A stretch of DNA of 64,000 nt from an uncultured Bacillota bacterium (GTDB lineage: Bacteria > Bacillota_I > Bacilli_A > RF39 > UBA660). The translations under genes were made by a program, and so were the position numbers. Below are positions 1-64,000 of the stretch, piece after piece. The stretch covers positions 3,732 through 67,731 of the forward strand of contig CAMVLZ010000004.1 in NCBI GenBank assembly GCA_947168485.1. Reading direction: 5' to 3'. The notes beneath the pieces were generated by a model. It was not told the DNA's origin. It saw only the letters and a program-made list of their open reading frames with translations, and ran no database searches. Position 1 is the stretch's first letter. The number at the start of each line of letters is the position of its first letter.

Positions 1-832
1 AACAATATTTAGAAATTTCATCTATAAGCATTTCTATACTATTACCAAAATATGCTCTTTCAAAAGCCTCAGGACCTATTATTTCACAAATAGCACCTAC
101 ATAAGCAGCCTCTTTATGATATGTGAATAATTCATCATCATTAAATTCAGAATTTAACATTTCAGTAAAACCTTCATTTAAAGCATAACCTATGTATCCA
201 GAACCATAAGTATTATAATCATATAAACCAGATTGAGAATAATAATGTAAAAATTCATGATATAAACAAGTTCTTTTAATACTATCAACAGTTAATTGAT
301 CATCAATATATATTCTATTCTCATCACCAGTATAAAAAGCTAAAGCCTCCCCAGAAGCAATTTCTTCTCTATTAGATGTCTCAACAACTTCAAATGACTT
401 AATACTATCAAGTAACTCATCCTGATTCATATATTGACCATATTCTAATAAAACATCTTTAGTCATTTCAATATATTCTTTAACATCAGGATTAGCCTCA
501 AGTAAAGCATTATATAACTCTTCACCAGTTAATTCATGAGAATGTTCTACATCTACTTGTTGTTCAATAACTATAGGTTGTTCCCCATGAAAATCATAGC
601 CCCTATCTAAAGCAGTAACTCCAATAGAAGCAGTAATAATACTTAATGAAATAATTAATGTAGTTAATCTTCCATATCCACTTAAAGAATGCTTACTCTT
701 ATTATACGTATTAGATAGATGATCATCCTCTACTTCTTTTCCATTAGAGAAAAATCTCAATAATTTAGTATCTTTATCATAAAAAGTATGATATAAAACA
801 CCATTTCTTCGTAACTCACCTACATAAAACAT
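1..832 (-). CDS. membrane-anchored HExxH (putative Zn-metallopeptidase-like) protein, C-terminus runs off the window
   Basis: Absent from the ORF track because there is no stop codon inside the window. Hand translation of the reverse strand from ATG 830-832 (SD AGGTGA 4 nt upstream) reads MFYVGELRRNG..., then a TM segment LTTLIISLSIITASIGVTAL, then LYHEFLHYY (HExxH) and NEGFTE. The frame stays open to position 1. Confidence 0.6.
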   Translation of the reverse strand, partial: MFYVGELRRNGVLYHTFYDKDTKLLRFFSNGKEVEDDHLSNTYNKSKHSLSGYGRLTTLIISLSIITASIGVTALDRGYDFHGEQPIVIEQQVDVEHSHELTGEELYNALLEANPDVKEYIEMTKDVLLEYGQYMNQDELLDSIKSFEVVETSNREEIASGEALAFYTGDENRIYIDDQLTVDSIKRTCLYHEFLHYYSQSGLYDYNTYGSGYIGYALNEGFTEMLNSEFNDDELFTYHKEAAYVGAICEIIGPEAFERAYFGNSIEMLIDEISKYC

Positions 833-845
833 TTAATCACCTACT

Positions 846-2420
846 CTAACTTAATCCTATAATATTTCCATCAATAATGTCAATATGTTCATAATTAGGA
901 ACCTTAGGTAATCCAGGCATAGTCATAATATTACCAAGTAAAACAGTAATAAAACCAGCTCCATTATATAACCTAATATCTTTAACAGTAACATCAAAAC
1001 CACCAATAACATCAACCTCTTTTTGATTATCACTAAAAGAATATTGAGTCTTAGCTATACATATAGGATAATTACTCTTATCATTTAATTTACTAATCTT
1101 ATCAATAGCAATATCACTATAATTAACATTATCAGCATGATATATTTTCTTACATATAATTTCTATCTTATCTTTAATACTAATATTATCATCATATAAC
1201 AATTTAAAATCATTTTTATTATTACATATATCTATAACCTTATTAGCAAGTTCTATTCCACCTTTAGACCCATCTTTATAAGCACTACTAGTAACAAAAG
1301 AAATGTTTTTATCAGAACAAAACTCTTTAATAATATTAATTTCTTCTTCAGTATCAGTATCAAATAAATTTAAATCAACAACTAAATTAGAACTATATTG
1401 AAGAATATTATTAATATGAGTATCTAAATTAGATAAACCATCTACTAAATTATCTTTACCATGATATTTTAAACCTCTAATAGTAGTAACTAAAACAATA
1501 CAATCAGGTTTTAAATCATTTAATCGACATTTAATATCAAAGAACTTTTCTGCTCCTAAATCAGCACCAAAACCAGCTTCAGTAACAACATAATCTGCTA
1601 AAGACAAACCTGTCTTAGTCGCAATAACACTATTACAACCATGCGCAATATTCGCAAAAGGACCACCATGTATAATAACAGGATTATTCTCTAATGTTTG
1701 AACTAAATTAGGTTTAATCGCATCTTTTAATAATACAGCCATAGATCCAACAATATTTAATTCCTTCGCATAAACAAATTCACCTTTACTATTAGTACCA
1801 ATAACTATATTACCTAACTTTTCTTTTAAATCATCCATATCTTTAGCCAAACAAAATAATGCCATAATTTCACTAGCCGCAGTAATATTAAATGTTTCAA
1901 ATCTCTCTCCATTTATTCTTCTTAAGAATCTATCATTAACATCCAAACATCTATGAAAAGAAACCTCTTGTATATCCAATTCATTACCAAAATATATATG
2001 ACTATCAATAGCTGCACAAAGTAGATTATTACAAGCCTCAATAGCCGCAAAATCACCAGTAAAATGTAAATTAATATCCTCCATAGGTACTACTTGAGAA
2101 TATCCCCCTCCCGCAGCTCCACCTTTCATACCAAATACAGGTCCCATAGAAGGTTCTCTTAAAACAGCTAAACTACTCTTACCAAGTCTACATAAAGCAT
2201 CATGTAATCCTATTGAAACAGTAGTTTTACCCTCACCCTGAGGACAAGGAGAAGTAGCTGTAACTAATATTAACTTCCCAGATTTATTAGAATCAAAAGA
2301 TTTAATCTTAGCTTTATCATCACCATATAATATTAAATTATCTTTATCTAAACCAATCTGTTTACCTATTTTTAATATATCTTTTTTCTTACAATTTCTA
2401 GCTATATCAATATCTGTCAT
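846..2420 (-). CDS. fhs: formate--tetrahydrofolate ligase
   Basis: ORF 846..2435, full-length FTHFS-like protein with TSPCPQGEGKTT nucleotide loop. Start moved to ATG 2420 (MTDIDIA...) preceded by GAGGTGA. Confidence 0.9.
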   Translation of the reverse strand: MTDIDIARNCKKKDILKIGKQIGLDKDNLILYGDDKAKIKSFDSNKSGKLILVTATSPCPQGEGKTTVSIGLHDALCRLGKSSLAVLREPSMGPVFGMKGGAAGGGYSQVVPMEDINLHFTGDFAAIEACNNLLCAAIDSHIYFGNELDIQEVSFHRCLDVNDRFLRRINGERFETFNITAASEIMALFCLAKDMDDLKEKLGNIVIGTNSKGEFVYAKELNIVGSMAVLLKDAIKPNLVQTLENNPVIIHGGPFANIAHGCNSVIATKTGLSLADYVVTEAGFGADLGAEKFFDIKCRLNDLKPDCIVLVTTIRGLKYHGKDNLVDGLSNLDTHINNILQYSSNLVVDLNLFDTDTEEEINIIKEFCSDKNISFVTSSAYKDGSKGGIELANKVIDICNNKNDFKLLYDDNISIKDKIEIICKKIYHADNVNYSDIAIDKISKLNDKSNYPICIAKTQYSFSDNQKEVDVIGGFDVTVKDIRLYNGAGFITVLLGNIMTMPGLPKVPNYEHIDIIDGNIIGLS

Positions 2421-2440
2421 ACCATCACCTCGCAAGTAAA

Positions 2441-2469
2441 ATTATACAATATATAACAATATTTGTAAA
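2441..2469 (-). promoter_or_regulatory. sigma-A-type promoter for fhs
   Basis: Reverse strand reads TTTACA, 17 nt spacer, TATAAT, located about 20 nt upstream of the fhs RBS. Confidence 0.5.
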
Positions 2470-2647
2470 ATTACTAATACATACAAATTAATTATTTCAA
2501 AACAAATAATTAATCAAAATAATAATTTAAATACTTAAATTATTTAATCCACAAGAAATACCTAATCAAAACACAAATTCCTCAGTTTGCGATTAATAAT
2601 CCCAAGTGTTATTATCACAGTCAATTAAGAAAAAAAGGAGGAATTAG

Positions 2648-4051
2648 ATGAAAAAGTTAAAGTTTTTCTTAATTATTATTTTATTTCTGTTTATAGGAAT
2701 AAATGTAAGTGCTAAAACATATTCTTTTTATGAAGCAGAAATGATTGATGATGTTTATATAAATAGATATGAATCTTCTACCAAAACTCTCTATTATCAA
2801 AAAGCAAGATTTTTTAGAGAAACAGGTACAAAAGACTTTGCTTATTGTATTGAACCACAAATTAAATTTAAAGAGGATAGTAAATATACCTCTTCTGAAT
2901 TAAACTTATCTGGTGAAAAAGTAAAAAGATTAAAAGAAATAGCTCACTTTGGTTATGGATATAAAAATCATACAGATAAAATATGGTATGCTGTTACTCA
3001 AGTTATGTTATGGAAAGAAACAGAAGGAGATAGTAATGTTTATTTTACTGATTCTCTTAATGGTAATAAGATAAACAAGTATGACAATATGATGAATGAA
3101 ATTAATAAACTAATTAAAGAAAGTCATACTCTTCCTAGATTTAGTTCTAATGAAATATATATGCTAGAGGGAGAAGAAAGATACTTAAAAGATTATAACA
3201 ATGTTTTAAATAACTATAATAATAACTATAAATTAAAAATTGAGAATAATGCTATTACATTAAAGGATTTATCTGTAGGTAACCATACTATAAAATTAAC
3301 AAGAAAAGATAATAATCATAATGATCCTGTATTATTTTATATTAATGATGGAAGTCAAAACCTTCTAAAAACAGGTAACCTTAACTATTTAAACACTTCT
3401 CTAAAAGTTCATGTAGTTAATACAAATATAAAGATTACTAAAATAGATAAAGATACTCAAAGTAAAGAAAATAGTGGAAAAGCTTCTTTTAAAAATACTA
3501 AGTTTAAATTAACAAATAAAGATACTAATTTAACACAGGAATTAGTTTTAACAGATGATAATATCATCACATTAGAAAATCCTATGTTTGGGAATTATGA
3601 AATAGAAGAAATACAAGCAGGTACAGGATATCAAATTAATAATAATAAATTTGAATTTAAAATAGATGAAAATAATCTTAATCAAGACTTAACTATAGAA
3701 AATGAAGTAATAAAGAAAAAAATAACTATATATAAAACATATGGTACTAAAGAAAAACAAATAAAAGAAGCAAACATAGAATTTAATATCTTTGATGAAG
3801 ATAATAAACTAGTAAAAACAATAAAAACAAACAACAATGGTATTGCTGAAATTATTCTACCTTATGGAAAATATACTATAAAACAATTAACCACAACAGA
3901 AGGATATGATTTTGTAGAACCTATAACTATAGAAGTTAAAGATACAAAAGATCAAACTATTTCATTAAAAGACTATAAGATAGAAGTACCTAACACTAAA
4001 GCATATAAAAGCAATTTATTAATACTAATATTATCTTTACTATTCATATGA
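2648..4051 (+). CDS. secreted surface adhesin with N-terminal thioester-type domain and SpaA/Cna-B-like repeats
   Basis: AGGAGG RBS and signal peptide MKKLKFFLIIILFLFIGINVSA. Thioester-domain pair FAYCIEP (Cys) and AVTQVMLW (Gln-x3-W). Two prealbumin-like repeat signatures (ITKIDKDT...FKLTNKD; NNGIAEIILPYGKYTIKQLTTTEGY). C-terminal VPNTK plus hydrophobic tail. Confidence 0.75.
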   Translation: MKKLKFFLIIILFLFIGINVSAKTYSFYEAEMIDDVYINRYESSTKTLYYQKARFFRETGTKDFAYCIEPQIKFKEDSKYTSSELNLSGEKVKRLKEIAHFGYGYKNHTDKIWYAVTQVMLWKETEGDSNVYFTDSLNGNKINKYDNMMNEINKLIKESHTLPRFSSNEIYMLEGEERYLKDYNNVLNNYNNNYKLKIENNAITLKDLSVGNHTIKLTRKDNNHNDPVLFYINDGSQNLLKTGNLNYLNTSLKVHVVNTNIKITKIDKDTQSKENSGKASFKNTKFKLTNKDTNLTQELVLTDDNIITLENPMFGNYEIEEIQAGTGYQINNNKFEFKIDENNLNQDLTIENEVIKKKITIYKTYGTKEKQIKEANIEFNIFDEDNKLVKTIKTNNNGIAEIILPYGKYTIKQLTTTEGYDFVEPITIEVKDTKDQTISLKDYKIEVPNTKAYKSNLLILILSLLFI

Positions 4052-4584
4052 AAAAATTAAATATAATTATATTATTAATAATACTAATATTAATACCTAT
4101 ATCACCACATATTAATAATAATTCTATAAAAACAAAAACCTCTTTAGTAACAAAAATTGGTATAAGTAACCATTTAAAGTTATTTAAAGATGATAATATA
4201 GGTTATATTAATATAGATAAAATTAATTTAAAAGAAAAACTATACTCTATAGGCAACAAGAAAAATAATGTGGAAGAAAATGTTACAATACTAAGAGATT
4301 CAACCTTTCCTAATAATATTAATTCTACAATGATTATAGCTGCCCATTCAGGTACAGGTAAAATAGCTTATTTTAAAAACTTAGATAAATTAAATATTGG
4401 TGATGAAGTAAATTTAATAATTAAAGATAAAAAATATAATTATATAATTAAAAATAAATGGGAAGAAAAGAAAACTGGATCTATAAGATTTCCTATGATA
4501 AAACAAAAACAATTGATCTTAACAACTTGTAGTCCAAACAAAGATAATTATCAATTAATAATAAATTGCACAATAAAAGAGTAG
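4048..4584 (+). CDS. sortase-family transpeptidase-like protein (Arg position is Gln)
   Basis: ATGA overlap with the adhesin stop. N-terminal TM, His motif IIAAHSGTG, Cys motif LILTTCSP. The residue where sortases carry the conserved Arg reads YQLIIN. Confidence 0.7.
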   Translation: MKKLNIIILLIILILIPISPHINNNSIKTKTSLVTKIGISNHLKLFKDDNIGYINIDKINLKEKLYSIGNKKNNVEENVTILRDSTFPNNINSTMIIAAHSGTGKIAYFKNLDKLNIGDEVNLIIKDKKYNYIIKNKWEEKKTGSIRFPMIKQKQLILTTCSPNKDNYQLIINCTIKE

Positions 4585-4600
4585 ATTAACTACTCTTTTT
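4575..4600. terminator. bidirectional intrinsic terminator between sortase and S41 protease
   Basis: AAAAGAGTAG-ATTAA-CTACTCTTTT hairpin with A/T runs on both sides. It overlaps the stop codons of both convergent genes. Confidence 0.6.
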
Positions 4601-5866
4601 TAATATCTCTTTAGCTTTTTCAAGTTGCATATCTTCTACACATTTTTCATCTTTACAATAATCTACTTCAACATCTGGTTTTAATGTTTTATTACTATCA
4701 TGATCAAACCATTCTCCTTTAGGAGTTAACCATTTTTGAGTAGTATATTTAATACTAGAACCACTAGATAATTTAACTTCTTTTTGAATAGTTCCTTTAC
4801 CATAAGTATACTTTCCAACTAAAGTTACATTTTTATAATTATCTTTGAATGCTGCTGCTAAAATTTCTGAAGCAGATGCAGAATTCTCATTTATTAAAAC
4901 AACTACAGGAATATTCATTTTATCATTCTTTGAAGTTTTAACATTCTGAATATTAGTACCTGTATCTATTTTATATAATACAGTATTTCTCTTAAAGAAA
5001 GGTTCAGCTATAGTTTGAACTTGTCCTAGATGACCACCAGGATTATTTCTAACATCAATTATTAAAGACTTAATATTATCTTTCTTTAACTTGTTTAATT
5101 TCTTATTAAATTGTTTACCAGTATTTAAAGCAAAATTATTTATATTAATATAACCAATAGCATCATAAGTAGTAGATTCAACAGAAACCATTTCAATCTT
5201 ATCTCTTTTTAATTTAAATGTTAATTCTTTATTATTTCTATTTACTTTAATAGTAATAGTTTTATCTTTACATTTAGAAATATAATTAGCTAAATCAGTA
5301 GCATTACCTGCTGTAGCAATCTTATTATCTATAGATACTAAGATATCATCTTTTAATATACCAGCTCTCTCAGCAGGAGATTTATCTAATACAGCAATTA
5401 TTTTTACCTGTTTTGTTTTTTCATCTTGCATTATAGTAATACCAATACCTTCATAATAACCACTTAAACTATCATTAAATGATTTAGTTTCTTTCTTATC
5501 TAAGAAATTACTATATGGATCATCTAAAGAATTAACCATTCCAGAAATAGCCGCATCAGCTAACTCATCTTTATCAACTTTACTAACAGAATTCTTAACA
5601 ATACTATTATAAGTAGATATTATTTCTCTTAATTTAGTATCACTATTATCTAAATAATTAACTCTGCAATAACAAAAAGTAACTCCTAATAAAATACCTA
5701 ATAAAGTAAACATTCCACATAAAAAGAATGTTTCATTTGAAGAATATTTTTCTTTAGTTTTCTTCTTATTTTTACTATTAGTAGTTTTAGATACCTTTTT
5801 ACTTTTATCCTCTTTAACTACTTTAGTACTTTTTTTATTTTTAACTTCTTTATCAGTTTTCTTCAT
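4586..5866 (-). CDS. carboxy-terminal processing (S41) peptidase with PDZ domain, membrane anchored
   Basis: ORF 4586..5875. Motifs GIGITIM (PDZ), DVRNNPGGHLGQ, NENSASASEILAAAFKD. Start set to ATG 5866 (MKKTDK) behind AGGTGA. Confidence 0.85.
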   Translation of the reverse strand: MKKTDKEVKNKKSTKVVKEDKSKKVSKTTNSKNKKKTKEKYSSNETFFLCGMFTLLGILLGVTFCYCRVNYLDNSDTKLREIISTYNSIVKNSVSKVDKDELADAAISGMVNSLDDPYSNFLDKKETKSFNDSLSGYYEGIGITIMQDEKTKQVKIIAVLDKSPAERAGILKDDILVSIDNKIATAGNATDLANYISKCKDKTITIKVNRNNKELTFKLKRDKIEMVSVESTTYDAIGYININNFALNTGKQFNKKLNKLKKDNIKSLIIDVRNNPGGHLGQVQTIAEPFFKRNTVLYKIDTGTNIQNVKTSKNDKMNIPVVVLINENSASASEILAAAFKDNYKNVTLVGKYTYGKGTIQKEVKLSSGSSIKYTTQKWLTPKGEWFDHDSNKTLKPDVEVDYCKDEKCVEDMQLEKAKEILKKSS

Positions 5867-5900
5867 CTTAATCACCTATTATTATACTAACATAATTTTA

Positions 5901-5928
5901 CAAAAAGAAAAAGACATCTAAATGTCTT
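5901..5928 (-). terminator. intrinsic terminator after tRNA-Asn
   Basis: Reverse strand AAGACAT-TTAG-ATGTCTT followed by TTTTCTTTTT. Confidence 0.5.
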
Positions 5929-5939
5929 ATTTACATTAA

Positions 5940-6016
5940 TGGCGCCCCAACTAGGACTTGAACCTAGGACCCCTTGATTAACAGTCAAGTGCTCTAACCA
6001 GCTGAGCTATTGAGGC
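5940..6016 (-). tRNA. tRNA-Asn (anticodon GTT), CCA encoded
   Basis: Reverse complement GCCTCAATAGCTCAGCTGGTTAGAGCACTTGACTGTTAATCAAGGGGTCCTAGGTTCAAGTCCTAGTTGGGGCGCCA folds as a cloverleaf: 7-bp acceptor stem, anticodon stem CTTGA/TCAAG, loop CTGTTAA, T-loop GGTTCAAGTCC. Confidence 0.93.
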
Positions 6017-6026
6017 AAAACTAAGA

Positions 6027-6530
6027 CTATTTTAAATAGTCTAGTATTTTATTTTTACCAACTCTAGAGTCAACTATCTTTCCTTTTTTAACTTTAATAA
6101 CTGTAGGATTTTTAACTCTTAAATCAGAAGCAGATTTAACATTAACATTAGTTGTATCAGCAATAACATATTTATTTAAACCTTCTTTTAAATTAACATA
6201 ATAAACAGTATTATCTTTAGCACTTCTATATTCAGTCATAGCTTCATATAATTCATCATCTTCTTCAGAATTAAAGAATAATACATAATATTCATCTTCA
6301 CTTTGACTTAAAGAAGTACCAGCTAATATTTTTTCATAACTAATACTTGCTTCAGCAGCTTCAGGTCTTTTTTCTCCCTTATTAGTAACTAATATAGTTA
6401 AACCATAAATTGCTGCGAAAGCTAAAACTACTCCAATAATAGTTCCAATAATTTTAAATATTGATACACCCTCATCTACATGAGAATCTAAATCATAATA
6501 TTTTTTACTTTTTTTCTTCTTTTGTGCCAT
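6027..6530 (-). CDS. hypothetical N-terminally membrane-anchored protein
   Basis: ORF with Lys-rich N-terminus and one TM (IIGTIIGVVLAFAAIYGLTILV). No recognisable catalytic motif. Confidence 0.6.
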   Translation of the reverse strand: MAQKKKKSKKYYDLDSHVDEGVSIFKIIGTIIGVVLAFAAIYGLTILVTNKGEKRPEAAEASISYEKILAGTSLSQSEDEYYVLFFNSEEDDELYEAMTEYRSAKDNTVYYVNLKEGLNKYVIADTTNVNVKSASDLRVKNPTVIKVKKGKIVDSRVGKNKILDYLK

Positions 6531-6594
6531 CTAAACCACCCATCTAAATTATAGCACAATTATAAATAATATCAAAGAAAAATAGTCATTAAGA

Positions 6595-7953
6595 CTATTT
6601 TTCAGTAACAAGAACAGTTATCGTTTTATTAGTTCTAACTGTATAGTTCAATGTAACATCATCTCCAGTAACTTGTACCTTCAATTTATTATTACCAGGA
6701 GTAACATTTGATAAATCTACAAATGCTTTAATATTATCAGCTTTAACATTCTTTAAAGCACTCGCACTACCAGTAACTTTAACATCTACAACACTATCAT
6801 CAGCAGATAATGCACTAACAGAATATTTATCATCTAAGTTTTCAGTAACTATTCTAACATTTCTAATTATCTTAGAAGATGATTCAGATAATGTAACTTT
6901 AATTGTCATTTGAGTAGTACTTAATTCAGTAATACCATCAGGTTTTTCAATAGTAACATTATAAGTCTTATCTCTACTTAAACCATCTACATCAATTGGA
7001 ACAGTAATTTGTTCTAACGCTTCTACTGCACTCTCTTTACCATAAACAGTAACTTTAGAAATACTTGTTTCTATATTACTAATAGATTTTCCTAAAGCTA
7101 ATGAACCATTAGGTACAACCTTAATAGGTACTTCTTTACTTGGAGAAGTAACAGTAACTTTACAAGTAATAGTCTTAGGAACAATTTCTACATCCATGAT
7201 CTTACCATTAGCATTATAAGCTACTAAAGGAACATCTTTTAATGTAATTTCTCCTGTACTATTATCAGGTATCTTCTCAGCATCAACTAATGCCTTAACA
7301 GAAGCAACCTTATCTAAACTCTTTTGACTACCCTTAACTATAACTTCACTTCTATCAAGAGTAACTTTATCAATATATAATTTAGAGTTCAAATTATCAC
7401 TATGTAATATATCATATGAAAGTGACTTAGTAGTACTAACTTTCTTATATATAGTAATTGTAACTTCACTAGGATCAAGTTTATAATCTAAACTTTTTAA
7501 TCTTTGTGAATATTTTAATTTAACTTTATGTTGACCAGGTTTATAACCAGTTAAATCAACAGTAACTCCAGTAGATGGAGATTGTTTAGCTAAGAAAATA
7601 TGTCTCTTTTGTCCTAATAAAGTAATATCTACTTTTTCAGGTAATCCATCAACAACATATAATTCTTCATTATATACAGCTGTAACCGGTTGATCATATA
7701 ATACTTCTGCATATTGATCAATCGCAACATCTCCTTCTCTATCTATTATGATAAATGTAGTAAAAGCAAGTACTAATGCCGCTATCAATAAGAATGATTT
7801 ATTACTACTCATCTTATCAAAATATTTACCAAGAGAATCTATTATAGACTGACATTTTATTAATAACTTAGTAAGTGGATTAATAATAATTTTATCGATG
7901 ATTGAACCTATTTTACTAAAAAATCTTACGAATATATTACTTTTCTTCTTCAT
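6595..7953 (-). CDS. cdaR: YbbR-domain protein, CdaA regulator
   Basis: ORF 6595..7986. One TM followed by repeated beta-rich YbbR-like modules, immediately downstream of and overlapping cdaA. Start placed at ATG 7953 (MKKKSNIF) behind GAGGAA. Confidence 0.75.
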   Translation of the reverse strand: MKKKSNIFVRFFSKIGSIIDKIIINPLTKLLIKCQSIIDSLGKYFDKMSSNKSFLLIAALVLAFTTFIIIDREGDVAIDQYAEVLYDQPVTAVYNEELYVVDGLPEKVDITLLGQKRHIFLAKQSPSTGVTVDLTGYKPGQHKVKLKYSQRLKSLDYKLDPSEVTITIYKKVSTTKSLSYDILHSDNLNSKLYIDKVTLDRSEVIVKGSQKSLDKVASVKALVDAEKIPDNSTGEITLKDVPLVAYNANGKIMDVEIVPKTITCKVTVTSPSKEVPIKVVPNGSLALGKSISNIETSISKVTVYGKESAVEALEQITVPIDVDGLSRDKTYNVTIEKPDGITELSTTQMTIKVTLSESSSKIIRNVRIVTENLDDKYSVSALSADDSVVDVKVTGSASALKNVKADNIKAFVDLSNVTPGNNKLKVQVTGDDVTLNYTVRTNKTITVLVTEK

Positions 7954-8755
7954 ATAATACTTCCTCTTCTCCATAATCATATTCATTATTATTTTTAGGT
8001 TTCAATTCATCAATAAGTAACATTCTTAAATCATCTAAACTTAAATCGTATAGCATTTCTCCTTTTAAACAAATACTAATATTACCAGTTTCTTCACTTA
8101 CTACTACATTAATCGCATCAGTTTCTTCACTTAATCCTAAAGCTGCTCTATGTCTAGTACCTAAATTTCTATCTATCTTAGTACTATTACTTGTAGGGAA
8201 AACAGCTCCTGCACATATAATTCTATTTCCTTGAATGATAACTCCACCATCATGTAATGGATTACCCTCATAGAATATCGCAACTAATAAGTCGCTAGAT
8301 AAATCTGCATAAACTTTTTTAGCTTTATCTATATAATTACCTAAACTAACATCTCTTTCTAAAACAATTAAAGCTCCAATCTTTTCTTTAGACATATAAT
8401 CACAAGCACTAACTATTTCATAAACTAATCTTTCTCTTTCATCAACAGTTAATATTTTATGTTTACCTAAGAATTGACTTCTACCTAATTGCTCTAAAAT
8501 ATTTCTAATTTCTGGTTGAAAGATAATAATTAAAGCTAAAGGTCCCCATTCTATAATATATTCTAATAATACTCTAACAGTAACTAAACTTAAAAATCTA
8601 CTAATTACATTCAATATTATTATAAATACAACACCCTTAAATATAAGTGCTAATTTAACATTATTTTTAATATTCTTTAATATATAATAAAATATTGCCC
8701 ATACAATAAAAATATCCAATAAATTTCTAATTATGGACATCACATTAATCGTCAA
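7937..8755 (-). CDS. cdaA: diadenylate cyclase (c-di-AMP synthase), membrane bound
   Basis: Three N-terminal TMs and DAC-domain motifs DGGVIIQGNRIICAGAVFP and LGTRHRAALGLSE. Start uncertain: TTG 8755 lies 8 nt after AAGGAG, while ATG 8740 lacks an SD. Confidence 0.88.
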   Translation of the reverse strand: MTINVMSIIRNLLDIFIVWAIFYYILKNIKNNVKLALIFKGVVFIIILNVISRFLSLVTVRVLLEYIIEWGPLALIIIFQPEIRNILEQLGRSQFLGKHKILTVDERERLVYEIVSACDYMSKEKIGALIVLERDVSLGNYIDKAKKVYADLSSDLLVAIFYEGNPLHDGGVIIQGNRIICAGAVFPTSNSTKIDRNLGTRHRAALGLSEETDAINVVVSEETGNISICLKGEMLYDLSLDDLRMLLIDELKPKNNNEYDYGEEEVLYEEEK

Positions 8756-8826
8756 AATATCATCTCCTTGTACCACCTTTTTATCATTATTATTTTATCA
8801 TTTATAATATAAATTATCAATACACA

Positions 8827-8862
8827 TAAAAAAAAAGAAATAATTTTACATAATTATTTCTT
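8827..8862 (-). terminator. intrinsic terminator after RNase R paralog
   Basis: Reverse strand AGAAATAATT-ATGTAA-AATTATTTCT followed by a T run. It overlaps the stop at 8854. Confidence 0.45.
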
Positions 8863-11145
8863 TAATACTTTATTATCCTCTTCAACTCTACCTTTAATCT
8901 TAAAATAAGTATTACGATTATCTATTTTATCTAAATGTTCTCTTAAGTATTTTTCATAATCCTCTCTATCTTCTTCACTATGATGTAGTGGTAAAACATC
9001 ACTATTTTCCAACACTTCTAGGATTAATCTATCTCCAAAATGATAACTCTCATCACCATCACTAAATGTATAAGTATAATCATCAAAATAAGTATTTTTA
9101 TCTTTAAAACGAACATTTCCTTCCATAAAATTATCTAATCTAATTCTTAATCCTTTATCACTCATTTCAATGACACTACCAACAAACTCTTCTCCAACAT
9201 AATCTTGCAAATAAGAAGCACAATTCTTATCAAAAACAGCTCTTTCTACATCAGCAGCATCTCTTTCCTTCTTAGAAGTATGATTTCCTATTTCTAATAA
9301 ATCAGATACAGTAGTTTTCTTACCATGTTTTTCACCCAAAGTAGTTTCCTTAAGAATTCTATGTATAACTAAATCAGGATATCTTCTAATAGGAGAAGTA
9401 AAATGACAATAATAATCTTTTCCCAATCCATAATGACCAATATTATTAGGAGAATATTTAGCTTTAGCCATACTTCTAATTAATCTAGAAGATAATATAT
9501 CACTTAAATTACCAGTACTAGCAACATAATTAGCTAATTGTTGCATATACTTAGGATTACTAACACAATCATTAGCATCTAACATATTAAAACTAAAACC
9601 AACAATATTTAGTAATTTAATAAGATCATTTACTTTCTCTTCATTAGGACTACCATGTACTCTATGTAAACAAGGATAACCATATCTAGATAAATGTCTA
9701 TCAACAGTTTCATTAGCAATAACCATAAACTCTTCAATTAAATTTTCAGCATAATCATTTACTCTTTCACGAGCACCAATCATCATACCATCTTCATCAT
9801 AAACTTCTTCTTTATCACCAACACCAAATTCAATAGAACCTTCTTTTATTCTTTTCTTTCTTAATATTAAAGCTAATTGATTCATTAAATTTAATGTCTT
9901 AGTAAATTCTTTATATTCAGGATCTATATTATTATTTTTCAAAATATCATTAACTTTATCATAACTCATCTTTAAATCAGAATTAATAACAGAATTAACA
10001 ATAGTATAATTACAAACATTACCCTTATTATCAATTTCCATTGAACAAGTAACTGCTAAACGATCAACATTAGGGTTTAATGAACAAATACCATTTGATA
10101 ACTCATGAGGTAACATTGGAATAACTTTATTACCTGCATAAGTACTAGTACTCTTACGATATGCATCTATATCTAATGGAGAATTTTTTGAGATATAATG
10201 AGATACATCAGCTATATGAACTCTTAACATAAAATTACCATTATTAAGACGACAACAACTAATTGCATCATCCATATCTTTAGTATTAACACCATCTATA
10301 GTAAAAGTCTCCATATCTGTAAAATCACTTCTACCTATTCTATCACTAGGTAAAACTTCAGCAGGAGTCCAATCTACTTGTCTCCAAGAATCATCACTAA
10401 AATCATTATCCATACCGTATTTTAAAGCTTCCCAAAAGATATCAACACCAGGTTCATCTTTATGTTTTAACTTTTCAACTGAAGTAACTCTATAATAATC
10501 AGCAGAATCAGTATCAGTATGATTTACTTTAGCTTTAACTCTACTACCTTCAACAATCTTATTAGATAGAACCATTTCACTATCTAAAGAAACAAATAAA
10601 TCCTTATACTTCTTATTAACAGGTTTAACATAATAACCATAATTTCTATCTCTATATACTTCTCCATATATAGTATCTATTTTATTATCAAGAATCTTAT
10701 AAATCTTAATAGAAGCATTCTTTCCATCACCAGTAACGTCTACTAAAACAAAATCCCCATCATGAGCGCCATTAAAATATTCACTTCGAACAATATAATC
10801 TTCTTTTTGAGAAATAACTTCACCATCTTTTATATAAGAAGTATCCTCAGTAACTACACCATTACCATTTCTTAATAGATTAAAAGTTCCTTTATGAAAA
10901 GAAGTATTTTTAATATACTTATAACCTTTACCTACTTCTAAAAAGTCATAACTAGCAATATAATCATCAATAATATTATTAATAGCAATTAATGATTCTT
11001 TACTAAAAGAAACTTCTTCATCATATTTCTTAGAAACTCTATTTCTAGTCTTCTCAATTATCTCATCTCTAGTTAATGCCCTTTTACTCTTTTTTACTAC
11101 TTTTAAAATATCTTCTTCAATATCAACTAAATACTTGTTCTTCAT
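8854..11145 (-). CDS. RNase II/R-family 3'-5' exoribonuclease (paralog 1)
   Basis: RNB-domain motifs FTIDGVNTKDMDDAIS, HIADVSHYI, LPHELSNGICSLNP, HFTSPIRRYPDL. C-terminal S1-like GEEFVGSVIEMSDKGLRIRL. Confidence 0.85.
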   Translation of the reverse strand: MKNKYLVDIEEDILKVVKKSKRALTRDEIIEKTRNRVSKKYDEEVSFSKESLIAINNIIDDYIASYDFLEVGKGYKYIKNTSFHKGTFNLLRNGNGVVTEDTSYIKDGEVISQKEDYIVRSEYFNGAHDGDFVLVDVTGDGKNASIKIYKILDNKIDTIYGEVYRDRNYGYYVKPVNKKYKDLFVSLDSEMVLSNKIVEGSRVKAKVNHTDTDSADYYRVTSVEKLKHKDEPGVDIFWEALKYGMDNDFSDDSWRQVDWTPAEVLPSDRIGRSDFTDMETFTIDGVNTKDMDDAISCCRLNNGNFMLRVHIADVSHYISKNSPLDIDAYRKSTSTYAGNKVIPMLPHELSNGICSLNPNVDRLAVTCSMEIDNKGNVCNYTIVNSVINSDLKMSYDKVNDILKNNNIDPEYKEFTKTLNLMNQLALILRKKRIKEGSIEFGVGDKEEVYDEDGMMIGARERVNDYAENLIEEFMVIANETVDRHLSRYGYPCLHRVHGSPNEEKVNDLIKLLNIVGFSFNMLDANDCVSNPKYMQQLANYVASTGNLSDILSSRLIRSMAKAKYSPNNIGHYGLGKDYYCHFTSPIRRYPDLVIHRILKETTLGEKHGKKTTVSDLLEIGNHTSKKERDAADVERAVFDKNCASYLQDYVGEEFVGSVIEMSDKGLRIRLDNFMEGNVRFKDKNTYFDDYTYTFSDGDESYHFGDRLILEVLENSDVLPLHHSEEDREDYEKYLREHLDKIDNRNTYFKIKGRVEEDNKVLKK

Positions 11146-11217
11146 AAACTTCCCCCAACAATATTATTATAATCTTTTTATCACAAAATAAAAAGGGAAA
11201 AACTTGTTTTTCCCCTT

Positions 11218-12219
11218 TTAATTAACTCTTCTAACTGACATTAATGAATCATATGATCCTCTATCCCAAGCAGAGACACTACTAGCGATGATTCCTTGAG
11301 AAGGATTAGTAGCATGAACCATCATTCCATTTCCTACATATAAAGCAGAATGTGTAACTCTACCACCATGACCCCAGTTCAAAATATCACCAGGTTTAGC
11401 ATTAGAATAACTAACACCAACACCAATTCCAGCTTGACCAGCAGCACTATGTGTAATATTCTTACCAAATTGTGAATAAATATAAGCTACAAATCCACTA
11501 CAATCAAATCCAGTTGCTGGTGAAGAACCACCAGATACATATCTAGATCCAATTAATGAATAAGCAAGACTTACCATACTATTACCATGTGCATTAGCTG
11601 GTGCATTATTATTAACAGTACCAACACTATAATTATTAACAACAGGTTCCTTAACATTAATAGTAAAAGTCTCAACAGTAACATTATTAGCTCTATCAAC
11701 AGCTTTAACTTCTACTTTATAAGAACCAGACTTATTACTATCAAAATTACTCTTAATAGTATAATACTCAGTACTATCATTATCAGCTTTCTTTCTATAT
11801 GATAAATTATCATCATCATCAATAACTGATTTAATATTACTCTTTAAATCATACTTAGAACCACTAGTAATAGTAATATTAGTCTTTTTAACTTTAATCT
11901 TAGGTTTAGTATTATCATATACTCTAACATTAAGAGGTATAACCTTCTTAACATTATCTTTCTCAACTTCAATTACTACTTCTTGATTACCAAGTTTCTT
12001 AGTATCAATATCAGTTACTATTTTATAACTCCCATTTATATCTTTTAATAATGACTTTAAGTCAACTTTATTCCCATATTTTATTTCTTTTTGTTTTAAG
12101 CTAGCACTCAAGTTATCATATATCATATAATTTCTAAATACATAAGTACTTACCAATATGATAAGAAATAACATTGTTGTTAAAGAAAGTCTAAAGAAAG
12201 ACTTCTTATATTTTAACAT
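11218..12219 (-). CDS. NlpC/P60 cell-wall hydrolase with Ig-like N-terminal domains
   Basis: C-terminal GFDCSGFVAYIYSQFG ... HSALYVGNGMMVHA (Cys/His of NlpC/P60). Start at ATG 12219 behind GAGGAG. Confidence 0.85.
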   Translation of the reverse strand: MLKYKKSFFRLSLTTMLFLIILVSTYVFRNYMIYDNLSASLKQKEIKYGNKVDLKSLLKDINGSYKIVTDIDTKKLGNQEVVIEVEKDNVKKVIPLNVRVYDNTKPKIKVKKTNITITSGSKYDLKSNIKSVIDDDDNLSYRKKADNDSTEYYTIKSNFDSNKSGSYKVEVKAVDRANNVTVETFTINVKEPVVNNYSVGTVNNNAPANAHGNSMVSLAYSLIGSRYVSGGSSPATGFDCSGFVAYIYSQFGKNITHSAAGQAGIGVGVSYSNAKPGDILNWGHGGRVTHSALYVGNGMMVHATNPSQGIIASSVSAWDRGSYDSLMSVRRVN

Positions 12220-12352
12220 ATAGTTTTCACTCCTCAATTTAAAAAGAATGCTTAATATACTAACATATTTATATAAGAAAGTCAAAATTCACAACTTTAT
12301 AACCTCAAAATTACAATAATAATCATAATAAAAAAGCTCATATATTGAGCTT

Positions 12353-13294
12353 TTATTTAGTTACTTGTTTAGTTTGTTTTCTAGTAATAATCAAAGAAGT
12401 AATAGAAACTACTAATAAAATAACTAATACTAATAAACTTCTACCCGTAGATGGATTCTCAACTATTTGATTAATAACTGTACTAGGAGTTTTTTTACCA
12501 CGTTGTTTAACAGTATCAGTTAATACATCTACAGTTTTATTACCAAAAGCATTAGAATACTCTAAATTTTGTACCTGAACATTATTTAATTTAGTAATCT
12601 CTTTATCACCAGTACTCTTAATTCTAAAACGTACTACTACAGCACTTAATCCAGTATCAGACTCTTCCATATCTTTACCATCTAATGAATAAAAACAATT
12701 TTCATTTTTTAAATTAGTAAAATTCTCTCCCGCAACAATATCAACAATATTATAATCATCTGTATCTAATCTAAATTTTATATTATTAAATTTAGAATAA
12801 TAAGTAGTTTTTAATTCACAAACAGATTCTTCACCAGAAGATATTTCACTAGGATTACACTTGATTTCATAAGTAGGTTCTTTATACTCAACAGGTACAA
12901 ACTCAAATTCCATAGCATTACATTGCTCAAAATAATAATCAAGTTTCCAATATTCAGAATAGCTATTATCAATTACAGGTGTATCATTTGAACTATACAT
13001 CGAATTATTTCCAATATCAAACGAAGAAGAAGATATAAAATCACCGTTTTCATCATAATAATTAAAAACTATATAAGTGAAAGTATAACAAGAAGTAATA
13101 CTATTATAAAAATCACAATCACTTACACCATCAGTAGCATCTAAAACATCTCCATTTTTAAAGACATCTCCTATTTCAACTTTATTTAATCCCTTACTTT
13201 TAGCATAAACATCAATCTTATCACGATTAATAACACTAATAACCATTAAGATTGCTATTAAGCATAGGGATATAACTCTTAATTTTCTTTTCAT
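12353..13294 (-). CDS. cell-wall-sorted surface protein (NPSTG sorting signal)
   Basis: Signal peptide, then a C-terminal NPSTG motif plus TM (LLVLVILLVVSITSLII) plus a basic tail TRKQTK. Start at ATG 13294 (MKRKLRV). Confidence 0.7.
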   Translation of the reverse strand: MKRKLRVISLCLIAILMVISVINRDKIDVYAKSKGLNKVEIGDVFKNGDVLDATDGVSDCDFYNSITSCYTFTYIVFNYYDENGDFISSSSFDIGNNSMYSSNDTPVIDNSYSEYWKLDYYFEQCNAMEFEFVPVEYKEPTYEIKCNPSEISSGEESVCELKTTYYSKFNNIKFRLDTDDYNIVDIVAGENFTNLKNENCFYSLDGKDMEESDTGLSAVVVRFRIKSTGDKEITKLNNVQVQNLEYSNAFGNKTVDVLTDTVKQRGKKTPSTVINQIVENPSTGRSLLVLVILLVVSITSLIITRKQTKQVTK

Positions 13295-13307
13295 AAAGTT
13301 CACCATC

Positions 13308-15218
13308 CTACTTTATTATATCATATTTACTTATAAATAAACTACATATTTTTAATATCAATATATATATAATACTAATTATCAAGATACCTAAACATCT
13401 ATAAGTAAAATAATTAAATAAGAATGAATGACTAAATAAACCCAAAAATCTAATAAAAGGAATTAAACATAATATAATTAACATTCTATACTTACTATAA
13501 TCAAATAATAATATATGAATAAATAATAATACTAAAAATATAAATACAATAAAACTATACTTAAATAAATTAAATGGAAGTAAATTATTAATATTCAACA
13601 TAATACTATTAATATAATTAATATCTTGTTCATAATTAGTTCTTATAGTAGCTTTTTCAAATATTACTTTATAATAATCAAACCCAAAATATATTAAATC
13701 AATTACCCATTTAGTAACAAAAGTTAATATATAAAACAATCCCCAAATAAATATATATTTTATTAACTCTTTAAAACTAAAACTACCATTATCAATAGAT
13801 AATACTGCATATACAAATAAAGGTATTGTTAAAACTAAAGTCTCACAAGTTAAGAAATCAAAGAAACAAGTTAAAGCCCCACTAATCGCAAATAAAACAC
13901 CTAAATATTTACTCTTCTTTTCAAATAACTTAATAACAAACAAAGTAAATAATAAAGTTAATACTCCCGCAAAAAAGTATTGAACAGAAAACGCAGTAAA
14001 GAATATATTAATACTTAAACACATTAATCCATATGATATCGCAAGTACCTTATTATGATTCCATATTCTCTTAATAGTAATTATTAATAATACTAATAAA
14101 ACAAGTAATTGTAATACATACATAGTATATCCAACAGGCATTAATAAAAGCATAACTTTACTATACATTGCTTGTCCATGCCAATACCTACTATAATTAA
14201 TTAACTTACCCTCTTTATTAACAAAAGCCTTTTTTAAATCTTTCAACTTATCTAATTTCTCTTGATAAGACATTCTAATTATAGAATCTATTGGATCTTT
14301 ATTATCCAAATTATATGCCATAGATATATCCCTAATATCTCCACATTTTTCTAATCTAATAAAATCCAACTTTGTAGAATTAATATTACTACTATACTTT
14401 TCAAAAAAATCTAATGATTTAGCAGTATTTTTATATATAAGATTATTAGGTATTAAAGAAACAAAAAATAAAGAAAAAAACATAAATAATATCAAAATAA
14501 TAAATAAAGATATATATCTAAATAGAAATGAACTTTCAAATTTAATTTTATTAATCAAATGAAGATGTCTAAATCCATCTTTAATAGTATTAAGATGAGG
14601 TTTTCTATCTCTACCATCTTTAAATAAATCTGTAGAGATTTCAATCATTTTTAAATTATTTAATTTAGCTTTAATAATCATCTCACTCGCAAATTCAAAT
14701 CCAGTACTATCAAGATTACAATTTATAATTTTATCTCTTCTAAAAGCTCTCAATCCACAATGAAAATCATGACTCTTAGTTCTAAATAATATATTTCCAT
14801 ACTCAGTTAATAATCTAGAACCATATCTATGAGAAAAAGGCATAGCCCCTTTTTCAATTAAACCTTTAAATCTATTACCAACTACAAAATCATACTCAGA
14901 TAACATATCTAAAAATCTAGGAATATCTTTTTCATTATAACTTAAATCACTATCTAACATAACAATATAATCACTTTTACTATGATTAATACCATTCATT
15001 AAAGTAGCTCCATATCCCTTATTAGTCTCAATAATAACTTTAACTTTCTCTTTTAAAGATATATCTCTAGACTTATCAGAACTATTATTATCACAAACAA
15101 TAATATGATAATTATAATTAGTTTTATCCATAACTTTCTTAATTCTCTTAATACAAGTACCAATAGTTTTCTCTTCATTAAAACAAGGAAGAAGTATATC
15201 TACACTATTTCTTTTCAT
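13308..15218 (-). CDS. family-2 glycosyltransferase fused to a large polytopic membrane domain
   Basis: N-terminal LPCFNEEKTIG, DNNSSDKS and MLDSDLSY (GT2 DxD region), followed by about 400 aa with many TM segments. Confidence 0.8.
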   Translation of the reverse strand: MKRNSVDILLPCFNEEKTIGTCIKRIKKVMDKTNYNYHIIVCDNNSSDKSRDISLKEKVKVIIETNKGYGATLMNGINHSKSDYIVMLDSDLSYNEKDIPRFLDMLSEYDFVVGNRFKGLIEKGAMPFSHRYGSRLLTEYGNILFRTKSHDFHCGLRAFRRDKIINCNLDSTGFEFASEMIIKAKLNNLKMIEISTDLFKDGRDRKPHLNTIKDGFRHLHLINKIKFESSFLFRYISLFIILILFMFFSLFFVSLIPNNLIYKNTAKSLDFFEKYSSNINSTKLDFIRLEKCGDIRDISMAYNLDNKDPIDSIIRMSYQEKLDKLKDLKKAFVNKEGKLINYSRYWHGQAMYSKVMLLLMPVGYTMYVLQLLVLLVLLIITIKRIWNHNKVLAISYGLMCLSINIFFTAFSVQYFFAGVLTLLFTLFVIKLFEKKSKYLGVLFAISGALTCFFDFLTCETLVLTIPLFVYAVLSIDNGSFSFKELIKYIFIWGLFYILTFVTKWVIDLIYFGFDYYKVIFEKATIRTNYEQDINYINSIMLNINNLLPFNLFKYSFIVFIFLVLLFIHILLFDYSKYRMLIILCLIPFIRFLGLFSHSFLFNYFTYRCLGILIISIIYILILKICSLFISKYDIIK

Positions 15219-15265
15219 AATTACACCTATATATATTATACAATAAAAAAAAGAATAATTTAAAC

Positions 15266-15988
15266 TTATTCTATTTCACATATCAAAGAATAATGATCAC
15301 TAACATAACCAAAATCATTAATATCTTTATCAATATGTTTATCTTTTACTTTTAATCTCTTATCTAAAAGAATATGATCTATCATTTTCATATTAGGTTT
15401 ACTAGGAAAACTACTAGACATTTCATCTTTATAAGGATCTAAATACTTATTATCTTTAATAAAATTACTAAATCTTTTATTATCAATACTCATATTAAAA
15501 TCACCAGTAATAATTAAATATTCATCCTTAGATAATTCTTTATCAATAATAGTTTTAAGTATATTTAATTGTTTTATCTTATTATCAGAATCACTATTGT
15601 CTAAATGAGTATTAATAATCATATAATTCTTTTTATCTTTTTCAAAATGACATACTACACATATCCTAGGAGTTTTATCATTCTTATCTTTTTTTCTAAT
15701 CTTATCAATATCTTTATATAAAGCATATGTCTTATATGATTTAATTTTATATTTTTTATTAATTAATATAGATGTATATTCACCATAAAAAGGAATATAA
15801 CTACTCTTACTACCAGTTACTATATAATAATCATCTAAATTAGTAATTAAGTAATTTAAAGAATGACTATTAAGTTCTTGAAAACCAACTATATCAGCTT
15901 TAATAAAATCAATATAATGATATAAATTTCTAGTTCTAAATAATTTACCAAAAGAAAAATTTTTAACATTAAAAGACATAATCTTCAT
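15266..15988 (-). CDS. endonuclease/exonuclease/phosphatase (EEP) family protein
   Basis: MSFNVKNF, VGFQEL, ITGDFN and SDHYSLICEIE motifs. Start at ATG 15988. Confidence 0.8.
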   Translation of the reverse strand: MKIMSFNVKNFSFGKLFRTRNLYHYIDFIKADIVGFQELNSHSLNYLITNLDDYYIVTGSKSSYIPFYGEYTSILINKKYKIKSYKTYALYKDIDKIRKKDKNDKTPRICVVCHFEKDKKNYMIINTHLDNSDSDNKIKQLNILKTIIDKELSKDEYLIITGDFNMSIDNKRFSNFIKDNKYLDPYKDEMSSSFPSKPNMKMIDHILLDKRLKVKDKHIDKDINDFGYVSDHYSLICEIE

Positions 15989-16111
15989 AACCTTCACCAT
16001 CTTAATAATAATATAATTTATAATTAAAAACAACCTAAACCTTATGAATTATCTAATCATTTAAATCACTATTATTGCGAATTAAATACAAAAGTTAGAA
16101 GATAACTTATA

Positions 16112-16140
16112 TTGAAAAATATATATATTTATGATATAAT
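16112..16140 (+). promoter_or_regulatory. sigma-A-type promoter of ssrA
   Basis: TTGAAA, 17 nt spacer, TATAAT, ending 12 nt before the mature tmRNA 5' end. Confidence 0.6.
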
Positions 16141-16152
16141 ATGTACACATAT

Positions 16153-16529
16153 GGGGATGACTAGGTTTCGACGGGAATATTAGAGCATAGATCGCAAGTC
16201 GGAGGAACACGTCACGAACACAAGCAATAAATGCTAACAAAGTTAAAACTGCATTTGCAAACATGTTTGGTGGAAGCCAAGCATATGCAATGGCCTAATT
16301 AATATAAAGGCATGCACTCTACCTATTATTACCTAAGTAATAGAATAGGGTTCGTTTTATTAGGTTATAGCTATTATTTGTCTAGATAATAGAAAGAATT
16401 TTTAGACTGGTATAACTATTTGGTCGTTAACTACTTGATAGTTATATGAGATTAATTAGTTAACTAAACTTGTAGAAGTTTATGTAGCTAGATTTTCGGA
16501 CAGGAGTTCGATTCTCCTCATCTCCACCA
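16153..16529 (+). ncRNA. ssrA: tmRNA (transfer-messenger RNA)
   Basis: 5' GGGGATGACTAGGTTTCGACGGG and 3' GGACAGGAGTTCGATTCTCCTCATCTCCACCA form the tRNA-Ala-like domain. Internal tag frame GCT AAC AAA ... GCA ATG GCC TAA (16233-16298) predicts ANKVKTAFANMFGGSQAYAMA. Confidence 0.93.
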
Positions 16530-16540
16530 ATAATAAAAAC

Positions 16541-16569
16541 AAAGTCAAATTATTTTGACTTTTTATTTT
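16541..16569 (+). terminator. intrinsic terminator of ssrA
   Basis: AAAGTCAAA-TTAT-TTTGACTTT followed by TATTTT. Confidence 0.6.
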
Positions 16570-16651
16570 GCAAAAAACAGGAATTCCTTCTATCATCTTA
16601 TTAATTTCAATCATAAGTATAATCAGTGGAACATACTTTTATAAACTAAAC

Positions 16652-16681
16652 AAAAAAGAACATAGTAATTTATGTTCTTTT
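16652..16681. repeat. copy 1 of 30-nt terminator-hairpin repeat
   Basis: aaaaaagaacatagtaatttatgttctttt. Identical to 17783-17812 except for one loop base. It overlaps the stop of ORF 16680..17186. Confidence 0.8.
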
Positions 16682-17186
16682 AACTACAAATTCTATCTAA
16701 GTATTTATTAAAACGATTTAAAAATTCGCCATCATAACCAGATCCAGCTGTTAATACTTTAAACTTATTATTAACTTTAATAGCTAAAGTTCCAAACTCA
16801 TAATTTGGGTATTTAGTTTTATCTAATTCACCTTTAAGATAAAGATAGTATTTATTATCTGATACACCTGTAATTTTAATAGAATCTTTTACAATATCTT
16901 CTTTATTAAATCCAGCATTTAAATTATCTAAAGATTCAATTATTTCATTCTTATCTTTATCTGTTAGAACATAAGATAAATCTAATTTAGAAAAAGGACA
17001 TTCTCCACTAGATTCATAATTTAAAGCGTTATCTTCAAGATTATTTTCAACTTTATTCACTTCATTTGTTTCTTTTTCAGGATTTTTATTATTAATAGAT
17101 TTATTACAACAAATATAACCAACTAGCAATAATATAATAACTAATAATAAAATAATAACTATAATTGAATAATTTCTATTTTTCAT
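16680..17186 (-). CDS. hypothetical membrane-anchored or lipoprotein-like protein
   Basis: N-terminal hydrophobic segment ending LLLVGYICCNKS. No recognisable domain. Confidence 0.55.
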   Translation of the reverse strand: MKNRNYSIIVIILLLVIILLLVGYICCNKSINNKNPEKETNEVNKVENNLEDNALNYESSGECPFSKLDLSYVLTDKDKNEIIESLDNLNAGFNKEDIVKDSIKITGVSDNKYYLYLKGELDKTKYPNYEFGTLAIKVNNKFKVLTAGSGYDGEFLNRFNKYLDRICS

Positions 17187-17279
17187 ATATTCTACCTTCT
17201 TTTATTTAGTATAACATATTATTATTTACAATATACAATATTAATATAATTTTATATAATATAGTTAATTGGAGGATAT

Positions 17280-17783
17280 ATGAAAAAATATGACTGTAAA
17301 GTAATATTATGTGGTCCAGCTATTGGTAAAACATATTTAGCTGAACATGATTCTAATTTTATTGATATTGATGGAACAGTATCTAAATATAAATATAATT
17401 TGAATAATCAAGACTTTGAAAAAGGTAAATTAAATAGAGGAGAAATCATTAATAAAGATTATAAAGAATACGGAATAAATCTATTAAATAAAACAATAAA
17501 TGAAGGTAAAATAGCTCTAATATCATATCATGAGTATATATTAGATTATTTAATTGAAAATAATATTGATTATTGCCTTGTATATACAGATATCAATTTA
17601 AGAGAAGAATATATTAATAGAATGAGAAATAGAGGTAATTCTGAAGAATTTATATATGAAATGACTAATGAAGAAGCATGGAATAATTTCCATATAAAAG
17701 ATAAAAATGATACTAAACCAAAATATAAAATTATATTAAAAAAAGGACAATATTTATCTGATATAAAACAATTATTTAAATAA
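17280..17783 (+). CDS. hypothetical small P-loop-like (kinase-like) protein
   Basis: GGAGG RBS and N-terminal ILCGPAIGKTYLAE (imperfect Walker A). Confidence 0.5.
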   Translation: MKKYDCKVILCGPAIGKTYLAEHDSNFIDIDGTVSKYKYNLNNQDFEKGKLNRGEIINKDYKEYGINLLNKTINEGKIALISYHEYILDYLIENNIDYCLVYTDINLREEYINRMRNRGNSEEFIYEMTNEEAWNNFHIKDKNDTKPKYKIILKKGQYLSDIKQLFK

Positions 17784-17812
17784 AAAAAGAACATAGTAAT
17801 CTATGTTCTTTT
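17783..17812. repeat. copy 2 of 30-nt terminator-hairpin repeat
   Basis: aaaaaagaacatagtaatctatgttctttt, 29 of 30 identical to 16652-16681 and in the same orientation (loop GTAATC versus GTAATT). Confidence 0.8.
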
Positions 17813-17818
17813 TTATAA

Positions 17819-18331
17819 TTAATATTTTCTTCCACTTTCCATATTATAACCAGAATGTATTCCTAAATTTTCTCCCATATTTTGGTTATATATTTTAGAA
17901 TATTCTTCTAATGTCATTTTTCGTGGACATTCAACTGATTTTTTTCCAACATCAATAAATGTTCTAGTAGGTTCACCTACTCCTTTTCCTATAACCGCAT
18001 CTGTAGCAGAAATAGTAACATCATCAAAAGGCATTATATCTCTAGAATTAGAATTATCTATTCCATTTTCTCTTAAAAATTGTCTAAACACATATTCTTT
18101 AGCAACTGACTCTTTATAATATCCTTCCATTCTATCAAAATATTCTCTTTGTTCTGGACTAAACAAATCATAATCAACTACAGTAACTACTTCTTCTTCA
18201 CCTTGCATATTAGTTACTGTCTTTTCTACTAAAGCAGGTTTACTTGCCTCTAAAAAATCCGCATAACTTGCTTCTACTAAATTATGTAATCTATTTCTTT
18301 CTTCAAGAACCAACATTTCATCATATTCCAT
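17819..18331 (-). CDS. hypothetical protein
   Basis: 170-aa ORF with an AGGAGGAA RBS. No motif recognised. Confidence 0.55.
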   Translation of the reverse strand: MEYDEMLVLEERNRLHNLVEASYADFLEASKPALVEKTVTNMQGEEEVVTVVDYDLFSPEQREYFDRMEGYYKESVAKEYVFRQFLRENGIDNSNSRDIMPFDDVTISATDAVIGKGVGEPTRTFIDVGKKSVECPRKMTLEEYSKIYNQNMGENLGIHSGYNMESGRKY

Positions 18332-18406
18332 ATTATATTCCTCCTATGATAAGAATAAGTTTTTTTCATTGAAATTGCAAACTAAAAAACAAAATTGTAC
18401 GTTAAT

Positions 18407-18961
18407 TTACATTTTTATTTTTAATGCTTTTTTCTTTTCATCTAGTCTAGCATATTCCTTATTAATTACTTTAAAAGAATCTAACTTATCCATAGTAAAT
18501 ATATCTTTCTTGTCATAGCAATACCATAAAACAGATTTAATTAATTGAAAATCTCCTCTTACATTATCAAGTATTACATCTTTTTCTTCATCATTAAATT
18601 TATAAGTTCGAATAGCTTTATCAATAGAACTATGACCTTCTAATAGTAATAAATTAAGTATTTCTTTTCTATTTAAATATTTCAAAAGTTTTATATCACT
18701 ACAGGCAAATATTTCATAGTCATAATATTCATCAATACAATGATCTATTGTACCACTAGCTTCAATAACACCAACTTTTATTTCTTCTTTATCATCAAAA
18801 AATCTAAAAACATCAGCTAATCTAGTACAATAATAATATCCTCTACCAGTATTACCAAATCTAGCTAATATTTCACCATCTTCATGATACTTTTCATTTA
18901 TTTCAAACTTTTTACCATATCGATTAGTACCATCACCATTAAAAGCTTTATAACCAATCAT
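18407..18961 (-). CDS. hypothetical protein
   Basis: 184-aa ORF starting MIGYKAFNGDGTNRYGKKFE. No catalytic motif recognised. Confidence 0.55.
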   Translation of the reverse strand: MIGYKAFNGDGTNRYGKKFEINEKYHEDGEILARFGNTGRGYYYCTRLADVFRFFDDKEEIKVGVIEASGTIDHCIDEYYDYEIFACSDIKLLKYLNRKEILNLLLLEGHSSIDKAIRTYKFNDEEKDVILDNVRGDFQLIKSVLWYCYDKKDIFTMDKLDSFKVINKEYARLDEKKKALKIKM

Positions 18962-19089
18962 ATTATCACCTGTTTAATATATAATAACACATAAAAAGCA
19001 TTTAAAAACAGTAAAATTAAGTAAAATTGTATATATATAATCTTTTATAATTATAATATATTTGTAATAATATAGTTAGAGGTGAGAAT

Positions 19090-19608
19090 ATGGGAGTTAT
19101 TCAAAATGTAAGAAATGAATTAATGAAAAAAGAAATTAAAAATAATAGATTAACTTTTAAAGAGCCAGGATTTAATTACTTCGTAACTATAACTGAAAAT
19201 AATAAAGATATTAAATATTTTAATGAGAATCTTCAACAAGGTTGTGCAAGTCCTTTTGAAACAACTGAAGAAGGTACTAAATATCAAATATTATGGAGAA
19301 GTAACGATGAAGAAGGAGGTCTATTTTATAAACTAACTCCTCCAATAGATGTTGATTGGAACAGTAAAGATGATTGGTGGAAATTAAGCGGTTTGCCAGG
19401 AACAAAAACATTAGTAAATGATGAAGTTATTAAACATCTACTAGATAATCAAGATAAATGTAGTGAAATTATTGATATGGCAAAAAGATTAAAAGGTGAA
19501 GTTTTTGGTGAAAACTATAGAACATCTAGTAATTATAGAGATACAGAACCATGGGCTACTGTTGATGAAGCACTAAATATTGAAAATAACAAACACATAA
19601 AAAAATGA
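19090..19608 (+). CDS. hypothetical protein
   Basis: 172-aa ORF with a GAGGTGAG RBS. No motif recognised. Confidence 0.55.
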   Translation: MGVIQNVRNELMKKEIKNNRLTFKEPGFNYFVTITENNKDIKYFNENLQQGCASPFETTEEGTKYQILWRSNDEEGGLFYKLTPPIDVDWNSKDDWWKLSGLPGTKTLVNDEVIKHLLDNQDKCSEIIDMAKRLKGEVFGENYRTSSNYRDTEPWATVDEALNIENNKHIKK

Positions 19609-19626
19609 TCGTATGATCATTTTTTT
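19599..19626. terminator. bidirectional terminator between ORF 19090..19608 and smpB
   Basis: AAAAAAATGATC-GTAT-GATCATTTTTTT, overlapping both stop codons. Confidence 0.55.
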
Positions 19627-20062
19627 AATACCTAGAAATTTGTTTTCTAATATCTCTTTGAATATCTCTTTCTTTTATAGTTTCTTTCTTTTCAAATTCT
19701 TTTTTACCTCTACAAACACCTAATTCCACTTTTAATAGATTTTTCTTAAAATATAGTTTTAGAGGTATAAAAGTATAATTACCTTTTTCTTTATACTTAA
19801 TAAGCTTATTTATTTCTTTTCTATGTAATAAAAGTTTTCTATCTCTAGTCTCTTCATGATTAAATATATTTCCTTCTTTATATTCTGCTACAAACATATT
19901 TAATAATATTACTTCATTATTCTTTATAATAGCATAACTATCTTTTATATTAGCAGAACCATTTCTAATAGATTTAATTTCAGTACCAGTTAAAGCTATA
20001 CCAGCTTCTAATACTTCATCTATAAAATAATCATGTCTAGCTCTTCTATTAAGTATTTCCAT
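19625..20062 (-). CDS. smpB: SsrA-binding protein
   Basis: Typical SmpB sequence (NRRARHDYFI, GTEIKSIR, RKLLLHRKEI). Confidence 0.93.
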   Translation of the reverse strand: MEILNRRARHDYFIDEVLEAGIALTGTEIKSIRNGSANIKDSYAIIKNNEVILLNMFVAEYKEGNIFNHEETRDRKLLLHRKEINKLIKYKEKGNYTFIPLKLYFKKNLLKVELGVCRGKKEFEKKETIKERDIQRDIRKQISRY

Positions 20063-20066
20063 ATTA

Positions 20067-21263
20067 TCACTCCCCTGATAACCCCCAAGTTAAATCTGCA
20101 TATCTTGAAGAAACAACTTCTTTGTATTTATTATAATATGACTTATAACCAGGTAATAGTTTATCATTTAATTGAGAATATGTATATAGTTTAAATGCTT
20201 TATTATAACCACCCGTATGACGATTAGCATATGTATATACAAGTTGAGCCTTAGGTTCAACTACACTAATAGTAACATTATCTTCTAAATCAACATGTTT
20301 TTTAACTGTAGTTTCCATTATTAATCCAGTTAAATTTTCTATTCCATTTTGATCACTGATAACATTACCTAATGAATAAATAACTAAAGTTTTTCCATTA
20401 TTTATATATTCAACTGGTTCTACTACATGTGGATGAGCTCCAATTATAATATCAACACCTAAATCAGATAAGAATTTTCCTTCTTTCTCTTGAGCATCAC
20501 TTACTCCTAAAGAATACTCAGTTCCCCAATGCATCGCAACAATCACAACATCTACTTTATCTCTTACTTTTTCTATATCAGCTTTAGCTTTCTCTTCAGA
20601 ATATTCATTACTTAAGTAATCTTTACCTTGTGGTGTAGGTAAACCATTATTCCACATAGTATAAGAGAAAAATGCATAGGTAATATTATTCTTTTCATAT
20701 GTTTTTACTTCATCACGTTCTTGTTGTGAAGCCCATTGTCCACTAGTTACTATCTCAGGATGTTTTTTCCAATAAGCAACAGAACTTAATACTCCTTCTT
20801 CTCCCTTATCCATAGTATGATTAGTCGCTAAAGAAACCATATCAAATCCACAATCAATAAAAGCATCTCCTACTTCTTGAGGTGAATTAAATCTAGGATA
20901 AGAATCTAATCCCATCTTAGTACCACCTAATATAGTTTCTTGATTATAATAAGCTAAATCATATTTACTAATAATAGGTTTCATATTACTAAGCATAGGT
21001 TTAAAATCATAAGAACCATCACTTTGTTTCGCATCAGCATATAATCCATAATGAATTAAAGCATCTCCTACCATTACCAAATTAAATTGATAATCTTTCT
21101 CAGTCTTAACAGGTTTCTTTTCTTCTACCTTTTTTTCTTCTTTTTTAGGTTTATTAAAGACCTTTTTATAACCAAATAAACCTCCACCTACTAATATTAT
21201 TAAAATTAATAGTATTATTATAGGTTTTTTCTTTAGTTTTCTTTTTTTCACTTTTCTACTCAT
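20067..21263 (-). CDS. CapA/PGA_cap-family metallophosphatase-like protein, membrane anchored
   Basis: N-terminal TM, then MVGDALIH, SLATNHTMD, AMHWGTEY and IIGAHPHVVEP. Overlaps the rnr stop by 8 nt. Confidence 0.75.
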   Translation of the reverse strand: MSRKVKKRKLKKKPIIILLILIILVGGGLFGYKKVFNKPKKEEKKVEEKKPVKTEKDYQFNLVMVGDALIHYGLYADAKQSDGSYDFKPMLSNMKPIISKYDLAYYNQETILGGTKMGLDSYPRFNSPQEVGDAFIDCGFDMVSLATNHTMDKGEEGVLSSVAYWKKHPEIVTSGQWASQQERDEVKTYEKNNITYAFFSYTMWNNGLPTPQGKDYLSNEYSEEKAKADIEKVRDKVDVVIVAMHWGTEYSLGVSDAQEKEGKFLSDLGVDIIIGAHPHVVEPVEYINNGKTLVIYSLGNVISDQNGIENLTGLIMETTVKKHVDLEDNVTISVVEPKAQLVYTYANRHTGGYNKAFKLYTYSQLNDKLLPGYKSYYNKYKEVVSSRYADLTWGLSGE

Positions 21264-23367
21264 CTTTATATTCCTTTACTATTTCAAAATCTATAGTTTT
21301 ATCTTCTTTAGAAGCTCTAACTACCTTTACTCTTACTTTTTCACCAATAGTATACCTCTTATGTGATTTTTCTCCTACTAAACACATATGTTCTTCATCA
21401 AAATGGAAGAAATCTTTCATATCTTTAACAGGAATTAATCCTTCTATTAAATTATCTAATTCTACAAACATACCAAAATTAGTAACAGAAGAAATCATAC
21501 CATCAAACTCTTCTCCAATATGAGATTCCATATACTCTGCCATCTTCATATCATCAACTTCTCTTTCACAGTTAACAGCTGCTCTTTCTCTCTCACTGGC
21601 TTGATCTGCTATAGAATATAATTTAGATTCCCATTTCTTAATAGTGCCATTATCTAACTGATGATCAAATAAATATGTATGTAATAATCTATGAACTGTA
21701 GTATCAGGATATCTTCTAATAGGAGAAGTAAAATGTGTATAACATTGACTTCCTAATGCATAATGTCCTAAATTTTCTGATCTATATACAGCTTTTTGCA
21801 TACATCTTAATAACAATGTAGATAAAATCTTATATTCTTTCTTATCTTCTAATTGTTTTAAAATATCTTGTATAACTGTAGGTCTAGTATCAGTAATATC
21901 AGCTTTAACATTGTAACCTAATGAAGAAACAAATGTTAAGAAGTCCTTAATCTTTTCAGGTTTAGGAACCTCATGTACACGATAAATAAATGGTAAACTC
22001 ATAAAGTAAATATGATTAGCTACACATTCATTAGCCGCAATCATAAAGTCTTCAATTAACTTTTCTCCTTCACCTCTATCACGAAGTTTAACTTCAATTG
22101 GCTTACATTCTTCATCAACTAATATCTTAGCTTCATTAACTCCAAAGTCTACATATCCTCTTTTTTCTTTCATTTTACGAAGTATATGAGCTAACTCATT
22201 CATTAATCTTAATGTATCAGCATACTCTTTATAATCATCCGCAACAGTATCTCTTTCTAAAATATCATTTACTTTATTATAAGTCATTTGTTTTCTAGAT
22301 TTAATTATACTTGGAAAGATTTCATAATCTAATTGTTTACCAGTACCATCAAATTCCATTACACAACTTATAGCACATCTTTCTACTTCAGGATTTAAAG
22401 AACAAATTCCATTAGATAACTCATGAGGTAACATTGGAATAACTCTATCTACTAAATAAACACTAGTACCTCTAGCATAAGCTTCTTTATCTAAAGGAGA
22501 ATCTTCTTTAACATAATAAGAAACATCTGCTATATGTACACCTAATTTATAATGACCATTATTAAGTTTCTCAATACTTATCGCATCATCTATATCTCTA
22601 GTATCATCCCCATCAATAGTAAATATCATTTCATTAGTTAAATCTCTTCTTCCCTCTTTATCTATAGGAAGAACCTCCATAGGCATCTCACTAACCTCAT
22701 CTTGTACATCTTGAGGAAACTCTACATTAAATTTATATTTATAGATAATAGATAATATATCTACTCCAGGATCATGTTTATGACCAATAATTTTAACTAC
22801 TTTTCCTTTATATTTATTATTGTTAATCTTCTTAACAATCTCAACAACAACTTTATGTCCATCTACAGCATTTAAACTATTTTCTCTATCAATTTCAATA
22901 TCTAAATTAATCTTCTTATCATCCAAAGTTAAATAACCAATATTATCTTTAAAATTAATTTCTCCTATATATTGATCAACTTGTCTCTTAATAATCTTTA
23001 GAATTCTTCCTTCTAATCTATCTATATTCATTTTACTAGTAATTTCAACTAATACAATGTCATCATGAATCGCACCATTCATGTCTAATGCATCTACATA
23101 GATATCTTCTTCAAGATTATCAACTTCTACAAAACCAAAACCCTTCTTATTAACTCTTAATACACCTTTTCTTAAATGAGAGTTCTCAATCAACATATAT
23201 TTATCTTTTTTAGTATGATAAATAATAGTCTCATCTTCTAATTCATGTAATGAGTTTAACAATTCTTCAGTTTTAGATGTATCAGCTATTCCTAAATCTT
23301 TTTCAATCTCAAATACATCTAATGCTTTATCACTATTCTTTAAAATATTTAATATATCATCTTTCAT
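21256..23367 (-). CDS. rnr: ribonuclease R
   Basis: Cold-shock-like N-terminus. RNB motifs FTIDGDDTRDIDDAIS, HIADVSYYV, LPHELSNGICSLNP, HFTSPIRRYPD. S1 domain GEEFDGMISSVTNFGMFVEL. Conserved secG-rnr-smpB context. Confidence 0.9.
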   Translation of the reverse strand: MKDDILNILKNSDKALDVFEIEKDLGIADTSKTEELLNSLHELEDETIIYHTKKDKYMLIENSHLRKGVLRVNKKGFGFVEVDNLEEDIYVDALDMNGAIHDDIVLVEITSKMNIDRLEGRILKIIKRQVDQYIGEINFKDNIGYLTLDDKKINLDIEIDRENSLNAVDGHKVVVEIVKKINNNKYKGKVVKIIGHKHDPGVDILSIIYKYKFNVEFPQDVQDEVSEMPMEVLPIDKEGRRDLTNEMIFTIDGDDTRDIDDAISIEKLNNGHYKLGVHIADVSYYVKEDSPLDKEAYARGTSVYLVDRVIPMLPHELSNGICSLNPEVERCAISCVMEFDGTGKQLDYEIFPSIIKSRKQMTYNKVNDILERDTVADDYKEYADTLRLMNELAHILRKMKEKRGYVDFGVNEAKILVDEECKPIEVKLRDRGEGEKLIEDFMIAANECVANHIYFMSLPFIYRVHEVPKPEKIKDFLTFVSSLGYNVKADITDTRPTVIQDILKQLEDKKEYKILSTLLLRCMQKAVYRSENLGHYALGSQCYTHFTSPIRRYPDTTVHRLLHTYLFDHQLDNGTIKKWESKLYSIADQASERERAAVNCEREVDDMKMAEYMESHIGEEFDGMISSVTNFGMFVELDNLIEGLIPVKDMKDFFHFDEEHMCLVGEKSHKRYTIGEKVRVKVVRASKEDKTIDFEIVKEYKDE

Positions 23368-23414
23368 AGTATCACCATAGATATTATATCAAAATAAAAA
23401 GGACTTTAAAAGTC

Positions 23415-23630
23415 CTATACAAACATTGCTATTAAAGAAATTAAGAAAAAGGCAATTCCTAAAATGAAAGTAAAACGAGTCATAAATAATTCTGATCCTC
23501 TTTCTTTTCTATTTACAAACAATGAAGATGTATCTCCAGAAATAATTCCTGAAGTTCTTTCAGCATTACCACTTTGTAATAACACTAACACGATTAAAAT
23601 AATTGAAATAACTAATAATACTACTTTCAT
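23415..23630 (-). CDS. secG: preprotein translocase subunit SecG
   Basis: Two TMs with the LLQSG motif. Start at ATG 23630 (MKVVLLV), 6 nt after GGAGGG. Confidence 0.85.
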   Translation of the reverse strand: MKVVLLVISIILIVLVLLQSGNAERTSGIISGDTSSLFVNRKERGSELFMTRFTFILGIAFFLISLIAMFV

Positions 23631-23687
23631 AAACAACCCTCCGAATAACGATATTTATTATATCACTAAATATCATATTATTCAATT

Positions 23688-25037
23688 CTATTTTTTTATT
23701 TTTTTAACTAAATCTTTAAATTCTGCCCCTCTAATCTCACATTCTTTATATTGATCCCATGAAGCAGACGCAGGACTTAATAAAATAACTGAATCATTTG
23801 AACTCATTTTATATAATTCATTAAATCCATCACTTAAATGTTCATAAACAATAGTAGGTATATTTAACTTATCTCCAAATTCTTTAACTCTATCTCTACA
23901 TTGTCCAATTCCCAAAATACCTTTAACATTATTCATAAATGGAATTAAATCATCAAAGTTTTGACCTCTTTCTAAACCACCTAATATTAAATAAGTATCT
24001 TTATTAAAAGATGATAATGCTATTTGAGAACACTTAATATTAGTAGCTTCTGTATCATTATAGAATTCTCTTCCATCAACAGTATCAACATATTCTAATC
24101 TATGTTCTACTCCTTTAAAATTACTTATTACTTTTACAATCACATCATTTGAAACATCAAACTCTTTCGCAACCATAATCGCAGCCATACTATTCTCAAC
24201 ATTATGCATTCCTTTAATTTTAATATCATCTATATTAATAATCTTATCTTCTCCGTAACAAATAAAATTATCTTCTAAATAACAACCATCTATCTTATTT
24301 TTACTAGAAAAATACTTTTTAATAGATTTAATATTCTTTGTCTCATTTAAAACATCTTTATTTTCATTATTAAGTATCGCAATATCTCCTTCATCTTGAT
24401 TATAAAACATTCTAGCTTTAACTTCCTTATAATGTTCATAAGTCTTCATAAAATCAATATGAGCTTCAGAAAAATTAGTAATTACACCAACATGAGGTTT
24501 AAACTTAATAAAGTTCTCTCCTTGTTGACAACTAACTTCCATAACTATAATATCATTACTCTTTAATTTATTTAAAATACCACTAATAGGATAACCAATA
24601 TTACCACATAAGTGAACTCTATCACCATAAGCTTCTTTTAATATTTCATAAGTCAATGTTGTAGTTGTAGTCTTACCATTTGTACCAGTAATACCAATCA
24701 ATGTAACATCATTAGGTAATAATCTATAACTCATTTCAGCTTCATTTATAACTTCAATACCTAATTCTCTTGCTTTTAAAACATATTTATGATCTATTGG
24801 TACACCGGGATTTTTAATTAAATAATCAAAACTAGAATCAAGTAAATCATCAGGATGAGATCCAAATATAAATTGAACACCCTTCTCTTTTAATTCATTT
24901 ACTTTATTTTGATCATGTCTTTCTTCACTACCCCCATCATTTACAATAACTTCATTATTACGATCTATTAAAAATTTAGCTGAATCATAACCACTTCTCG
25001 CAAAACCTAATATTAAAATTTTTTTATTTTCAAACAT
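23688..25037 (-). CDS. murD: UDP-N-acetylmuramoylalanine--D-glutamate ligase
   Basis: KKILILGFARSG Rossmann N-terminus, GITGTNGKTTTTTL and a Mur ligase C-terminal domain. Start at ATG 25037. Confidence 0.88.
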   Translation of the reverse strand: MFENKKILILGFARSGYDSAKFLIDRNNEVIVNDGGSEERHDQNKVNELKEKGVQFIFGSHPDDLLDSSFDYLIKNPGVPIDHKYVLKARELGIEVINEAEMSYRLLPNDVTLIGITGTNGKTTTTTLTYEILKEAYGDRVHLCGNIGYPISGILNKLKSNDIIVMEVSCQQGENFIKFKPHVGVITNFSEAHIDFMKTYEHYKEVKARMFYNQDEGDIAILNNENKDVLNETKNIKSIKKYFSSKNKIDGCYLEDNFICYGEDKIINIDDIKIKGMHNVENSMAAIMVAKEFDVSNDVIVKVISNFKGVEHRLEYVDTVDGREFYNDTEATNIKCSQIALSSFNKDTYLILGGLERGQNFDDLIPFMNNVKGILGIGQCRDRVKEFGDKLNIPTIVYEHLSDGFNELYKMSSNDSVILLSPASASWDQYKECEIRGAEFKDLVKKIKK

Positions 25038-25130
25038 ACAATCACCAATATTATTATACAATAAATAATACTTTTTGTATATTGAAACAAAACAATAATA
25101 TATGATATAATTACAAAGTAAGGAGACAAT

Positions 25131-26375
25131 ATGAAAGTAGTAAATCTAAGTCCTGCACAATTCGATGATTTTTCAAATAAAAATCCAAATAAAACATATT
25201 ATCAATCATCTACTTATGGAGATTTTATTAAACATTTTAGTTTTAAAGTAGAATACTTAGGTATAGTAGATGATAATAACGATTTACTTGGAGCTTCCTT
25301 AATAATGTATAAAGAAGCATTTATGGGTAATAAAATAGGATATGCCCCAAGAGGATTTTTATTTGATTATGAAGATAAAAAGAGAACAACCCAATTAGTT
25401 GAAACTCTAAAAAGAGATTTAGCTAAAAAGAAATATATGTATCTAATTATGGATCCTAGTGTTGCTTTATCTGTAAGAGATAAAAATGGAGAAATAGTTA
25501 GTTTAAATCATAATGCTGAAAGCACACTAAATAATATTAAAGCATCTGGTTTTACATATAAAGGAGAAACTAAATATTTAGAAAATCAAAGTCAAAAATC
25601 TAGATGGGAAGCTTTAGTAACATTAAATGAAGATATAAGAGATAAATTTAATAAATTTGATAAAAGAACTAGAAGTAAAATAAGAAAAGCATCTTCTGCA
25701 GGATTAGAAATAGTAAAAGATGATAAAAAAGATATAAAATACTTATATGAATTTGTTAAGAAAAAAGAAAGAAAACCTTTATCTTACTTCCAACAATTCA
25801 TAAAAGAATTTGGAGATAATGTAGAAGTATATTATGCTAATGTCAATACAGAAACATATATTATTAATAGTAGACGAGCATATGAAAAAGAAGTAGAAAC
25901 AAACGACAACTTAGCTGAAATAATACAAGATCCATCAATAGATCAAAAAGCAAGAGATGAATATATAAGTAAAAAGATGAAATCAGATGCTCAAAAAGAA
26001 GTCTATAAAAACAACATGATCCAATCAACAAAACTATTAAAAGAGTATCCAAAAGGAATCCCTGTAGCTGGCGCAATAGTATTAAAATATGATAATGCTG
26101 CATTCATTATAACTGATGGTATTAATGAAAAATATAGAAATTTATATGCAGGATACTTCTTAAAATGGAAACTAATAGAAGAATATATGAATGAAGGTAT
26201 AAAATATATTAATTTAGGTCCTATATCAGGAGATTTTACACCAAATAATAAATATCAAGCATTAAATGAATCAAAATTAGGATTTAATACATTAGTAACT
26301 GAAAATATAGGAGAATTTGAATTAATAATTAAAAAATTATCATATAATTTATATCTAAATCTAAATAAAAAATAA
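25131..26375 (+). CDS. FemAB-family peptidoglycan interpeptide-bridge aminoacyltransferase
   Basis: 414 aa with an AGGAG RBS. FemX/MurM-like N-terminus (QSSTYGDFIK ... GYAPRGFL) and central coiled-coil insert. Confidence 0.75.
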   Translation: MKVVNLSPAQFDDFSNKNPNKTYYQSSTYGDFIKHFSFKVEYLGIVDDNNDLLGASLIMYKEAFMGNKIGYAPRGFLFDYEDKKRTTQLVETLKRDLAKKKYMYLIMDPSVALSVRDKNGEIVSLNHNAESTLNNIKASGFTYKGETKYLENQSQKSRWEALVTLNEDIRDKFNKFDKRTRSKIRKASSAGLEIVKDDKKDIKYLYEFVKKKERKPLSYFQQFIKEFGDNVEVYYANVNTETYIINSRRAYEKEVETNDNLAEIIQDPSIDQKARDEYISKKMKSDAQKEVYKNNMIQSTKLLKEYPKGIPVAGAIVLKYDNAAFIITDGINEKYRNLYAGYFLKWKLIEEYMNEGIKYINLGPISGDFTPNNKYQALNESKLGFNTLVTENIGEFELIIKKLSYNLYLNLNKK

Positions 26376-26398
26376 CACGTACTTTACGTGTTTTTTTA
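26374..26398 (+). terminator. intrinsic terminator after femAB-like gene
   Basis: AACACGTA-CTT-TACGTGTT followed by TTTTTAT. Confidence 0.55.
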
Positions 26399-26479
26399 TT
26401 TTTAGTATGTAAACTTAACAATGTAATATTGTAAACAGGTGTATAGTTTACTATAATTATTATAATAGAGAGTGAGATT

Positions 26480-28405
26480 ATGGCTAAGAATTTATTAAAA
26501 TATTTAACTATTATAATAATTTTAGAATTAATATTACACTTTGCTTGTTTTAAAGGCATTTCCTTAACACAATTAATAATGCTATTATTATTCTCAATAA
26601 TCTTTTCAATAATAAATACATTTATCATAAGTATTATAAAAAAAGATAAATATAAAAGATTATTCTTTATAATAACTACTTTATTATTAGTAATATTATT
26701 TTCAGCAGAATTAGTATATTTTAAAATATATGAATCATTTTTTACATTCAATGGAATAGTCTTCATAGGAGCTCTAAAAGATGGTCTAGATAAAATATTA
26801 CTAACTATATTTCAAAATGGTATCTACATAATCGCATTCTTTATACCATTAATAGTAATATTATTAAAATCATCAAAAGAATTTGGTTCAATTAATAAAC
26901 AAGAATCAATGGTATTAGGACTAATATTATTATTATCAATATCATATAGTTACTTTATCATAGATAATGATAAAGAAAATGATGATTCTCTTTATAACTT
27001 AATGTATCAAGTAAACTTACCAAAACTAAATGTAGAAAACTTTGGTTTACTAGAAACATCAATCATTAATTTAAAAAGAACAATATTTGACTTTGAAGAA
27101 ATACAGTCAGCTAAAGAAGATATCTTAACAAACAAAAGAACTGTATTAAATCAAGATGCAAAAGATAATTATAATGAATTAGATATAGATTTTGATGAAT
27201 TAGCTCAAAATGAAAAAAATCCTAAAATAAAAGAATTACATAAATACTTTGCTAATCAACAATCAACAGAAAAAAATGAATTTACTAATGTGTTTGAAGG
27301 TAAAAATTTAATATTTATTATGGCAGAATCATTTGATGAAATAGCTATAGATAAAAAATTAACACCAACTCTTTATAAAATGAAAAATGAAGGAATTAAG
27401 TTCAACAATTATTTTTCTCCTAAATATCCTGCTTCTACAGCAGATGGAGAATATATGCTTGAATGGGGATTATTACCAGTTATAGGTAATGAATATAGTT
27501 TAATAGACCTAGTATATAATAAAAGAGCTTATCTTTTACCATTAAAGTTTAAAGAGATGGGATATAAAACATATGGATATCATAATTATTTTGGATATTA
27601 TAACTTAAGAAAAAAATATTTTTCTACATTAAACTTTGATAAAACAAGATATTGTGAAGATGGAATAAATATGAAATGTTCACATTTTCATGGTAGTGAT
27701 GTAGATATGATGGAACAAACAATAGATGATTATATCAATCAAGATAAGTTTTATGCATACTATATAACTCTAAGTGGACACGGATCATATGATTCAAGTA
27801 ACTTTGTAGCTGAAAAACATATAAATAAATTAAAAGGATATAATTATCCATATAATTTAAAATATTATTTAGCTGCGAATATAGACTTTGATATCGCAAT
27901 GAATAAACTAATAACAAAATTAGAAAAAGCAAATAAATTAGATGATACAGTAATAGTAGTTTCATCAGATCACTCACCATATTATTTATCAAATGAACAA
28001 GTAAATCAAAGATCAAAAGTAAATAGATTAAACAGAATAGATAGAGATAGAGGTTCATTGTTAATATATAATAGTGGTTTCAAGAAAAATATTAATATTG
28101 ATAAATATGCTATGAATATAGATGTTTTACCTACAGTATTAAATATGTATGGAATAGAATATGATTCTAGATTACTAATAGGTAAAGACATAATGGCAAA
28201 TAATAATGAAGGAATAGTAATATTCCCAGATAGAAGTTTCGCAACAAACTATGGAAGTTATGATTCTAAAACAAAGAAGTTTAAAAAATATAAAAAATTA
28301 AATGATAATAAATATATCCAACAAAAGATAGATGAAGTTAATAACAAATATAAAACAAGTGTTAATATGCAATATAATGACTATTACAAATATGTATTAA
28401 GGTAG
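26480..28405 (+). CDS. LtaS-family (sulfatase-fold) lipoteichoic acid synthase-like protein
   Basis: Five N-terminal TMs followed by an extracellular sulfatase-like domain (IFIMAESFDE, STADGEY, VSSDHSPY). Confidence 0.8.
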   Translation: MAKNLLKYLTIIIILELILHFACFKGISLTQLIMLLLFSIIFSIINTFIISIIKKDKYKRLFFIITTLLLVILFSAELVYFKIYESFFTFNGIVFIGALKDGLDKILLTIFQNGIYIIAFFIPLIVILLKSSKEFGSINKQESMVLGLILLLSISYSYFIIDNDKENDDSLYNLMYQVNLPKLNVENFGLLETSIINLKRTIFDFEEIQSAKEDILTNKRTVLNQDAKDNYNELDIDFDELAQNEKNPKIKELHKYFANQQSTEKNEFTNVFEGKNLIFIMAESFDEIAIDKKLTPTLYKMKNEGIKFNNYFSPKYPASTADGEYMLEWGLLPVIGNEYSLIDLVYNKRAYLLPLKFKEMGYKTYGYHNYFGYYNLRKKYFSTLNFDKTRYCEDGINMKCSHFHGSDVDMMEQTIDDYINQDKFYAYYITLSGHGSYDSSNFVAEKHINKLKGYNYPYNLKYYLAANIDFDIAMNKLITKLEKANKLDDTVIVVSSDHSPYYLSNEQVNQRSKVNRLNRIDRDRGSLLIYNSGFKKNINIDKYAMNIDVLPTVLNMYGIEYDSRLLIGKDIMANNNEGIVIFPDRSFATNYGSYDSKTKKFKKYKKLNDNKYIQQKIDEVNNKYKTSVNMQYNDYYKYVLR

Positions 28406-28413
28406 GTGAAATA

Positions 28414-29199
28414 ATGACAAAAGATAAAATGTTACCATTATCATTACTCTTCTTATCAACATTCATGTTATTCTTAGGTTTCTCATATAAGAATATAGAA
28501 AAAAGAGTTGCATCATACTCATATAGTGATAAAGAAGAATTTAATGATATGAATAAAGCAATTAATTATATAGAAACATTACCAATACATATAAATATAA
28601 TAAATCAATACTTCTCATCAATTAATAATCTAGATAAGGAACAACAACAAGAAATAATAATATCATATGCATTAAAAAATAATTATAAAATATATGATTG
28701 TTCAGACACATATAGTAGAAGTATATGTATAAATAAAGATGATTTAAATAGTCAAGAATTACAAAAATTATTTAATACTAACATAACATTTGATAATAAT
28801 ACAATAGATATTAATATAGATAGATATGGAAAAGTAAGAGCAAGAACAAATAATTATCTATCATATTATAAAATAAATATTAATAATTATAATAAAAAAT
28901 ATAATAAATATACTGAGTTTTACAAATATAAAAAAGAAAATGATAAATATATTTTCTATGTATATGAAGGATATTATGAATCAAATTGTATACCTAATTC
29001 AAAAATAGAATTAAATGATTTCCTAGATGAAGATATTAAAAAAGAAGGTATATGTAGTCCAAATAAAACATTTATAAGTGATTACTCAGTAGATGGAATA
29101 CAACTATATAAGTATGAATTAAAAAAAGATCAAGAAGATAATTTTTACTTAGTAGGATTTAATCCAGTAAATAAAGAAGGCATAAAAAAAGAGTTGTAA
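28414..29199 (+). CDS. hypothetical membrane-anchored extracellular protein
   Basis: N-terminal TM (LPLSLLFLSTFMLFLGF). Co-directional with the ltaS-like gene and 8 nt after it. Confidence 0.55.
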   Translation: MTKDKMLPLSLLFLSTFMLFLGFSYKNIEKRVASYSYSDKEEFNDMNKAINYIETLPIHINIINQYFSSINNLDKEQQQEIIISYALKNNYKIYDCSDTYSRSICINKDDLNSQELQKLFNTNITFDNNTIDINIDRYGKVRARTNNYLSYYKININNYNKKYNKYTEFYKYKKENDKYIFYVYEGYYESNCIPNSKIELNDFLDEDIKKEGICSPNKTFISDYSVDGIQLYKYELKKDQEDNFYLVGFNPVNKEGIKKEL

Positions 29200-29215
29200 T
29201 TAACAACTCTTTTTA
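29184..29215. terminator. bidirectional terminator between ORF 28414..29199 and tuf
   Basis: AAAAAAAGAGTTG-TAATTAA-CAACTCTTTTT, overlapping the plus-strand stop and ending 1 nt before the tuf stop (29216). Confidence 0.6.
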
Positions 29216-30400
29216 TTATTCATAAATCTTAGTAACGTTTCCAGCACCAACTGTATGTCCACCCTCACGGATAGAGAATTTAGTACCTTCTTCTAAAGCG
29301 ATTGAATGAATTAATTCAACGTCGAATGTAACGTTGTCACCAGGCATAACCATTTCAGTTCCTTCTGGTAATTCAATAACTCCAGTTACATCAGTAGTTC
29401 TAAAGTAGAATTGTGGACGATAGTTATTAAAGAATGGTGTATGACGTCCTCCTTCTTCTTTACTTAATACATATACAGTAGCTTGGAATTTTTTATGAGG
29501 AGTAACAGTTCCAGGTTTAGCTAAAACTTGTCCACGTTGTACTTGTTCACGAGAAATACCACGTAATAATACTCCAGCATTATCTCCAGCTTCTGCATAA
29601 TCTAATTGTTTACGGAACATTTCAATTCCAGTAACAACTGTTTTTTGAGTATCTTTTATACCTACAATTTCAACTTCTTCATTTAATTTTAATGTACCAC
29701 GTTCAACACGTCCAGTAACAACTGTTCCACGTCCAGTGATAGTAAATACATCTTCAATACTCATTAAGAATGGTTTGTCAGTATCTCTTTCTGGAGTTGG
29801 AATCCAAGTGTCTACAGCTTCCATTAATTCATCGATAGCAGGAGTCCATTTTGGATCACCTTCTAAAGCTTTAAGTGCAGATCCACGAATGATTGGTGTA
29901 TTGTCTCCATCGAATTCATATTCGTTTAATAAGTCACGAATTTCCATTTCAACTAAATCTAATAATTCAGGATCATCAACCATATCACACTTATTCATGA
30001 ATACAACCATTTTAGGTACTCCAACTTGACGAGCAAGTAAGATATGTTCACGAGTTTGTGCCATAGGTCCATCAGTTGCAGCAATAACTAAGATTGCTCC
30101 ATCCATTTGAGCAGCTCCAGTAATCATGTTTTTAACATAGTCAGCATGTCCTGGGCAGTCAACGTGAGCGTAGTGTCTAGCATCAGTGCTATATTCTACG
30201 TGAGCAGTATTAATAGTAATACCACGTTCTCTTTCTTCTGGTGCTTTATCAATGTTTCCGAATTCAACAGCTTCATTACCATTTTTTCCAGCTAAACATT
30301 TAGTAATAGCAGCAGTTAAAGTAGTTTTTCCATGATCTACATGTCCAATTGTACCAATGTTAACATGTGGTTTTGAACGATCAAATTTTTCCTTTGCCAT
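29216..30400 (-). CDS. tuf: elongation factor Tu
   Basis: [18 protein letters not shown] and NKCD G-motifs in a full-length 394 aa protein. Confidence 0.98.
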
Positions 30401-30471
30401 AAAATATTCCTCCTTATTTATTTACAACATATATTTTATCTAATAATTGAACTTTTTTCAACTATTTTCTA

Positions 30472-32541
30472 TTAATTTCCACTCTTCTTAATAATTTCAT
30501 CTGCAATGTTCTTTGGAACTTGTTCATAATGATCTGGGAACATTACGAATGTTGCACGTCCTTGAGTGTTAGAACGTAAGTTAGTAGCATAACCAAACAT
30601 TTCAGCTAATGGTACCATTGCACTTAATTTAACAGCGTTACCTTGAGCTTCTTGTCCTAATGGTTTACCTCTACGAGCAGTGATATCACCCATAACATTT
30701 CCGAAGTATTCTTCAGGAGTAGTAACATCAACTTTCATAATAGGTTCTAATAAAACTGGATTACAGTTTTTCTTAATTTCTTTAACTGCTAAAGATGCAG
30801 CAACTTTGAAACTCATTTCATTAGAGTCTACATCATGGTATGAACCATCATATAATGTAGCTTTAATATCGATCATTGGATATCCAGCAACAACTCCAGT
30901 TTGTAGAGCTTCTTGTAATCCTTTATCAACAACAGGAATATATTCACGAGGAACAACTCCACCAACAACTTGGTCAACAAATTCATAACCTTTTCCTTCA
31001 TTTGGCTCGAATTTAACCCAAACATGTCCGTATTGTCCACGTCCACCTGATTGTTTAATATATTTACCTTCACACTCACCAGCGTTAAGAATTGTTTCAC
31101 GGTAAGCAACTTGAGGTGCACCAACATTAGCTTCTACTTTAAATTCACGTTTCATTCTATCAACTAATACGTCTAAGTGTAACTCACCCATACCAGCGAT
31201 AACAGTTTGACCTGTTTCATGATCAGTATGAACTTTAAATGTAGGATCTTCTTCAGCTAATTTTTGTAATGCAATACCCATCTTATCTTGATCAGCTTTA
31301 CTCTTAGGTTCTACAGCTAATTGGATAACTGGTTCAGGTACTACTAAACTTTCTAAAATAATTGGTTTCTTTTCATCACATAGAGTATCTCCTGTAGTAG
31401 TATTCTTTAAACCAACTGCAGCAGCAATATCTCCAGTATATACATCACTAATTTCTTTACGAGTATTAGCATGCATTTGTAAGATTCTTCCGATTCTTTC
31501 TTTAGAATCTTTAGAAGAGTTTAATACATAACTACCACTTGCTAAATGTCCAGAATAAACTCTAAAGAATGTTAAACGTCCAACAAATGGATCTGTCATA
31601 ACTTTAAATGCTAAAGCAGCAAATGGTTCATCATCACTAGGATGTCTTACTGCTTCATCACCCTTTAAGTCAGTACCCTTAATTGATTCAACATCAACAG
31701 GACTTGGTAAATAATCAATAACAGCATCTAATAAAGGTTTAATTCCTTTGTTACCTAAAGCAGTTCCACACATAACTGGGAAAAACTCAGCAGCTAAAGT
31801 ACCTTTTCTTATAGCTGATTTAATCATTTCTTCAGTAACTTCTCCCCCATCAAGATATGTCATCATCATATCATCATCAAACTCAGCAACAGCTTCAATT
31901 AATTCTGCTCTCTTTTCTTCTGCGATTGATTTTAATTCTTCTGGTATTTCAATTTCTTTAGCATTTTCTTCTTGAGCACCATCATAATGATAAGCTTTCA
32001 TAGTTACTAAATCTATAGTTCCATCAAAATCTGATTCTGCTCCAATTGGCCATTCAATTGGTTTAGCATTAACTCCTAAACGATTCTTGATAGTTTCTAA
32101 ACTATATTCAAAACTAGCACCCATCTTATCCATCTTATTAGCGAATATAATTCTAGGTACTTTGAAGTCACTAGCTTGTCTCCAAACTGTTTCAGTTTGA
32201 GGTTCAACACCAGCTTGTGCATCGATTAAAGCAACTGCTCCATCTAATACACGAAGAGATCTTGAAACTTCAATAGTAAAGTCTACGTGTCCTGGAGTAT
32301 CAATTATATTGAAACGATAACCCTTCCAATGACAAGTAGTAGCAGCACTAGTAATAGTAATACCACGTTCTTGTTCTTGTTCCATCCAGTCCATTTGAGA
32401 TTCACCATCGTGAGTTTCTCCAATCTTATGAGTTATACCAGTATGAAATAAAATTCTTTCTGTACAAGTTGTCTTTCCAGCATCAATATGAGCCATTATA
32501 CCAAGGTTTCTTGTTTTTTCTAAAGATGTATCTCTTGCCAT
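30472..32541 (-). CDS. fusA: elongation factor G
   Basis: [17 protein letters not shown] and NKMD motifs, 689 aa. Confidence 0.98.
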
Positions 32542-32556
32542 AATTTTATCTCCTTC

Positions 32557-33024
32557 CTACCATCTGTAATGTGCATAAGCCTTGTTAGCTTCTGCCATAC
32601 GATGTGTATCTTCACGTTTTTTAACTGTAGCACCTGTTTCATTAGATGCATCAATAATTTCATTAGCTAAATTATCAGCCATACTTCTTCCATTTCTCTC
32701 ACGAGAATATTTTACTAACCATTTTAAAGCAAGTGCTTGAGCTCTAGCAGGAGTAACTTCAATTGGTACTTGATAGTTAGAACCACCAACTCTACGAGAC
32801 TTAACTTCTAATTGTGGTTTTATATTTTCCATACAAGTTGTAAACACTTCTAAAGGTTCTTTACCTGTATTATTCTTTATCTTTTCAAAAGCATCATAAA
32901 CTATAGTTTGAGCTGTACCCTTTTTACCATCAATCATAACTATGTTAATTAACTTAGCTACAACTTTAGAATTATATATAGGATCAGCTAAAATATCTCT
33001 TTTAGTTGCACGTCTTTTACGCAT
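32557..33024 (-). CDS. rpsG: 30S ribosomal protein S7
   Basis: Typical S7 sequence and str-operon position. Confidence 0.97.
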
Positions 33025-33058
33025 AATAATCCTCCCTCCTTTTATATTATAAATTTAA

Positions 33059-33469
33059 TTACTTAGGTCTTTTTGCACCGTATTTACTACGACCTTTTTT
33101 ACGATCTTTAACTCCAGCAGTATCTAATGTACCACGAATAATGTGATAACGAACACCGATTAAGTCTTTAACACGTCCACCACGAATTAATACAACACTA
33201 TGTTCTTGTAAGTTGTGACCAATTCCAGGAATATAAGTATCAACTTCTCTACCATTAGATAGACGAACACGAGCATATTTACGTAATGCTGAGTTAGGTT
33301 TCTTTGGAGTCTTTGTACCAACACGAGTACATACACCACGCATTTGTGGAGAATTACCATCGATTTGTTTCTTCTTAATAGAATTATATCTAAATCTTAA
33401 GATAGGACTCTTTGGTTTTCTAACTTTATTTTTACGCTTATTGTGAACTAATTGATTTATTGTAGGCAT
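33059..33469 (-). CDS. rpsL: 30S ribosomal protein S12 (Ile in place of the universal Pro of KDLPGVRYH)
   Basis: MPTINQL..., [11 protein letters not shown] and [13 protein letters not shown]. The codon ATC was confirmed on the reverse strand (GGACGTGTTAAAGACTTAATCGGTGTTCGT). Confidence 0.97.
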
Positions 33470-33564
33470 AAAATATATCTCCTTTCTTTACACATACCCT
33501 TGTGTATCATTTTTTACTTTAAATAAAACTTTGTTAATAACAAAGCCATTTAAACAACATAGAT

Positions 33565-33593
33565 AATATAGCATCTATCTCAAAAATAGTCAA
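33565..33593 (-). promoter_or_regulatory. sigma-A-type promoter of the rpsL-rpsG-fusA-tuf operon
   Basis: Reverse strand TTGACT, 17 nt spacer ending in TGC (extended -10), TATATT. Confidence 0.55.
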
Positions 33594-33669
33594 TAATAAT
33601 TAATAAAAAACATAATAAATTTTACAAATTCTTAATATAATGTTTAAATAATATTATAAAGGTGATTAT

Positions 33670-34473
33670 ATGTCTAAAGAAATATATAAATTATATAAAG
33701 AATATAACAACAAACCACTAGATAATAACTTCATAAATAAAGCATTTGAATTAATGTTAGATCAAGAGCAAGAACTAATACCATATATAAATGATTTTAG
33801 AATAACAGGAGAATATGCTAGATATTTAGGAGCATATTTACCAGAAGATAGAATTATTAAAATAAACAAAGAATTAATAGAAAAACAAAACATTAATCAC
33901 CAATTATTTACTCTTCATATAATAAAACATGAATTAGAACATGCAAGGAACTTAAAAACCTTATACGAAGGAAAAAATGATATAGAATCACTAATAATAT
34001 ATTATTCACTAAGAAGTTATGCTATAGAACACAATCTAGAAAGATTTCCAAATCTAGATCACTTATATAAAGATTTTCTAGAAATAGAAACAAAAATGAA
34101 TTATAAAACCGATCCAGGAGAAAGACTCACAGACATAAAAGCATGTAAATATATAGTTAATTTATTAAAGAATCAACGAAACTCAGAAGACTTATTAATA
34201 TCAAGAATAATGTTATATTATGCATATACAAGAGGATATAAAGATAATAGATATTATATTGATCCTCCAACATATGAATTTTTATTAAAAACAGGTCAAT
34301 TTCATGATCACTATTTATTAAAAAATAGAATAAATAAAAATGATTATTCATTCAATACAAGAATTACTTATGGATTACCAATAACTAATGAAGAATATAA
34401 TAAAGAAGTATTACACAAAGTAAAACTCTATAAAAAGAATTGGATAATTAAAGAAAGGAGTCCCTATGAATAA
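33670..34473 (+). CDS. hypothetical HExxH protein (putative metallopeptidase-like)
   Basis: AGGTGA RBS. HIIKHELEHARN motif, no signal peptide. Confidence 0.6.
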   Translation: MSKEIYKLYKEYNNKPLDNNFINKAFELMLDQEQELIPYINDFRITGEYARYLGAYLPEDRIIKINKELIEKQNINHQLFTLHIIKHELEHARNLKTLYEGKNDIESLIIYYSLRSYAIEHNLERFPNLDHLYKDFLEIETKMNYKTDPGERLTDIKACKYIVNLLKNQRNSEDLLISRIMLYYAYTRGYKDNRYYIDPPTYEFLLKTGQFHDHYLLKNRINKNDYSFNTRITYGLPITNEEYNKEVLHKVKLYKKNWIIKERSPYE

Positions 34474-35053
34474 ATTAGAATCTATAATAAATAATATTAA
34501 AACTCAAAGAGAAAAAATAATAATTAATAAAAACAAAATACTTGAATTAAAAACAAAAATATCAGATTTAAAAATAAATAACACAGTAGCACTATATGCT
34601 TATTCACAAGATAAAATACTATATAATGAAGATATAGATAATTATAAACAAATAATACAATCTATAGAAGAAGATCCTAAAGTACAAGAATATATTATTT
34701 TATATAATAAATTATCTATTCTAGAAGAACAAATAATAAATTATTATAAAAATATACAAATAGAATTAAAAAATGAAGTTAATAATAAAAGACCTCAAGT
34801 ATTTGTATATTATGATAAAGATGAAACAAACAATGTAATAACAAGAAATATCACATCATCTCAATTATCAAGACTAGAATTAGATCAAGAAGTAATATTA
34901 CCAGTAAAAGATATTAATTCTAAGAGAAAACAAAGACATTTCTATAATAGAGTTAGTTTTAAATATTTAGAAGAATTATCTAAAGATAATAATTACTCTA
35001 TAGAAAATAAAAATTTAGGTAAAGTTAAAAAACTAATAAAAGAAAGAGGTTAA
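34466..35053 (+). CDS. hypothetical coiled-coil protein
   Basis: GGAG RBS. 8-nt overlap with the upstream gene. Heptad-rich K/E/I/N sequence. Confidence 0.55.
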   Translation: MNKLESIINNIKTQREKIIINKNKILELKTKISDLKINNTVALYAYSQDKILYNEDIDNYKQIIQSIEEDPKVQEYIILYNKLSILEEQIINYYKNIQIELKNEVNNKRPQVFVYYDKDETNNVITRNITSSQLSRLELDQEVILPVKDINSKRKQRHFYNRVSFKYLEELSKDNNYSIENKNLGKVKKLIKERG

Positions 35054-35054
35054 T

Positions 35055-35531
35055 ATGGATTTATTATTAATAATAGACTTTCAAAATGATTTTATAAATG
35101 AACAAACAAAAAACTCAGTTAATGAATTAAATAAATTAGTTAATTCAAATAAATATGAAAAAATAGTATTTACAAGATTTATTAATAGTGAAGATAATCC
35201 TTGCTACAAAATGAATTGGAAGGATTGTATGACAGAAGAAGGTAGAAAAATACCAATTGATACTAAAGATTATCCAGTATTTGATAAAACAACATATACT
35301 GCTTATAATCAAGAATTAATTAATTATTTAAAGGAAAATAATATAAATAATATCTATATAGCAGGATTTGATATAGATTGTTGTGTTCTAGCAACTGCCT
35401 TCAATTTATTTGAGAATAACTATAATACATATATATTAAAAGATTATGTATATTCATGTATAAGTGATGAAATAAAAATGATTACAATAGATATATTAGA
35501 AAGATGTATTGGAAAAGACCATGTAGTATAA
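35055..35531 (+). CDS. isochorismatase-family cysteine hydrolase
   Basis: LLIIDFQNDF (Asp), FDKTTY (Lys) and IAGFDIDCCVLATA (Cys) form the triad pattern. Confidence 0.75.
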   Translation: MDLLLIIDFQNDFINEQTKNSVNELNKLVNSNKYEKIVFTRFINSEDNPCYKMNWKDCMTEEGRKIPIDTKDYPVFDKTTYTAYNQELINYLKENNINNIYIAGFDIDCCVLATAFNLFENNYNTYILKDYVYSCISDEIKMITIDILERCIGKDHVV

Positions 35532-35544
35532 TGGTCTTTTTTTA
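35513..35544 (+). terminator. intrinsic terminator of the three-gene plus-strand unit
   Basis: AAAGACCAT-GTAGTATA-ATGGTCTTT followed by TTTTT. Confidence 0.6.
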
Positions 35545-35546
35545 TA

Positions 35547-35575
35547 CAAAAAAATGGAGTGAATTATCACTCCAT
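35547..35575 (-). terminator. intrinsic terminator after rpoC
   Basis: Reverse strand ATGGAGTGA-TAAT-TCACTCCAT followed by TTTTTTT. The hairpin contains the rpoC TGA stop. Confidence 0.65.
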
Positions 35576-38500
35576 TAATTGATCTTCAAGTTTTTCTAGA
35601 GGTTCTCCATCCATGAATTGTCTCTTTAGTTCATAATCAACATCTCTATAGATTCTAGAACCAGTTCCAGCAGGTATTAATTTACCTAAGATAACATTTT
35701 CTTTTAATCCAGTTAATGGATCAACTTTTCCTCTAATAGCAGCATCAGTTAATACTCTAGTTGTTTCTTGGAATGATGCAGCTGATAAGAATGATTCAGT
35801 ACCTAAAGCAGCCTTAGTAATACCTAATAAGATTGGTTTACCAACAGCAGGCTTTTTACCATTAATAATAGCATCTTTATTTCCATTAGTGAATTCTTTG
35901 AAGTTAACAACAGATCCTGGAACAAATCTAGTATCTCCTCCATCACTAATTTTAATCTTACTAATCATTCTTCTAGCAATAACCTCTAAGTGTTTATCAG
36001 AAATCTCAACACCTTGAGAACGATAAGTATCTTGAATTTCTTTTAAGATATATTTTTGTGTAGTAATAGGATCAGTAACAGCAAGTAATTCTTTAGGACT
36101 AATAGCTCCAACAGTAAGTTTTTGTCCAGGAACTACTTTATCACCTTTCTCTACACATAGCTTAGTACCATAGTTAGTAACATGAACTTTAGTTTCAGCT
36201 TTACCCTTAACACTAATTTCAAATTTACCACGTTCTTCTTTAATATTAGAAATAGTACCAGCTATTTCAGCAATTGTAGCTTTACCTTTTGGATTACGAG
36301 CTTCAAATAACTCAGCAACTCTTGGTAAACCTTGAGTGATATCTTCAACTCCGGCAACTCCACCTGAGTGGAATGTACGCATTGTTAACTGAGTACCCGG
36401 TTCACCAATTGATTGAGCAGCCATAACACCAACAGCTTCTCCAATCTCAACTAAATTACCTGTAGCTAAGTTTTTACCATAACATTTTTGGCAAATTCCA
36501 TTTTCAGATCCACAAGTAAGTATAGATCTTATTTCTACTTCTTTAACTCCAGCATTAACAATCTTATCTGCTAAAGAATCAGTAATATAAGTATCTTTAT
36601 CTACAATCACATCTTTAGTTTCAGGATTTACAACTTTCTTATTAGTATATCTACCAACAATTCTATCTCTTAATCCTTCAATTAAAGTACCAGTTTTTTC
36701 ATTAATAAAGTCATTAACAACAATACCTTGATCAGTACCACAATCTTCTTCAGTAATAATGATATCTTGAGAAACATCAACTAAACGTCTAGTTAAGTAA
36801 CCAGAGTCTGCTGTCTTTAAGGCAGTATCAGCTAAACCTTTACGAGCAGCATGTGTAGATAAGAAGAAGTCTGACACACTCATACCTTCAATGAAGTTTG
36901 AGATAACAGGAATTTCAACTTCACTACCATCCGGTTTAGTCATGATTCCACGCATACCAGCAACTTGTGAGAAGTTTGAAATAGATCCACGAGCTTTAGA
37001 ATTCATCATCATGAAGATTGGATTATCTAAGTTTTCAGATGAAATCTTACTTAATTCAGCTTGAATCTTACTTGTAGCTTCTAACCAAGATTCAATTACT
37101 TTAGAATATCTTTCTTCATCAGTAATTAAACCTCTAGTATATTGTTTATTAATTTTATCAACTAATTTTTGAGTTTCTTCAACTACTTTATCTTTATCTT
37201 TACTAGTAATAACATCAAACATACTAACAGTTAAACCAGATATAGTAGAATATTTAAATCCTAAATCTTTTAAATTATCTAACATGATAGATGTCTCAGT
37301 AGTTTTATATCTCTTAAATACTTGAGCAATTATCTTCTCTAAAGTAGATTTATTGAAAGCAGTTACTAAAGGCATTTCTTCAATTGCTTTCTTAATATCA
37401 GTACCCATTGGTAAGAAGAATTTACTTGGAGTAATTCCTCCAATATTTTCAGTACTTGGTTCATTAATATAAGCAAATGAATCAGGTAATATCTCATTGA
37501 ATTTTAACTTACCAACAGTAGTAACTAAATATTTATCTTTTTGACTACTAGTAAATAATTTATGTCTAAAACTATTAACTGGTAAAGCAACTCTAGCATG
37601 TAAATCAATTTCATTACGATCATATGCCATTAACATTTCATTAGAGTTTTTAAATACTCTACCTTCACCCTTAGCTCCAGCTTTTTCCATAGTAATGTAA
37701 TAGTTACCAATAACAATATCTTGTCCTGGAGTAACGATAGGATCTCCACTCTTTGGATGTAAGATATTATTAGAACCTAACATTAACATTCTAGCTTCAG
37801 CTTGAGCCTCTTCAGATAAAGGAATATGAACAGCCATTTGATCTCCATCGAAATCGGCATTGAATGCTGTACATACTAACGGATGTAATCTAATAGCTTT
37901 TCCACCAATTAATACAGGTTCGAATGCTTGAATACCTAATCTATGTAGAGTCGGAGCTCTATTTAATAGAACAGGATGTTCTTTAATAGCATCTTCAACA
38001 ATATCCCAAACTACAGGATCTTGTGCATCAATCATCTTTTTAGCAGCTTTAATGTTATGAGCAAGTTCTCTTTCAACTAAACCATGAATAACATGAGGTT
38101 TAAATAACTCTAAAGCCATTTCTTTAGGAATACCACATTGATACATCTTTAATGATGGTCCAATTACGATAACTGAACGACCAGAATAATCAACACGTTT
38201 ACCTAATAAGTTTTGTCTAAAGCGTCCTTGTTTACCTTTTAACATACTAGAAAGTGATTTCAAAGGACGATTTCCAGCACCTGTAACGTTTCTACCACGT
38301 CTACCATTATCAAATAAAGCATCTACTGCTTCTTGAAGCATACGTTTTTCATTTTGAACAATAATAGATGGAGCACCTAAATCTAATAATCTCTTTAAAC
38401 GATTATTACGGTTAATAACACGTCTATATAAATCATTTAAATCAGATGTAGCAAATCTACCACCATCTAATTGAATCATTGGTCTTAATTCAGGTGGTAT

Positions 38501-39199
38501 TACAGGAATACAATCTAATATCATCCATTCTGGTCTTTGGTTAGATGAGTAGAATGCATCTAAAACATCTAATCTCTTAAGTAATCTAACTCTCTTTTGA
38601 CCAGTAGAATCTTCTAATTCTTTTTGAATATCATCTATTTCTTTCTTTAAATCAACCATTTTTAATAGCTCTTTAATAGCTTCAGCACCCATTCCAACTT
38701 TGAATGATGTACCATATTTTTCATAATAAGCACGATATTCTCTTTCACTTAAAGTTTGTTTATTCTCTAAAGGAGTATTACCTTTATCAATAACAACATA
38801 ACTTACGAAATATAATACTTCTTCTAGGTCTCTAGGACTCATATCAAGAACTAATCCCATACGAGAAGGAACACCCTTAAAGAACCAAATATGTGAAACA
38901 GGAGAAGCAAGTTCTATATGTCCCATTCTTTCTCTTCTAACAGAAGAACGAGTAACTTCAACTCCACATCTATCACAAACTATATTTTTATATCTAACTC
39001 TTTTATATTTTCCACATGAACATTCATAATCCTTACTAGGTCCGAAAATCTTTTCACAAAATAATCCATCTCTTTCAGGTTTTAATGTTCTATAATTAAT
39101 AGTTTCAGGTTTTTGAACTTCACCATATGACCAAGAACGAATTTTCTCAGGAGAAGCAATACCAATCTTTAATGCACTTATTTTATTAATATCTATCAT
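35567..39199 (-). CDS. rpoC: DNA-directed RNA polymerase subunit beta'
   Basis: [12 protein letters not shown] catalytic motif and Zn-finger CxCGK...CDRCG, 1210 aa. Confidence 0.98.
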
Positions 39200-42100
39200 T
39201 AAATATCAGCTCCTTCCATATCTTCAGGGTCAAATTCTAAATCATCCAAACTTGTTTCATCTTCCTCTTCTTCATCTTCTGATATTTCAGTTTCTTCTAC
39301 TTCAGTATTATCAGCTAATAAATTATCATTAGATTCTTCAAATTGATCAATACTTTCGAATCCATCTGATTTTGCTTCAGCATCTTCTATTTCTTTAAGA
39401 TTATGATCTTCTCCATCTTCATCAACTATAGAAATATCTAATCCTAAAGCTTGGAATTCTTTCATTAATACTCTAAATGATTCAGGAACTCCTGCTCTAT
39501 CAATTTCTCTACCTTTAATTAAATCTTCATATACCATTACACGACCCATAACATCATCTGATTTAACAGTTAACATTTCTTGTAATGTATGAGCAGCACC
39601 ATAAGCATATAATGCCCAAACTTCCATTTCTCCAAATCTTTGTCCACCAAGTTGTGCCTTACCACCAAGTGGTTGTTGTGTAACTAATGAATAAGGTCCA
39701 GTAGAACGAGCATGAAGTTTATCATCTACCATATGATGTAATTTAATCATATACATTACACCAACAGATATTCTATTATCAAACGCTTCACCAGTACGTC
39801 CATCATATAAAACCATTTTTCCATCTTCAGCCATCTTAGCTTCTTTCATAATAGCTTTAATATCATCAACTCTAGCTCCATCAAATACTGGAGTAGCAAT
39901 ATGAACTCCTAATTTTTTAGCAGCCATACCCATATGTAATTCTAAAACTTGTCCGAAGTTCATACGAGAAGGAACTCCTTGTGGATTTAATAAGATATCA
40001 ACAGGTGTACCATCTTCCATAAATGGCATATCTTCTTGTGGAAGAATAAGTGAAATAACACCCTTATTACCATGACGTCCAGACATCTTATCTCCAACTT
40101 GAATCTTTCTCTTTTGAATTACATATACTCTAATTATTTTATTAATTCCAGCAGGTAATTCATCACCATTTTTTCTAGAATAAATTTTAATATCATGAAC
40201 TATACCATCTCCACCATGAGGAACCCTTAATGAAGTATCTCTAACTTCTCTAGTCTTCTCACCAAAGATAGCATGTAATAATTTTTCTTCTGAAGTTAAC
40301 TCAGCCATACCTTTAGGAGTAACTTTACCTACTAAGATATCTCCTTCTCTAACTTCAGTACCAATAGTAACAATACCTTCAGCATCTAAATTACGTCTTG
40401 CTTCTTCAGAAACATTAGGTATATCTCTAGTAATTTCTTCATCACCTAATTTAGTTTGACGACATTGCATCTCATAATCTTCTAAATGTAATGAAGTAAA
40501 TTTATCATCTTTAACTAAATTTTCATTTAATACAACAGCATCTTCATAGTTATATCCTTGGAAAGTCATGAAAGCAACTGTCATATTCTTACCTAATGAT
40601 AATTCTCCCTTATCAGTAGAATTACCATCAGCAATAACTGTAGTATTCTTCTTAACTTTATCTCCAACTTGAACAATTGGTTTTTGATGGAAACAAATTG
40701 AAGAGTTTGCTAATTCGAAGTTTGCAAGAGTATAAGTAACATCTTCACCCTTCTTATTAGTAATAACAATCTTCTTAGCATCAACATACTTAACTACACC
40801 ATCTTCTTTAGCTACAACTTCTACTCCAGAGTCTTTAGCAGCTATATATTCAACACCAGTACCAATAAATGGAGCTTCTGTCTTAATTAAAGGCATAGCT
40901 TGTCTTTGCATGTTAGCACCCATCAATGCTCTATGTGCATCATCATGTTCTAAGAAAGGAATACAACTTGTTGTAATAGATACAACTTGTTGTGGAGAAA
41001 CATCGATATAATCAACATCTTCAGGTTTAGCTAAAATATTTTCTCCTCTATATCTAGCATTAACATGTTCATCAGTAATAACTAAATCATCATTAGTCTC
41101 TACAGATGATTGAGAAATAATAAAGTTTTCTTCTTCATCAGCAGTCATATAATGAACTTCATCTAAAATCTTACCATTTTCTACTCTTCTATAAGGACTT
41201 AATATAAATCCATATTCATTAACTTTAGCATAACTTGCTAATGTAGTAATAAGTCCGATATTAGGTCCTTCTGGAGATTCAATAGGACAAATTCTACCAT
41301 AGTGTGAAATATTAACATCACGTACTTCAACACCAGTTCTTTCTCTAGAAAGTCCACCAGGTCCTAAAGCAGAAAGTCTACGTTTATTAGTTAATTCAGC
41401 AATTGGGTTTGTTTGATCCATGAATTGAGATAATTGTGAACTACCAAAGAACTCTTTCATAGCAGCAGTAACTGGTCTAATATTAATTAAAGTCTTAGGA
41501 GTTACTTCATCCATATCTTGAGTAGTCATTCTTTCACGAATAACTCTTTCCATTCTAGCAACACCAATTCTAAATTGATTTTGTAATAATTCACCAACTT
41601 GTTTAATACGTCTATTACCTAAGTGATCGATCTCATCATAATTACCTACACCATGTAATAAGTTTAAGTAATATGATGTAGCAGCATAAACATCACTTAT
41701 AGTTAATCTCTTAACATCAATACTTTGATCATTTCCTAAAACAATAAGTTTCTTCTTCTTATCCATTGGATTTACAATCTTAATTTCTTGTACTTGATCA
41801 TAAGTATCTAATTCTAAGTTAGCTAGAACTTTCTTCATTCCGTAACCAGACTTAAATAATTTGTCTAATTCATCTAAAACATTCTTATCAATTTTTGTTC
41901 CTTTTTCAAATTTAACTTCACCATCTACTTTGATACTTTCAGCTAAAACTTGTCCTAATAATCTATCAGTAATATTTAATTTCTTATTATATTTATATCT
42001 ACCAACTTTAGCTAAATCATATCTAAATTCATCAAAGAAATGAGTAATAATTTGGTTCTTAGAAGAATCAAGTGTAGCTGGTTCTCCTGGTCTTAATTTT

Positions 42101-42813
42101 TCATAAATTTCAATTAAAGCTTCATCAGTATTTTTAGTACTATCTTTTTCAATAGTATTTTTAATATATTCATCATCACCAAATAAATTGATAATATCTT
42201 CATCACTAGAAAGTCCAAATGCTCTTAATAATGTAGTTAAAGGTACTTTTCTAGTACGATCAATTCTTACATATACTACATCTCTCGCATCAGTTTCATA
42301 TTCTAACCATGTACCTCTAGTAGGTATAATTTGTGATGTAATTAGTCTTCTACCATTCTTATCAATCTCTTGATTATAATATACAGATGGAGATCTAACT
42401 AATTGTGATACTATAACTCTTTCAGCACCATTAATAACAAATGTAGCACTATCAGTCATTATAGGCATATCACCTAAGAATATTTCTTGTTCTTTAACTT
42501 CTCCTGACTCACGATTGAATAAACGTACATCAACTCTTAAAGGAGCTGCATATGTAGTTTCTCTATCTTTACTTTCTTTAATTGAATATTTAGGTTCATC
42601 AAAACGATAATCACCAAATTCTAATGATAAAGTACCAGAAAAATTTTCTACTGGGAACAAATCAGTAAAAACTTCTTTAATACCTTCATTAATAAACCAT
42701 TCATAGCTATCTTTTTGAATTTCTAACAAATCTTTTAATTCATAGCTATTTTTGATTCTAGAATAGTTACGTCTCTTTCTAAAATCACCATACTTTACAA
42801 CTTTATAAGACAT
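39199..42813 (-). CDS. rpoB: DNA-directed RNA polymerase subunit beta
   Basis: [13 protein letters not shown] and other beta signatures. The stop TAA shares one base with the rpoC ATG. Start at ATG 42813 (MSYKVVKYG) behind GGGGTGA. Confidence 0.98.
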
Positions 42814-42817
42814 TAAT

Positions 42818-43417
42818 TCACCCCGCAATATTTTTTTTCGAACACTTCAATATGAAGAATCCTTTTTCTTTCTTTAAAACATCTACATCGTACTTTAAAC
42901 TTAAATCTCTAATAACAGACTTAGCTCCTTGCTGCTTCCTAATTACTAAAAATAGTTTCCCATTATCTTCCAAGTAATCGTTCGCATTCATTAACATATC
43001 ATATACTACAGATTTACCAGCTCTAATTGGTGGATTAGTAATAATACTAGAATATTTATCAGTAACATTAGAATAAACATTACTTTCAAATACATTAATA
43101 TTATGACATTTATTAAGATCACTATTCATTTTAGCCAAATGAACAGCTCTTAAATTAACATCAACTAAATCACAAGAACAATCATGAACTTTGTTTAAAA
43201 CAATACCAATGACACCATAACCACATCCCAAATCAAGAATTTTGCCTCCAACTTCGTCAAGCGGAATGCTCTCAAGAAGAAGTCTACTGCCAAAATCCAA
43301 ACCGTACTTAGAAAAAACGCCATTGTCTGTATTAAAAGTGAATTTTTGTCCTCTTACAAAACAACTAGTCTTTTTAATATTACTTACTAACTTTTCATTA
43401 GTAAAATATTGTCCCAT
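42818..43417 (-). CDS. class I SAM-dependent methyltransferase (RsmC/YbxB-like small-domain MTase)
   Basis: [12 protein letters not shown] (SAM motif I) and [11 protein letters not shown] (NPPxxxG). Same position as Bacillus ybxB upstream of rpoB. Start at ATG 43417 (MGQYFTNE) behind AGAGGGGA. Confidence 0.8.
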
Positions 43418-43430
43418 TAAATCCCCTCTT

Positions 43431-43479
43431 TTAAACAAAAAGAAGGAGAAAACTATCATAATAAAGTCTAGTTTTCTCC
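43431..43479 (-). promoter_or_regulatory. terminator-like hairpin (possible attenuator) in the 5' leader of methyltransferase-rpoB-rpoC
   Basis: Reverse strand GGAGAAAACTA-13 nt loop-TAGTTTTCTCC followed by TTCTTTTTGTTT, between the promoter and the RBS. Confidence 0.5.
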
Positions 43480-43494
43480 CTTTCAAACACATAT

Positions 43495-43521
43495 ATTATA
43501 CCACATATTTATATTTGTCAA
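43495..43521 (-). promoter_or_regulatory. extended -10 promoter for methyltransferase-rpoB-rpoC
   Basis: Reverse strand TTGACA, 15 nt spacer ending in TGG, TATAAT. The spacer is short but the TGnTATAAT is perfect. Confidence 0.45.
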
Positions 43522-43541
43522 CAATTTTTTTACTTTTTTTG

Positions 43542-43575
43542 TAAAAAAAAACAGAACGGTAATCGGTCCGCCTGT
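43542..43575 (-). terminator. intrinsic terminator of the orphan ncRNA
   Basis: Reverse strand ACAGGCGG-ACCGATTA-CCGTTCTGT (GC-containing stem) followed by nine T. Confidence 0.65.
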
Positions 43576-43953
43576 AAAAAAACATCATACTAGGAATAAA
43601 TATTAAATCATTTAACCAAAAACGTAGCATTTTTTCTCGGAGTCCACGTAAGATTAGCTAAATCTTAACCCTCCCGAGTTTTACGGATTACAACACTTAG
43701 TAATCGCATGAGTCCTCTCTCATAATTCAAATATTCTTAGAATCGTACGTCTCTCTTCTATTAGACATTGTTTGCTAACAGAACGCAATGATCATTGACT
43801 GACTACCGATATACTCGTCATTAAGCACCAGGCATGCTACCTTATATATAAAATATAAGCTAATAGGCGCCAAATCGAGACACCAAGAATATTCTACTAA
43901 ATTGTACAAAGATAAGATCAATCAAGTAAACTCAATCTCTCTTTATCTTATAC
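43543..43953 (-). ncRNA. orphan structured RNA of about 400 nt, class unknown
   Basis: Lies between its own promoter (43958-43985) and terminator (43542-43575). No ORF longer than about 13 codons. Locally GC-enriched, for example 25 G+C in the 60 nt at 43621-43680 against a very AT-rich background. Many short hairpins: GCUUAUAUA/UAUAUAAG, CAUUG...CAAUG, AUGAG/CUCAU, GAUUAC/GUAAUC, CUCGG...CCGAG enclosing UAAGAUU/AAUCUUA. Confidence 0.55.
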
Positions 43954-43957
43954 ATTG

Positions 43958-43985
43958 ATTATAGCACACTAAATTATAAAGTCAA
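43958..43985 (-). promoter_or_regulatory. extended -10 promoter of the orphan ncRNA
   Basis: Reverse strand TTGACT, 16 nt spacer ending in TGC, TATAAT. Confidence 0.55.
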
Positions 43986-43989
43986 TAAC

Positions 43990-44025
43990 CTAAAATAAAA
44001 AAGTTGTCTATAATAAGACAACTTT
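43990..44025 (-). terminator. intrinsic terminator of the T7SS-like module
   Basis: Reverse strand AAAGTTGTCT-TATTAT-AGACAACTTT followed by TTTATTTT. The stem contains the last codons and stop of the esaB-like gene. Confidence 0.6.
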
Positions 44026-44256
44026 ACACCCATTCTTTAAACCAGATAATCTAACTAGGTTATTATTGTTGATAACATTACCATCTATATTGATTAAATA
44101 AGCATTATCATGCTTTACATAATTATTACTTGACATCTCTATTAAAGTATTTTGAATCATATCAAGTACATCTACTACCTTTACATTAATAGGTAATAAT
44201 AGATCATATGATTCATCTAAAGATAAAACATAAATTGTAACAAGTATATTAGTCAT
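44008..44256 (-). CDS. esaB: EsaB/YukD-like ubiquitin-fold protein of type VIIb secretion systems
   Basis: 82 aa with an SYDLLLPINVKVVDVLDMI core and a C-terminal LSGLKNGCKVVLL. This is the same pattern as S. aureus EsaB and B. subtilis YukD. Located 8 nt downstream of essC. Confidence 0.75.
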   Translation of the reverse strand: MTNILVTIYVLSLDESYDLLLPINVKVVDVLDMIQNTLIEMSSNNYVKHDNAYLINIDGNVINNNNLVRLSGLKNGCKVVLL

Positions 44257-44264
44257 ATAACCTC

Positions 44265-47200
44265 CTATATAGTTGGGAACCTAATAAATAAAGGTTCAGA
44301 ATCAACAACATTAACGACCATTTCGTTACTTGGATTAACTGGATTATCAGAATAAGATATAGATTGCATATCAAGAGCTGATTGAGAATCATAATCTACA
44401 CCAATCCAAATACCATTTGAATTATCTATTAAATTAGAAATATTAGAATTCAATAATTTAGAATAAGACTCCTCTTTTTCAAATAATACAAATTTAAAAT
44501 TATTATTAGAACAATCTAGTATTAAATCATCTAATGTATGAATAGAATCATCCTTAGCTTTAGCTTTAGTTAAATAATTATTAATAGCACTATAACCTAA
44601 TACTAAAATAACAAAAGACTTTTCAGAAGGATTTTCATTTAGTTTTAGACAATTATCATAAAGTAAATTATTTACTTTCTCAAAATCAGATTCATATATC
44701 TTTGCTTTCTCATCTAATTTATAATTAATACCCTTCTTACCATTAAGTATAATTAAATTAGTATTTTCACAACTACAAATAATCTTACTAAAGTAACTAA
44801 CAAATTTACCAATATTAGCAACTTCTGCTGCGGCTAATAATGATATTTTCTTATTAAAGTCAAAATATTGTTGTTGAGCAGTAACTAAGTTTACACCTAA
44901 AGGAATATTATTTAATGTATTAGCCTTAGATGTATAAGATTCAATAGATAATTTCCTTGGTACATCAGGTACTTCAGGAGCTTTTATTGGATTAGATTTA
45001 TCTAATTCAGTAAATAATGAATCTAAATATTCTTTCTTAGAAGATTCTTCACAAATTAGTGCAGTCTGATACTCAACAGGTACACCTTCATTTAATATAA
45101 CTCCACGTCCAGGATTTCCTGCAGGAGCTTTTCCTCCTTTAAATATATATGAATAAGTTGATTCATCACTTAATTGTAATAAAACATATTGTTTAAAACT
45201 ATTATCTACACTTGATGGAACTCCATCAGGGGAAGAAACAGCAATAACAAATTCAATACCAAATTTAGAACAATTTCTAAGTATAGGAACAAATAAATCA
45301 TCAAATAATTCATCAAAGTTTTCTTTGAAGACTTCAAATCCATACATATAAACAATTATATTAGGAAAAGCACAATTTCCAGTACTAACATCAGTTTGAT
45401 AATCTCCACCATGTTCAGAATAATATTTCTTTCTCTTATTCAATTCAGTTTCAATCATATAGAAGAAATAACTAATCTTATTTTTATCATCAATACTTAG
45501 AACATCACCTATATGAGGAGCTTTTTTATAATTAATAAATTGTACAGTTCCAAAATCTAAAATATAAATGTTTAACTCATCACTAGTATGTCTAATTATT
45601 GAAGAAAATATCATAGTTGAGAACAAAGTAGCTTTACCAGAACCAGGATTACCCATAATTACAGTATTACCAGCACCAGTAAGCGATAATCTAACAAAAC
45701 CTTGACGTTGATTTTCAGGATCATCATATTCACCAATTAATGGATTAATAACATATTTACTCTCAGGAATATTAGTATATTTATTTAATAAATTTCCATA
45801 GAATAATCTCTTAGGAACATTATCTAACCATAATTGATGATTTTTATATCCTTGAACTTCAGCAACATCAACTATATATTTCATTACATTTGTTAATTCT
45901 TCTCCTAAATCTTGAGAAACTTGAACATTATTATCTTTTTTAACAACATTTCTATAAGTATCACCAGTATCATCAATAAAGTATATAGAATCATCAGTAT
46001 TTGTAGTAACCATTTCAGATGGAACATAAGGAATACCAGAATATCCTGATTGTCCTAAAACATAATATTCATCATATCCAACTTGTAAATAAAATCTACC
46101 AGCTTCTTTAATATAAGCAGCATCAGGTTTTCTTAACATTTCATTACTATCATCTGCTGTTTGTACTTTACAACAAACTTTAAATTTAGCATTTGACCAA
46201 ATTTGATCATCTACAACACCACTAGGTTTTTGTGTAGCAAGAATCAAGTGAATACCTAAAGATCTACCAATACGAGCAGCAGATACTAACTCATCCATAA
46301 AATCAGGTTGTTGAGCTTTTAACTCAGCGAACTCATCACAAATTATAAATAAATGAGACATAGGCTCATCTAAAGAACCATCCCTTACATACATTTGATA
46401 TTTATAAATATCGATAGACCCTGTATTTAATTTTTCTTTAGCAGCATTAAATGCTTTTTGTCTTCTTTGCAACTCACTCTTAATTGAAACTAAAGTACGA
46501 TTCATTTCAGCTTTATCTAAGTTAGTAATAGTACCAACCAAATGAGGTAATTTAATACCAGTCTTTCTATTTTCAAAAGCACCAGCTAAACCTCCACCTT
46601 TATAATCAATAAGAACAAATTGTACTTCATCAGGACTATAATTAATAGCTAAAGATAAAATATAACTAACAATAAACTCAGATTTACCAGAACCAGTCAT
46701 ACCAGCAATCAAACCATGTGGACCATGTTTCTTTTCATGCAAATCTAAATTTAAAATATTACCATTCGCATCAATACCAATAGGAGTAGCTAAAGTACTA
46801 GATATAGGAGCAGTCTTCCATCTCTCAACTATATTTAATTGCTCTATCTTACCTACACCAAACATCTCTAAGAAACCAAACTTACTTGGTAAAGAAGCAT
46901 TTGAAGTATCATCAGGTTCAACCTTAACAGGTATATTTGCTAATCTTTCAACATCTCTATAAAAGTTAACTGTTGTATCAATCTTGTTAGGTTTAAACTT
47001 AACAATATTTTTCTCATCCATTTCAGAATTAAAGAAAGTACATTCATTATCAGAATAATTAATAAAGTAATTACAACCAGTAGGTATATTATTAACCTTA
47101 TTAGTAAATAACAATAAACTAATAAACATAGTTTCTTGATCAGTTGCACTACGTAAAACATAATCAATAATTTTTAAACTCTTATAATACTCAATACAAT

Positions 47201-48851
47201 CTGAAATAATAACATAATAAGTATCAATACCCTTTTTATTATCAGAACTATTAACTTTATTAATAATTTTCATTAACTCATTAGAAACAGATTCAGCTTC
47301 ATTTAAGTTAGTAGCAAAAAATCTAAAAGTTCTACTATTATTCCAACAATGATTTAAATTCTTAATATGATTTAAATTAGAATTTGGATTAGTCAAAACA
47401 ACAAATTTCAAACTTCCATAATCATGTAAACAAGATAATTGCAATAAAATAGAATTTAAATAATTAGAATAATTACCAGTAGCATCAATAACAGCTAAAC
47501 TCTTATTCTTAAGTGAAAAAGTAAATGAAGAATCATCAATAAATTCATATTTTTTTATTAATGCATCAATATCATCATATAACTTATCATTTTGTACTAT
47601 AAAATCAGGTTTAGAATATTCAACTTCTATAGAAGACTTTACTCTACCAGATCCACATAAGAACCTTAAAAATGAATCAGATTCAATATTTCTAGAAAAT
47701 AGATTTGCATTCTTACTTACAATAGCATCTTCACAATCATTTAATGATATATTATTAAATTTTAAAACATTCTTTTCTTCAACAATTACCGCTTCAAACT
47801 CTTTATCTTTTCGTTTTAAATATCTTTTATAATTAAAGACCCTCATACGATTATTAAAGAATCTTTTTAATTTAGCAGCATAATGTTCTATTATAGGCCA
47901 CAAGATACTTGTAACTAATAAAATAGCAAACATAACAATTCCAGTTATTAATGACTCTTTATTAGAAGCTATAGTATCAGCAGAAGCCCCAGCAGTATTT
48001 CTCTTATAACTAGCAAATGAAAAGTATAAAGTAACAAATGATGATAATCCCATCAAAGCAGAAGGAACAATTTGAGATAATATATTAGAATCAGTATTTT
48101 TTTCTTTTGCATCAGGTGGTGTAATAACTGCTTTATAAGTATCATATTTTTTCTTAAATATCGGAGACTTATAAAAATAATCATACATTGTATATAACTC
48201 TTTAGCAGACTCTGTTATAGGATTATCCGCTACAACTAATTCAAATTTAGTATTTACTAAAATATCACCAGTTCTAATATTTTCAATTGGTCCAACAATA
48301 AATATTTTATTACCAACAAAAGTAAGTTTAACTCCCATTAAAAACACACTATCAAAACTAGAAAGTATAACATTCTCTTCTCTCTTCTTATTTACATATA
48401 TAGGAACTTTATTATCTAAATTAGATAAATTCCAAACACCGTTATTAAAATCTAATTTAATTTGTTTATCAGAGATTCTAGGATTATTGTAAACCAAATT
48501 ACAATCATTACCTTTACCAACAATTATACTAGAACCATTAGCAACCTCTTTCATTAAAGGTTTATCAATAAAACCAGGAAATACATATAAAATAATATAC
48601 TCACTATTATGATAATTCAAAGTATAAAATTCATAAGGAATAACTTCAACTTTATCTAAATAAGATCCATTATACATAATAGAAACATCACTATTAGAAT
48701 TAAAGTACCACTTATCATCCTCAGAAGATATATTAATTAAACTTCTTGATTTATTATCTACGTCTAAATCACTTAACATATAACTACCAGAAAAATTCTT
48801 AGGTAATCTAAACGTGTTAATATTATTTAAATGAATGATATATATTAACAT
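44265..48851 (-). CDS. essC: EssC/YukB-like FtsK-SpoIIIE-family T7SS ATPase
   Basis: 1528 aa. N-terminal FHA-like repeats (IIVGKGNDCNLVYNNPRISDKQIKL), two TMs, ATPase 1 with LIAGMTGSGKSEF and FIICDEFAELK, ATPase 2 with VIMGNPGSGKATL, and a degenerate third domain. Confidence 0.9.
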   Translation of the reverse strand: MLIYIIHLNNINTFRLPKNFSGSYMLSDLDVDNKSRSLINISSEDDKWYFNSNSDVSIMYNGSYLDKVEVIPYEFYTLNYHNSEYIILYVFPGFIDKPLMKEVANGSSIIVGKGNDCNLVYNNPRISDKQIKLDFNNGVWNLSNLDNKVPIYVNKKREENVILSSFDSVFLMGVKLTFVGNKIFIVGPIENIRTGDILVNTKFELVVADNPITESAKELYTMYDYFYKSPIFKKKYDTYKAVITPPDAKEKNTDSNILSQIVPSALMGLSSFVTLYFSFASYKRNTAGASADTIASNKESLITGIVMFAILLVTSILWPIIEHYAAKLKRFFNNRMRVFNYKRYLKRKDKEFEAVIVEEKNVLKFNNISLNDCEDAIVSKNANLFSRNIESDSFLRFLCGSGRVKSSIEVEYSKPDFIVQNDKLYDDIDALIKKYEFIDDSSFTFSLKNKSLAVIDATGNYSNYLNSILLQLSCLHDYGSLKFVVLTNPNSNLNHIKNLNHCWNNSRTFRFFATNLNEAESVSNELMKIINKVNSSDNKKGIDTYYVIISDCIEYYKSLKIIDYVLRSATDQETMFISLLLFTNKVNNIPTGCNYFINYSDNECTFFNSEMDEKNIVKFKPNKIDTTVNFYRDVERLANIPVKVEPDDTSNASLPSKFGFLEMFGVGKIEQLNIVERWKTAPISSTLATPIGIDANGNILNLDLHEKKHGPHGLIAGMTGSGKSEFIVSYILSLAINYSPDEVQFVLIDYKGGGLAGAFENRKTGIKLPHLVGTITNLDKAEMNRTLVSIKSELQRRQKAFNAAKEKLNTGSIDIYKYQMYVRDGSLDEPMSHLFIICDEFAELKAQQPDFMDELVSAARIGRSLGIHLILATQKPSGVVDDQIWSNAKFKVCCKVQTADDSNEMLRKPDAAYIKEAGRFYLQVGYDEYYVLGQSGYSGIPYVPSEMVTTNTDDSIYFIDDTGDTYRNVVKKDNNVQVSQDLGEELTNVMKYIVDVAEVQGYKNHQLWLDNVPKRLFYGNLLNKYTNIPESKYVINPLIGEYDDPENQRQGFVRLSLTGAGNTVIMGNPGSGKATLFSTMIFSSIIRHTSDELNIYILDFGTVQFINYKKAPHIGDVLSIDDKNKISYFFYMIETELNKRKKYYSEHGGDYQTDVSTGNCAFPNIIVYMYGFEVFKENFDELFDDLFVPILRNCSKFGIEFVIAVSSPDGVPSSVDNSFKQYVLLQLSDESTYSYIFKGGKAPAGNPGRGVILNEGVPVEYQTALICEESSKKEYLDSLFTELDKSNPIKAPEVPDVPRKLSIESYTSKANTLNNIPLGVNLVTAQQQYFDFNKKISLLAAAEVANIGKFVSYFSKIICSCENTNLIILNGKKGINYKLDEKAKIYESDFEKVNNLLYDNCLKLNENPSEKSFVILVLGYSAINNYLTKAKAKDDSIHTLDDLILDCSNNNFKFVLFEKEESYSKLLNSNISNLIDNSNGIWIGVDYDSQSALDMQSISYSDNPVNPSNEMVVNVVDSEPLFIRFPTI

Positions 48852-48882
48852 ATCTCCAACTCCTTATTCTCTCTATTATATT

Positions 48883-48891
48883 TATTATATC
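48883..48891 (-). promoter_or_regulatory. possible internal extended -10 promoter for essC
   Basis: Reverse strand TGATATAAT, about 30 nt upstream of the essC RBS. No good -35. Confidence 0.3.
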
Positions 48892-48905
48892 ACTATATTT
48901 TTCTA

Positions 48906-48936
48906 TATAAAAGAAAAAAGATGATATTCATCATCT
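48906..48936 (-). terminator. weak intrinsic terminator or attenuator between small T7SS genes and essC
   Basis: Reverse strand AAGATGAT-GAAT-ATCATCTT followed by TTTTCTTTT, 3 nt after the stop of the acidic protein gene. Confidence 0.4.
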
Positions 48937-48939
48937 TAA

Positions 48940-49275
48940 TTATTCAAACATATTATTTAAATTATCCAACTCATCTGAAGTAATAGAATCAGCAGGATTT
49001 TGCACTTCAGGTTCAGGCATACCAGCCTCAGTATCTGAAACTGCAGTATAATCTACCTCTTCTTCATCAGAATCGTCATATAATTCTTCGTCTTCATCAT
49101 CTTCTTCAGTACCATCAACTAAATCTTCTTCATCATCTGCTTCAGTTAACACATCTGCTTCTTCTTCAGTAGGAGTATCAACATCATGATTAAGTCTAGC
49201 AGCGATTTGTTTAATTTCTTCTGGCATTGAATCAGTTATAACAATATGTCCATCTTGGTCTAAATTAGCAGGCAA
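48940..49275 (-). CDS. small highly acidic (D/E-rich) protein of the T7SS-like module
   Basis: TTG start 6 nt after AGGAGGTG, which overlaps the stop of the WXG gene. Short N-terminal ordered-looking segment, then a long D/E tract (TEEEADVLTEADDEEDLVDGTEEDDEDEELYDDSDEEE). Confidence 0.65.
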   Translation of the reverse strand: MPANLDQDGHIVITDSMPEEIKQIAARLNHDVDTPTEEEADVLTEADDEEDLVDGTEEDDEDEELYDDSDEEEVDYTAVSDTEAGMPEPEVQNPADSITSDELDNLNNMFE

Positions 49276-49287
49276 CTAAAACACCTC

Positions 49288-49596
49288 CTATTTTCCAAAA
49301 TATCCTTTTTGACTTAATGTTATATATCTATTATATAACTTATTCCAAGCTTGGCATGCTTCATTGTATGCTTTAATGTTATTATCCATATTACTCTTTG
49401 CACTATTAAAGTATCTTAATGCTTGAGGTCCGTTCCAATATGGATCTTCTCCATCACCTTTCATTAGTGAATTAAGAGTAGTATTTAAACCTTTTAAAGC
49501 TTGATAAATATTTTCAATTTCTTTATTTACATTATCACATAACTTAACATATTCATCATTGCTTAATTTTTTCTTTTTATTTTGTGTATTTGCCAT
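49288..49596 (-). CDS. WXG100-family (EsxA-like) small secreted protein
   Basis: 102 aa with two predicted helices and a central YWNGPQA (W-x-G) turn. Located next to essC. Confidence 0.7.
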   Translation of the reverse strand: MANTQNKKKKLSNDEYVKLCDNVNKEIENIYQALKGLNTTLNSLMKGDGEDPYWNGPQALRYFNSAKSNMDNNIKAYNEACQAWNKLYNRYITLSQKGYFGK

Positions 49597-49625
49597 ACAT
49601 TTCTCTCCTCTCTTATTTTATAAAA

Positions 49626-49991
49626 CTATAAATTTTTAAGTATTATATCCATATCTTCTGCATTTTGATATTCTTTTTTACATTGTTCTTTTCTAGAAGA
49701 TGCAGCTGATACTCTACCTTTAGCAGCTTTTTTAGCTTCAGTTAATTCATTTTTAACTTTTGTAGTAGCTAATCCTTTACTATTTAAAGCCTTTTTAAAA
49801 TAAGCCTCTAATCTTTCATTAGCTTTAGCTATTTGATCATAATAACCATTTGCTTTATAAATTTTTCCTAAAAGATCCTTTGCATTATCATGAATAACTA
49901 AATGATTTTTTACAACTGTACTAGGTACAGTAACTGCTAACTTTGCTGCTTGAGCTGTAGAATGTACTAATGTTCTTTTTGGTGTAGCCAT
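49626..49991 (-). CDS. small basic helical protein, first gene of the T7SS-like module
   Basis: ORF 49626..50009. Start placed at ATG 49991 (MATPKR), 8 nt after AAGGAG. Lys/Ala-rich helical sequence with no WXG. Confidence 0.6.
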   Translation of the reverse strand: MATPKRTLVHSTAQAAKLAVTVPSTVVKNHLVIHDNAKDLLGKIYKANGYYDQIAKANERLEAYFKKALNSKGLATTKVKNELTEAKKAAKGRVSAASSRKEQCKKEYQNAEDMDIILKNL

Positions 49992-50022
49992 TTTCATATC
50001 TCCTTTCATATCTTATATAAAA

Positions 50023-50051
50023 AATATAACTCATCTATTAAAATTAGTCAA
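50023..50051 (-). promoter_or_regulatory. sigma-A-type promoter of the T7SS-like module
   Basis: Reverse strand TTGACT, 17 nt spacer, TATATT, directly downstream of the rplL terminator. Confidence 0.55.
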
Positions 50052-50084
50052 CTAACTAGACTAAATTGAATGTAATAAAATGTA

Positions 50085-50117
50085 AAATAAAAAAAGAAGT
50101 TAAAATTATTTAACTTC
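50085..50117 (-). terminator. intrinsic terminator after rplL
   Basis: Reverse strand GAAGTTAAA-TAAT-TTTAACTTC followed by TTTTTTTATTTT. The stem includes the rplL stop. Confidence 0.6.
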
Positions 50118-50480
50118 TACAGTAGCTCCAGCTTCTTCTAGTTTAGCTTTAATTTCTTCACCTTCAGCAGCAGGTATATTTTCTTTAACAACACCCTTAT
50201 TGTCAACGATATCTTTAGATTCTTTTAATCCTAATCCAGTAATTTCTTTAACTACTTTGATTACTTGAACTTTAGCAGCTCCACCATCAGCAATAGCGAT
50301 AGTTACAGTTGAAGGAGCAGCATCTCCAGCTTCAGCTCCACCAGCAACAGGTGCAGCAACAGCTACAGCACTTGGATCAACTCCAAATTCTTCTTTCATT
50401 GCATCTACTAATTCTTTAATTTCTAATAAATTCATTTCTTTTAAACTTTCAATAAAAGTTTCTTTAGTTAATTTAGCCAT
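50106..50480 (-). CDS. rplL: 50S ribosomal protein L7/L12
   Basis: Ala/Gly hinge and C-terminal KVVKEITGLGLKESKDIV. Confidence 0.97.
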   Translation of the reverse strand: MAKLTKETFIESLKEMNLLEIKELVDAMKEEFGVDPSAVAVAAPVAGGAEAGDAAPSTVTIAIADGGAAKVQVIKVVKEITGLGLKESKDIVDNKGVVKENIPAAEGEEIKAKLEEAGATVEVK

Positions 50481-50511
50481 TCAAAATTCCTCCTTTATTT
50501 TATTTATAATA

Positions 50512-51006
50512 TTAATTTTCTTCTTTTTGTTGACTATATAAATCTAAACAAATTGATAAGTCTCTTACAACACCAATCATACCACCAGCAAGCATAGTTA
50601 GTAATGTATCTCTAGATGGTAATGTAGCATAATTTGCTAATTTAGCTTGATCAGCAACTTCTCCATCAACAATACCTACTTTTAAAACTAAACTTGGATG
50701 AGTTTTAGCAAAATCTGATAAAACTTTAATTGGAGCTATTTGATCTTCACTATAAGCTAAGGCACTTGGTCCATTTAATTCATTATTGAAATCAATATCC
50801 ATAGCATTAAATGCTCTAGCCATTAAAGTGTTTTTATATACTTTAAAATCAGCACCAGCATTTCTTAACTTAATACGAAGTTCTTTGATTTCAGCATCAG
50901 TAATTCCTTGATAATCAAATAATACAACACTAGCATTACTTTTAACTTTATCAGTTATTTCATCAATTACTAATTGCTTTTGTTCTAATATTTTAGAATT
51001 TGCCAT
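50512..51006 (-). CDS. rplJ: 50S ribosomal protein L10
   Basis: ORF 50512..51057. Start at ATG 51006 (MANSKILEQK) behind AAGGAGGTG. Confidence 0.95.
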   Translation of the reverse strand: MANSKILEQKQLVIDEITDKVKSNASVVLFDYQGITDAEIKELRIKLRNAGADFKVYKNTLMARAFNAMDIDFNNELNGPSALAYSEDQIAPIKVLSDFAKTHPSLVLKVGIVDGEVADQAKLANYATLPSRDTLLTMLAGGMIGVVRDLSICLDLYSQQKEEN

Positions 51007-51150
51007 AAAACACCTCCTTGTACGAATACCAATAAAAAATCCTTGAGATATGCCCAAGGATCCTAAAAACTTAAAGTTAAGTCCTCGGTAGGATTTACAT
51101 ACCTACTGTCTTTGGCACTCATAAACTGCAATTATTATAACATATTATTA
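51007..51150 (-). promoter_or_regulatory. rplJ (L10) leader with attenuator hairpin
   Basis: The 144-nt rplA-rplJ spacer is GC-enriched. It contains GTAGG...CCTAC and ATCCTTGGGCATATCTCAAGGAT followed by TTTTTATT, consistent with the L10(L12)4-responsive leader known in Bacillota. Confidence 0.5.
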
Positions 51151-51846
51151 TTATTTGTCAAAATTATTTTCAACTTTTATACCAGGTCCCATAGTTGAAC
51201 TTAAAGAAATACTCTTTACATATTCACCTTTAACAGTACTTGGTTTAATTCTCATTATTTGTGAAACAAAAGCATTTAAGTTTTCTAATAAATCTGCTTC
51301 ACTAAATGAAACCTTACCAACTACAGCATGAATAATACCATAAGAATCAGTTCTATATTCAACTTTACCAGCTTTTACTTCTTCAACTGCTTTAGCTACA
51401 TCCATAGTAACAGTACCAGTCTTAGGATTTGGCATTAATCCTTTAGGTCCTAAAACTTTTCCTAATTTACCAAGAGCAGGCATCATATCAGGAGTAGCAA
51501 TAATAGTATCAAAATCGAACCAATTTTCTTTTTCGATCTTTTCTAACATATCAGCATCTCCAACGAAGTCAGCACCAGCATCTTTTGCTTCAGTAGCTTT
51601 AGCACCTTTAGCAATAACTAAAACTCTAGCAGTCTTACCAGTTCCCTTAGGTAATACTATAGCACCTCTTAATTGTTGATCAGCTTTTTTAGTATCTAAA
51701 TTTAATCTAATAGCAACTTCAACACTACCATCAAATTTAGAAGTAGAAGTTTCTTTAACTAATTTAACTGCTTCTTCTTTACTATAAACAGTATTTTTAT
51801 CAAACTTAGATAAAGCTTCAACATATTTTTTACTTCTCTTTTTCAT
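51151..51846 (-). CDS. rplA: 50S ribosomal protein L1
   Basis: Typical L1 sequence, 231 aa. Confidence 0.97.
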
Positions 51847-51911
51847 TTTATTTCCTCCTTATGTGGTCTAAGCGGATTTAATCCTTCCACGTAGGTAAAA
51901 CCTATATGAAA

Positions 51912-52346
51912 TTATTCTTCACCTTCAACTTTAATACCCATGTTTTTAGCAGTTCCAGCAACTATTTTCATAGCTCCTTCAACATCATAAGCATTTAAGT
52001 CAGGTAACTTTATTTCAGCAATCTCCTTTAATTTATCTTTACTTATAGTTGCTACAGTTTCATTAGCTCCTTTAGCAGAACCTTTTTTAGCATTAGTATA
52101 CTTCTTAAGTAAGAAAGGAGTAGGTGGAGTTTTAATTATAAAAGTAAAACTCTTATCAGAATAAACAGAAATTTCTACTGGTAACACATCTCCCATTTTA
52201 TCTCTAGTTTGATCATTGTATTGAGAACAAAAATCTCCTAGATTAATACCAACTGGTCCTAATACAGTACCAACTGGAGGAGCAGGTGTTGCTTTACCAG
52301 CAGGAATTTGTAATTTTATTTTTTTAACTAATTCCTTCTTTGCCAC
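51912..52346 (-). CDS. rplK: 50S ribosomal protein L11
   Basis: KLQIPAGKATPAPPVG motif. GTG start at 52346, 9 nt after AGGAGG. The track start at 52355 abuts the SD and is rejected. Confidence 0.95.
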   Translation of the reverse strand: MAKKELVKKIKLQIPAGKATPAPPVGTVLGPVGINLGDFCSQYNDQTRDKMGDVLPVEISVYSDKSFTFIIKTPPTPFLLKKYTNAKKGSAKGANETVATISKDKLKEIAEIKLPDLNAYDVEGAMKIVAGTAKNMGIKVEGEE

Positions 52347-52483
52347 GAAAAACACCTCCTATTTTAGTTTTCGCGAGTGGTCATAATAGCCGATTACCGC
52401 TCAAAATCGAATCATTGCCTCCCACTTATCTATATCAAAAAAATATAGCCATTAAATAATAACACAATATTAAACTATTTTCA
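52347..52483 (-). promoter_or_regulatory. rplK promoter and structured leader
   Basis: Reverse strand TTGAAA, 17 nt spacer ending in TGT, TATTAT (52455-52483). This is followed by GUGGGAGGC...UGACCAC enclosing CGAUU...AAUCG. Confidence 0.4.
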
Positions 52484-52486
52484 ATA

Positions 52487-53026
52487 TTATGCTTTTTGAA
52501 TTTGTCCAAGTTCAACTTCAACTTGAGTATCTTGTCCAAATAAATCTATAGTAACAGTAACTTTATTATTATCTAAATCAATACTATCTACAGTACCAAA
52601 CATACCCTTGAATGGTCCATCATTAACTTTAACCTTAATACCTTCTTCAAGTTCAGTTTCAACATTAATCTTATTAGCACCAATCTTATCAAGTATTCTT
52701 TCAACTTCATCAGGTTGTAATGGAGTAGGTTTAGCACCCTTACCAGAAGATCCAATGAACCCAGTAACACCCTTAGTATTACGTACTATATACCAAGATT
52801 CATCACTCATAACCATTTCAACTAGTATATATCCTGGAAATAGTTTCTTCATTTTTTCTTTCTTAACACCATTTTTTTCTTCTATAACTTTCTCTTCAGG
52901 AATAATAACTTGAATAATATTATCTTGCATACCTAAAGATTCTGCTCTCATTTCTAAATCTTCTTTTACTTTACTTTCATGACCAGAATATGTATTAACA
53001 ACATACCATCTTTTTTCATTATCCAT
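52487..53026 (-). CDS. nusG: transcription termination/antitermination factor NusG
   Basis: WYVVNTYSGHE NGN domain and KOW domain GPFKGMFGTVDSID. Start at ATG 53026 behind AGGAGGAA. Confidence 0.95.
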   Translation of the reverse strand: MDNEKRWYVVNTYSGHESKVKEDLEMRAESLGMQDNIIQVIIPEEKVIEEKNGVKKEKMKKLFPGYILVEMVMSDESWYIVRNTKGVTGFIGSSGKGAKPTPLQPDEVERILDKIGANKINVETELEEGIKVKVNDGPFKGMFGTVDSIDLDNNKVTVTIDLFGQDTQVEVELGQIQKA

Positions 53027-53036
53027 TTTATTCCTC

Positions 53037-53339
53037 CTAAGCAAATAATTTTAATATTAATTCAAATACTGTAGTAATACAATAAAAGAATAAAGATAAT
53101 ATAACTACAAAAAATATAGTAGCTAAAGAATATTTAACTAGATCATATTTTGATGGCCAATGTATCTTTTGAAATTCACTTTTTACACCATGACAAAATA
53201 TACGAAATCTAACAAATAAACTTTTCTTATTATCATCAGTCTTCTTATTTGTAGTTTTCTTTTCTTTTTCTTTCTTTACTGTTTCTTTTTTTTCTACTTT
53301 TTCAACATTTTTTTCTTCAATATTTTTCTTCTTAGCCAT
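53037..53339 (-). CDS. secE: preprotein translocase subunit SecE with Lys/Glu-rich N-terminal extension
   Basis: C-terminal EFQKIHWPSKYDLVKYSLATIFFVVILSLFF matches the SecE core. Start at ATG 53339 behind AGGAGA. Confidence 0.85.
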   Translation of the reverse strand: MAKKKNIEEKNVEKVEKKETVKKEKEKKTTNKKTDDNKKSLFVRFRIFCHGVKSEFQKIHWPSKYDLVKYSLATIFFVVILSLFFYCITTVFELILKLFA

Positions 53340-53425
53340 ATTAATTCTCCTATTTTTTTTCAAATAAAAAACACCTAACTAAGTGCTATCACCATTAAAA
53401 TAACACAACTAGGTATTTTTGTCAA

Positions 53426-54097
53426 TTATTTAAGTCCAAAAAAGCAATAAGCTATTAATAAAATAACTCCAAATATTAAAGAAATCATAACAGGATAATA
53501 CATAAATTCTACAAATGCAGCATCTCTACTCTTAATTCTAGATTTACTATAAGTATTAACCATATCTTTAGGATTATCTCCATATATAAGTCTATTATTA
53601 TAATCATTATTAGGTTTAGATAAACTATTAATATCAAACCCCTCAACATCAGAACCCAATTCTTTTAATTTCTTCTTTCTAAGTTCAAAATCAAACTCAT
53701 TAAAATATACAAAAGAACCTCTTTGAACAACCCCTTTAAAATAATTAACATCATCTTTAGGTAAACCAAATTCAAATTCATTAAAATGACTTTTTAGAAA
53801 AGAATCATCCAAATAATCATAATAATCTAAGTATAATCTAACTCCAAATTTACAATAATTATATAAATTATCTTTTAATTTAGAATAATCTTCACTAGCT
53901 TCTAAAGCATTAAATCTAATTTTTCTAATATCGTTATCAACAATACTTATATCTTCAGGATCAAAAGAACTTACAACTACTCCTCTATCATTTAGATAAT
54001 TAAGAGCCATATCACCATATAAATATAAATCCCTTTTTTGATCCATATCAGGATTAGTATCTAACCATTGTCTAAGTGTAATTGTATTTTCTTCCAT
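53426..54097 (-). CDS. hypothetical tail-anchored protein with kinase C-lobe-like degenerate motifs
   Basis: 223 aa with one TM at the extreme C-terminus (YYPVMISLIFGVILLIAYCFFG). ALNYLNDRGVVVSSFDPEDISIVDN...IRFNAL resembles the kinase catalytic-loop/DFG region with the catalytic residues replaced. Confidence 0.55.
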   Translation of the reverse strand: MEENTITLRQWLDTNPDMDQKRDLYLYGDMALNYLNDRGVVVSSFDPEDISIVDNDIRKIRFNALEASEDYSKLKDNLYNYCKFGVRLYLDYYDYLDDSFLKSHFNEFEFGLPKDDVNYFKGVVQRGSFVYFNEFDFELRKKKLKELGSDVEGFDINSLSKPNNDYNNRLIYGDNPKDMVNTYSKSRIKSRDAAFVEFMYYPVMISLIFGVILLIAYCFFGLK

Positions 54098-54149
54098 ATT
54101 ATCACCTATTATAATTCTAAAATAATATTAATTAAAAAAGCAATAATAT

Positions 54150-54710
54150 TTACAAAATAGATTTCAATTTTACCCTAATTTTACTTAATCTACCATCAAT
54201 AGTACTAATAGGCATATCTAATAATCTAGATATTTCTTTATAAGAAAAACCATTATATCTTAATTCAAATACAATGGAATTTTTAAAATTAAACAAATTT
54301 TTTAGTTTTACAAAATACTCTTCTTCATCTATATAATTAGATTCTACCTTAGTATAATCATCTAGATTAATATCCAAATTAATAGATAAACTATTATTTA
54401 AAGGACTATGCTTCTTAACACTTATATTTCTACAATAAGAATGAAGATGATTATTTAAACAATGAATAAAATAAGTATAAAAAGAATTATTACAATAATT
54501 ATTATAAGTAGAATACGCCTTATATAAAGAAATATTACCTTCTTGAATTAAATCACAAAATTCAACACCATATTCTCTAGCAAACACATAATATGAAGAA
54601 CACACTCTTTTAATAATAGGTTTATACTTTTTAAACATAATATTAAGAGCATATTCATCATTCTCTCTTATCATATAAATTAGTTCATTATCATTAACTT
54701 TATACTCCAT
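54150..54710 (-). CDS. sigH: sigma-70-family sigma factor, SigH-like by position
   Basis: Region 2 DLIQEGNISLYKA and region 4 HTH YKEISRLLDMPISTIDGRLSKIR. Sits between rlmB and secE as in Bacillus. Confidence 0.75.
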   Translation of the reverse strand: MEYKVNDNELIYMIRENDEYALNIMFKKYKPIIKRVCSSYYVFAREYGVEFCDLIQEGNISLYKAYSTYNNYCNNSFYTYFIHCLNNHLHSYCRNISVKKHSPLNNSLSINLDINLDDYTKVESNYIDEEEYFVKLKNLFNFKNSIVFELRYNGFSYKEISRLLDMPISTIDGRLSKIRVKLKSIL

Positions 54711-54717
54711 TACTTAA

Positions 54718-55413
54718 TTACTTTCTGTTCCTGATAATCTCATATATCATAATTCCAGCTGCTACAGAAGCATTTAAACTATTAGTTTCTCCATACATTG
54801 GAATTTTTGTAACATAATCACAATTTTTAAGTACCAAGTCTGCAACTCCTTTACCCTCATTACCAATAACAAGAGCAATATTACCACTATAATCTACATT
54901 TCTATAATCCAAATCAGTATTAAGAGAAGTTCCTACTACCCAATAGCCATTATCTTTTAAATACTTAATAGTATCAACAATATTAACTACTTTAATTATA
55001 TCCATTTGATAACATGTTCCAGCACTAGTCTTTACAACAGTACCATTAACTTCAACACTTCTATTATTAGGTATAATTATTCCATCTACTCCAGCAGCTT
55101 CACATGTACGAATAATCGCACCCAAATTATGAGGATCTTCCAAATGATCTAATATCACAACAAATTTATTAGATCCAAGCACTTCATCAATAGATGAATA
55201 CTTATACTCAGGAACATCTAAAATTATACCTTGATGATTTCCATCTGCCAAATCATTCATTTTATTTTTTGGTAAAGATTTATACCTAAAATTATTCTTT
55301 TCTATTAAAGATAATATCTTTTTATCATCAAAACTATCTTGTAAATAAATATTTCTAATCTTTTCTTTCTTTTCTAAAATCAATTCACATACATTTCTAC
55401 CATATACCAACAT
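54718..55413 (-). CDS. rlmB: TrmH/SpoU-family 23S rRNA 2'-O-methyltransferase
   Basis: DHLEDPHNLGAIIRTCEAAGVDGIIIP, LVIGNEGKGV and SLNASVAAGIMIYE. Confidence 0.88.
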   Translation of the reverse strand: MLVYGRNVCELILEKKEKIRNIYLQDSFDDKKILSLIEKNNFRYKSLPKNKMNDLADGNHQGIILDVPEYKYSSIDEVLGSNKFVVILDHLEDPHNLGAIIRTCEAAGVDGIIIPNNRSVEVNGTVVKTSAGTCYQMDIIKVVNIVDTIKYLKDNGYWVVGTSLNTDLDYRNVDYSGNIALVIGNEGKGVADLVLKNCDYVTKIPMYGETNSLNASVAAGIMIYEIIRNRK

Positions 55414-55415
55414 AA

Positions 55416-55790
55416 TTATCTCTCCAATATATAATTCATAATCTCATCTATTCTATCTTTATTATTAGTTAAATCTAAATATCCAATTAACGCTTCCAAT
55501 CCAGTAGCTCTTTTATATGTAATAATATCAGTATTCTTAGGATGAGATTTACTAGTATTATTTCTAGCTCTCTTAATAACATCAAGTTCTTCATCACTAA
55601 AGAAATCATCATTAATCATTAATTCTAAATAATTACTTTGTCCTTTAGCACTAACATATTTCAAAGATTCACTTTGTAACTCATTAACATTATTAATACC
55701 CTTATTAATTAAATATCTTCTAATATAATCTTCATAAATAGTATCACCTAAGTACGCTAATACTAAAACATTTACTTCTAAAACATTCAT
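55416..55790 (-). CDS. mrnC: mini-ribonuclease 3
   Basis: LAYLGDTIYEDYIRRYL motif, 124 aa, downstream of cysS. Confidence 0.88.
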   Translation of the reverse strand: MNVLEVNVLVLAYLGDTIYEDYIRRYLINKGINNVNELQSESLKYVSAKGQSNYLELMINDDFFSDEELDVIKRARNNTSKSHPKNTDIITYKRATGLEALIGYLDLTNNKDRIDEIMNYILER

Positions 55791-55818
55791 ATTTCCTCCA
55801 AAAAAGATTTAGTAAAAA

Positions 55819-57204
55819 CTAAATCCTTTTATATGTAGTACCCTCTTTAGTATCAATTAATTGAATACCTTGTTCTAACAATTCATTTCTAATAGAATCA
55901 GCTTTTTCATAATCTTTATTCTTTTTAGCTTCATTTCTCTCTTCTATTTTATCTAATATAAATTGATCATCTTCTAACTCATTATCAATAACTAAATCTA
56001 AAGATAAAACTTTATCAAAATCTTCTACTAAAGCTAACTTAGTACTATTATTTAACTCATTATCTTTTAATACTTCATATAAAACACTTAAAGCATTCGC
56101 AGTATTTAAATCATTTTCTAATTCCTTAACAAATTTAGCTTTATATTTATCAAATAATTCTGTAGAAACATCTCCATCCTTAGTTAAATTAGAAATTCTA
56201 TTTCTCAACTTATTTAAAGTTTTACTAGCTTGAGATAATATTTCTTCAGTAAATAATAATTGTTTTCTATAATGAGAATTTAAACACATAAATCTATAAG
56301 CAATAGGATCAAATCCATTTTCTTCTAACTTAGTAACAGTTAATATATCTCCTTTAGATTTACTCATCTTACCAGATTCATCAATTAAATGTTCAATATG
56401 AAACCAATAATTACACCATTTATGACCTAAATAAGCCTCACTTTGAGCAATTTCATTAGTATGATGAGGGAATATATTATCCACTCCACCACCATGAATA
56501 TCAAGTTTATCTCCAAGGTATTTTATAGATATTCCACTACATTCAATATGCCATCCTGGATATCCTTTTCCCCAAGGAGAATCCCATAATAATTCATGAT
56601 TCTTAAATTTACTAGTAGTAAACCATAATACAAAATCAGCTTGATTTCTCTTGTTATCATCAACTTCTACTGATTCTCTAACACCAACAACCATCTCATT
56701 TTCTTTATGATTAGTAAGACAATAATAATCATCTAATTTACTAGTATCAAAGTATATATTACCACCACTAATATAAGCATATTCATCATCAAGTAACTTA
56801 GTAATAATCTCAATATATTTATCAATATTATCAGTAGCAGGAGATACTATATCAGGTCTTCTACAATTAACTTTATCAAAATCATCAAAGAAAGCTTTTG
56901 TATAAAATTCAGCTATTTCCATAGCAGACTTACCTTCTCTTTTTTTAGCAACTTCCATCTTATCTTCACCAGAATCAGAATCAGAAGTAAGATGACCTAC
57001 ATCAGTGATATTCATACATCGTTTAACATCATATCCTAGATATCTTAAAGTCTTATCCAATATATCATGTCCAATATAACTACGAATATTACCAATATGT
57101 GCATAATGATATACTGTAGGACCACAAGTATAAAATTTTACTTTACCCTCTTCATTAGGTACAAAATCTTCAATTGTTCTACTAAGAGTATTATACAATT
57201 TCAT
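55819..57204 (-). CDS. cysS: cysteine--tRNA ligase
   Basis: HIGN (HIGH) and KMSKS motifs. Start at ATG 57204 (MKLYNTL). Confidence 0.95.
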   Translation of the reverse strand: MKLYNTLSRTIEDFVPNEEGKVKFYTCGPTVYHYAHIGNIRSYIGHDILDKTLRYLGYDVKRCMNITDVGHLTSDSDSGEDKMEVAKKREGKSAMEIAEFYTKAFFDDFDKVNCRRPDIVSPATDNIDKYIEIITKLLDDEYAYISGGNIYFDTSKLDDYYCLTNHKENEMVVGVRESVEVDDNKRNQADFVLWFTTSKFKNHELLWDSPWGKGYPGWHIECSGISIKYLGDKLDIHGGGVDNIFPHHTNEIAQSEAYLGHKWCNYWFHIEHLIDESGKMSKSKGDILTVTKLEENGFDPIAYRFMCLNSHYRKQLLFTEEILSQASKTLNKLRNRISNLTKDGDVSTELFDKYKAKFVKELENDLNTANALSVLYEVLKDNELNNSTKLALVEDFDKVLSLDLVIDNELEDDQFILDKIEERNEAKKNKDYEKADSIRNELLEQGIQLIDTKEGTTYKRI

Positions 57205-57278
57205 AAATATCACCACCTCTGCACATAGTATAGCACAAAAAAACTACTAAAGCACGTGCTTTAGTAGTTATTTATAAA

Positions 57279-59381
57279 TTATCCTTTTAATGCAACATAT
57301 ATTAATATAGCAATAAATATTAAAATTAAAGCTACAATTCCTATAATAGTTAAAATCTTAATACTTAAAGCAATCATAACTGCTAATAAAATACCAGCAA
57401 TTAAACCTAATACTCTAATAACCCAATCTTTAGTAATTAAGAAAGCAAATCCAATTACTAATAAACCTACAATAACACCAGTTACAATTGGGTTAGCAAA
57501 TATAAAGATTAATGCAACAAGAACTTCACAAATAAATGCAGCAATTCTCCAGATCCAATCTTTACAATTTAAGAATACTAAGCATAAGAATGCTAAAGCA
57601 ACAATTCCCCAAGTAAATATATTATTCCAGAAGAATACAATTAATAATAATGCAACAAATAATATTAATAAAGTCTTCCAGATACCTTTAAACCATTCTT
57701 TGAATGAAACATTTAAAGTAGCTAATACAATTACTAAGATTAAACTTGTAGGAGCCATTAACATTGATAAACCATACATAGATTGCATTATAACCATAGC
57801 TTGTTCATAAGTTGAATTATCAGTAAATATTGAAGTAAAGTATGGAGTTAAAGCATTAAATACATATGTAGGATCAGAATTGAATAATCCTGCAAACATA
57901 GTAGCTAATGCAGTTAAGATCTTAGCACCAACATTGAAATGTCCATTAGCTAAATCTAACATTGAAGCATAGATTGATAATTGATATCCATGGAAAGTAA
58001 CAATTACTAATCCAACATATACCAAAATAACAATAGCTGCTGGAACCATAGCTTTCTTAGCTCCATTAATAAATCCTTGTACTAAATCTTCAAATCTTAC
58101 TCTATAAACTAAACCTAAGAATAAACAAATGATTACTAGTAATGGAATTAAATCAGTAATAGTCCACAAACCAAATGCATTTGTAGTACCTAAAATCTTA
58201 CCAAATAAAGCAAACTTAAATATTTTAAATTCAGCTAAACTCTTAGTAATCTTATCAAAGAAATCAATTCCTAATGATGTATTCCAAGGAATATAAGCTA
58301 ATACAAATATAATAAGCATTAGTACGAAAGATAAAACAATTGGGAAAGTAGTATGAGTTCCACCTACTCTAGTAGGAACTATATCACAATCACTATTTCC
58401 AAAATCTTCCTTAACAGCTATAACTTCATTTTCCATAGCTAAAGCTTTATTTGAATTTTTGCTTCTTGATTTTGTAGTCTTTTTAGTAGTTTTCTTTGTT
58501 GTCTTTTTAACAGTCTTACTATTATCAACTTCTACTTCTTTAATAATTACAGGAGTATCAGCTGCTTCAATAGTAGTTTTTGCTGCAACACCACCAGTAA
58601 CAGTAGCGCTCTTTTTCATATATCTTAATGTAGCAATTATTAATAAAATAATTCCTAATAATAAGATAGCTGTTCTAGTGCCAATAGCAGTATTAAATGA
58701 AATATCTGCTCCACCACTAGCTAAAGTTTGTACTAAATAAGTAATATTAGTACTAGCAATAGTAGTACCCATAATTCCTACTATAGTTGATCCTGCTAAA
58801 GTTAAAGCAGCAACTACTTTATCATATCCTAATAATAATATGATAGAAGCTAAGAATGGGAAGAAAATTAATAAACCTAATTGCATTCCACATACAGAAG
58901 TAATAACAGCTAATAGAATAATAACTACAGCAACAAATAATTTTTCATTACCTCTTAAAGCTTCAACCATACGATCTAATAAAGTACGATATCCTGGAAT
59001 CATGTGTAAAACTCCATAGAAACCACCAACTACTAATACAAATAATGCAAAAGTACCAAAATATTGGAATGCAGTTGCAAAGTAGTTAGAGAATAGATCG
59101 AATAGACCTACTTGAGAAAATCCTTCTTTAGTAAATTCAGTTTGGAAAGATGCAGCAGGTAAAAACCAACTGAATAAACCTAAATACAATATAGTAAGAA
59201 GTAGTACTCTTAATGCTTTATGTTTGTTACCTTTAGTAAGAGTAAGAACCAAAATAAAGTTTAAGAATAATAATATGAATTTTGCTAATACAAATCTAGA
59301 AGAACTAACACATTCTAAAACTATAACAGCAATAATACTTACTATAGCAAGGATTATTCTTACTATTTTATTCTTTTCCAT
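57279..59381 (-). CDS. polytopic membrane protein, YfcC/DcuC-like permease core with inserted K/T-rich loop and extra C-terminal TM hairpins
   Basis: 700 aa with many TMs. FVLVVGGFYGVLHMIPGY resembles the YfcC-family motif. Central loop KTVKKTTKKTTKKTTKSRSK. Confidence 0.6.
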   Translation of the reverse strand: MEKNKIVRIILAIVSIIAVIVLECVSSSRFVLAKFILLFLNFILVLTLTKGNKHKALRVLLLTILYLGLFSWFLPAASFQTEFTKEGFSQVGLFDLFSNYFATAFQYFGTFALFVLVVGGFYGVLHMIPGYRTLLDRMVEALRGNEKLFVAVVIILLAVITSVCGMQLGLLIFFPFLASIILLLGYDKVVAALTLAGSTIVGIMGTTIASTNITYLVQTLASGGADISFNTAIGTRTAILLLGIILLIIATLRYMKKSATVTGGVAAKTTIEAADTPVIIKEVEVDNSKTVKKTTKKTTKKTTKSRSKNSNKALAMENEVIAVKEDFGNSDCDIVPTRVGGTHTTFPIVLSFVLMLIIFVLAYIPWNTSLGIDFFDKITKSLAEFKIFKFALFGKILGTTNAFGLWTITDLIPLLVIICLFLGLVYRVRFEDLVQGFINGAKKAMVPAAIVILVYVGLVIVTFHGYQLSIYASMLDLANGHFNVGAKILTALATMFAGLFNSDPTYVFNALTPYFTSIFTDNSTYEQAMVIMQSMYGLSMLMAPTSLILVIVLATLNVSFKEWFKGIWKTLLILFVALLLIVFFWNNIFTWGIVALAFLCLVFLNCKDWIWRIAAFICEVLVALIFIFANPIVTGVIVGLLVIGFAFLITKDWVIRVLGLIAGILLAVMIALSIKILTIIGIVALILIFIAILIYVALKG

Positions 59382-59467
59382 AAAAAATAACCTCCCAATT
59401 CAATTATACAAACATATTTTTTGTTTTACAAGTTTTTTACATAGTTTTTCTTAATTTTCATAATAAA

Positions 59468-59492
59468 AAAAGGCCTTACAGCCTTTAATTAA
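59468..59492 (-). terminator. intrinsic terminator after lysS
   Basis: Reverse strand AAAGGC-TGTAAG-GCCTTT followed by TTTTTATT. Confidence 0.5.
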
Positions 59493-60976
59493 TCTTGAGG
59501 TTTCATAAGTGGGAATAACATAACATCTCTAATAGAATCTTTTTCCATAAATAACATCATCATTCTATCAATTCCGAATCCTATTCCACCTGCTGGAGGC
59601 ATACCATATTCTAATGCTTCAACAAAGTCCATATCAATATCAGCAGCCTCATCATTTCCTAATTCTTTTTCCTTAGCTTGATTTTCAAATCTTTCTAACT
59701 GATCAATTGGATCATTTAACTCAGTAAAAGCATTAGCAAATTCACTACCAGCAATAAATAACTCAAATCTATCAGTAAATCTAGGATCATCAGGATTCTT
59801 CTTTGTTAATGGAGAAATCTCAATTGGATGTCCATATAAGAATGTTGGTTGAATTAAAGTCTCTTCAACATATTCTTCAAAGAATAAATTAATAATATGA
59901 CCATATTGTTTCTCATGATCCATTAATTCTATATGATGTTCCTCAGCTAATTTAATACACTCATCTAAATCAGTAATCTCTTTAAAATCAATACCTGTTA
60001 CTTCTTTAATAGCATCAGTCATACTAATTCTCTTCCAAGGTCCTTTTAAATTAATAGTATGTCCTTGGAATTGAAATTCCATTTTATTAAATACCTTTTC
60101 AGCTACATTTTGAAACATACCTTCAGTTAAATTCATCATACCCTCTAAATCAGAATAAGCTAAGTATGCTTCCATTTCAGTAAATTCAGGATTATGTTTT
60201 AAATCCATACCTTCATTTCTAAATACTTTTCCTATTTCATAAACAGCTTCCATTCCACCTACTAATAATCTTTTAAGAGGAAGTTCTAAAGCTATTCTTA
60301 AAACCATATCTATATCTTGAGCATTATGATGAGTTAAGAAAGGTCTAGCATTAGATCCAGTCATTAATGAAGATAAAATAGGAGTTTCTACTTCTACAAA
60401 GTTATATTCAGTTTCTAAATAATTTTGAATACATCTAATTACTTTAGGTCTAGTAAAAGCAACGTTCTTAGAATCTTCATTCATTATTAAATCAACATAT
60501 CTTCTTCTATATCTTTCTTCTTTATCTGTTAATCCATGGAATTTTTCAGGTAATGGTCTTAAAGCCTTACATAAATGAGTAAACTCTAAACATTTAATAG
60601 TAACCTCACCAGTTTTAGTCTTCATAATCTTTCCATGAACACCAACTATATCTCCGATATCTTCAGTCTTAAATAAAGAATAAGTATCTTCACCAACATC
60701 ATTGATTGAAATATATATTTGAATTGTACCTTTTCTATCTTGAATAGTGAAAAATGAAGCTTTACCCATTTTTCTAATAAACATAATTCTACCAGCAACA
60801 GTAGCAGTATCTTCCATTTTTTCAAATTCATCATGATCTACAGAAGAATACTTTTCTTTTATATCTGTACTATAAGAATCCCTTTTAAAAACATGTCCAA
60901 AAGGATCCATTCCTAACTCTTTAAATTTTTCTAATTTTCCTCTTCTAACTAATTCTTGTTCTGTTAATTCACGCAA
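59489..60976 (-). CDS. lysS: lysine--tRNA ligase (class II)
   Basis: OB-fold N-terminus, motif 2 VFRNEGMDLKHNPEFT and motif 3 GGIGFGIDRMMM. Confidence 0.96.
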   Translation of the reverse strand: MRELTEQELVRRGKLEKFKELGMDPFGHVFKRDSYSTDIKEKYSSVDHDEFEKMEDTATVAGRIMFIRKMGKASFFTIQDRKGTIQIYISINDVGEDTYSLFKTEDIGDIVGVHGKIMKTKTGEVTIKCLEFTHLCKALRPLPEKFHGLTDKEERYRRRYVDLIMNEDSKNVAFTRPKVIRCIQNYLETEYNFVEVETPILSSLMTGSNARPFLTHHNAQDIDMVLRIALELPLKRLLVGGMEAVYEIGKVFRNEGMDLKHNPEFTEMEAYLAYSDLEGMMNLTEGMFQNVAEKVFNKMEFQFQGHTINLKGPWKRISMTDAIKEVTGIDFKEITDLDECIKLAEEHHIELMDHEKQYGHIINLFFEEYVEETLIQPTFLYGHPIEISPLTKKNPDDPRFTDRFELFIAGSEFANAFTELNDPIDQLERFENQAKEKELGNDEAADIDMDFVEALEYGMPPAGGIGFGIDRMMMLFMEKDSIRDVMLFPLMKPQD

Positions 60977-60980
60977 AATA

Positions 60981-61631
60981 TCACTCCTTAATCACTCTTA
61001 TTTTAACATATTTATAAAAAATATAAAGAAAAATTATTATTAGTATAAAAATACTATATATTTGTAATGATTCAATCTTCATATATAAAAAACTATTATA
61101 TAGAGCATGTATTAATGTAGGTATAACTAAACCCAAACAAATATTTAATTTTTTATGTTTATCTTTTATTAAAAACAATCCCATTATAATAGCACATAAT
61201 AAATGTAATGGAACTGCTGTAAAGAATCTTGATATTGCAGAATCAATACCATATTTAGAAACATAAAATACAACATTCTCATATATAGCAAATCCTAAAG
61301 ATACAAAGAAAGAATACTCCATTATCTCTAATTTACTTTGCTTCCGTTTAAACCTAAATAAATTAGTAAATAACCATTTAAAACCTTCCTCAAAAATAGC
61401 CACTCCAAATATTGCATAAAATATAGAAGCAATATAACCATAAGTCTTAATCTTAGGAAAAGAACCACCTATATGCATCTCTATTCTATAACAAATATAT
61501 GAACCAATTCCTCCAATAATAAATAACAATAATATTTTAATATTTTTATTTCTATTCTTATCTTTATCAAATATCAAATAAATAATAATAAATATAATTG
61601 CAGGTAATACAGCTATAAAATAAGCTAACAT
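60981..61631 (-). CDS. prsW: PrsW-family intramembrane protease
   Basis: Multi-TM protein with IFEEGFKWL (EExxK) and LIHALYNSF (HxxxN) motifs. Confidence 0.7.
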   Translation of the reverse strand: MLAYFIAVLPAIIFIIIYLIFDKDKNRNKNIKILLLFIIGGIGSYICYRIEMHIGGSFPKIKTYGYIASIFYAIFGVAIFEEGFKWLFTNLFRFKRKQSKLEIMEYSFFVSLGFAIYENVVFYVSKYGIDSAISRFFTAVPLHLLCAIIMGLFLIKDKHKKLNICLGLVIPTLIHALYNSFLYMKIESLQIYSIFILIIIFLYIFYKYVKIRVIKE

Positions 61632-62212
61632 TTTACTACCTTAGTATTACATATAATATCATGTAATCCTCTTCTATCTTTCCTAATTATAATCATAATA
61701 CTACTAATAAGAAGAATTAAATAATTTAAACCATTTAAAGTCATATTAGCCATAAAATAAATATCTTCATCAGCAAATATAACAAATATAAAACTAACTA
61801 AAGTAATAAGTATAGAATTAATAACTAATCCTCTAATAACCATCTGATTCATAGTTAATTCCTTATCATTAGAATCAATTTTAATTTTAAATATTCTTTT
61901 ACCTATAGTTTGCTTAGTATAGAATTGATATACAACAAAATATAAAATACTAAGTACAATCATAAATAAAGTAGTTATACCATTACTTCTATCATTTTGA
62001 TAAACTAATGGAGTCAATTCACTAATATATGTCTCCATTGATATTTCATGTTTAGAAAACTTTTCAACTATTTCAGTAACCTCATTACTAATCTTTTGAG
62101 AATTATCTTGATCTATAAAAGGCATAGATATCAAAGCAGCTACAAAACTAACAATAAAAATATCAACTAAAAAAGCACATATTCTAACTAATAATCCAGC
62201 ATTATTTTTCAT
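61625..62212 (-). CDS. RDD-family membrane protein
   Basis: RICAFLVDIFIV near the N-terminus and RRGLHDIICNTKVV near the C-terminus, with three TMs. Confidence 0.7.
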   Translation of the reverse strand: MKNNAGLLVRICAFLVDIFIVSFVAALISMPFIDQDNSQKISNEVTEIVEKFSKHEISMETYISELTPLVYQNDRSNGITTLFMIVLSILYFVVYQFYTKQTIGKRIFKIKIDSNDKELTMNQMVIRGLVINSILITLVSFIFVIFADEDIYFMANMTLNGLNYLILLISSIMIIIRKDRRGLHDIICNTKVVKC

Positions 62213-63180
62213 TTTATCACCCTCAATTCTTCTATTAAATTAATTATCTCATTAATATTAGTAGTTTTAAATATCTTATTTTTTATTTCATTAGAATTTT
62301 TTATTCCTTTTAAATACCAACCTATATGAGTTCTTATTTCTAAAGCAACTTGCTTTTCTGTTTTAAATTCTAATAAGTAACTTAAATGTTTCTTAATCAT
62401 CTCAATTCTATCATCTATAGAAGGTACTATTTCTTCTTTACCATCTAGTGATAATAAAATATTCTTAATTAACCAAGGATTACCAAGTAATCCTCTACCG
62501 ATCATAATAGCATCACAACCAGTTTCATCTAACATTCTTTTAGCATCACTAGCACTTTTTATATCACCATTACCAATAACTGGTATTGAAACATTATTTT
62601 TAACTTCTTTTATAATATTCCAATCTGCTTTCCCACTATATCCTTGAGATCTAGTTCTAGGATGAACAGTAATAGCACTAGCACCTGCTTTTTCAATCAT
62701 CTTAGCAACTTCTACTGCATTTATATGATTATTATCCCATCCACTTCTAATCTTAACAGTAACAGGAATAGAAACAGAATCAACAACATTTTTAACAACT
62801 TCATATATTTTATCAGGATTTTTTAATAAAGCAGAACCAGCTTGAGCATGAACAGCAACCTTTGGTACAGGACACCCCATATTAATATCTATAATATCAG
62901 GCTTCATAGTCTTTTCTATATATTTAGCAGCCTCTACAAAAGAATCAACATCTGAACCAAATATCTGTTGAGAAATAGGTCTTTCACTATCTTGCATATA
63001 AAGCATATCTATTGTTTTCTTATTATTATAAACAATAGCTTTATCACTAACCATTTCAGCAACCACAAGTCCAGCACCCATTTCTTTACAAATTCTTCTA
63101 TATGCAGAATTAGATATACCAGCCATAGGAGCTAAAACTATTTGATTATTTATTAATACATCCCCAATTTTCCATTCCAT
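62209..63180 (-). CDS. dusB: tRNA-dihydrouridine synthase
   Basis: LAPMAGISNSAYRRICKEMGAG, DINMGCP and a TIM-barrel Dus pattern. Confidence 0.93.
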   Translation of the reverse strand: MEWKIGDVLINNQIVLAPMAGISNSAYRRICKEMGAGLVVAEMVSDKAIVYNNKKTIDMLYMQDSERPISQQIFGSDVDSFVEAAKYIEKTMKPDIIDINMGCPVPKVAVHAQAGSALLKNPDKIYEVVKNVVDSVSIPVTVKIRSGWDNNHINAVEVAKMIEKAGASAITVHPRTRSQGYSGKADWNIIKEVKNNVSIPVIGNGDIKSASDAKRMLDETGCDAIMIGRGLLGNPWLIKNILLSLDGKEEIVPSIDDRIEMIKKHLSYLLEFKTEKQVALEIRTHIGWYLKGIKNSNEIKNKIFKTTNINEIINLIEELRVIK

Positions 63181-63263
63181 TTTATCAAATCCAATCCCTT
63201 AAACACATTTATAATTTTAACATAAATATCCTATCAAAAAAAGGCACTCATTAAGTGCCTTTT

Positions 63264-63698
63264 CTATTTTTGTTTCTTTAATAAATCTCTAATCTCTTCT
63301 AGTAATAAAGTTTCATCTGTTTTTGTAACAACTTCTTCTTCCTCTTTTTTACCAATAGAAGCAAGTTTATTAAATCCTTTAAGTATTAAGAATAATACTA
63401 ATGCCATTATTAAGAAATTAATAATTGCTGTAATAAAATCTCCATATTTAATAACTTGTCCACCGTAGATTTTTAAAGTTCCACCAACTTCAGCTCCACC
63501 AATACCATTAATTAATGGATTAATAAAGTCATCAGTTAATGCTGTAACAATACCAGAAAATGCACCACCAATAATAACACCGACAGCCATATCCATAACA
63601 TTTCCACGCATAATGAATTCCTTGAATTCACCCATAAATCCTTTGCTCTTGCCTTTAATCTTATCTAATTTTTCCTTATCAATAACCTTCTTAGCCAT
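63264..63698 (-). CDS. mscL: large-conductance mechanosensitive channel
   Basis: FKEFIMRGNVMDMAVGVIIGGAF signature and two TMs. Confidence 0.93.
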   Translation of the reverse strand: MAKKVIDKEKLDKIKGKSKGFMGEFKEFIMRGNVMDMAVGVIIGGAFSGIVTALTDDFINPLINGIGGAEVGGTLKIYGGQVIKYGDFITAIINFLIMALVLFLILKGFNKLASIGKKEEEEVVTKTDETLLLEEIRDLLKKQK

Positions 63699-63776
63699 AA
63701 TTTTTCTCCTTTTCTGCTTATATTATAATAAAAATATGAATAATTTCAAGAAAAAAATGTCTTTTTCAAGACATTT

Positions 63777-64000
63777 TTAAATAGTATCATCTAATGCTTT
63801 TAAAAGTTCAGCCTTACTCATCTTCTCATAATCTTCTATATTATTTTTCTTAGCTAACTCTTTTAACTTAGTAATAGATAGTTTTTCTAAATTAGTTTCC
63901 TCATCCTCAGGAGGCATTTTTCCATTTTCAACTAAATAATCAATTTGTTCTTTAGTTAAAGTTTCATATTCTAATAAAGTCTCAGCAATTAATTTTAATA
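63777..64000 (-). CDS. ftsH: ATP-dependent zinc metalloprotease FtsH, C-terminal end only (5' part outside window)
   Basis: Hand translation gives ...KLIAETLLEYETLTKEQIDYLVENGKMPPEDEETNLEKLSITKLKELAKKNNIEDYEKMSKAELLKALDDTI*. The first part matches the conserved FtsH C-terminal helix region, and the synteny with dusB-lysS fits. Confidence 0.7.
   Translation of the reverse strand, partial: LKLIAETLLEYETLTKEQIDYLVENGKMPPEDEETNLEKLSITKLKELAKKNNIEDYEKMSKAELLKALDDTI

What the first reader, a model, noticed from the sequence alone, without database searches (positions are those of the whole stretch)
43543..43985. Orphan promoter-to-terminator unit encoding a structured RNA of about 400 nt with no recognisable class
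Seen in sequence:
- On the minus strand, an extended -10 promoter (TTGACT-16 nt ending TGC-TATAAT, 43958-43985).
- About 400 nt downstream, a GC-containing hairpin plus nine T (43542-43575).
- The interval has no ORF above about 13 codons.
- It is clearly GC-enriched relative to its surroundings, for example 25 G+C in the 60 nt at 43621-43680.
- It is packed with short complementary segments: GCUUAUAUA/UAUAUAAG, CAUUG/CAAUG, AUGAG/CUCAU, GAUUAC/GUAAUC, and a nested CUCGG..UAAGAUU/AAUCUUA..CCGAG.
- It has three purine-rich GAGAGA tracts.

What I tested by eye:
- The size fits RNase P RNA, but the universal GGAAAGUCC and ACAGAA P4 strands are absent in the right strand and order.
- No SRP helix-8 GGAA/AGCAGC motif.
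- No T-box motif.

Inference: it lies immediately downstream of the T7SS-like cassette and just upstream of the rpoBC promoter. It could be cargo of the same insertion, or an unrecognised housekeeping or regulatory RNA.
Basis: partly seen in the sequence, partly recalled or inferred. Interest (0 to 1): 0.7.

Follow-up and report, generated by a model that had tools for sequence, protein, structure and literature searches.

The report
New structured RNA beside secretion genes
This is a real, separately transcribed RNA gene of about 405 bases from a previously undescribed family in uncultured gut and rumen bacteria; it sits at the end of a small secretion-system gene cluster, and its sequence suggests that copies of the RNA pair with each other.

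Summary
A near-consensus extended -10 promoter (43958-43985) and an intrinsic terminator (43543-43574) bracket about 405 nt on the minus strand.

- **Known families:** none of 4227 Rfam models matches it or its homologues.
- **Family:** homologues occur in about 23 distinct sequences from RF39-like "Bacilli/Tenericutes" MAGs.
- **Structure:** the 5' core is 95.7% paired on a plain MAFFT alignment, against 30-55% in slid controls, and 17 of 30 pairs change on both sides. The 3' domain is 80% paired.
- **Fold:** a long-range helix P1 closes a multi-branch junction. A conserved internal loop is complementary to the terminator loop.
- **Palindromes:** two apical elements are self-complementary. 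P4 is a perfect 10-14 nt palindrome in most lineages, with six different self-complementary central tetramers.
- **Natural heterodimer test:** one genome carries two tandem copies. Neither P4 is self-complementary, but the two are exact reverse complements. This points to RNA-RNA pairing between molecules.
- **Context:** the RNA lies at the 3' end of an EssC-YukD-WXG100-like cassette whatever gene follows (Fisher p = 1.8e-5).
- **Literature:** I found no prior description.

Shown: a new structured RNA family linked to this cassette. Inferred: oligomerisation. Unknown: function.

The parts
44000..44025 (-). Terminator-like hairpin that ends the cassette mRNA. It overlaps the YukD-like stop codon and separates the RNA gene from the cassette transcript.
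   Evidence: 10-pair stem followed by a T run
43958..43985 (-). RNA gene promoter: -35 TTGACT (43980-43985), 16-nt spacer, extended -10 TGCTATAAT (43958-43966).
   Evidence: 11 of 12, TG present. Equivalent TTGAC-N17-TATAAT promoters sit in front of every family member read.
43543..43953 (-). The RNA itself, about 405 nt. The 5' end is inferred about 5-7 nt after the -10; the 3' end lies in the U tract.
   Evidence: family profile and CM matches 43543-43968
43909..43949 (-). P0: 5'-terminal hairpin (AAGAUAAAG...CUUAUCUU). A 5' AUAAGAU motif is shared by many members.
43894..43901 (-). Nearly invariant single-stranded UAGUAG at the foot of P1. Together with the conserved GAA after the P1 3' strand it resembles a loop-E/sarcin-ricin module (inference from known RNA motifs).
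   Evidence: A5 G6 T7 A8 invariant or nearly so
43883..43894 (-). P1 5' strand (GAAUAUUCUUGG) of the long-range helix that closes the multi-branch core.
   Evidence: helix 1: 98% paired; 6-10 of 12 pairs change on both sides
43729..43740 (-). P1 3' strand (CUAAGAAUAUUU).
43877..43881 (-). P1b 5' strand GUCUC. It pairs with GAGAC at 43749-43753; the family consensus is GUUUC/GAAAC, so the window carries a compensatory change.
43749..43753 (-). P1b 3' strand GAGAC.
43831..43871 (-). P2: variable hairpin inside the junction.
43801..43819 (-). P3 hairpin. Its loop (AUCGGU here, UUAAUCA in the consensus) is complementary to the terminator loop.
   Evidence: window AUCGGU/ACCGAU, 6 bp
43786..43797 (-). 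P4: perfect 12-nt palindrome CAAUGAUCAUUG. Proposed site of intermolecular RNA-RNA duplex formation.
43758..43781 (-). P5: variable hairpin inside the junction.
43708..43723 (-). P6 hairpin AUGAG-AGAGGA-CUCAU with a conserved purine-rich ARNGRA loop.
   Evidence: helix 5: 97% paired; 3 of 5 pairs covary
43686..43705 (-). P7: optional hairpin GAUUAC...GUAAUC, absent in several members.
43636..43678 (-). P8: two-tier stem CUCGGG../..CUCCGAG and UAAGAUU/AAUCUUA, preceded by the conserved AAAC. The apical palindrome UUAGCUAA lies at 43654-43661.
43577..43635 (-). P9 domain: AAAAAAUG (43628-43635) pairs with UGUUUUUU (43577-43584), enclosing a variable hairpin with the AAAUGAUU motif.
43543..43574 (-). 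Intrinsic terminator hairpin (43552-43574), its loop ACCGAUUA (ACCGAU at 43562-43567), and nine U (43543-43551).
44008..44256 (-). YukD/EsaB-like ubiquitin-fold protein, 82 aa; last gene of the cassette.
   Evidence: PF08817, E = 0.0054, below the cut-off; 141 homologues
44265..48851 (-). EssC-like ATPase, 1528 aa, with an FHA domain and FtsK/SpoIIIE domains.
48940..50009 (-). Three small cassette proteins: 127 aa basic and helical (49626-50009), 102 aa with a W-x-G motif (49288-49596), 111 aa extremely acidic (48940-49275).

Best explanation
The interval is a stand-alone gene for a structured non-coding RNA of about 405 nt. It belongs to a previously undescribed family found in RF39-like, low-GC Bacilli of gut and rumen.

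**Shown**
- It has its own sigma-70-type promoter and an intrinsic terminator.
- It has a conserved architecture supported by covariation. This comprises a 5' hairpin P0 and a 12-bp long-range helix P1, extended by P1b, which closes a junction holding hairpins P2 to P5. Then come hairpin P6, a two-tier stem P8, a P9 domain and the terminator hairpin.
- It is genetically coupled to a minimal type VII-like secretion cassette: three small proteins including a WXG100-like one, an FHA-FtsK/SpoIIIE EssC-like ATPase, and YukD. The RNA always lies at the 3' end of this cassette, on the same strand, whatever gene follows.

**Inferred from sequence**
- The loop of P3 pairs with the terminator loop.
- P4, and probably the P8 apical loop, are self-complementary so that two or more RNA molecules can base-pair with each other into dimers or larger assemblies.

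**Proposed mechanism (inference)**
The folded, oligomeric RNA acts as a stable scaffold or ribonucleoprotein partner of the cassette's proteins. It does not act as a cis-regulator of neighbouring genes.

My sub-confidences are: a real structured RNA family, 0.95; intermolecular pairing, about 0.65-0.7; a function tied to the cassette, about 0.45.
For: **Transcription unit**
- Promoter and terminator are confirmed.
- A separate terminator ends the cassette mRNA at 44000-44025.
- The downstream methyltransferase has its own conserved promoter and leader, which are present even in genomes without the RNA.

**Not a known family**
- Rfam 15 gives nothing in the window, nor in 21 homologous or related loci.
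- There is no blastn hit in plasmid or phage collections and no viral contig hit.
- Five literature searches found no description.

**Family**
- Iterative nhmmer and two covariance models recover it in 37 loci, about 23 distinct sequences of 394-520 nt.

**Structure**
- 5' core, plain MAFFT alignment: 95.7% of cells paired against 30-55% when partners are slid; 17 of 30 pairs change on both sides; 0 of 500 shuffles reach the observed score.
- 5' core, CM alignment of 20 sequences: 95.5% paired; 23 of 30 pairs change on both sides.
- 3' domain: 80% paired against 39-60%; 19 of 31 pairs change on both sides.
- Independent single-sequence MFE folds give the same P1 junction and P6 in nearly all of 18 members.

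**Intermolecular pairing**
- P4 is a perfect 10-14 nt palindrome in most lineages. Its central tetramers are GCGC, GAUC, UGCA, ACGU, GUAC and GGCC, all self-complementary.
- The P6 loop of the same RNAs holds no palindrome longer than a chance 4-mer.
- L058 carries two tandem copies. Their P4 elements, CAUUGCGCAUUG and CAAUGCGCAAUG, each have an internal mismatch but are exact reverse complements of each other.
- The P8 apical loop holds a 6-8 nt palindrome in 18 of 18 representatives, in at least six different sequences.
- The P3 loop and the terminator loop share at least 5 contiguous Watson-Crick pairs in 14 of 18, against 7.8% with shuffled loops. Lineage-specific compensations occur: window AUCGGU/ACCGAU, L092 UUGAUA/UAUCAA.

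**Linkage to the cassette**
- Context table.
- Among methyltransferase loci, the RNA is present in 5 of 5 with the cassette and in 1 of 30 without it. Fisher p = 1.8e-5.
- The gene downstream is the methyltransferase-rpoB operon, a Na/Pi cotransporter, thymidylate kinase or others.
Against: - There is no expression data, so the transcript ends are inferred.
- All members come from metagenome assemblies of one lineage, and many sequences are related. Counts of covarying cells therefore overstate the number of independent events.
- The CM alignments are fitted to the structure, although the MAFFT-only control agrees.
- Each P8 palindrome is unremarkable on its own (shuffle p about 0.1-0.7), and it is absent in L114 and L105.
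- The P3-terminator loop pairing mostly reflects a conserved consensus. A permutation across sequences gives p = 0.068.
- Two lineages have imperfect P4 palindromes: L004 and L105.
- The cassette link is not absolute. L004 has the RNA without a cassette within 4 kb. L067, L070 and L073 have a cassette abutting the methyltransferase promoter with no RNA.
- Nothing tested here shows a physical or functional interaction with any cassette protein.
Confidence: 0.55

Rival explanations
1. It is a genuine structured RNA, but its function has nothing to do with the secretion cassette. On this view it is a stable RNA of another role, for example a protein sponge, a stress RNA or a ribozyme. It would share an island or an insertion hot spot with the cassette and be inherited with it.
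For: - L004 keeps the RNA next to the methyltransferase with no cassette within 4 kb.
- Some cassettes lack the RNA.
- The RNA has its own promoter and terminator, and the cassette mRNA is terminated before it.
- The rplL-methyltransferase spacer is an insertion hot spot carrying unrelated inserts in L001 and L004.
Against: - The RNA keeps the same position and strand at the 3' end of the cassette in about 19 YukD lineages with at least four different downstream neighbours.
- A second, different structured RNA-like unit occupies the same position in a distant cassette clade. This argues that a 3' RNA is part of the cassette design.
Confidence: 0.27
2. The palindromes act at the DNA level. They would be a binding or recombination site for a dimeric protein, possibly linked to the FtsK-like ATPase, and the surrounding conservation would be secondary.
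For: P4 and the P8 loop are perfect DNA palindromes. FtsK-family proteins are known to act at palindromic dif-type sites (established knowledge, not tested here).
Against: - The palindrome sequence changes freely while its symmetry is kept: 13 or more different P4 sequences with six different centres. That is the signature of base pairing, not of protein recognition.
- The two L058 copies break the symmetry of each site but keep complementarity between the copies.
- Helices far from the palindromes covary strongly.
- No recombinase gene lies in the cassette.
Confidence: 0.03
3. It is a cis-regulatory leader or riboswitch whose terminator controls read-through into the downstream operon.
For: It ends in a terminator directly upstream of the methyltransferase-rpoBC operon in the window and in several relatives.
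Against: - Downstream genes differ between members: methyltransferase-rpoB, Na/Pi cotransporter, thymidylate kinase, or genes on the opposite strand.
- The methyltransferase has its own promoter and leader hairpin, conserved in genomes that lack the RNA.
- The terminator hairpin and its loop are constitutively conserved, with no evident alternative anti-terminator.
- No riboswitch or T-box model matches.
Confidence: 0.03
4. It is a decayed pseudogene, a small-protein gene, or a diverged copy of a known housekeeping RNA such as RNase P, 6S, SRP or tmRNA.
For: There are ORFs of 44 and 48 codons in the window, and the size is similar to RNase P RNA.
Against: - No ORF is conserved in frame or position. 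The longest sense ORFs are 19-53 codons, and similarities appear in several frames and on both strands, only between close relatives.
- Pfam finds nothing in the two window ORFs.
- Changes are compensatory in helices.
- No Rfam model matches, including RNase P, 6S and SRP. tmRNA is elsewhere in the window.
- The RNA is absent from most related genomes at the syntenic site.
Confidence: 0.02

Closest known systems
Large ornate bacterial RNAs that form RNA-only homo-oligomers (ROOL, GOLLD, OLE; also raiA and ARRPOF)
   Same: It is a stand-alone bacterial non-coding RNA of several hundred nucleotides with many conserved helices, unknown biochemical function and an origin in gut or rumen Bacillota. 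Sequence features, namely self-complementary loops and loop-loop complementarity, predict intermolecular contacts. Those RNAs assemble through kissing loops and related contacts (PMC12286853, PMC12990946).
   Different: There is no sequence or covariance-model similarity to any of them. It is shorter (about 400-520 nt). It is not next to tRNAs or in phage regions, unlike what is reported for ROOL and GOLLD, but at the end of a secretion cassette. Oligomerisation here is only inferred.
Palindrome-mediated RNA dimerisation (HYER1/HYER5 group II-derived ribozymes; HIV-1 dimerisation initiation site)
   Same: A short, perfectly self-complementary apical element is kept palindromic while its sequence varies. 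In the HYERs, those with the palindrome dimerise and those without it stay monomeric (PMC12990946). The HIV-1 DIS uses a 6-nt palindromic loop (established knowledge).
   Different: The RNA class and context are unrelated. Here the whole 10-14 nt element is palindromic, which suggests an extended duplex rather than only a kissing loop. A natural two-copy heterodimer variant exists in L058.
phi29 prohead RNA (pRNA)
   Same: pRNA is a structured RNA that multimerises through complementary loops of neighbouring molecules. It forms the interface to a ring ATPase of the ASCE/FtsK-HerA kind (PMC5066667, PMC2241910, PMC6765105). Here an RNA with two complementary loops (P3 and terminator) and palindromic elements is encoded next to an FtsK/SpoIIIE-family ATPase.
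   Different: pRNA is about 174 nt, phage-encoded and part of a DNA-packaging motor. This RNA is chromosomal with no phage or viral match, is more than twice as long, does not match the Rfam pRNA model, and has no demonstrated contact with the ATPase. This is an analogy of mechanism only.
Type VIIb and variant T7SS gene clusters (T7SSb to T7SSj)
   Same: The neighbouring cassette has the three near-universal components: an FtsK-related EssC-type ATPase with an FHA domain, a YukD/EsaB-like ubiquitin-fold protein, and a small WXG100-like protein (PMC11217815).
   Different: No structured RNA is mentioned in the matched passages of the T7SS variant survey I searched. The cassette here shows no EssA-, EssB- or EsaA-like membrane genes.

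Membership tests
Any Rfam 15 family (including RNase P A/B, 6S, SRP, tmRNA, OLE, ROOL, GOLLD, raiA, HEARO, pRNA, T-box, riboswitches) | Match to the family covariance model at or above its gathering score | tested here: not met
   There is no match in 43400-44100 even at E up to 10; the only hits are three sub-threshold matches at or beyond the 3' end. No match over the RNA in the whole window, in 13 homologous loci, or in 8 more loci.
Bacterial RNase P RNA | Universal P4 strands (GGAAAGUCC ... ACAGAA) and presence in every genome | tested here: not met
   The motifs are absent from the sequence. There is no RNase P model hit. The RNA is absent from the syntenic site in most relatives.
Independent sRNA/ncRNA gene | Own promoter and own intrinsic terminator, conserved across homologues | tested here: met
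   for the window. Promoters and terminators were read directly in L047, L054, L057-L060, L062, L063, L004, L008, L105 and L114. Terminator helix 87% paired with 5 of 9 pairs covarying.
Structured RNA family (evolutionarily conserved secondary structure) | Compensatory base changes that maintain helices beyond controls | tested here: met
   (unfitted alignment).
Cis-regulatory leader or riboswitch | Constant association with, and transcription into, a particular downstream gene class | tested here: not met
   At least four different downstream neighbours. A separate promoter drives the methyltransferase operon.
Homo-oligomeric ornate RNAs (the kind, not a homologous family) | Conserved elements able to pair between identical molecules | tested here: met
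   P4 perfect palindromes with six self-complementary centres. The L058 copies are complementary to each other.
Homo-oligomeric ornate RNAs (the kind, not a homologous family) | Demonstrated multimer (native gel, SEC, cryo-EM) | not testable with these tools
   Needs an experiment.
phi29-type pRNA | Encoded by a phage next to packaging genes; about 170 nt; matches the pRNA model | tested here: not met
   No phage or viral match, no Rfam match, and a length of about 405 nt.
phi29-type pRNA | Two loops whose complementarity covaries and links neighbouring molecules | tested here: inconclusive
   P3 loop and terminator loop are complementary in 14 of 18, with three lineage-specific compensations, but the permutation p is 0.068. 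Intra- and intermolecular pairing cannot be told apart.
Type VII secretion cassette (context) | EssC/EccC-type FtsK/SpoIIIE ATPase | tested here: met
   PF01580, E = 4.7e-46, two stretches, plus FHA.
Type VII secretion cassette (context) | YukD/EsaB ubiquitin-like protein and a WXG100 protein | tested here: inconclusive
   YukD scores 17.9 bits, below the 27-bit cut-off. The 102-aa protein has a W-x-G motif (YWNG) but no Pfam hit.
Type VIIb secretion system specifically | EssA, EssB and EsaA membrane components in the locus | tested here: not met
   Only three small soluble-looking proteins, EssC and YukD lie between rplL and the RNA. The rest of the genome was not examined.

The most novel reading that the evidence does not exclude
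The RNA is an integral subunit of a reduced type VII-like translocation machine. It would dock or organise the hexameric FtsK-family EssC ATPase, much as phi29 pRNA docks the packaging ATPase. In doing so it would stand in for the missing EssA, EssB and EsaA proteins. Alternatively, the RNA might itself be handled by the ATPase. The existence of a second, unrelated-looking structured RNA at the same position in a distant cassette clade would then mean that an RNA partner is a general feature of these cassettes.
Probability: 0.15. Interest if true: 0.95.

Novelty: categorically new. Interest (0 to 1): 0.8.

Why it matters
If it holds, this is a new class of large structured bacterial RNA found in RF39-type bacteria, which are common in human and animal guts. 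As far as I could find, it is also the first structured RNA genetically coupled to a type VII-like secretion ATPase.

It adds a candidate to the very short list of natural RNAs that assemble with themselves. It comes with a rare natural control: a genome with two copies whose pairing elements have co-evolved to match each other rather than themselves. That makes the oligomerisation idea directly testable with in-vitro transcripts and compensatory mutants.

It also raises a concrete question: does a minimal T7SS-like cassette lacking the usual membrane partners use an RNA instead?

Tried and rejected
- **Exact and degenerate DNA patterns in the species-representative genome collection.** The 43-mer of P8 found nothing, so the window's genome is not a representative. 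A 22-mer degenerate pattern found only the L047 contig plus four chance hits inside coding regions of Caldisericia, Clostridiales and Flavobacteriales.
- **Single-sequence nhmmer against the 41 methyltransferase loci.** It found nothing. Homologues appeared only after anchoring on the cassette proteins and iterating profiles.
- **The search for related loci with a 48-sequence YukD alignment.** The 20-sequence version found only one locus in genome contigs but 26 in metagenomes.
- **RNAalifold on the full-length MAFFT alignment.** It recovered only 16 pairs because variable insertions spoil the alignment. I therefore defined helices from concordant single-sequence folds and tested them by column counts.
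- **Near-identical contigs.** Five Logan/ENA contigs are 100% identical to the window and gave no variation.
- **Plasmid, phage and viral collections.** No match.
- **CMs R1 and R2 on distant cassettes.** They did not detect the family in L064-L079, L067, L070, L073, L096 or L104. Reading those regions showed either no RNA (L067, L073) or a different RNA-like unit (L096 group).
- **Explanations considered and rejected.** RNase P, 6S, SRP, riboswitch or T-box, pseudogene, small ORF, transposon guide RNA (only L004 has a neighbouring transposase, on the other strand), and a DNA-level palindromic site. Reasons are given under the rival explanations.
Full report
**1. What is in the window**

Read on the minus strand, the region runs in this order:
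- rplJ, rplL;
- three small ORFs of 127, 102 and 111 aa;
- a 1528-aa FHA-FtsK/SpoIIIE EssC-like ATPase (44265-48851);
- an 82-aa YukD-like protein (44008-44256), with a terminator-like hairpin over its stop codon (44000-44025);
- the candidate unit;
- a second promoter (43493-43521) and a leader hairpin;
- an MTS-family methyltransferase, rpoB and rpoC.

The promoter of the candidate unit is TTGACT-16-TGcTATAAT at 43958-43985. It scores 11 of 12 and is the best site in 1.5 kb. The terminator is 43552-43574 followed by nine U. GC rises to 0.35-0.365 inside the unit, against 0.21-0.30 outside.

ORFs of 48 and 44 codons exist. They have no Pfam match and are not conserved.

The single-sequence fold is only marginally better than shuffles (z = -1.97; antisense -1.59). 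The window alone therefore does not prove structure.

**2. It is not a known RNA**

Rfam 15 (4227 models) finds tmRNA, a tRNA and the L10 leader elsewhere in the window, but nothing here at gathering score. At E up to 10 there is nothing inside the RNA body. Thirteen homologous loci and eight further loci give no match either.

blastn against plasmid and phage collections finds nothing. A specific terminator-loop pattern finds nothing in viral contigs. Full-text searches combining T7SS, YukD or EssC with non-coding RNA, RF39 with structured RNA, and ornate RNAs with secretion systems returned no description of such an RNA.

**3. Finding relatives**

The organism is an RF39-like low-GC "Bacilli/Tenericutes" MAG lineage, judging from the record titles of the methyltransferase loci.

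The closest species representative, L001, has a methyltransferase 89% identical. It has neither the cassette nor the RNA. A different 433-aa ORF sits between rplL and the methyltransferase.

Anchoring on EssC found L047, with EssC 59% identical. There YukD is again followed by a promoter, about 470 nt without a conserved ORF, and a terminator. Patchy homology to the window is visible, along with a compensatory change: GUCUC/GAGAC against GUUUC/GAAAC.

The YukD-like family has 141 members. Metagenome loci and encoding contigs for 13 YukD variants, iterated nhmmer profiles and two covariance models recover the RNA in 37 loci. That is about 23 distinct sequences of 394-520 nt.

**4. Structure**

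Independent MFE folds of 18 representatives give the same plan in nearly all:
- an unpaired, nearly invariant UAGUAG;
- an 11-12 bp helix P1 closing a junction, extended by P1b (GUUUC/GAAAC);
- inside the junction, a variable hairpin P2, hairpin P3 with loop UUAAUCA, the palindromic P4 and a variable P5;
- after P1, a conserved GAA, then hairpin P6 (GUGAG-ARNGRA-CUCAC) and an optional P7;
- a conserved AAAC and a two-tier stem P8;
- GAGAAAAAUG opening a P9 domain;
- the terminator hairpin with conserved loop UGAUUA.

The pairing counts are as follows.

| Alignment | Cells paired | Slid controls | Pairs changing on both sides | Shuffles reaching observed score |
|---|---|---|---|---|
| 5' core, plain MAFFT, 10 sequences | 95.7% | 30-55% | 17 of 30 | 0 of 500 |
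| 5' core, CM alignment, 20 sequences | 95.5% | 29-51% | 23 of 30 | 0 of 500 |
| 3' domain, 21 distinct sequences | 80% | 39-60% | 19 of 31 | 0 of 500 |

In the CM alignment of the 5' core, P1 is 98.7% paired and 10 of its 12 pairs covary. Examples read directly from the sequences:
- P1 is AAUAUUCUUGG/CUAAGAAUAUU in L054.
- P1 is AAUAUAUCUGG/CUAGAUAUAUU in L057.
- P1 is GUAUUUAUUAC/GUAAUAAAUAU in L012.

The sequences are related and two of the alignments are model-fitted, so cell counts overstate independent events. The agreement of the unfitted alignment and the slid controls nevertheless makes the conclusion safe.

**5. Signs of pairing between molecules**

P4 is not just a hairpin. The whole element, including the four central bases that could not pair within one hairpin, is a perfect palindrome of 10-14 nt in most lineages. 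The sequence differs between lineages:
- CAAUGAUCAUUG (window, L055);
- CAAUGCGCAUUG;
- UAAUGCGCAUUA;
- UAUUGCGCAAUA;
- GGUGCGCACC;
- CGGUGCGCACCG;
- AUGUGCACAU;
- CAAGUGCACUUG;
- CGAUACGUAUCG;
- CGAUGUACAUCG;
- CAAAUGCAUUUG;
- CUAUAUGCAUAUAG;
- AAUGGCCAUU.

The central tetramers are GCGC, GAUC, UGCA, ACGU, GUAC and GGCC, all self-complementary. A random tetramer is self-complementary one time in sixteen. The loop of P6 in the same RNAs holds no palindrome longer than a chance 4-mer.

The most telling case is L058, which has two tandem copies, each with its own promoter and terminator. Its P4 elements are CAUUGCGCAUUG and CAAUGCGCAAUG. As a hairpin or self-duplex, each has a U-U or A-A mismatch. 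Yet they are exact reverse complements of each other. This is what an intermolecular duplex predicts once a genome has two copies.

The apical loop of P8 carries a 6-8 nt palindrome in all 18 representatives: UAGCUA, GCUAGC, ACUAGU, UGCAUGCA, UAGCGCUA or CUAGCUAG. Each one alone is unremarkable, and L114 and L105 lack it.

The P3 loop and the terminator loop are complementary over at least 5 contiguous Watson-Crick pairs in 14 of 18, against 7.8% with shuffled loops. Lineage-specific compensations occur: window AUCGGU/ACCGAU, L092 UUGAUA/UAUCAA, L058a UUAAUCAG/CUGAUUAA. Because most members share the consensus, a permutation across sequences gives only p = 0.068. Whether this contact is within one molecule or between molecules cannot be decided here.

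Precedents exist for such contacts:
- ROOL, GOLLD and OLE homo-oligomers (PMC12286853).
- The HYER ribozymes, where those with a palindrome dimerise and those without it do not (PMC12990946).
- phi29 pRNA, which multimerises through complementary loops (PMC2241910, PMC5066667).

**6. Genomic association**

In every locus the RNA is on the same strand as the EssC-YukD cassette and at its 3' end. It lies directly after YukD, or after one to three further small ORFs, or in the L105 group just before YukD. The next gene varies:
- methyltransferase-rpoB (window, L088, L100-103, L114, L119, L008, L012, L017, L027, L035);
- a Na/Pi cotransporter (L057, L060, L063, L080-86, L092-95);
- thymidylate kinase (L054/L109);
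- other genes (L047, L059, L062).

Among the methyltransferase-anchored species representatives, all 5 with the cassette have the RNA. Of about 30 without the cassette, only L004 has it, and there a transposase lies between rplL and the RNA. Fisher p = 1.8e-5.

There are exceptions in the other direction too. L067, L070 and L073 have cassettes that run up to the methyltransferase promoter with no RNA.

A distant cassette clade (L096-99, L104, L069, L077) ends instead with a different promoter-to-terminator unit of about 285 nt. It is about 90% conserved, has an MFE z-score of -5.4 and a few compensatory changes, has no Rfam match, and is not matched by my models.

**7. What it most likely is and does**

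Shown: an independent gene for a conserved, highly structured RNA of a family not in Rfam and not found in the literature searched, linked to a minimal T7SS-like cassette.

Inferred with moderate confidence: the RNA pairs with other copies of itself through P4, and perhaps through P8 and the P3-terminator loops.

Inferred with lower confidence: it works together with the cassette proteins as a scaffold or ribonucleoprotein partner. The cassette has an EssC-type ATPase, a YukD-like protein and a W-x-G protein, but none of the usual T7SSb membrane partners in the locus (component sets in PMC11217815). It therefore has room for an unconventional component.

The main rival is that the RNA merely shares an island with the cassette. 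Cis-regulation, coding, pseudogene, known housekeeping RNA and DNA-level explanations are each contradicted by specific results (see the rival explanations).

**8. Verdict**

I rate it as a categorically new RNA class in the sense that it matches no known family or known gene association. The general kind, a large self-associating bacterial RNA, does have recent precedents. Function remains unproven, and the oligomerisation prediction is directly testable.

Noticed in passing
L096:4521-4804, L104:4533-4811, L069:3643-3920, L077:5025-5302: A second, different promoter-to-terminator unit of about 285 nt sits at the 3' end of a distant clade of EssC/YukD cassettes. It is about 90% conserved, has an MFE z-score of -5.4 and a few compensatory changes, and matches neither Rfam nor my two covariance models. 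It may be a second cassette-linked RNA family or a very diverged relative.
   Followed up: partly
L058:3803-4263 and L058:4290-4747: Two tandem copies of the RNA lie in one genome, each with its own promoter and terminator. Their P4 elements are complementary to each other rather than to themselves.
   Followed up: yes
window 43436-43521 (minus strand): A promoter (TTGACA-17-TAATAT) and a hairpin leader (GGGAGAAAACUAGAC...GUUUUCUCC) lie directly upstream of the methyltransferase-rpoBC operon. They are conserved, with compensatory changes, in L001, L004, L067, L073 and L114, whether or not the RNA is present. Rfam gives only sub-threshold matches. This may be an undescribed leader or attenuator of the rpoBC operon in this lineage.
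   Followed up: no
window 43417-50105; L001:2523-4000; L004:1745-4000: The spacer between rplL and the methyltransferase-rpoB operon is an insertion hot spot in this lineage. In most species it is 150-250 nt. It holds a 433-aa ORF in L001, a transposase in L004, and the T7SS-like cassette in the window, L008, L012, L017 and L027.
   Followed up: partly
window 48940-50009 (minus strand): The cassette's small proteins are a 127-aa basic helical protein, a 102-aa protein with a W-x-G motif (YWNG) but no Pfam hit, and a 111-aa protein that is extremely acidic (long D/E runs). No EssA-, EssB- or EsaA-like membrane protein genes are in the cassette.
   Followed up: partly
L004:1871-3268 (minus strand): A 465-aa transposase-like ORF lies between rplL and the RNA, in the only locus where the RNA occurs without the cassette. 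This suggests cassette loss or rearrangement mediated by an insertion sequence.
   Followed up: no
window 43894-43901 and 43725-43728 (minus strand): The nearly invariant AGUA before P1 and GAA after P1 face each other at the foot of the helix. They resemble a loop-E/sarcin-ricin module, a common protein-binding or tertiary-contact motif. This was recalled from knowledge and not tested.
   Followed up: no
window 42818-43492 (minus strand): The mechanical 224-aa ORF for the methyltransferase starts at an ATG inside the leader hairpin. Homologues start at MGQYF (43417), giving 199 aa.
   Followed up: yes
window 16153-16529 (+), 5943-6016 (-), 51025-51133 (-): tmRNA, a tRNA and the ribosomal protein L10 leader are the only Rfam matches in the window.
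   Followed up: no

What the first reader, a model, noticed from the sequence alone, without database searches (positions are those of the whole stretch)
43990..50051. Self-contained, apparently minimal type VIIb-like secretion module inserted between rplL and the rpoB-upstream methyltransferase
Seen in sequence:
- Five co-directional genes, in order: basic helical 121-127 aa, WXG100-like 102 aa with YWNGPQA, D/E-rich 111 aa, EssC-like 1528 aa (FHA-like N-terminus, 2 TMs, Walker A GMTGSGKSE and GNPGSGKAT), and EsaB/YukD-like 82 aa.
- The module is bracketed by its own promoter (TTGACT-17-TATATT, 50023-50051), placed immediately after the rplL terminator.
- It ends at its own terminator, whose stem contains the esaB stop (43990-44025).

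Established knowledge:
- In Bacillus-type genomes rplL is followed directly by the ybxB-like methyltransferase and rpoB.
- Characterised T7SSb loci (S. aureus ess, B. subtilis yuk) also encode EssA, EssB/YukC and EsaA/YueB as membrane core components.

Inference: none of those three is recognisable within this 64 kb. This is therefore either a stripped-down EssC + YukD + WXG apparatus or a split locus. It sits as an insulated cassette inside one of the most conserved gene strings in bacteria, in a very AT-rich, apparently compact genome.
Basis: partly seen in the sequence, partly recalled or inferred. Interest (0 to 1): 0.75.

Follow-up and report, generated by a model that had tools for sequence, protein, structure and literature searches.

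The report
Compact type VII secretion module with RNA
An uncultured gut bacterium carries a stripped-down protein-export machine (one membrane ATPase plus four small proteins), and comparison with relatives shows that the same gene set recurs as a unit together with a previously undescribed structured RNA gene next to it.

Summary
Five co-directional genes lie at 44008-50009 (- strand): a basic helical protein, a WXG-like 102-aa protein, an acidic 111-aa protein, a 1528-aa EssC and an 82-aa YukD-like protein.

- EssC passes NCBIfam's EssC model. The YukD and WXG100 assignments rest on weak profile hits plus fold and motif evidence.
- The five gene families recur as a set in over 25 loci of uncultured gut Bacilli (EssC 40-64% identical), in two gene orders and at least four genomic contexts.
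- The rplL-rpoB junction is the most frequent site. It is therefore typical of the lineage, not a recent insertion.
- No locus has EssB, EssA or EsaA, nor the kinase, phosphatase or FHA parts of the described subtypes T7SSc-j. Whole genomes could not be checked.
- EssC is only 27% identical to Listeria T7SSb EssC.

New finding: a ~400-nt structured RNA gene at 43545-43985 travels with the module. It has its own promoter and terminator, 24 of 30 base pairs show compensatory changes, and it matches no Rfam family.

The parts
50089..50117 (-). rplL intrinsic terminator: AT-rich 9-bp hairpin containing the rplL stop codon, followed by a T run. It marks the upstream boundary of the module.
   Evidence: Read in the sequence. 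Not reported by the scanner because it has fewer than 3 G-C pairs. The same hairpin follows rplL in L122.
50023..50051 (-). Promoter-like site TTGACT-17-TATATT upstream of the first module gene.
   Evidence: 10 of 12 matches. Such sites are not enriched over shuffles in this region, so the support is positional only.
49626..50009 (-). Basic helical protein (127-aa ORF; probable start at 49991 giving 121 aa; pI 9.8). Predicted long helical hairpin with a conserved Gly at the turn. Proposed partner of the WXG-like protein and an export substrate.
   Evidence: ORF. The family is aligned (invariant G79). Single-sequence AlphaFold gives H30-76 / turn 77-82 / H83-126 at low confidence (pLDDT 65). 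No Pfam or NCBIfam family matches. The protein is basic throughout the family. Longer relatives carry Ala/Pro/Glu-rich or Thr/Pro/Ser-rich extensions (L090 241 aa, L015 339 aa).
49288..49596 (-). WXG-like 102-aa protein (divergent WXG100/EsxA-type helical hairpin; pI 9.2).
   Evidence: The motif P-[YFL]-W-N-G-x-x-A-x-x-F/Y is conserved. AlphaFold (18-sequence alignment, pLDDT 80.6) gives H13-45, turn, YWNG, H57-96. hhalign against Pfam-positive WXG100 proteins gives probability 59%, E 9e-5, with WNG aligned to WGG. Pfam WXG100 is not reached, and Foldseek is not significant.
48940..49275 (-). Acidic 111-aa protein (38% D+E, pI 4.1). It has a conserved N-terminal block (LDxxGHIxIxDSMxxElK) and a conserved extreme C-terminus ([DE]-L-[ND]-[ND]-h-F). 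Proposed chaperone or adaptor, or co-substrate.
   Evidence: Alignment (invariant penultimate or last Phe). Only one homologous cluster exists among 1.84 billion representatives. No Pfam or NCBIfam family matches. It is present in both gene orders.
44265..48851 (-). EssC-type membrane ATPase, 1528 aa: FHA region, two predicted transmembrane helices, FtsK/SpoIIIE ATPase domains. It is the only membrane protein of the module.
   Evidence: TIGR03928 scores 860 bits against a cut-off of 778, and FtsK_SpoIIIE and FHA also match. The best solved relative is B. subtilis YukB, E 9e-109. About 50 homologous clusters exist at 40-64% identity. Identity to Listeria EssC is 27.5%.
44008..44256 (-). YukD/EsaB-like small ubiquitin-fold protein, 82 aa, with no C-terminal Gly-Gly.
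   Evidence: Pfam YukD E 0.005 over nearly the full length, below the cut-off. 4 of 11 aligned family members hit Pfam YukD (best 2.9e-8). The family profile hits ubiquitin-like domains in the PDB. The gene always lies next to EssC.
44000..44025 (-). Intrinsic terminator of the protein-coding operon. Its stem-loop contains the TAG stop of the YukD-like gene.
43958..43985 (-). Promoter of the RNA gene: TTGACT-16-TGcTATAAT (11 of 12 matches, extended -10).
   Evidence: The equivalent TTGACA / TGnTATAAT boxes are aligned in L082, L085, L086 and L001 and present in L122.
43545..43951 (-). Structured non-coding RNA of about 400 nt. The 5' domain (43705-43899) is a multi-stem junction closed by a long-range helix. 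The 3' domain includes the helix AAACUCGGGAG...CUCCGAG, then AAAAA and a terminator at 43572-43555.
   Evidence: Homologous sequence sits next to the module in other genomic contexts. RNAalifold finds 22 of 44 pairs with compensatory changes in 5 sequences. Covariance models R1 and R2 hit 17 places, all beside modules, within 1.09 Mb searched. 97.3% of cells are paired, 24 of 30 pairs show changes on both sides, and 0 of 500 shuffles reach this. No Rfam family matches. The fold z-score is -2.9.

Best explanation

Shown here:
- The unit has six parts that are inherited together: a basic helical-hairpin protein, a basic WXG-like hairpin protein, a strongly acidic protein with a conserved C-terminal tail, an EssC ATPase, a YukD-like ubiquitin-fold protein, and a separately transcribed structured RNA of about 400 nt.

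Inferred mechanism:
- EssC oligomerises in the membrane. It is the only membrane component encoded in the unit.
- The YukD-like protein binds EssC and stabilises its assembly, as YukD does for YukB in B. subtilis.
- ATP hydrolysis by the intact first ATPase domain drives export of the two basic hairpin proteins, probably as a four-helix-bundle dimer in the manner of EsxA/EsxB.
- The acidic protein neutralises or chaperones the basic pair in the cytoplasm. Its conserved C-terminal ...L-N-x-h-F tail may dock the complex onto EssC.
- The RNA most likely acts as a regulator, or as a bound partner, of the module.
- The usual site between rplL and rpoB places the unit in a strongly transcribed region, downstream of a weak terminator.
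For: Identity of the parts:
- EssC exceeds the curated EssC cut-off. Its best solved relative is YukB.
- The YukD-like assignment rests on a near-full-length weak Pfam hit, on family members that pass, and on ubiquitin-like hits of the family profile.
- The WXG-like protein is predicted as a hairpin with WXG at the turn. It aligns in register with true WXG100 proteins, while the control family does not.

Unit character:
- The same five families occur in order P-W-D-EssC-YukD in the window, L082, L085, L086, L112 and L113. They occur in order EssC-YukD-P-W-D in L090, L095 and L022/L103.
- They occur both at the rplL-rpoB junction and at at least three other sites.
- No neighbour carries YukC/EssB, EssA, EsaA, a kinase, PP2C or DUF6382-FHA. 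More distant EssC loci (L091, L092) do carry such parts.
- phmmer with Listeria EsaA, EssA and EssB finds nothing in 1.12 Mb of clade DNA.

Other support:
- Intact ORFs persist across 40-64% EssC divergence, which argues for selection.
- The charge pattern (pI 9-10 for both hairpins, 4.1 for the acidic protein) is conserved.
- RNA linkage and covariation are shown.
- YukD's assembly role is taken from PMC12637312.
- The universal TsxA/TsxB/TsxC core is taken from PMC11217815.
Against: - No experiment exists for any of these organisms, and none is cultured.
- Whole genomes could not be scanned, so unlinked membrane partners remain possible.
- The WXG100 and YukD assignments fail the curated Pfam thresholds. 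Foldseek gives no significant match for the hairpin.
- The model of the basic protein has low confidence (pLDDT 65).
- The roles given to the acidic protein and to the RNA are inference from charge, conservation and position only.
- The RNA was not detected in several module loci (L022/L103, L087, L097, L094, L098-L104).
- Every experimentally studied T7SS needs further membrane proteins.
Confidence: 0.62

Rival explanations
1. This is an ordinary split system. EssC, YukD and the small proteins sit here, while EssB-, EsaA- and EssA-type partners (or analogues such as a membrane kinase) are encoded elsewhere in the genome and complete the machine.
For: All characterised T7SS need extra membrane proteins, and YukD in B. 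subtilis bridges YukB to YukC. Only 64 kb of this genome and +/-10 kb of the relatives were readable. EssC keeps N-terminal FHA domains, which in T7SSb bind EssB.
Against: In described T7SSb and T7SSc-j systems the parts are clustered. Here over 25 loci in at least four contexts carry only the same five families. Nothing related to Listeria EsaA, EssA or EssB is found in 1.12 Mb. EssC is not of the canonical T7SSb clade.
Confidence: 0.17
2. The module is a decaying remnant of a larger secretion locus and no longer exports anything.
For: Some relatives retain only the small WXG-like gene pairs at the junction, without EssC (L003, L005, L016, L027). This shows that loss events happen. The genomes are small and AT-rich.
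Against: A 4.6-kb ORF stays intact in about 50 clusters at 40-64% identity, with Walker A and B motifs preserved in the first ATPase domain. YukD is 46-89% identical across the family. The gene set is conserved in two orders. Promoters and terminators are retained.
Confidence: 0.06
3. The RNA is not functionally tied to the secretion genes. It is an independent small RNA gene that merely shares the neighbourhood.
For: It has its own promoter and terminator. It is undetected in a number of module loci. Its position relative to the genes varies: after YukD, after the acidic gene, or before EssC.
Against: All 17 hits in 1.09 Mb lie directly beside a module and on the same strand, in at least four different flanking contexts. 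None lies in the roughly 30 module-free loci of the same clade. An exact-pattern scan of 185,579 species genomes recovers only module-bearing MAGs plus four chance matches that fail the model.
Confidence: 0.12

Closest known systems
T7SSb (Ess/Yuk system of Staphylococcus aureus, Bacillus subtilis, Listeria monocytogenes)
   Same: An EssC with N-terminal FHA region, two transmembrane helices and FtsK-type ATPase domains that passes NCBIfam's EssC model. A small YukD/EsaB-like protein next to it. A ~100-aa helical hairpin with a WXG turn.
   Different: No EssB/YukC, EssA or EsaA/YueB at any of the loci, whereas the Listeria locus has all of them in a row. EssC is only 27.5% identical to Listeria EssC. 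The small hairpins are basic rather than acidic. An acidic protein and a structured RNA are added. No LXG or other large toxin gene is adjacent.
T7SSg and the other variant subtypes T7SSc-j (Garrett, Higginson & Palmer 2024, PMC11217815)
   Same: The universal core is a WXG100-type TsxA (here possibly a non-identical pair, as in T7SSe and T7SSg), the ubiquitin-like TsxB and the ATPase TsxC. The component list is small, as in T7SSg. It occurs in Bacillota.
   Different: T7SSg EssC lacks FHA domains and the system has the beta-propeller TsgL. T7SSe, f and j have DUF6382-FHA, PP2C, kinase, Ig-rich or AAA+ parts, as seen in L091 and L092. None of these is present here. That survey used RefSeq and does not mention this clade, an acidic component or an RNA.
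EsxA/EsxB (ESAT-6/CFP-10) heterodimer with a C-terminal EccC-binding signal (T7SSa)
   Same: Two adjacent genes encode helical hairpins of 100-120 aa with a Gly-containing turn. A conserved hydrophobic motif ending in Phe lies at an extreme C-terminus within the gene set. The resemblance to CFP-10's tail is recalled from my own knowledge, not tested.
   Different: Here the conserved C-terminal tail is on a separate acidic protein, not on a hairpin. Both hairpins are basic. No sequence-level membership in Pfam WXG100 is reached.
OLE RNA and other large structured bacterial non-coding RNAs that are genetically linked to membrane proteins
   Same: A several-hundred-nucleotide, multi-stem RNA with strong covariation and its own promoter. 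It is found in anaerobic Bacillota and is always next to a particular set of genes that includes a membrane protein.
   Different: No sequence or structure match to OLE or to any of the 4227 Rfam families. The partner genes are a secretion ATPase module. Its function is unknown.

Membership tests
Type VII secretion system in the broad sense (TsxA/TsxB/TsxC core) | Membrane FtsK/SpoIIIE-type ATPase of the EssC/EccC family | tested here: met
   TIGR03928 scores 860 bits against a cut-off of 778. PF01580 gives E 5e-46. B. subtilis YukB gives E 9e-109.
Type VII secretion system in the broad sense (TsxA/TsxB/TsxC core) | Small ubiquitin-fold protein of the YukD/EsaB family encoded with the ATPase | tested here: inconclusive
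   Pfam YukD scores 17.9 bits against a cut-off of 27. 4 of 11 aligned relatives hit YukD, best 2.9e-8. The family profile hits ubiquitin-like domains in the PDB at E 0.018 and weaker. Listeria EsaB gives a marginal hit, E 0.015. No structure prediction was run for it.
Type VII secretion system in the broad sense (TsxA/TsxB/TsxC core) | WXG100-family helical hairpin protein (~100 aa, WXG in the turn) | tested here: inconclusive
   There is no Pfam hit for the window protein, and only 2 of 16 relatives hit WXG100 at E 0.002. AlphaFold predicts a hairpin with YWNG at the turn, pLDDT 80.6. hhalign gives probability 59% and E 9e-5, in register. A PDB profile search gives ESAT-6-like E 0.027 amid coiled-coil noise. 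Foldseek is not significant.
T7SSb (canonical Ess/Yuk) | EssB/YukC membrane pseudokinase | tested here: not met
   No Pfam YukC hit in window candidates or in neighbours of 9 fetched loci. phmmer with Listeria EssB finds nothing in the window plus 79 loci. The rest of the genome was not available.
T7SSb (canonical Ess/Yuk) | EsaA/YueB large polytopic membrane protein | tested here: not met
   Same searches. The 700-aa membrane protein at 57279-59381 is a DcuC-type carrier.
T7SSb (canonical Ess/Yuk) | EssA small membrane protein | tested here: not met
   Same searches. Sensitivity for so small and variable a protein is low.
T7SSc-j (Garrett et al. 2024) | Subtype-specific accessory parts: membrane Ser/Thr kinase TsxD, PP2C phosphatase TsxF, DUF6382-FHA TsxJ, Ig-rich TsxI, beta-propeller TsgL, EspG-like TsxG, AAA+ TsfV | tested here: not met
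   None appears among the precomputed Pfam hits of neighbours in L082, L085, L086, L087, L089 and L090 or in the window. They are seen in the more distant loci L091 and L092, so the method can detect them.
Any described RNA family (Rfam 15) | Covariance-model match at or near the gathering score | tested here: not met
   No match to 43545-43985 at gathering score or at E up to 1. No match in the homologous regions of six loci.

The most novel reading that the evidence does not exclude
The structured RNA is a working part of the secretion module, not just a regulator. It would form a ribonucleoprotein with the two unusually basic WXG-like hairpin proteins, while the acidic protein acts as a nucleic-acid mimic or release factor. 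The EssC ATPase comes from a family that also translocates nucleic acids. It would then assemble on, be gated by, or even export this RNA-protein complex, and would work as the sole membrane component.
Probability: 0.1. Interest if true: 0.92.

Novelty: new variant of a known kind. Interest (0 to 1): 0.7.

Why it matters
- Which components a type VII secretion system really needs is an open question. Every studied system has several membrane proteins besides EssC/EccC. A naturally conserved unit with EssC as the only membrane protein, small enough to be moved as one 6.5-kb piece, would be a tractable minimal model for channel formation and substrate recognition.
- It extends the recently described diversity of T7SS subtypes into a large, uncultured group of gut Bacilli found in ruminants, rodents, rabbits, birds and humans.
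- The tightly linked, covariation-supported RNA is a new RNA class. As far as I could find, it is the first structured RNA genetically coupled to a type VII system. This opens a testable question about RNA-based control of, or participation in, protein secretion.

Tried and rejected
- **Exact look-ups.** Look-ups of the window's EssC and WXG-like protein in the contig index found nothing, so the source genome could not be extended beyond the window.
- **EssB candidate.** The tail-anchored 223-aa protein at 53426-54097 was considered as a truncated EssB-like pseudokinase. It was rejected: it has no Pfam hit. It follows a sigma-factor gene, and it is also present in relatives whose junction is empty. 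It is more likely an anti-sigma factor.
- **Foldseek.** The search with the WXG-like model against the PDB gave only non-significant helical matches.
- **Basic-protein family.** It matched only designed coiled coils in the PDB and no Pfam family in ten members. Its single-sequence model was too weak for a fold search.
- **Acidic protein.** The exhaustive search returned a single cluster. In hindsight this used the one available job on a low-complexity query.
- **Viral contigs.** A scan for the YukD family found nothing, so there is no evidence of phage carriage.
- **Insertion scars.** No flanking direct or inverted repeats were found around the module.
- **RNA pattern scan.** An exact-pattern scan of all species genomes for the RNA gave four extra matches. 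These failed the covariance model and are chance.
- **RNA as leader or riboswitch.** A leader or riboswitch role for the downstream gene was rejected. The downstream genes differ between loci, and the RNA ends in a terminator followed by a separate promoter.
- **Promoter statistics.** The proposed module promoter cannot be told apart from background.


Full report
**1. What is in the window**

All genes of the region run on the - strand in this order: rplJ, rplL (50106-50480), five module genes, a small-domain methyltransferase (42818-43492) and rpoB. The five module genes are:
- a 127-aa ORF (49626-50009, probably starting at 49991 to give 121 aa)
- a 102-aa ORF (49288-49596)
- a 111-aa ORF (48940-49275)
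- a 1528-aa ORF (44265-48851)
- an 82-aa ORF (44008-44256)

GC content of the module (0.26-0.27) is close to that of its surroundings. The terminator that contains the stop of the 82-aa gene is found by the scanner. The proposed promoter is present, but promoter-like sites are no more frequent here than in shuffled sequence.

**2. Identity of the proteins**

*EssC.* The large protein passes NCBIfam's EssC equivalog (860 bits, cut-off 778). It has FtsK_SpoIIIE and FHA hits. Its best solved relative is B. subtilis YukB.

*YukD-like protein.* The 82-aa protein gives only a sub-threshold Pfam YukD hit. Its family includes members that hit YukD at 2.9e-8. The family profile finds ubiquitin-like domains in the PDB.

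*WXG-like protein.* The 102-aa protein has no Pfam WXG100 hit. The supporting evidence is as follows:
- Its family shares the motif P-[YFL]-W-N-G-x-x-A-x-x-F/Y.
- AlphaFold predicts two long helices with YWNG at the turn (pLDDT 80.6).
- A profile-profile comparison with Pfam-positive WXG100 proteins aligns the WXG motifs in register (probability 59%, E 9e-5). The control family scores 1%.
- Foldseek is uninformative for so simple a fold.

*Basic protein.* The 121/127-aa protein belongs to no known family. It is predicted, at low confidence, as a longer hairpin with a conserved Gly at the turn.

*Acidic protein.* The 111-aa protein is an orphan. It has a conserved N-terminal block and a conserved C-terminal [DE]-L-[ND]-[ND]-h-F end.

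Both hairpin proteins are basic (pI 9-10) and the third protein is very acidic (pI 4.1). This pattern holds throughout the family.

**3. The organism and the junction**

RpoB is about 83% identical to MAGs labelled uncultured Bacilli, Erysipelotrichaceae or Tenericutes, to 'Clostridium sp. CAG:417' and to Candidatus Onthousia.

In these relatives the distance from rplL to the methyltransferase gene ranges from 16 bases to 3.4 kb. The junction falls into four states:
- Empty: L007, L008, L017, L020, L021, L028.
- Only a helical plus WXG-like gene pair: L003, L005, L016, L027, and several such genes in L015.
- Unrelated genes: L010, L013, L014, L023, L025, L026, L029.
- An EssC module: window, L082, L087, L090, L022/L103, L095, L097, L106, L122, L124, L130.

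The junction is therefore a variable spot in this clade, and the EssC module is a frequent, probably old, occupant.

**4. The module is a unit**

About 50 EssC clusters are 40-64% identical to the window protein. Fetching their contexts shows the same five families together, in two orders:
- basic, WXG-like, acidic, EssC, YukD: window, L082, L085, L086, L112, L113
- EssC, YukD, basic, WXG-like, acidic: L090, L095, L022/L103

L085, L086, L001 and others lie in quite different surroundings: next to secA, next to an ABC transporter, and next to a bacteriocin exporter with ParAB genes.

None of the neighbouring genes has a Pfam hit to YukC/EssB, EssA, EsaA, kinases, PP2C or DUF6382-FHA. Two more distant EssC loci serve as positive controls for the method. 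One looks like T7SSe/j and the other like T7SSf, each with those parts.

A canonical Listeria locus was fetched. Its EsaA, EssA, EssB and EsxA find nothing in 1.12 Mb of clade DNA, while its EssC finds every module.

In a rough neighbour-joining tree the window family forms its own clade. It is 27.5% identical to Listeria EssC and about 32% identical to the T7SSe/j-like protein.

Fourteen species-representative genomes carry the YukD family, and all are uncultured gut Bacilli. No viral contig carries it.

**5. A structured RNA belongs to the unit**

Between the YukD terminator and the methyltransferase promoter lie about 500 non-coding bases, with a GC-rich island. This stretch contains the best promoter match of the region (TTGACT-16-TGcTATAAT) and a terminator, and it folds better than shuffles (z = -2.9).

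The corresponding stretch after the YukD gene is alignable in L082, L086, L001 and L085, although those loci sit in different genomic contexts. RNAalifold on five sequences predicts 44 pairs, of which 22 show compensatory changes.

A covariance model of the 5' domain (R1) and a second model built from its hits (R2) find 17 places in 1.09 Mb. Every hit lies beside a module and on its strand:
- after the YukD gene
- after the acidic gene (L090, L095)
- between rplL and EssC (L122, L124)
- as two tandem copies in L086

No hit lies in the module-free loci.

On the 14 distinct sequences, 97.3% of cells form pairs and 24 of 30 pairs show changes on both sides. No shuffle out of 500 reaches the observed values, and structures slid by 1-3 columns pair at only 34-52%. 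One caveat applies: the alignment is fitted to the model.

In L122 the RNA also has its own promoter and terminator, followed by a separate EssC promoter. It is therefore a separate transcription unit and not a leader.

It matches no Rfam family. An exact-pattern scan of 185,579 species genomes returned only the two known module-bearing MAGs plus four chance matches that fail the model. The RNA was not detected in several module loci, some of which are short contigs.

**6. Comparison with what is known**

Garrett, Higginson and Palmer (PMC11217815) showed that WXG100, YukD-like and EssC-type proteins form the near-universal core of T7SS. They also showed that subtypes T7SSc-j differ in their accessory parts. 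Their simplest subtype, T7SSg, has an FHA-less ATPase and a beta-propeller protein.

The present set has an EssC with FHA, a YukD-like protein, two basic hairpins, an acidic protein and an RNA, with no further part. It matches none of the described subtypes. That RefSeq-based survey does not mention this clade.

Oka et al. (PMC12637312) show that YukD glues YukB to YukC in B. subtilis. Here the YukD-like protein is highly conserved, although no YukC equivalent is seen.

**7. Mechanism**

Shown:
- the composition and co-inheritance of the six parts
- intact ATPase motifs
- the hairpin prediction
- the RNA structure

Inferred:
- EssC with YukD forms the export apparatus.
- The two basic hairpins are exported as a bundle.
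- The acidic protein is their chaperone or adaptor, and its conserved tail contacts EssC.
- The RNA regulates or binds the module.
- Longer relatives of the basic protein have low-complexity Ala/Pro/Glu or Thr/Pro/Ser extensions. These fit an extracellular destination.

Rivals that remain open:
- unlinked membrane partners elsewhere in the genome
- decay of the locus
- an RNA that is only a neighbour

**8. Verdict**

The thing is a new, very compact variant of a known kind of secretion system. It is typical of a clade rather than a fresh insertion, and it comes with an unexpected, well-supported new structured RNA.

Noticed in passing
It is always next to the secretion module, shows strong covariation, and matches no Rfam family.
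   Followed up: yes
L003 7932-8560, L005 8565-9213, L016 7900-8554, L027 7922-8471, L015 165-2172: Relatives carry only helical plus WXG-like gene pairs between rplL and the methyltransferase gene, with no EssC at that site. In L095 such a second pair sits after the full module. These may be remnants after loss of EssC, or orphan substrates of an EssC encoded elsewhere.
   Followed up: partly
L010 6023-9227, L013 7547-8930, L014 7578-9224, L023 8529-9161, L025 8510-9148, L026 2514-4223, L029 7252-9199: The rplL-methyltransferase junction of this clade also holds unrelated cargo. This includes a zinc-ribbon polytopic membrane protein (~212 aa), a ~230-aa membrane-anchored protein, a NUDIX-like protein and a ~313-aa HExxH protein. 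The junction is a general variable spot.
   Followed up: partly
L087 7364-8213 and 9073-9922: Two 850-nt perfectly complementary inverted repeats, 859 nt apart, lie between rplL and EssC and flank a short acidic ORF. This could be an invertible segment or an assembly artefact. Transposase-like fragments lie further downstream (16233-17362).
   Followed up: partly
L085 1-218: The 3' part of an OLE RNA (Rfam RF01071, 130 bits) lies about 9 kb upstream of the module in this relative.
   Followed up: no
window 53426-54097 (- strand): A 223-aa tail-anchored protein with no Pfam family lies between a sigma-70-like gene (54150-54710) and secE. It is conserved at that place in relatives with and without the module, and is probably an anti-sigma factor.
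   Followed up: partly
L091 6096-21715: A more distant EssC (about 32-34% identity) lies directly after a phage-type integrase gene. It sits in a locus with two Pfam-positive WXG100 genes, a DUF6382-FHA protein, a PP2C phosphatase, a kinase and a >1800-aa protein. This is a T7SSe/j-like system on a possible mobile element.
   Followed up: no
window 2648-4584 (+ strand): A thioester-domain/SpaA-fold surface protein gene is followed by a sortase-like gene, which suggests a small pilin or adhesin locus.
   Followed up: no
window 51025-51133 (-) and 16153-16529 (+): A ribosomal protein L10 leader lies upstream of rplJ, and a tmRNA gene is present. Both are ordinary Rfam matches.
   Followed up: no
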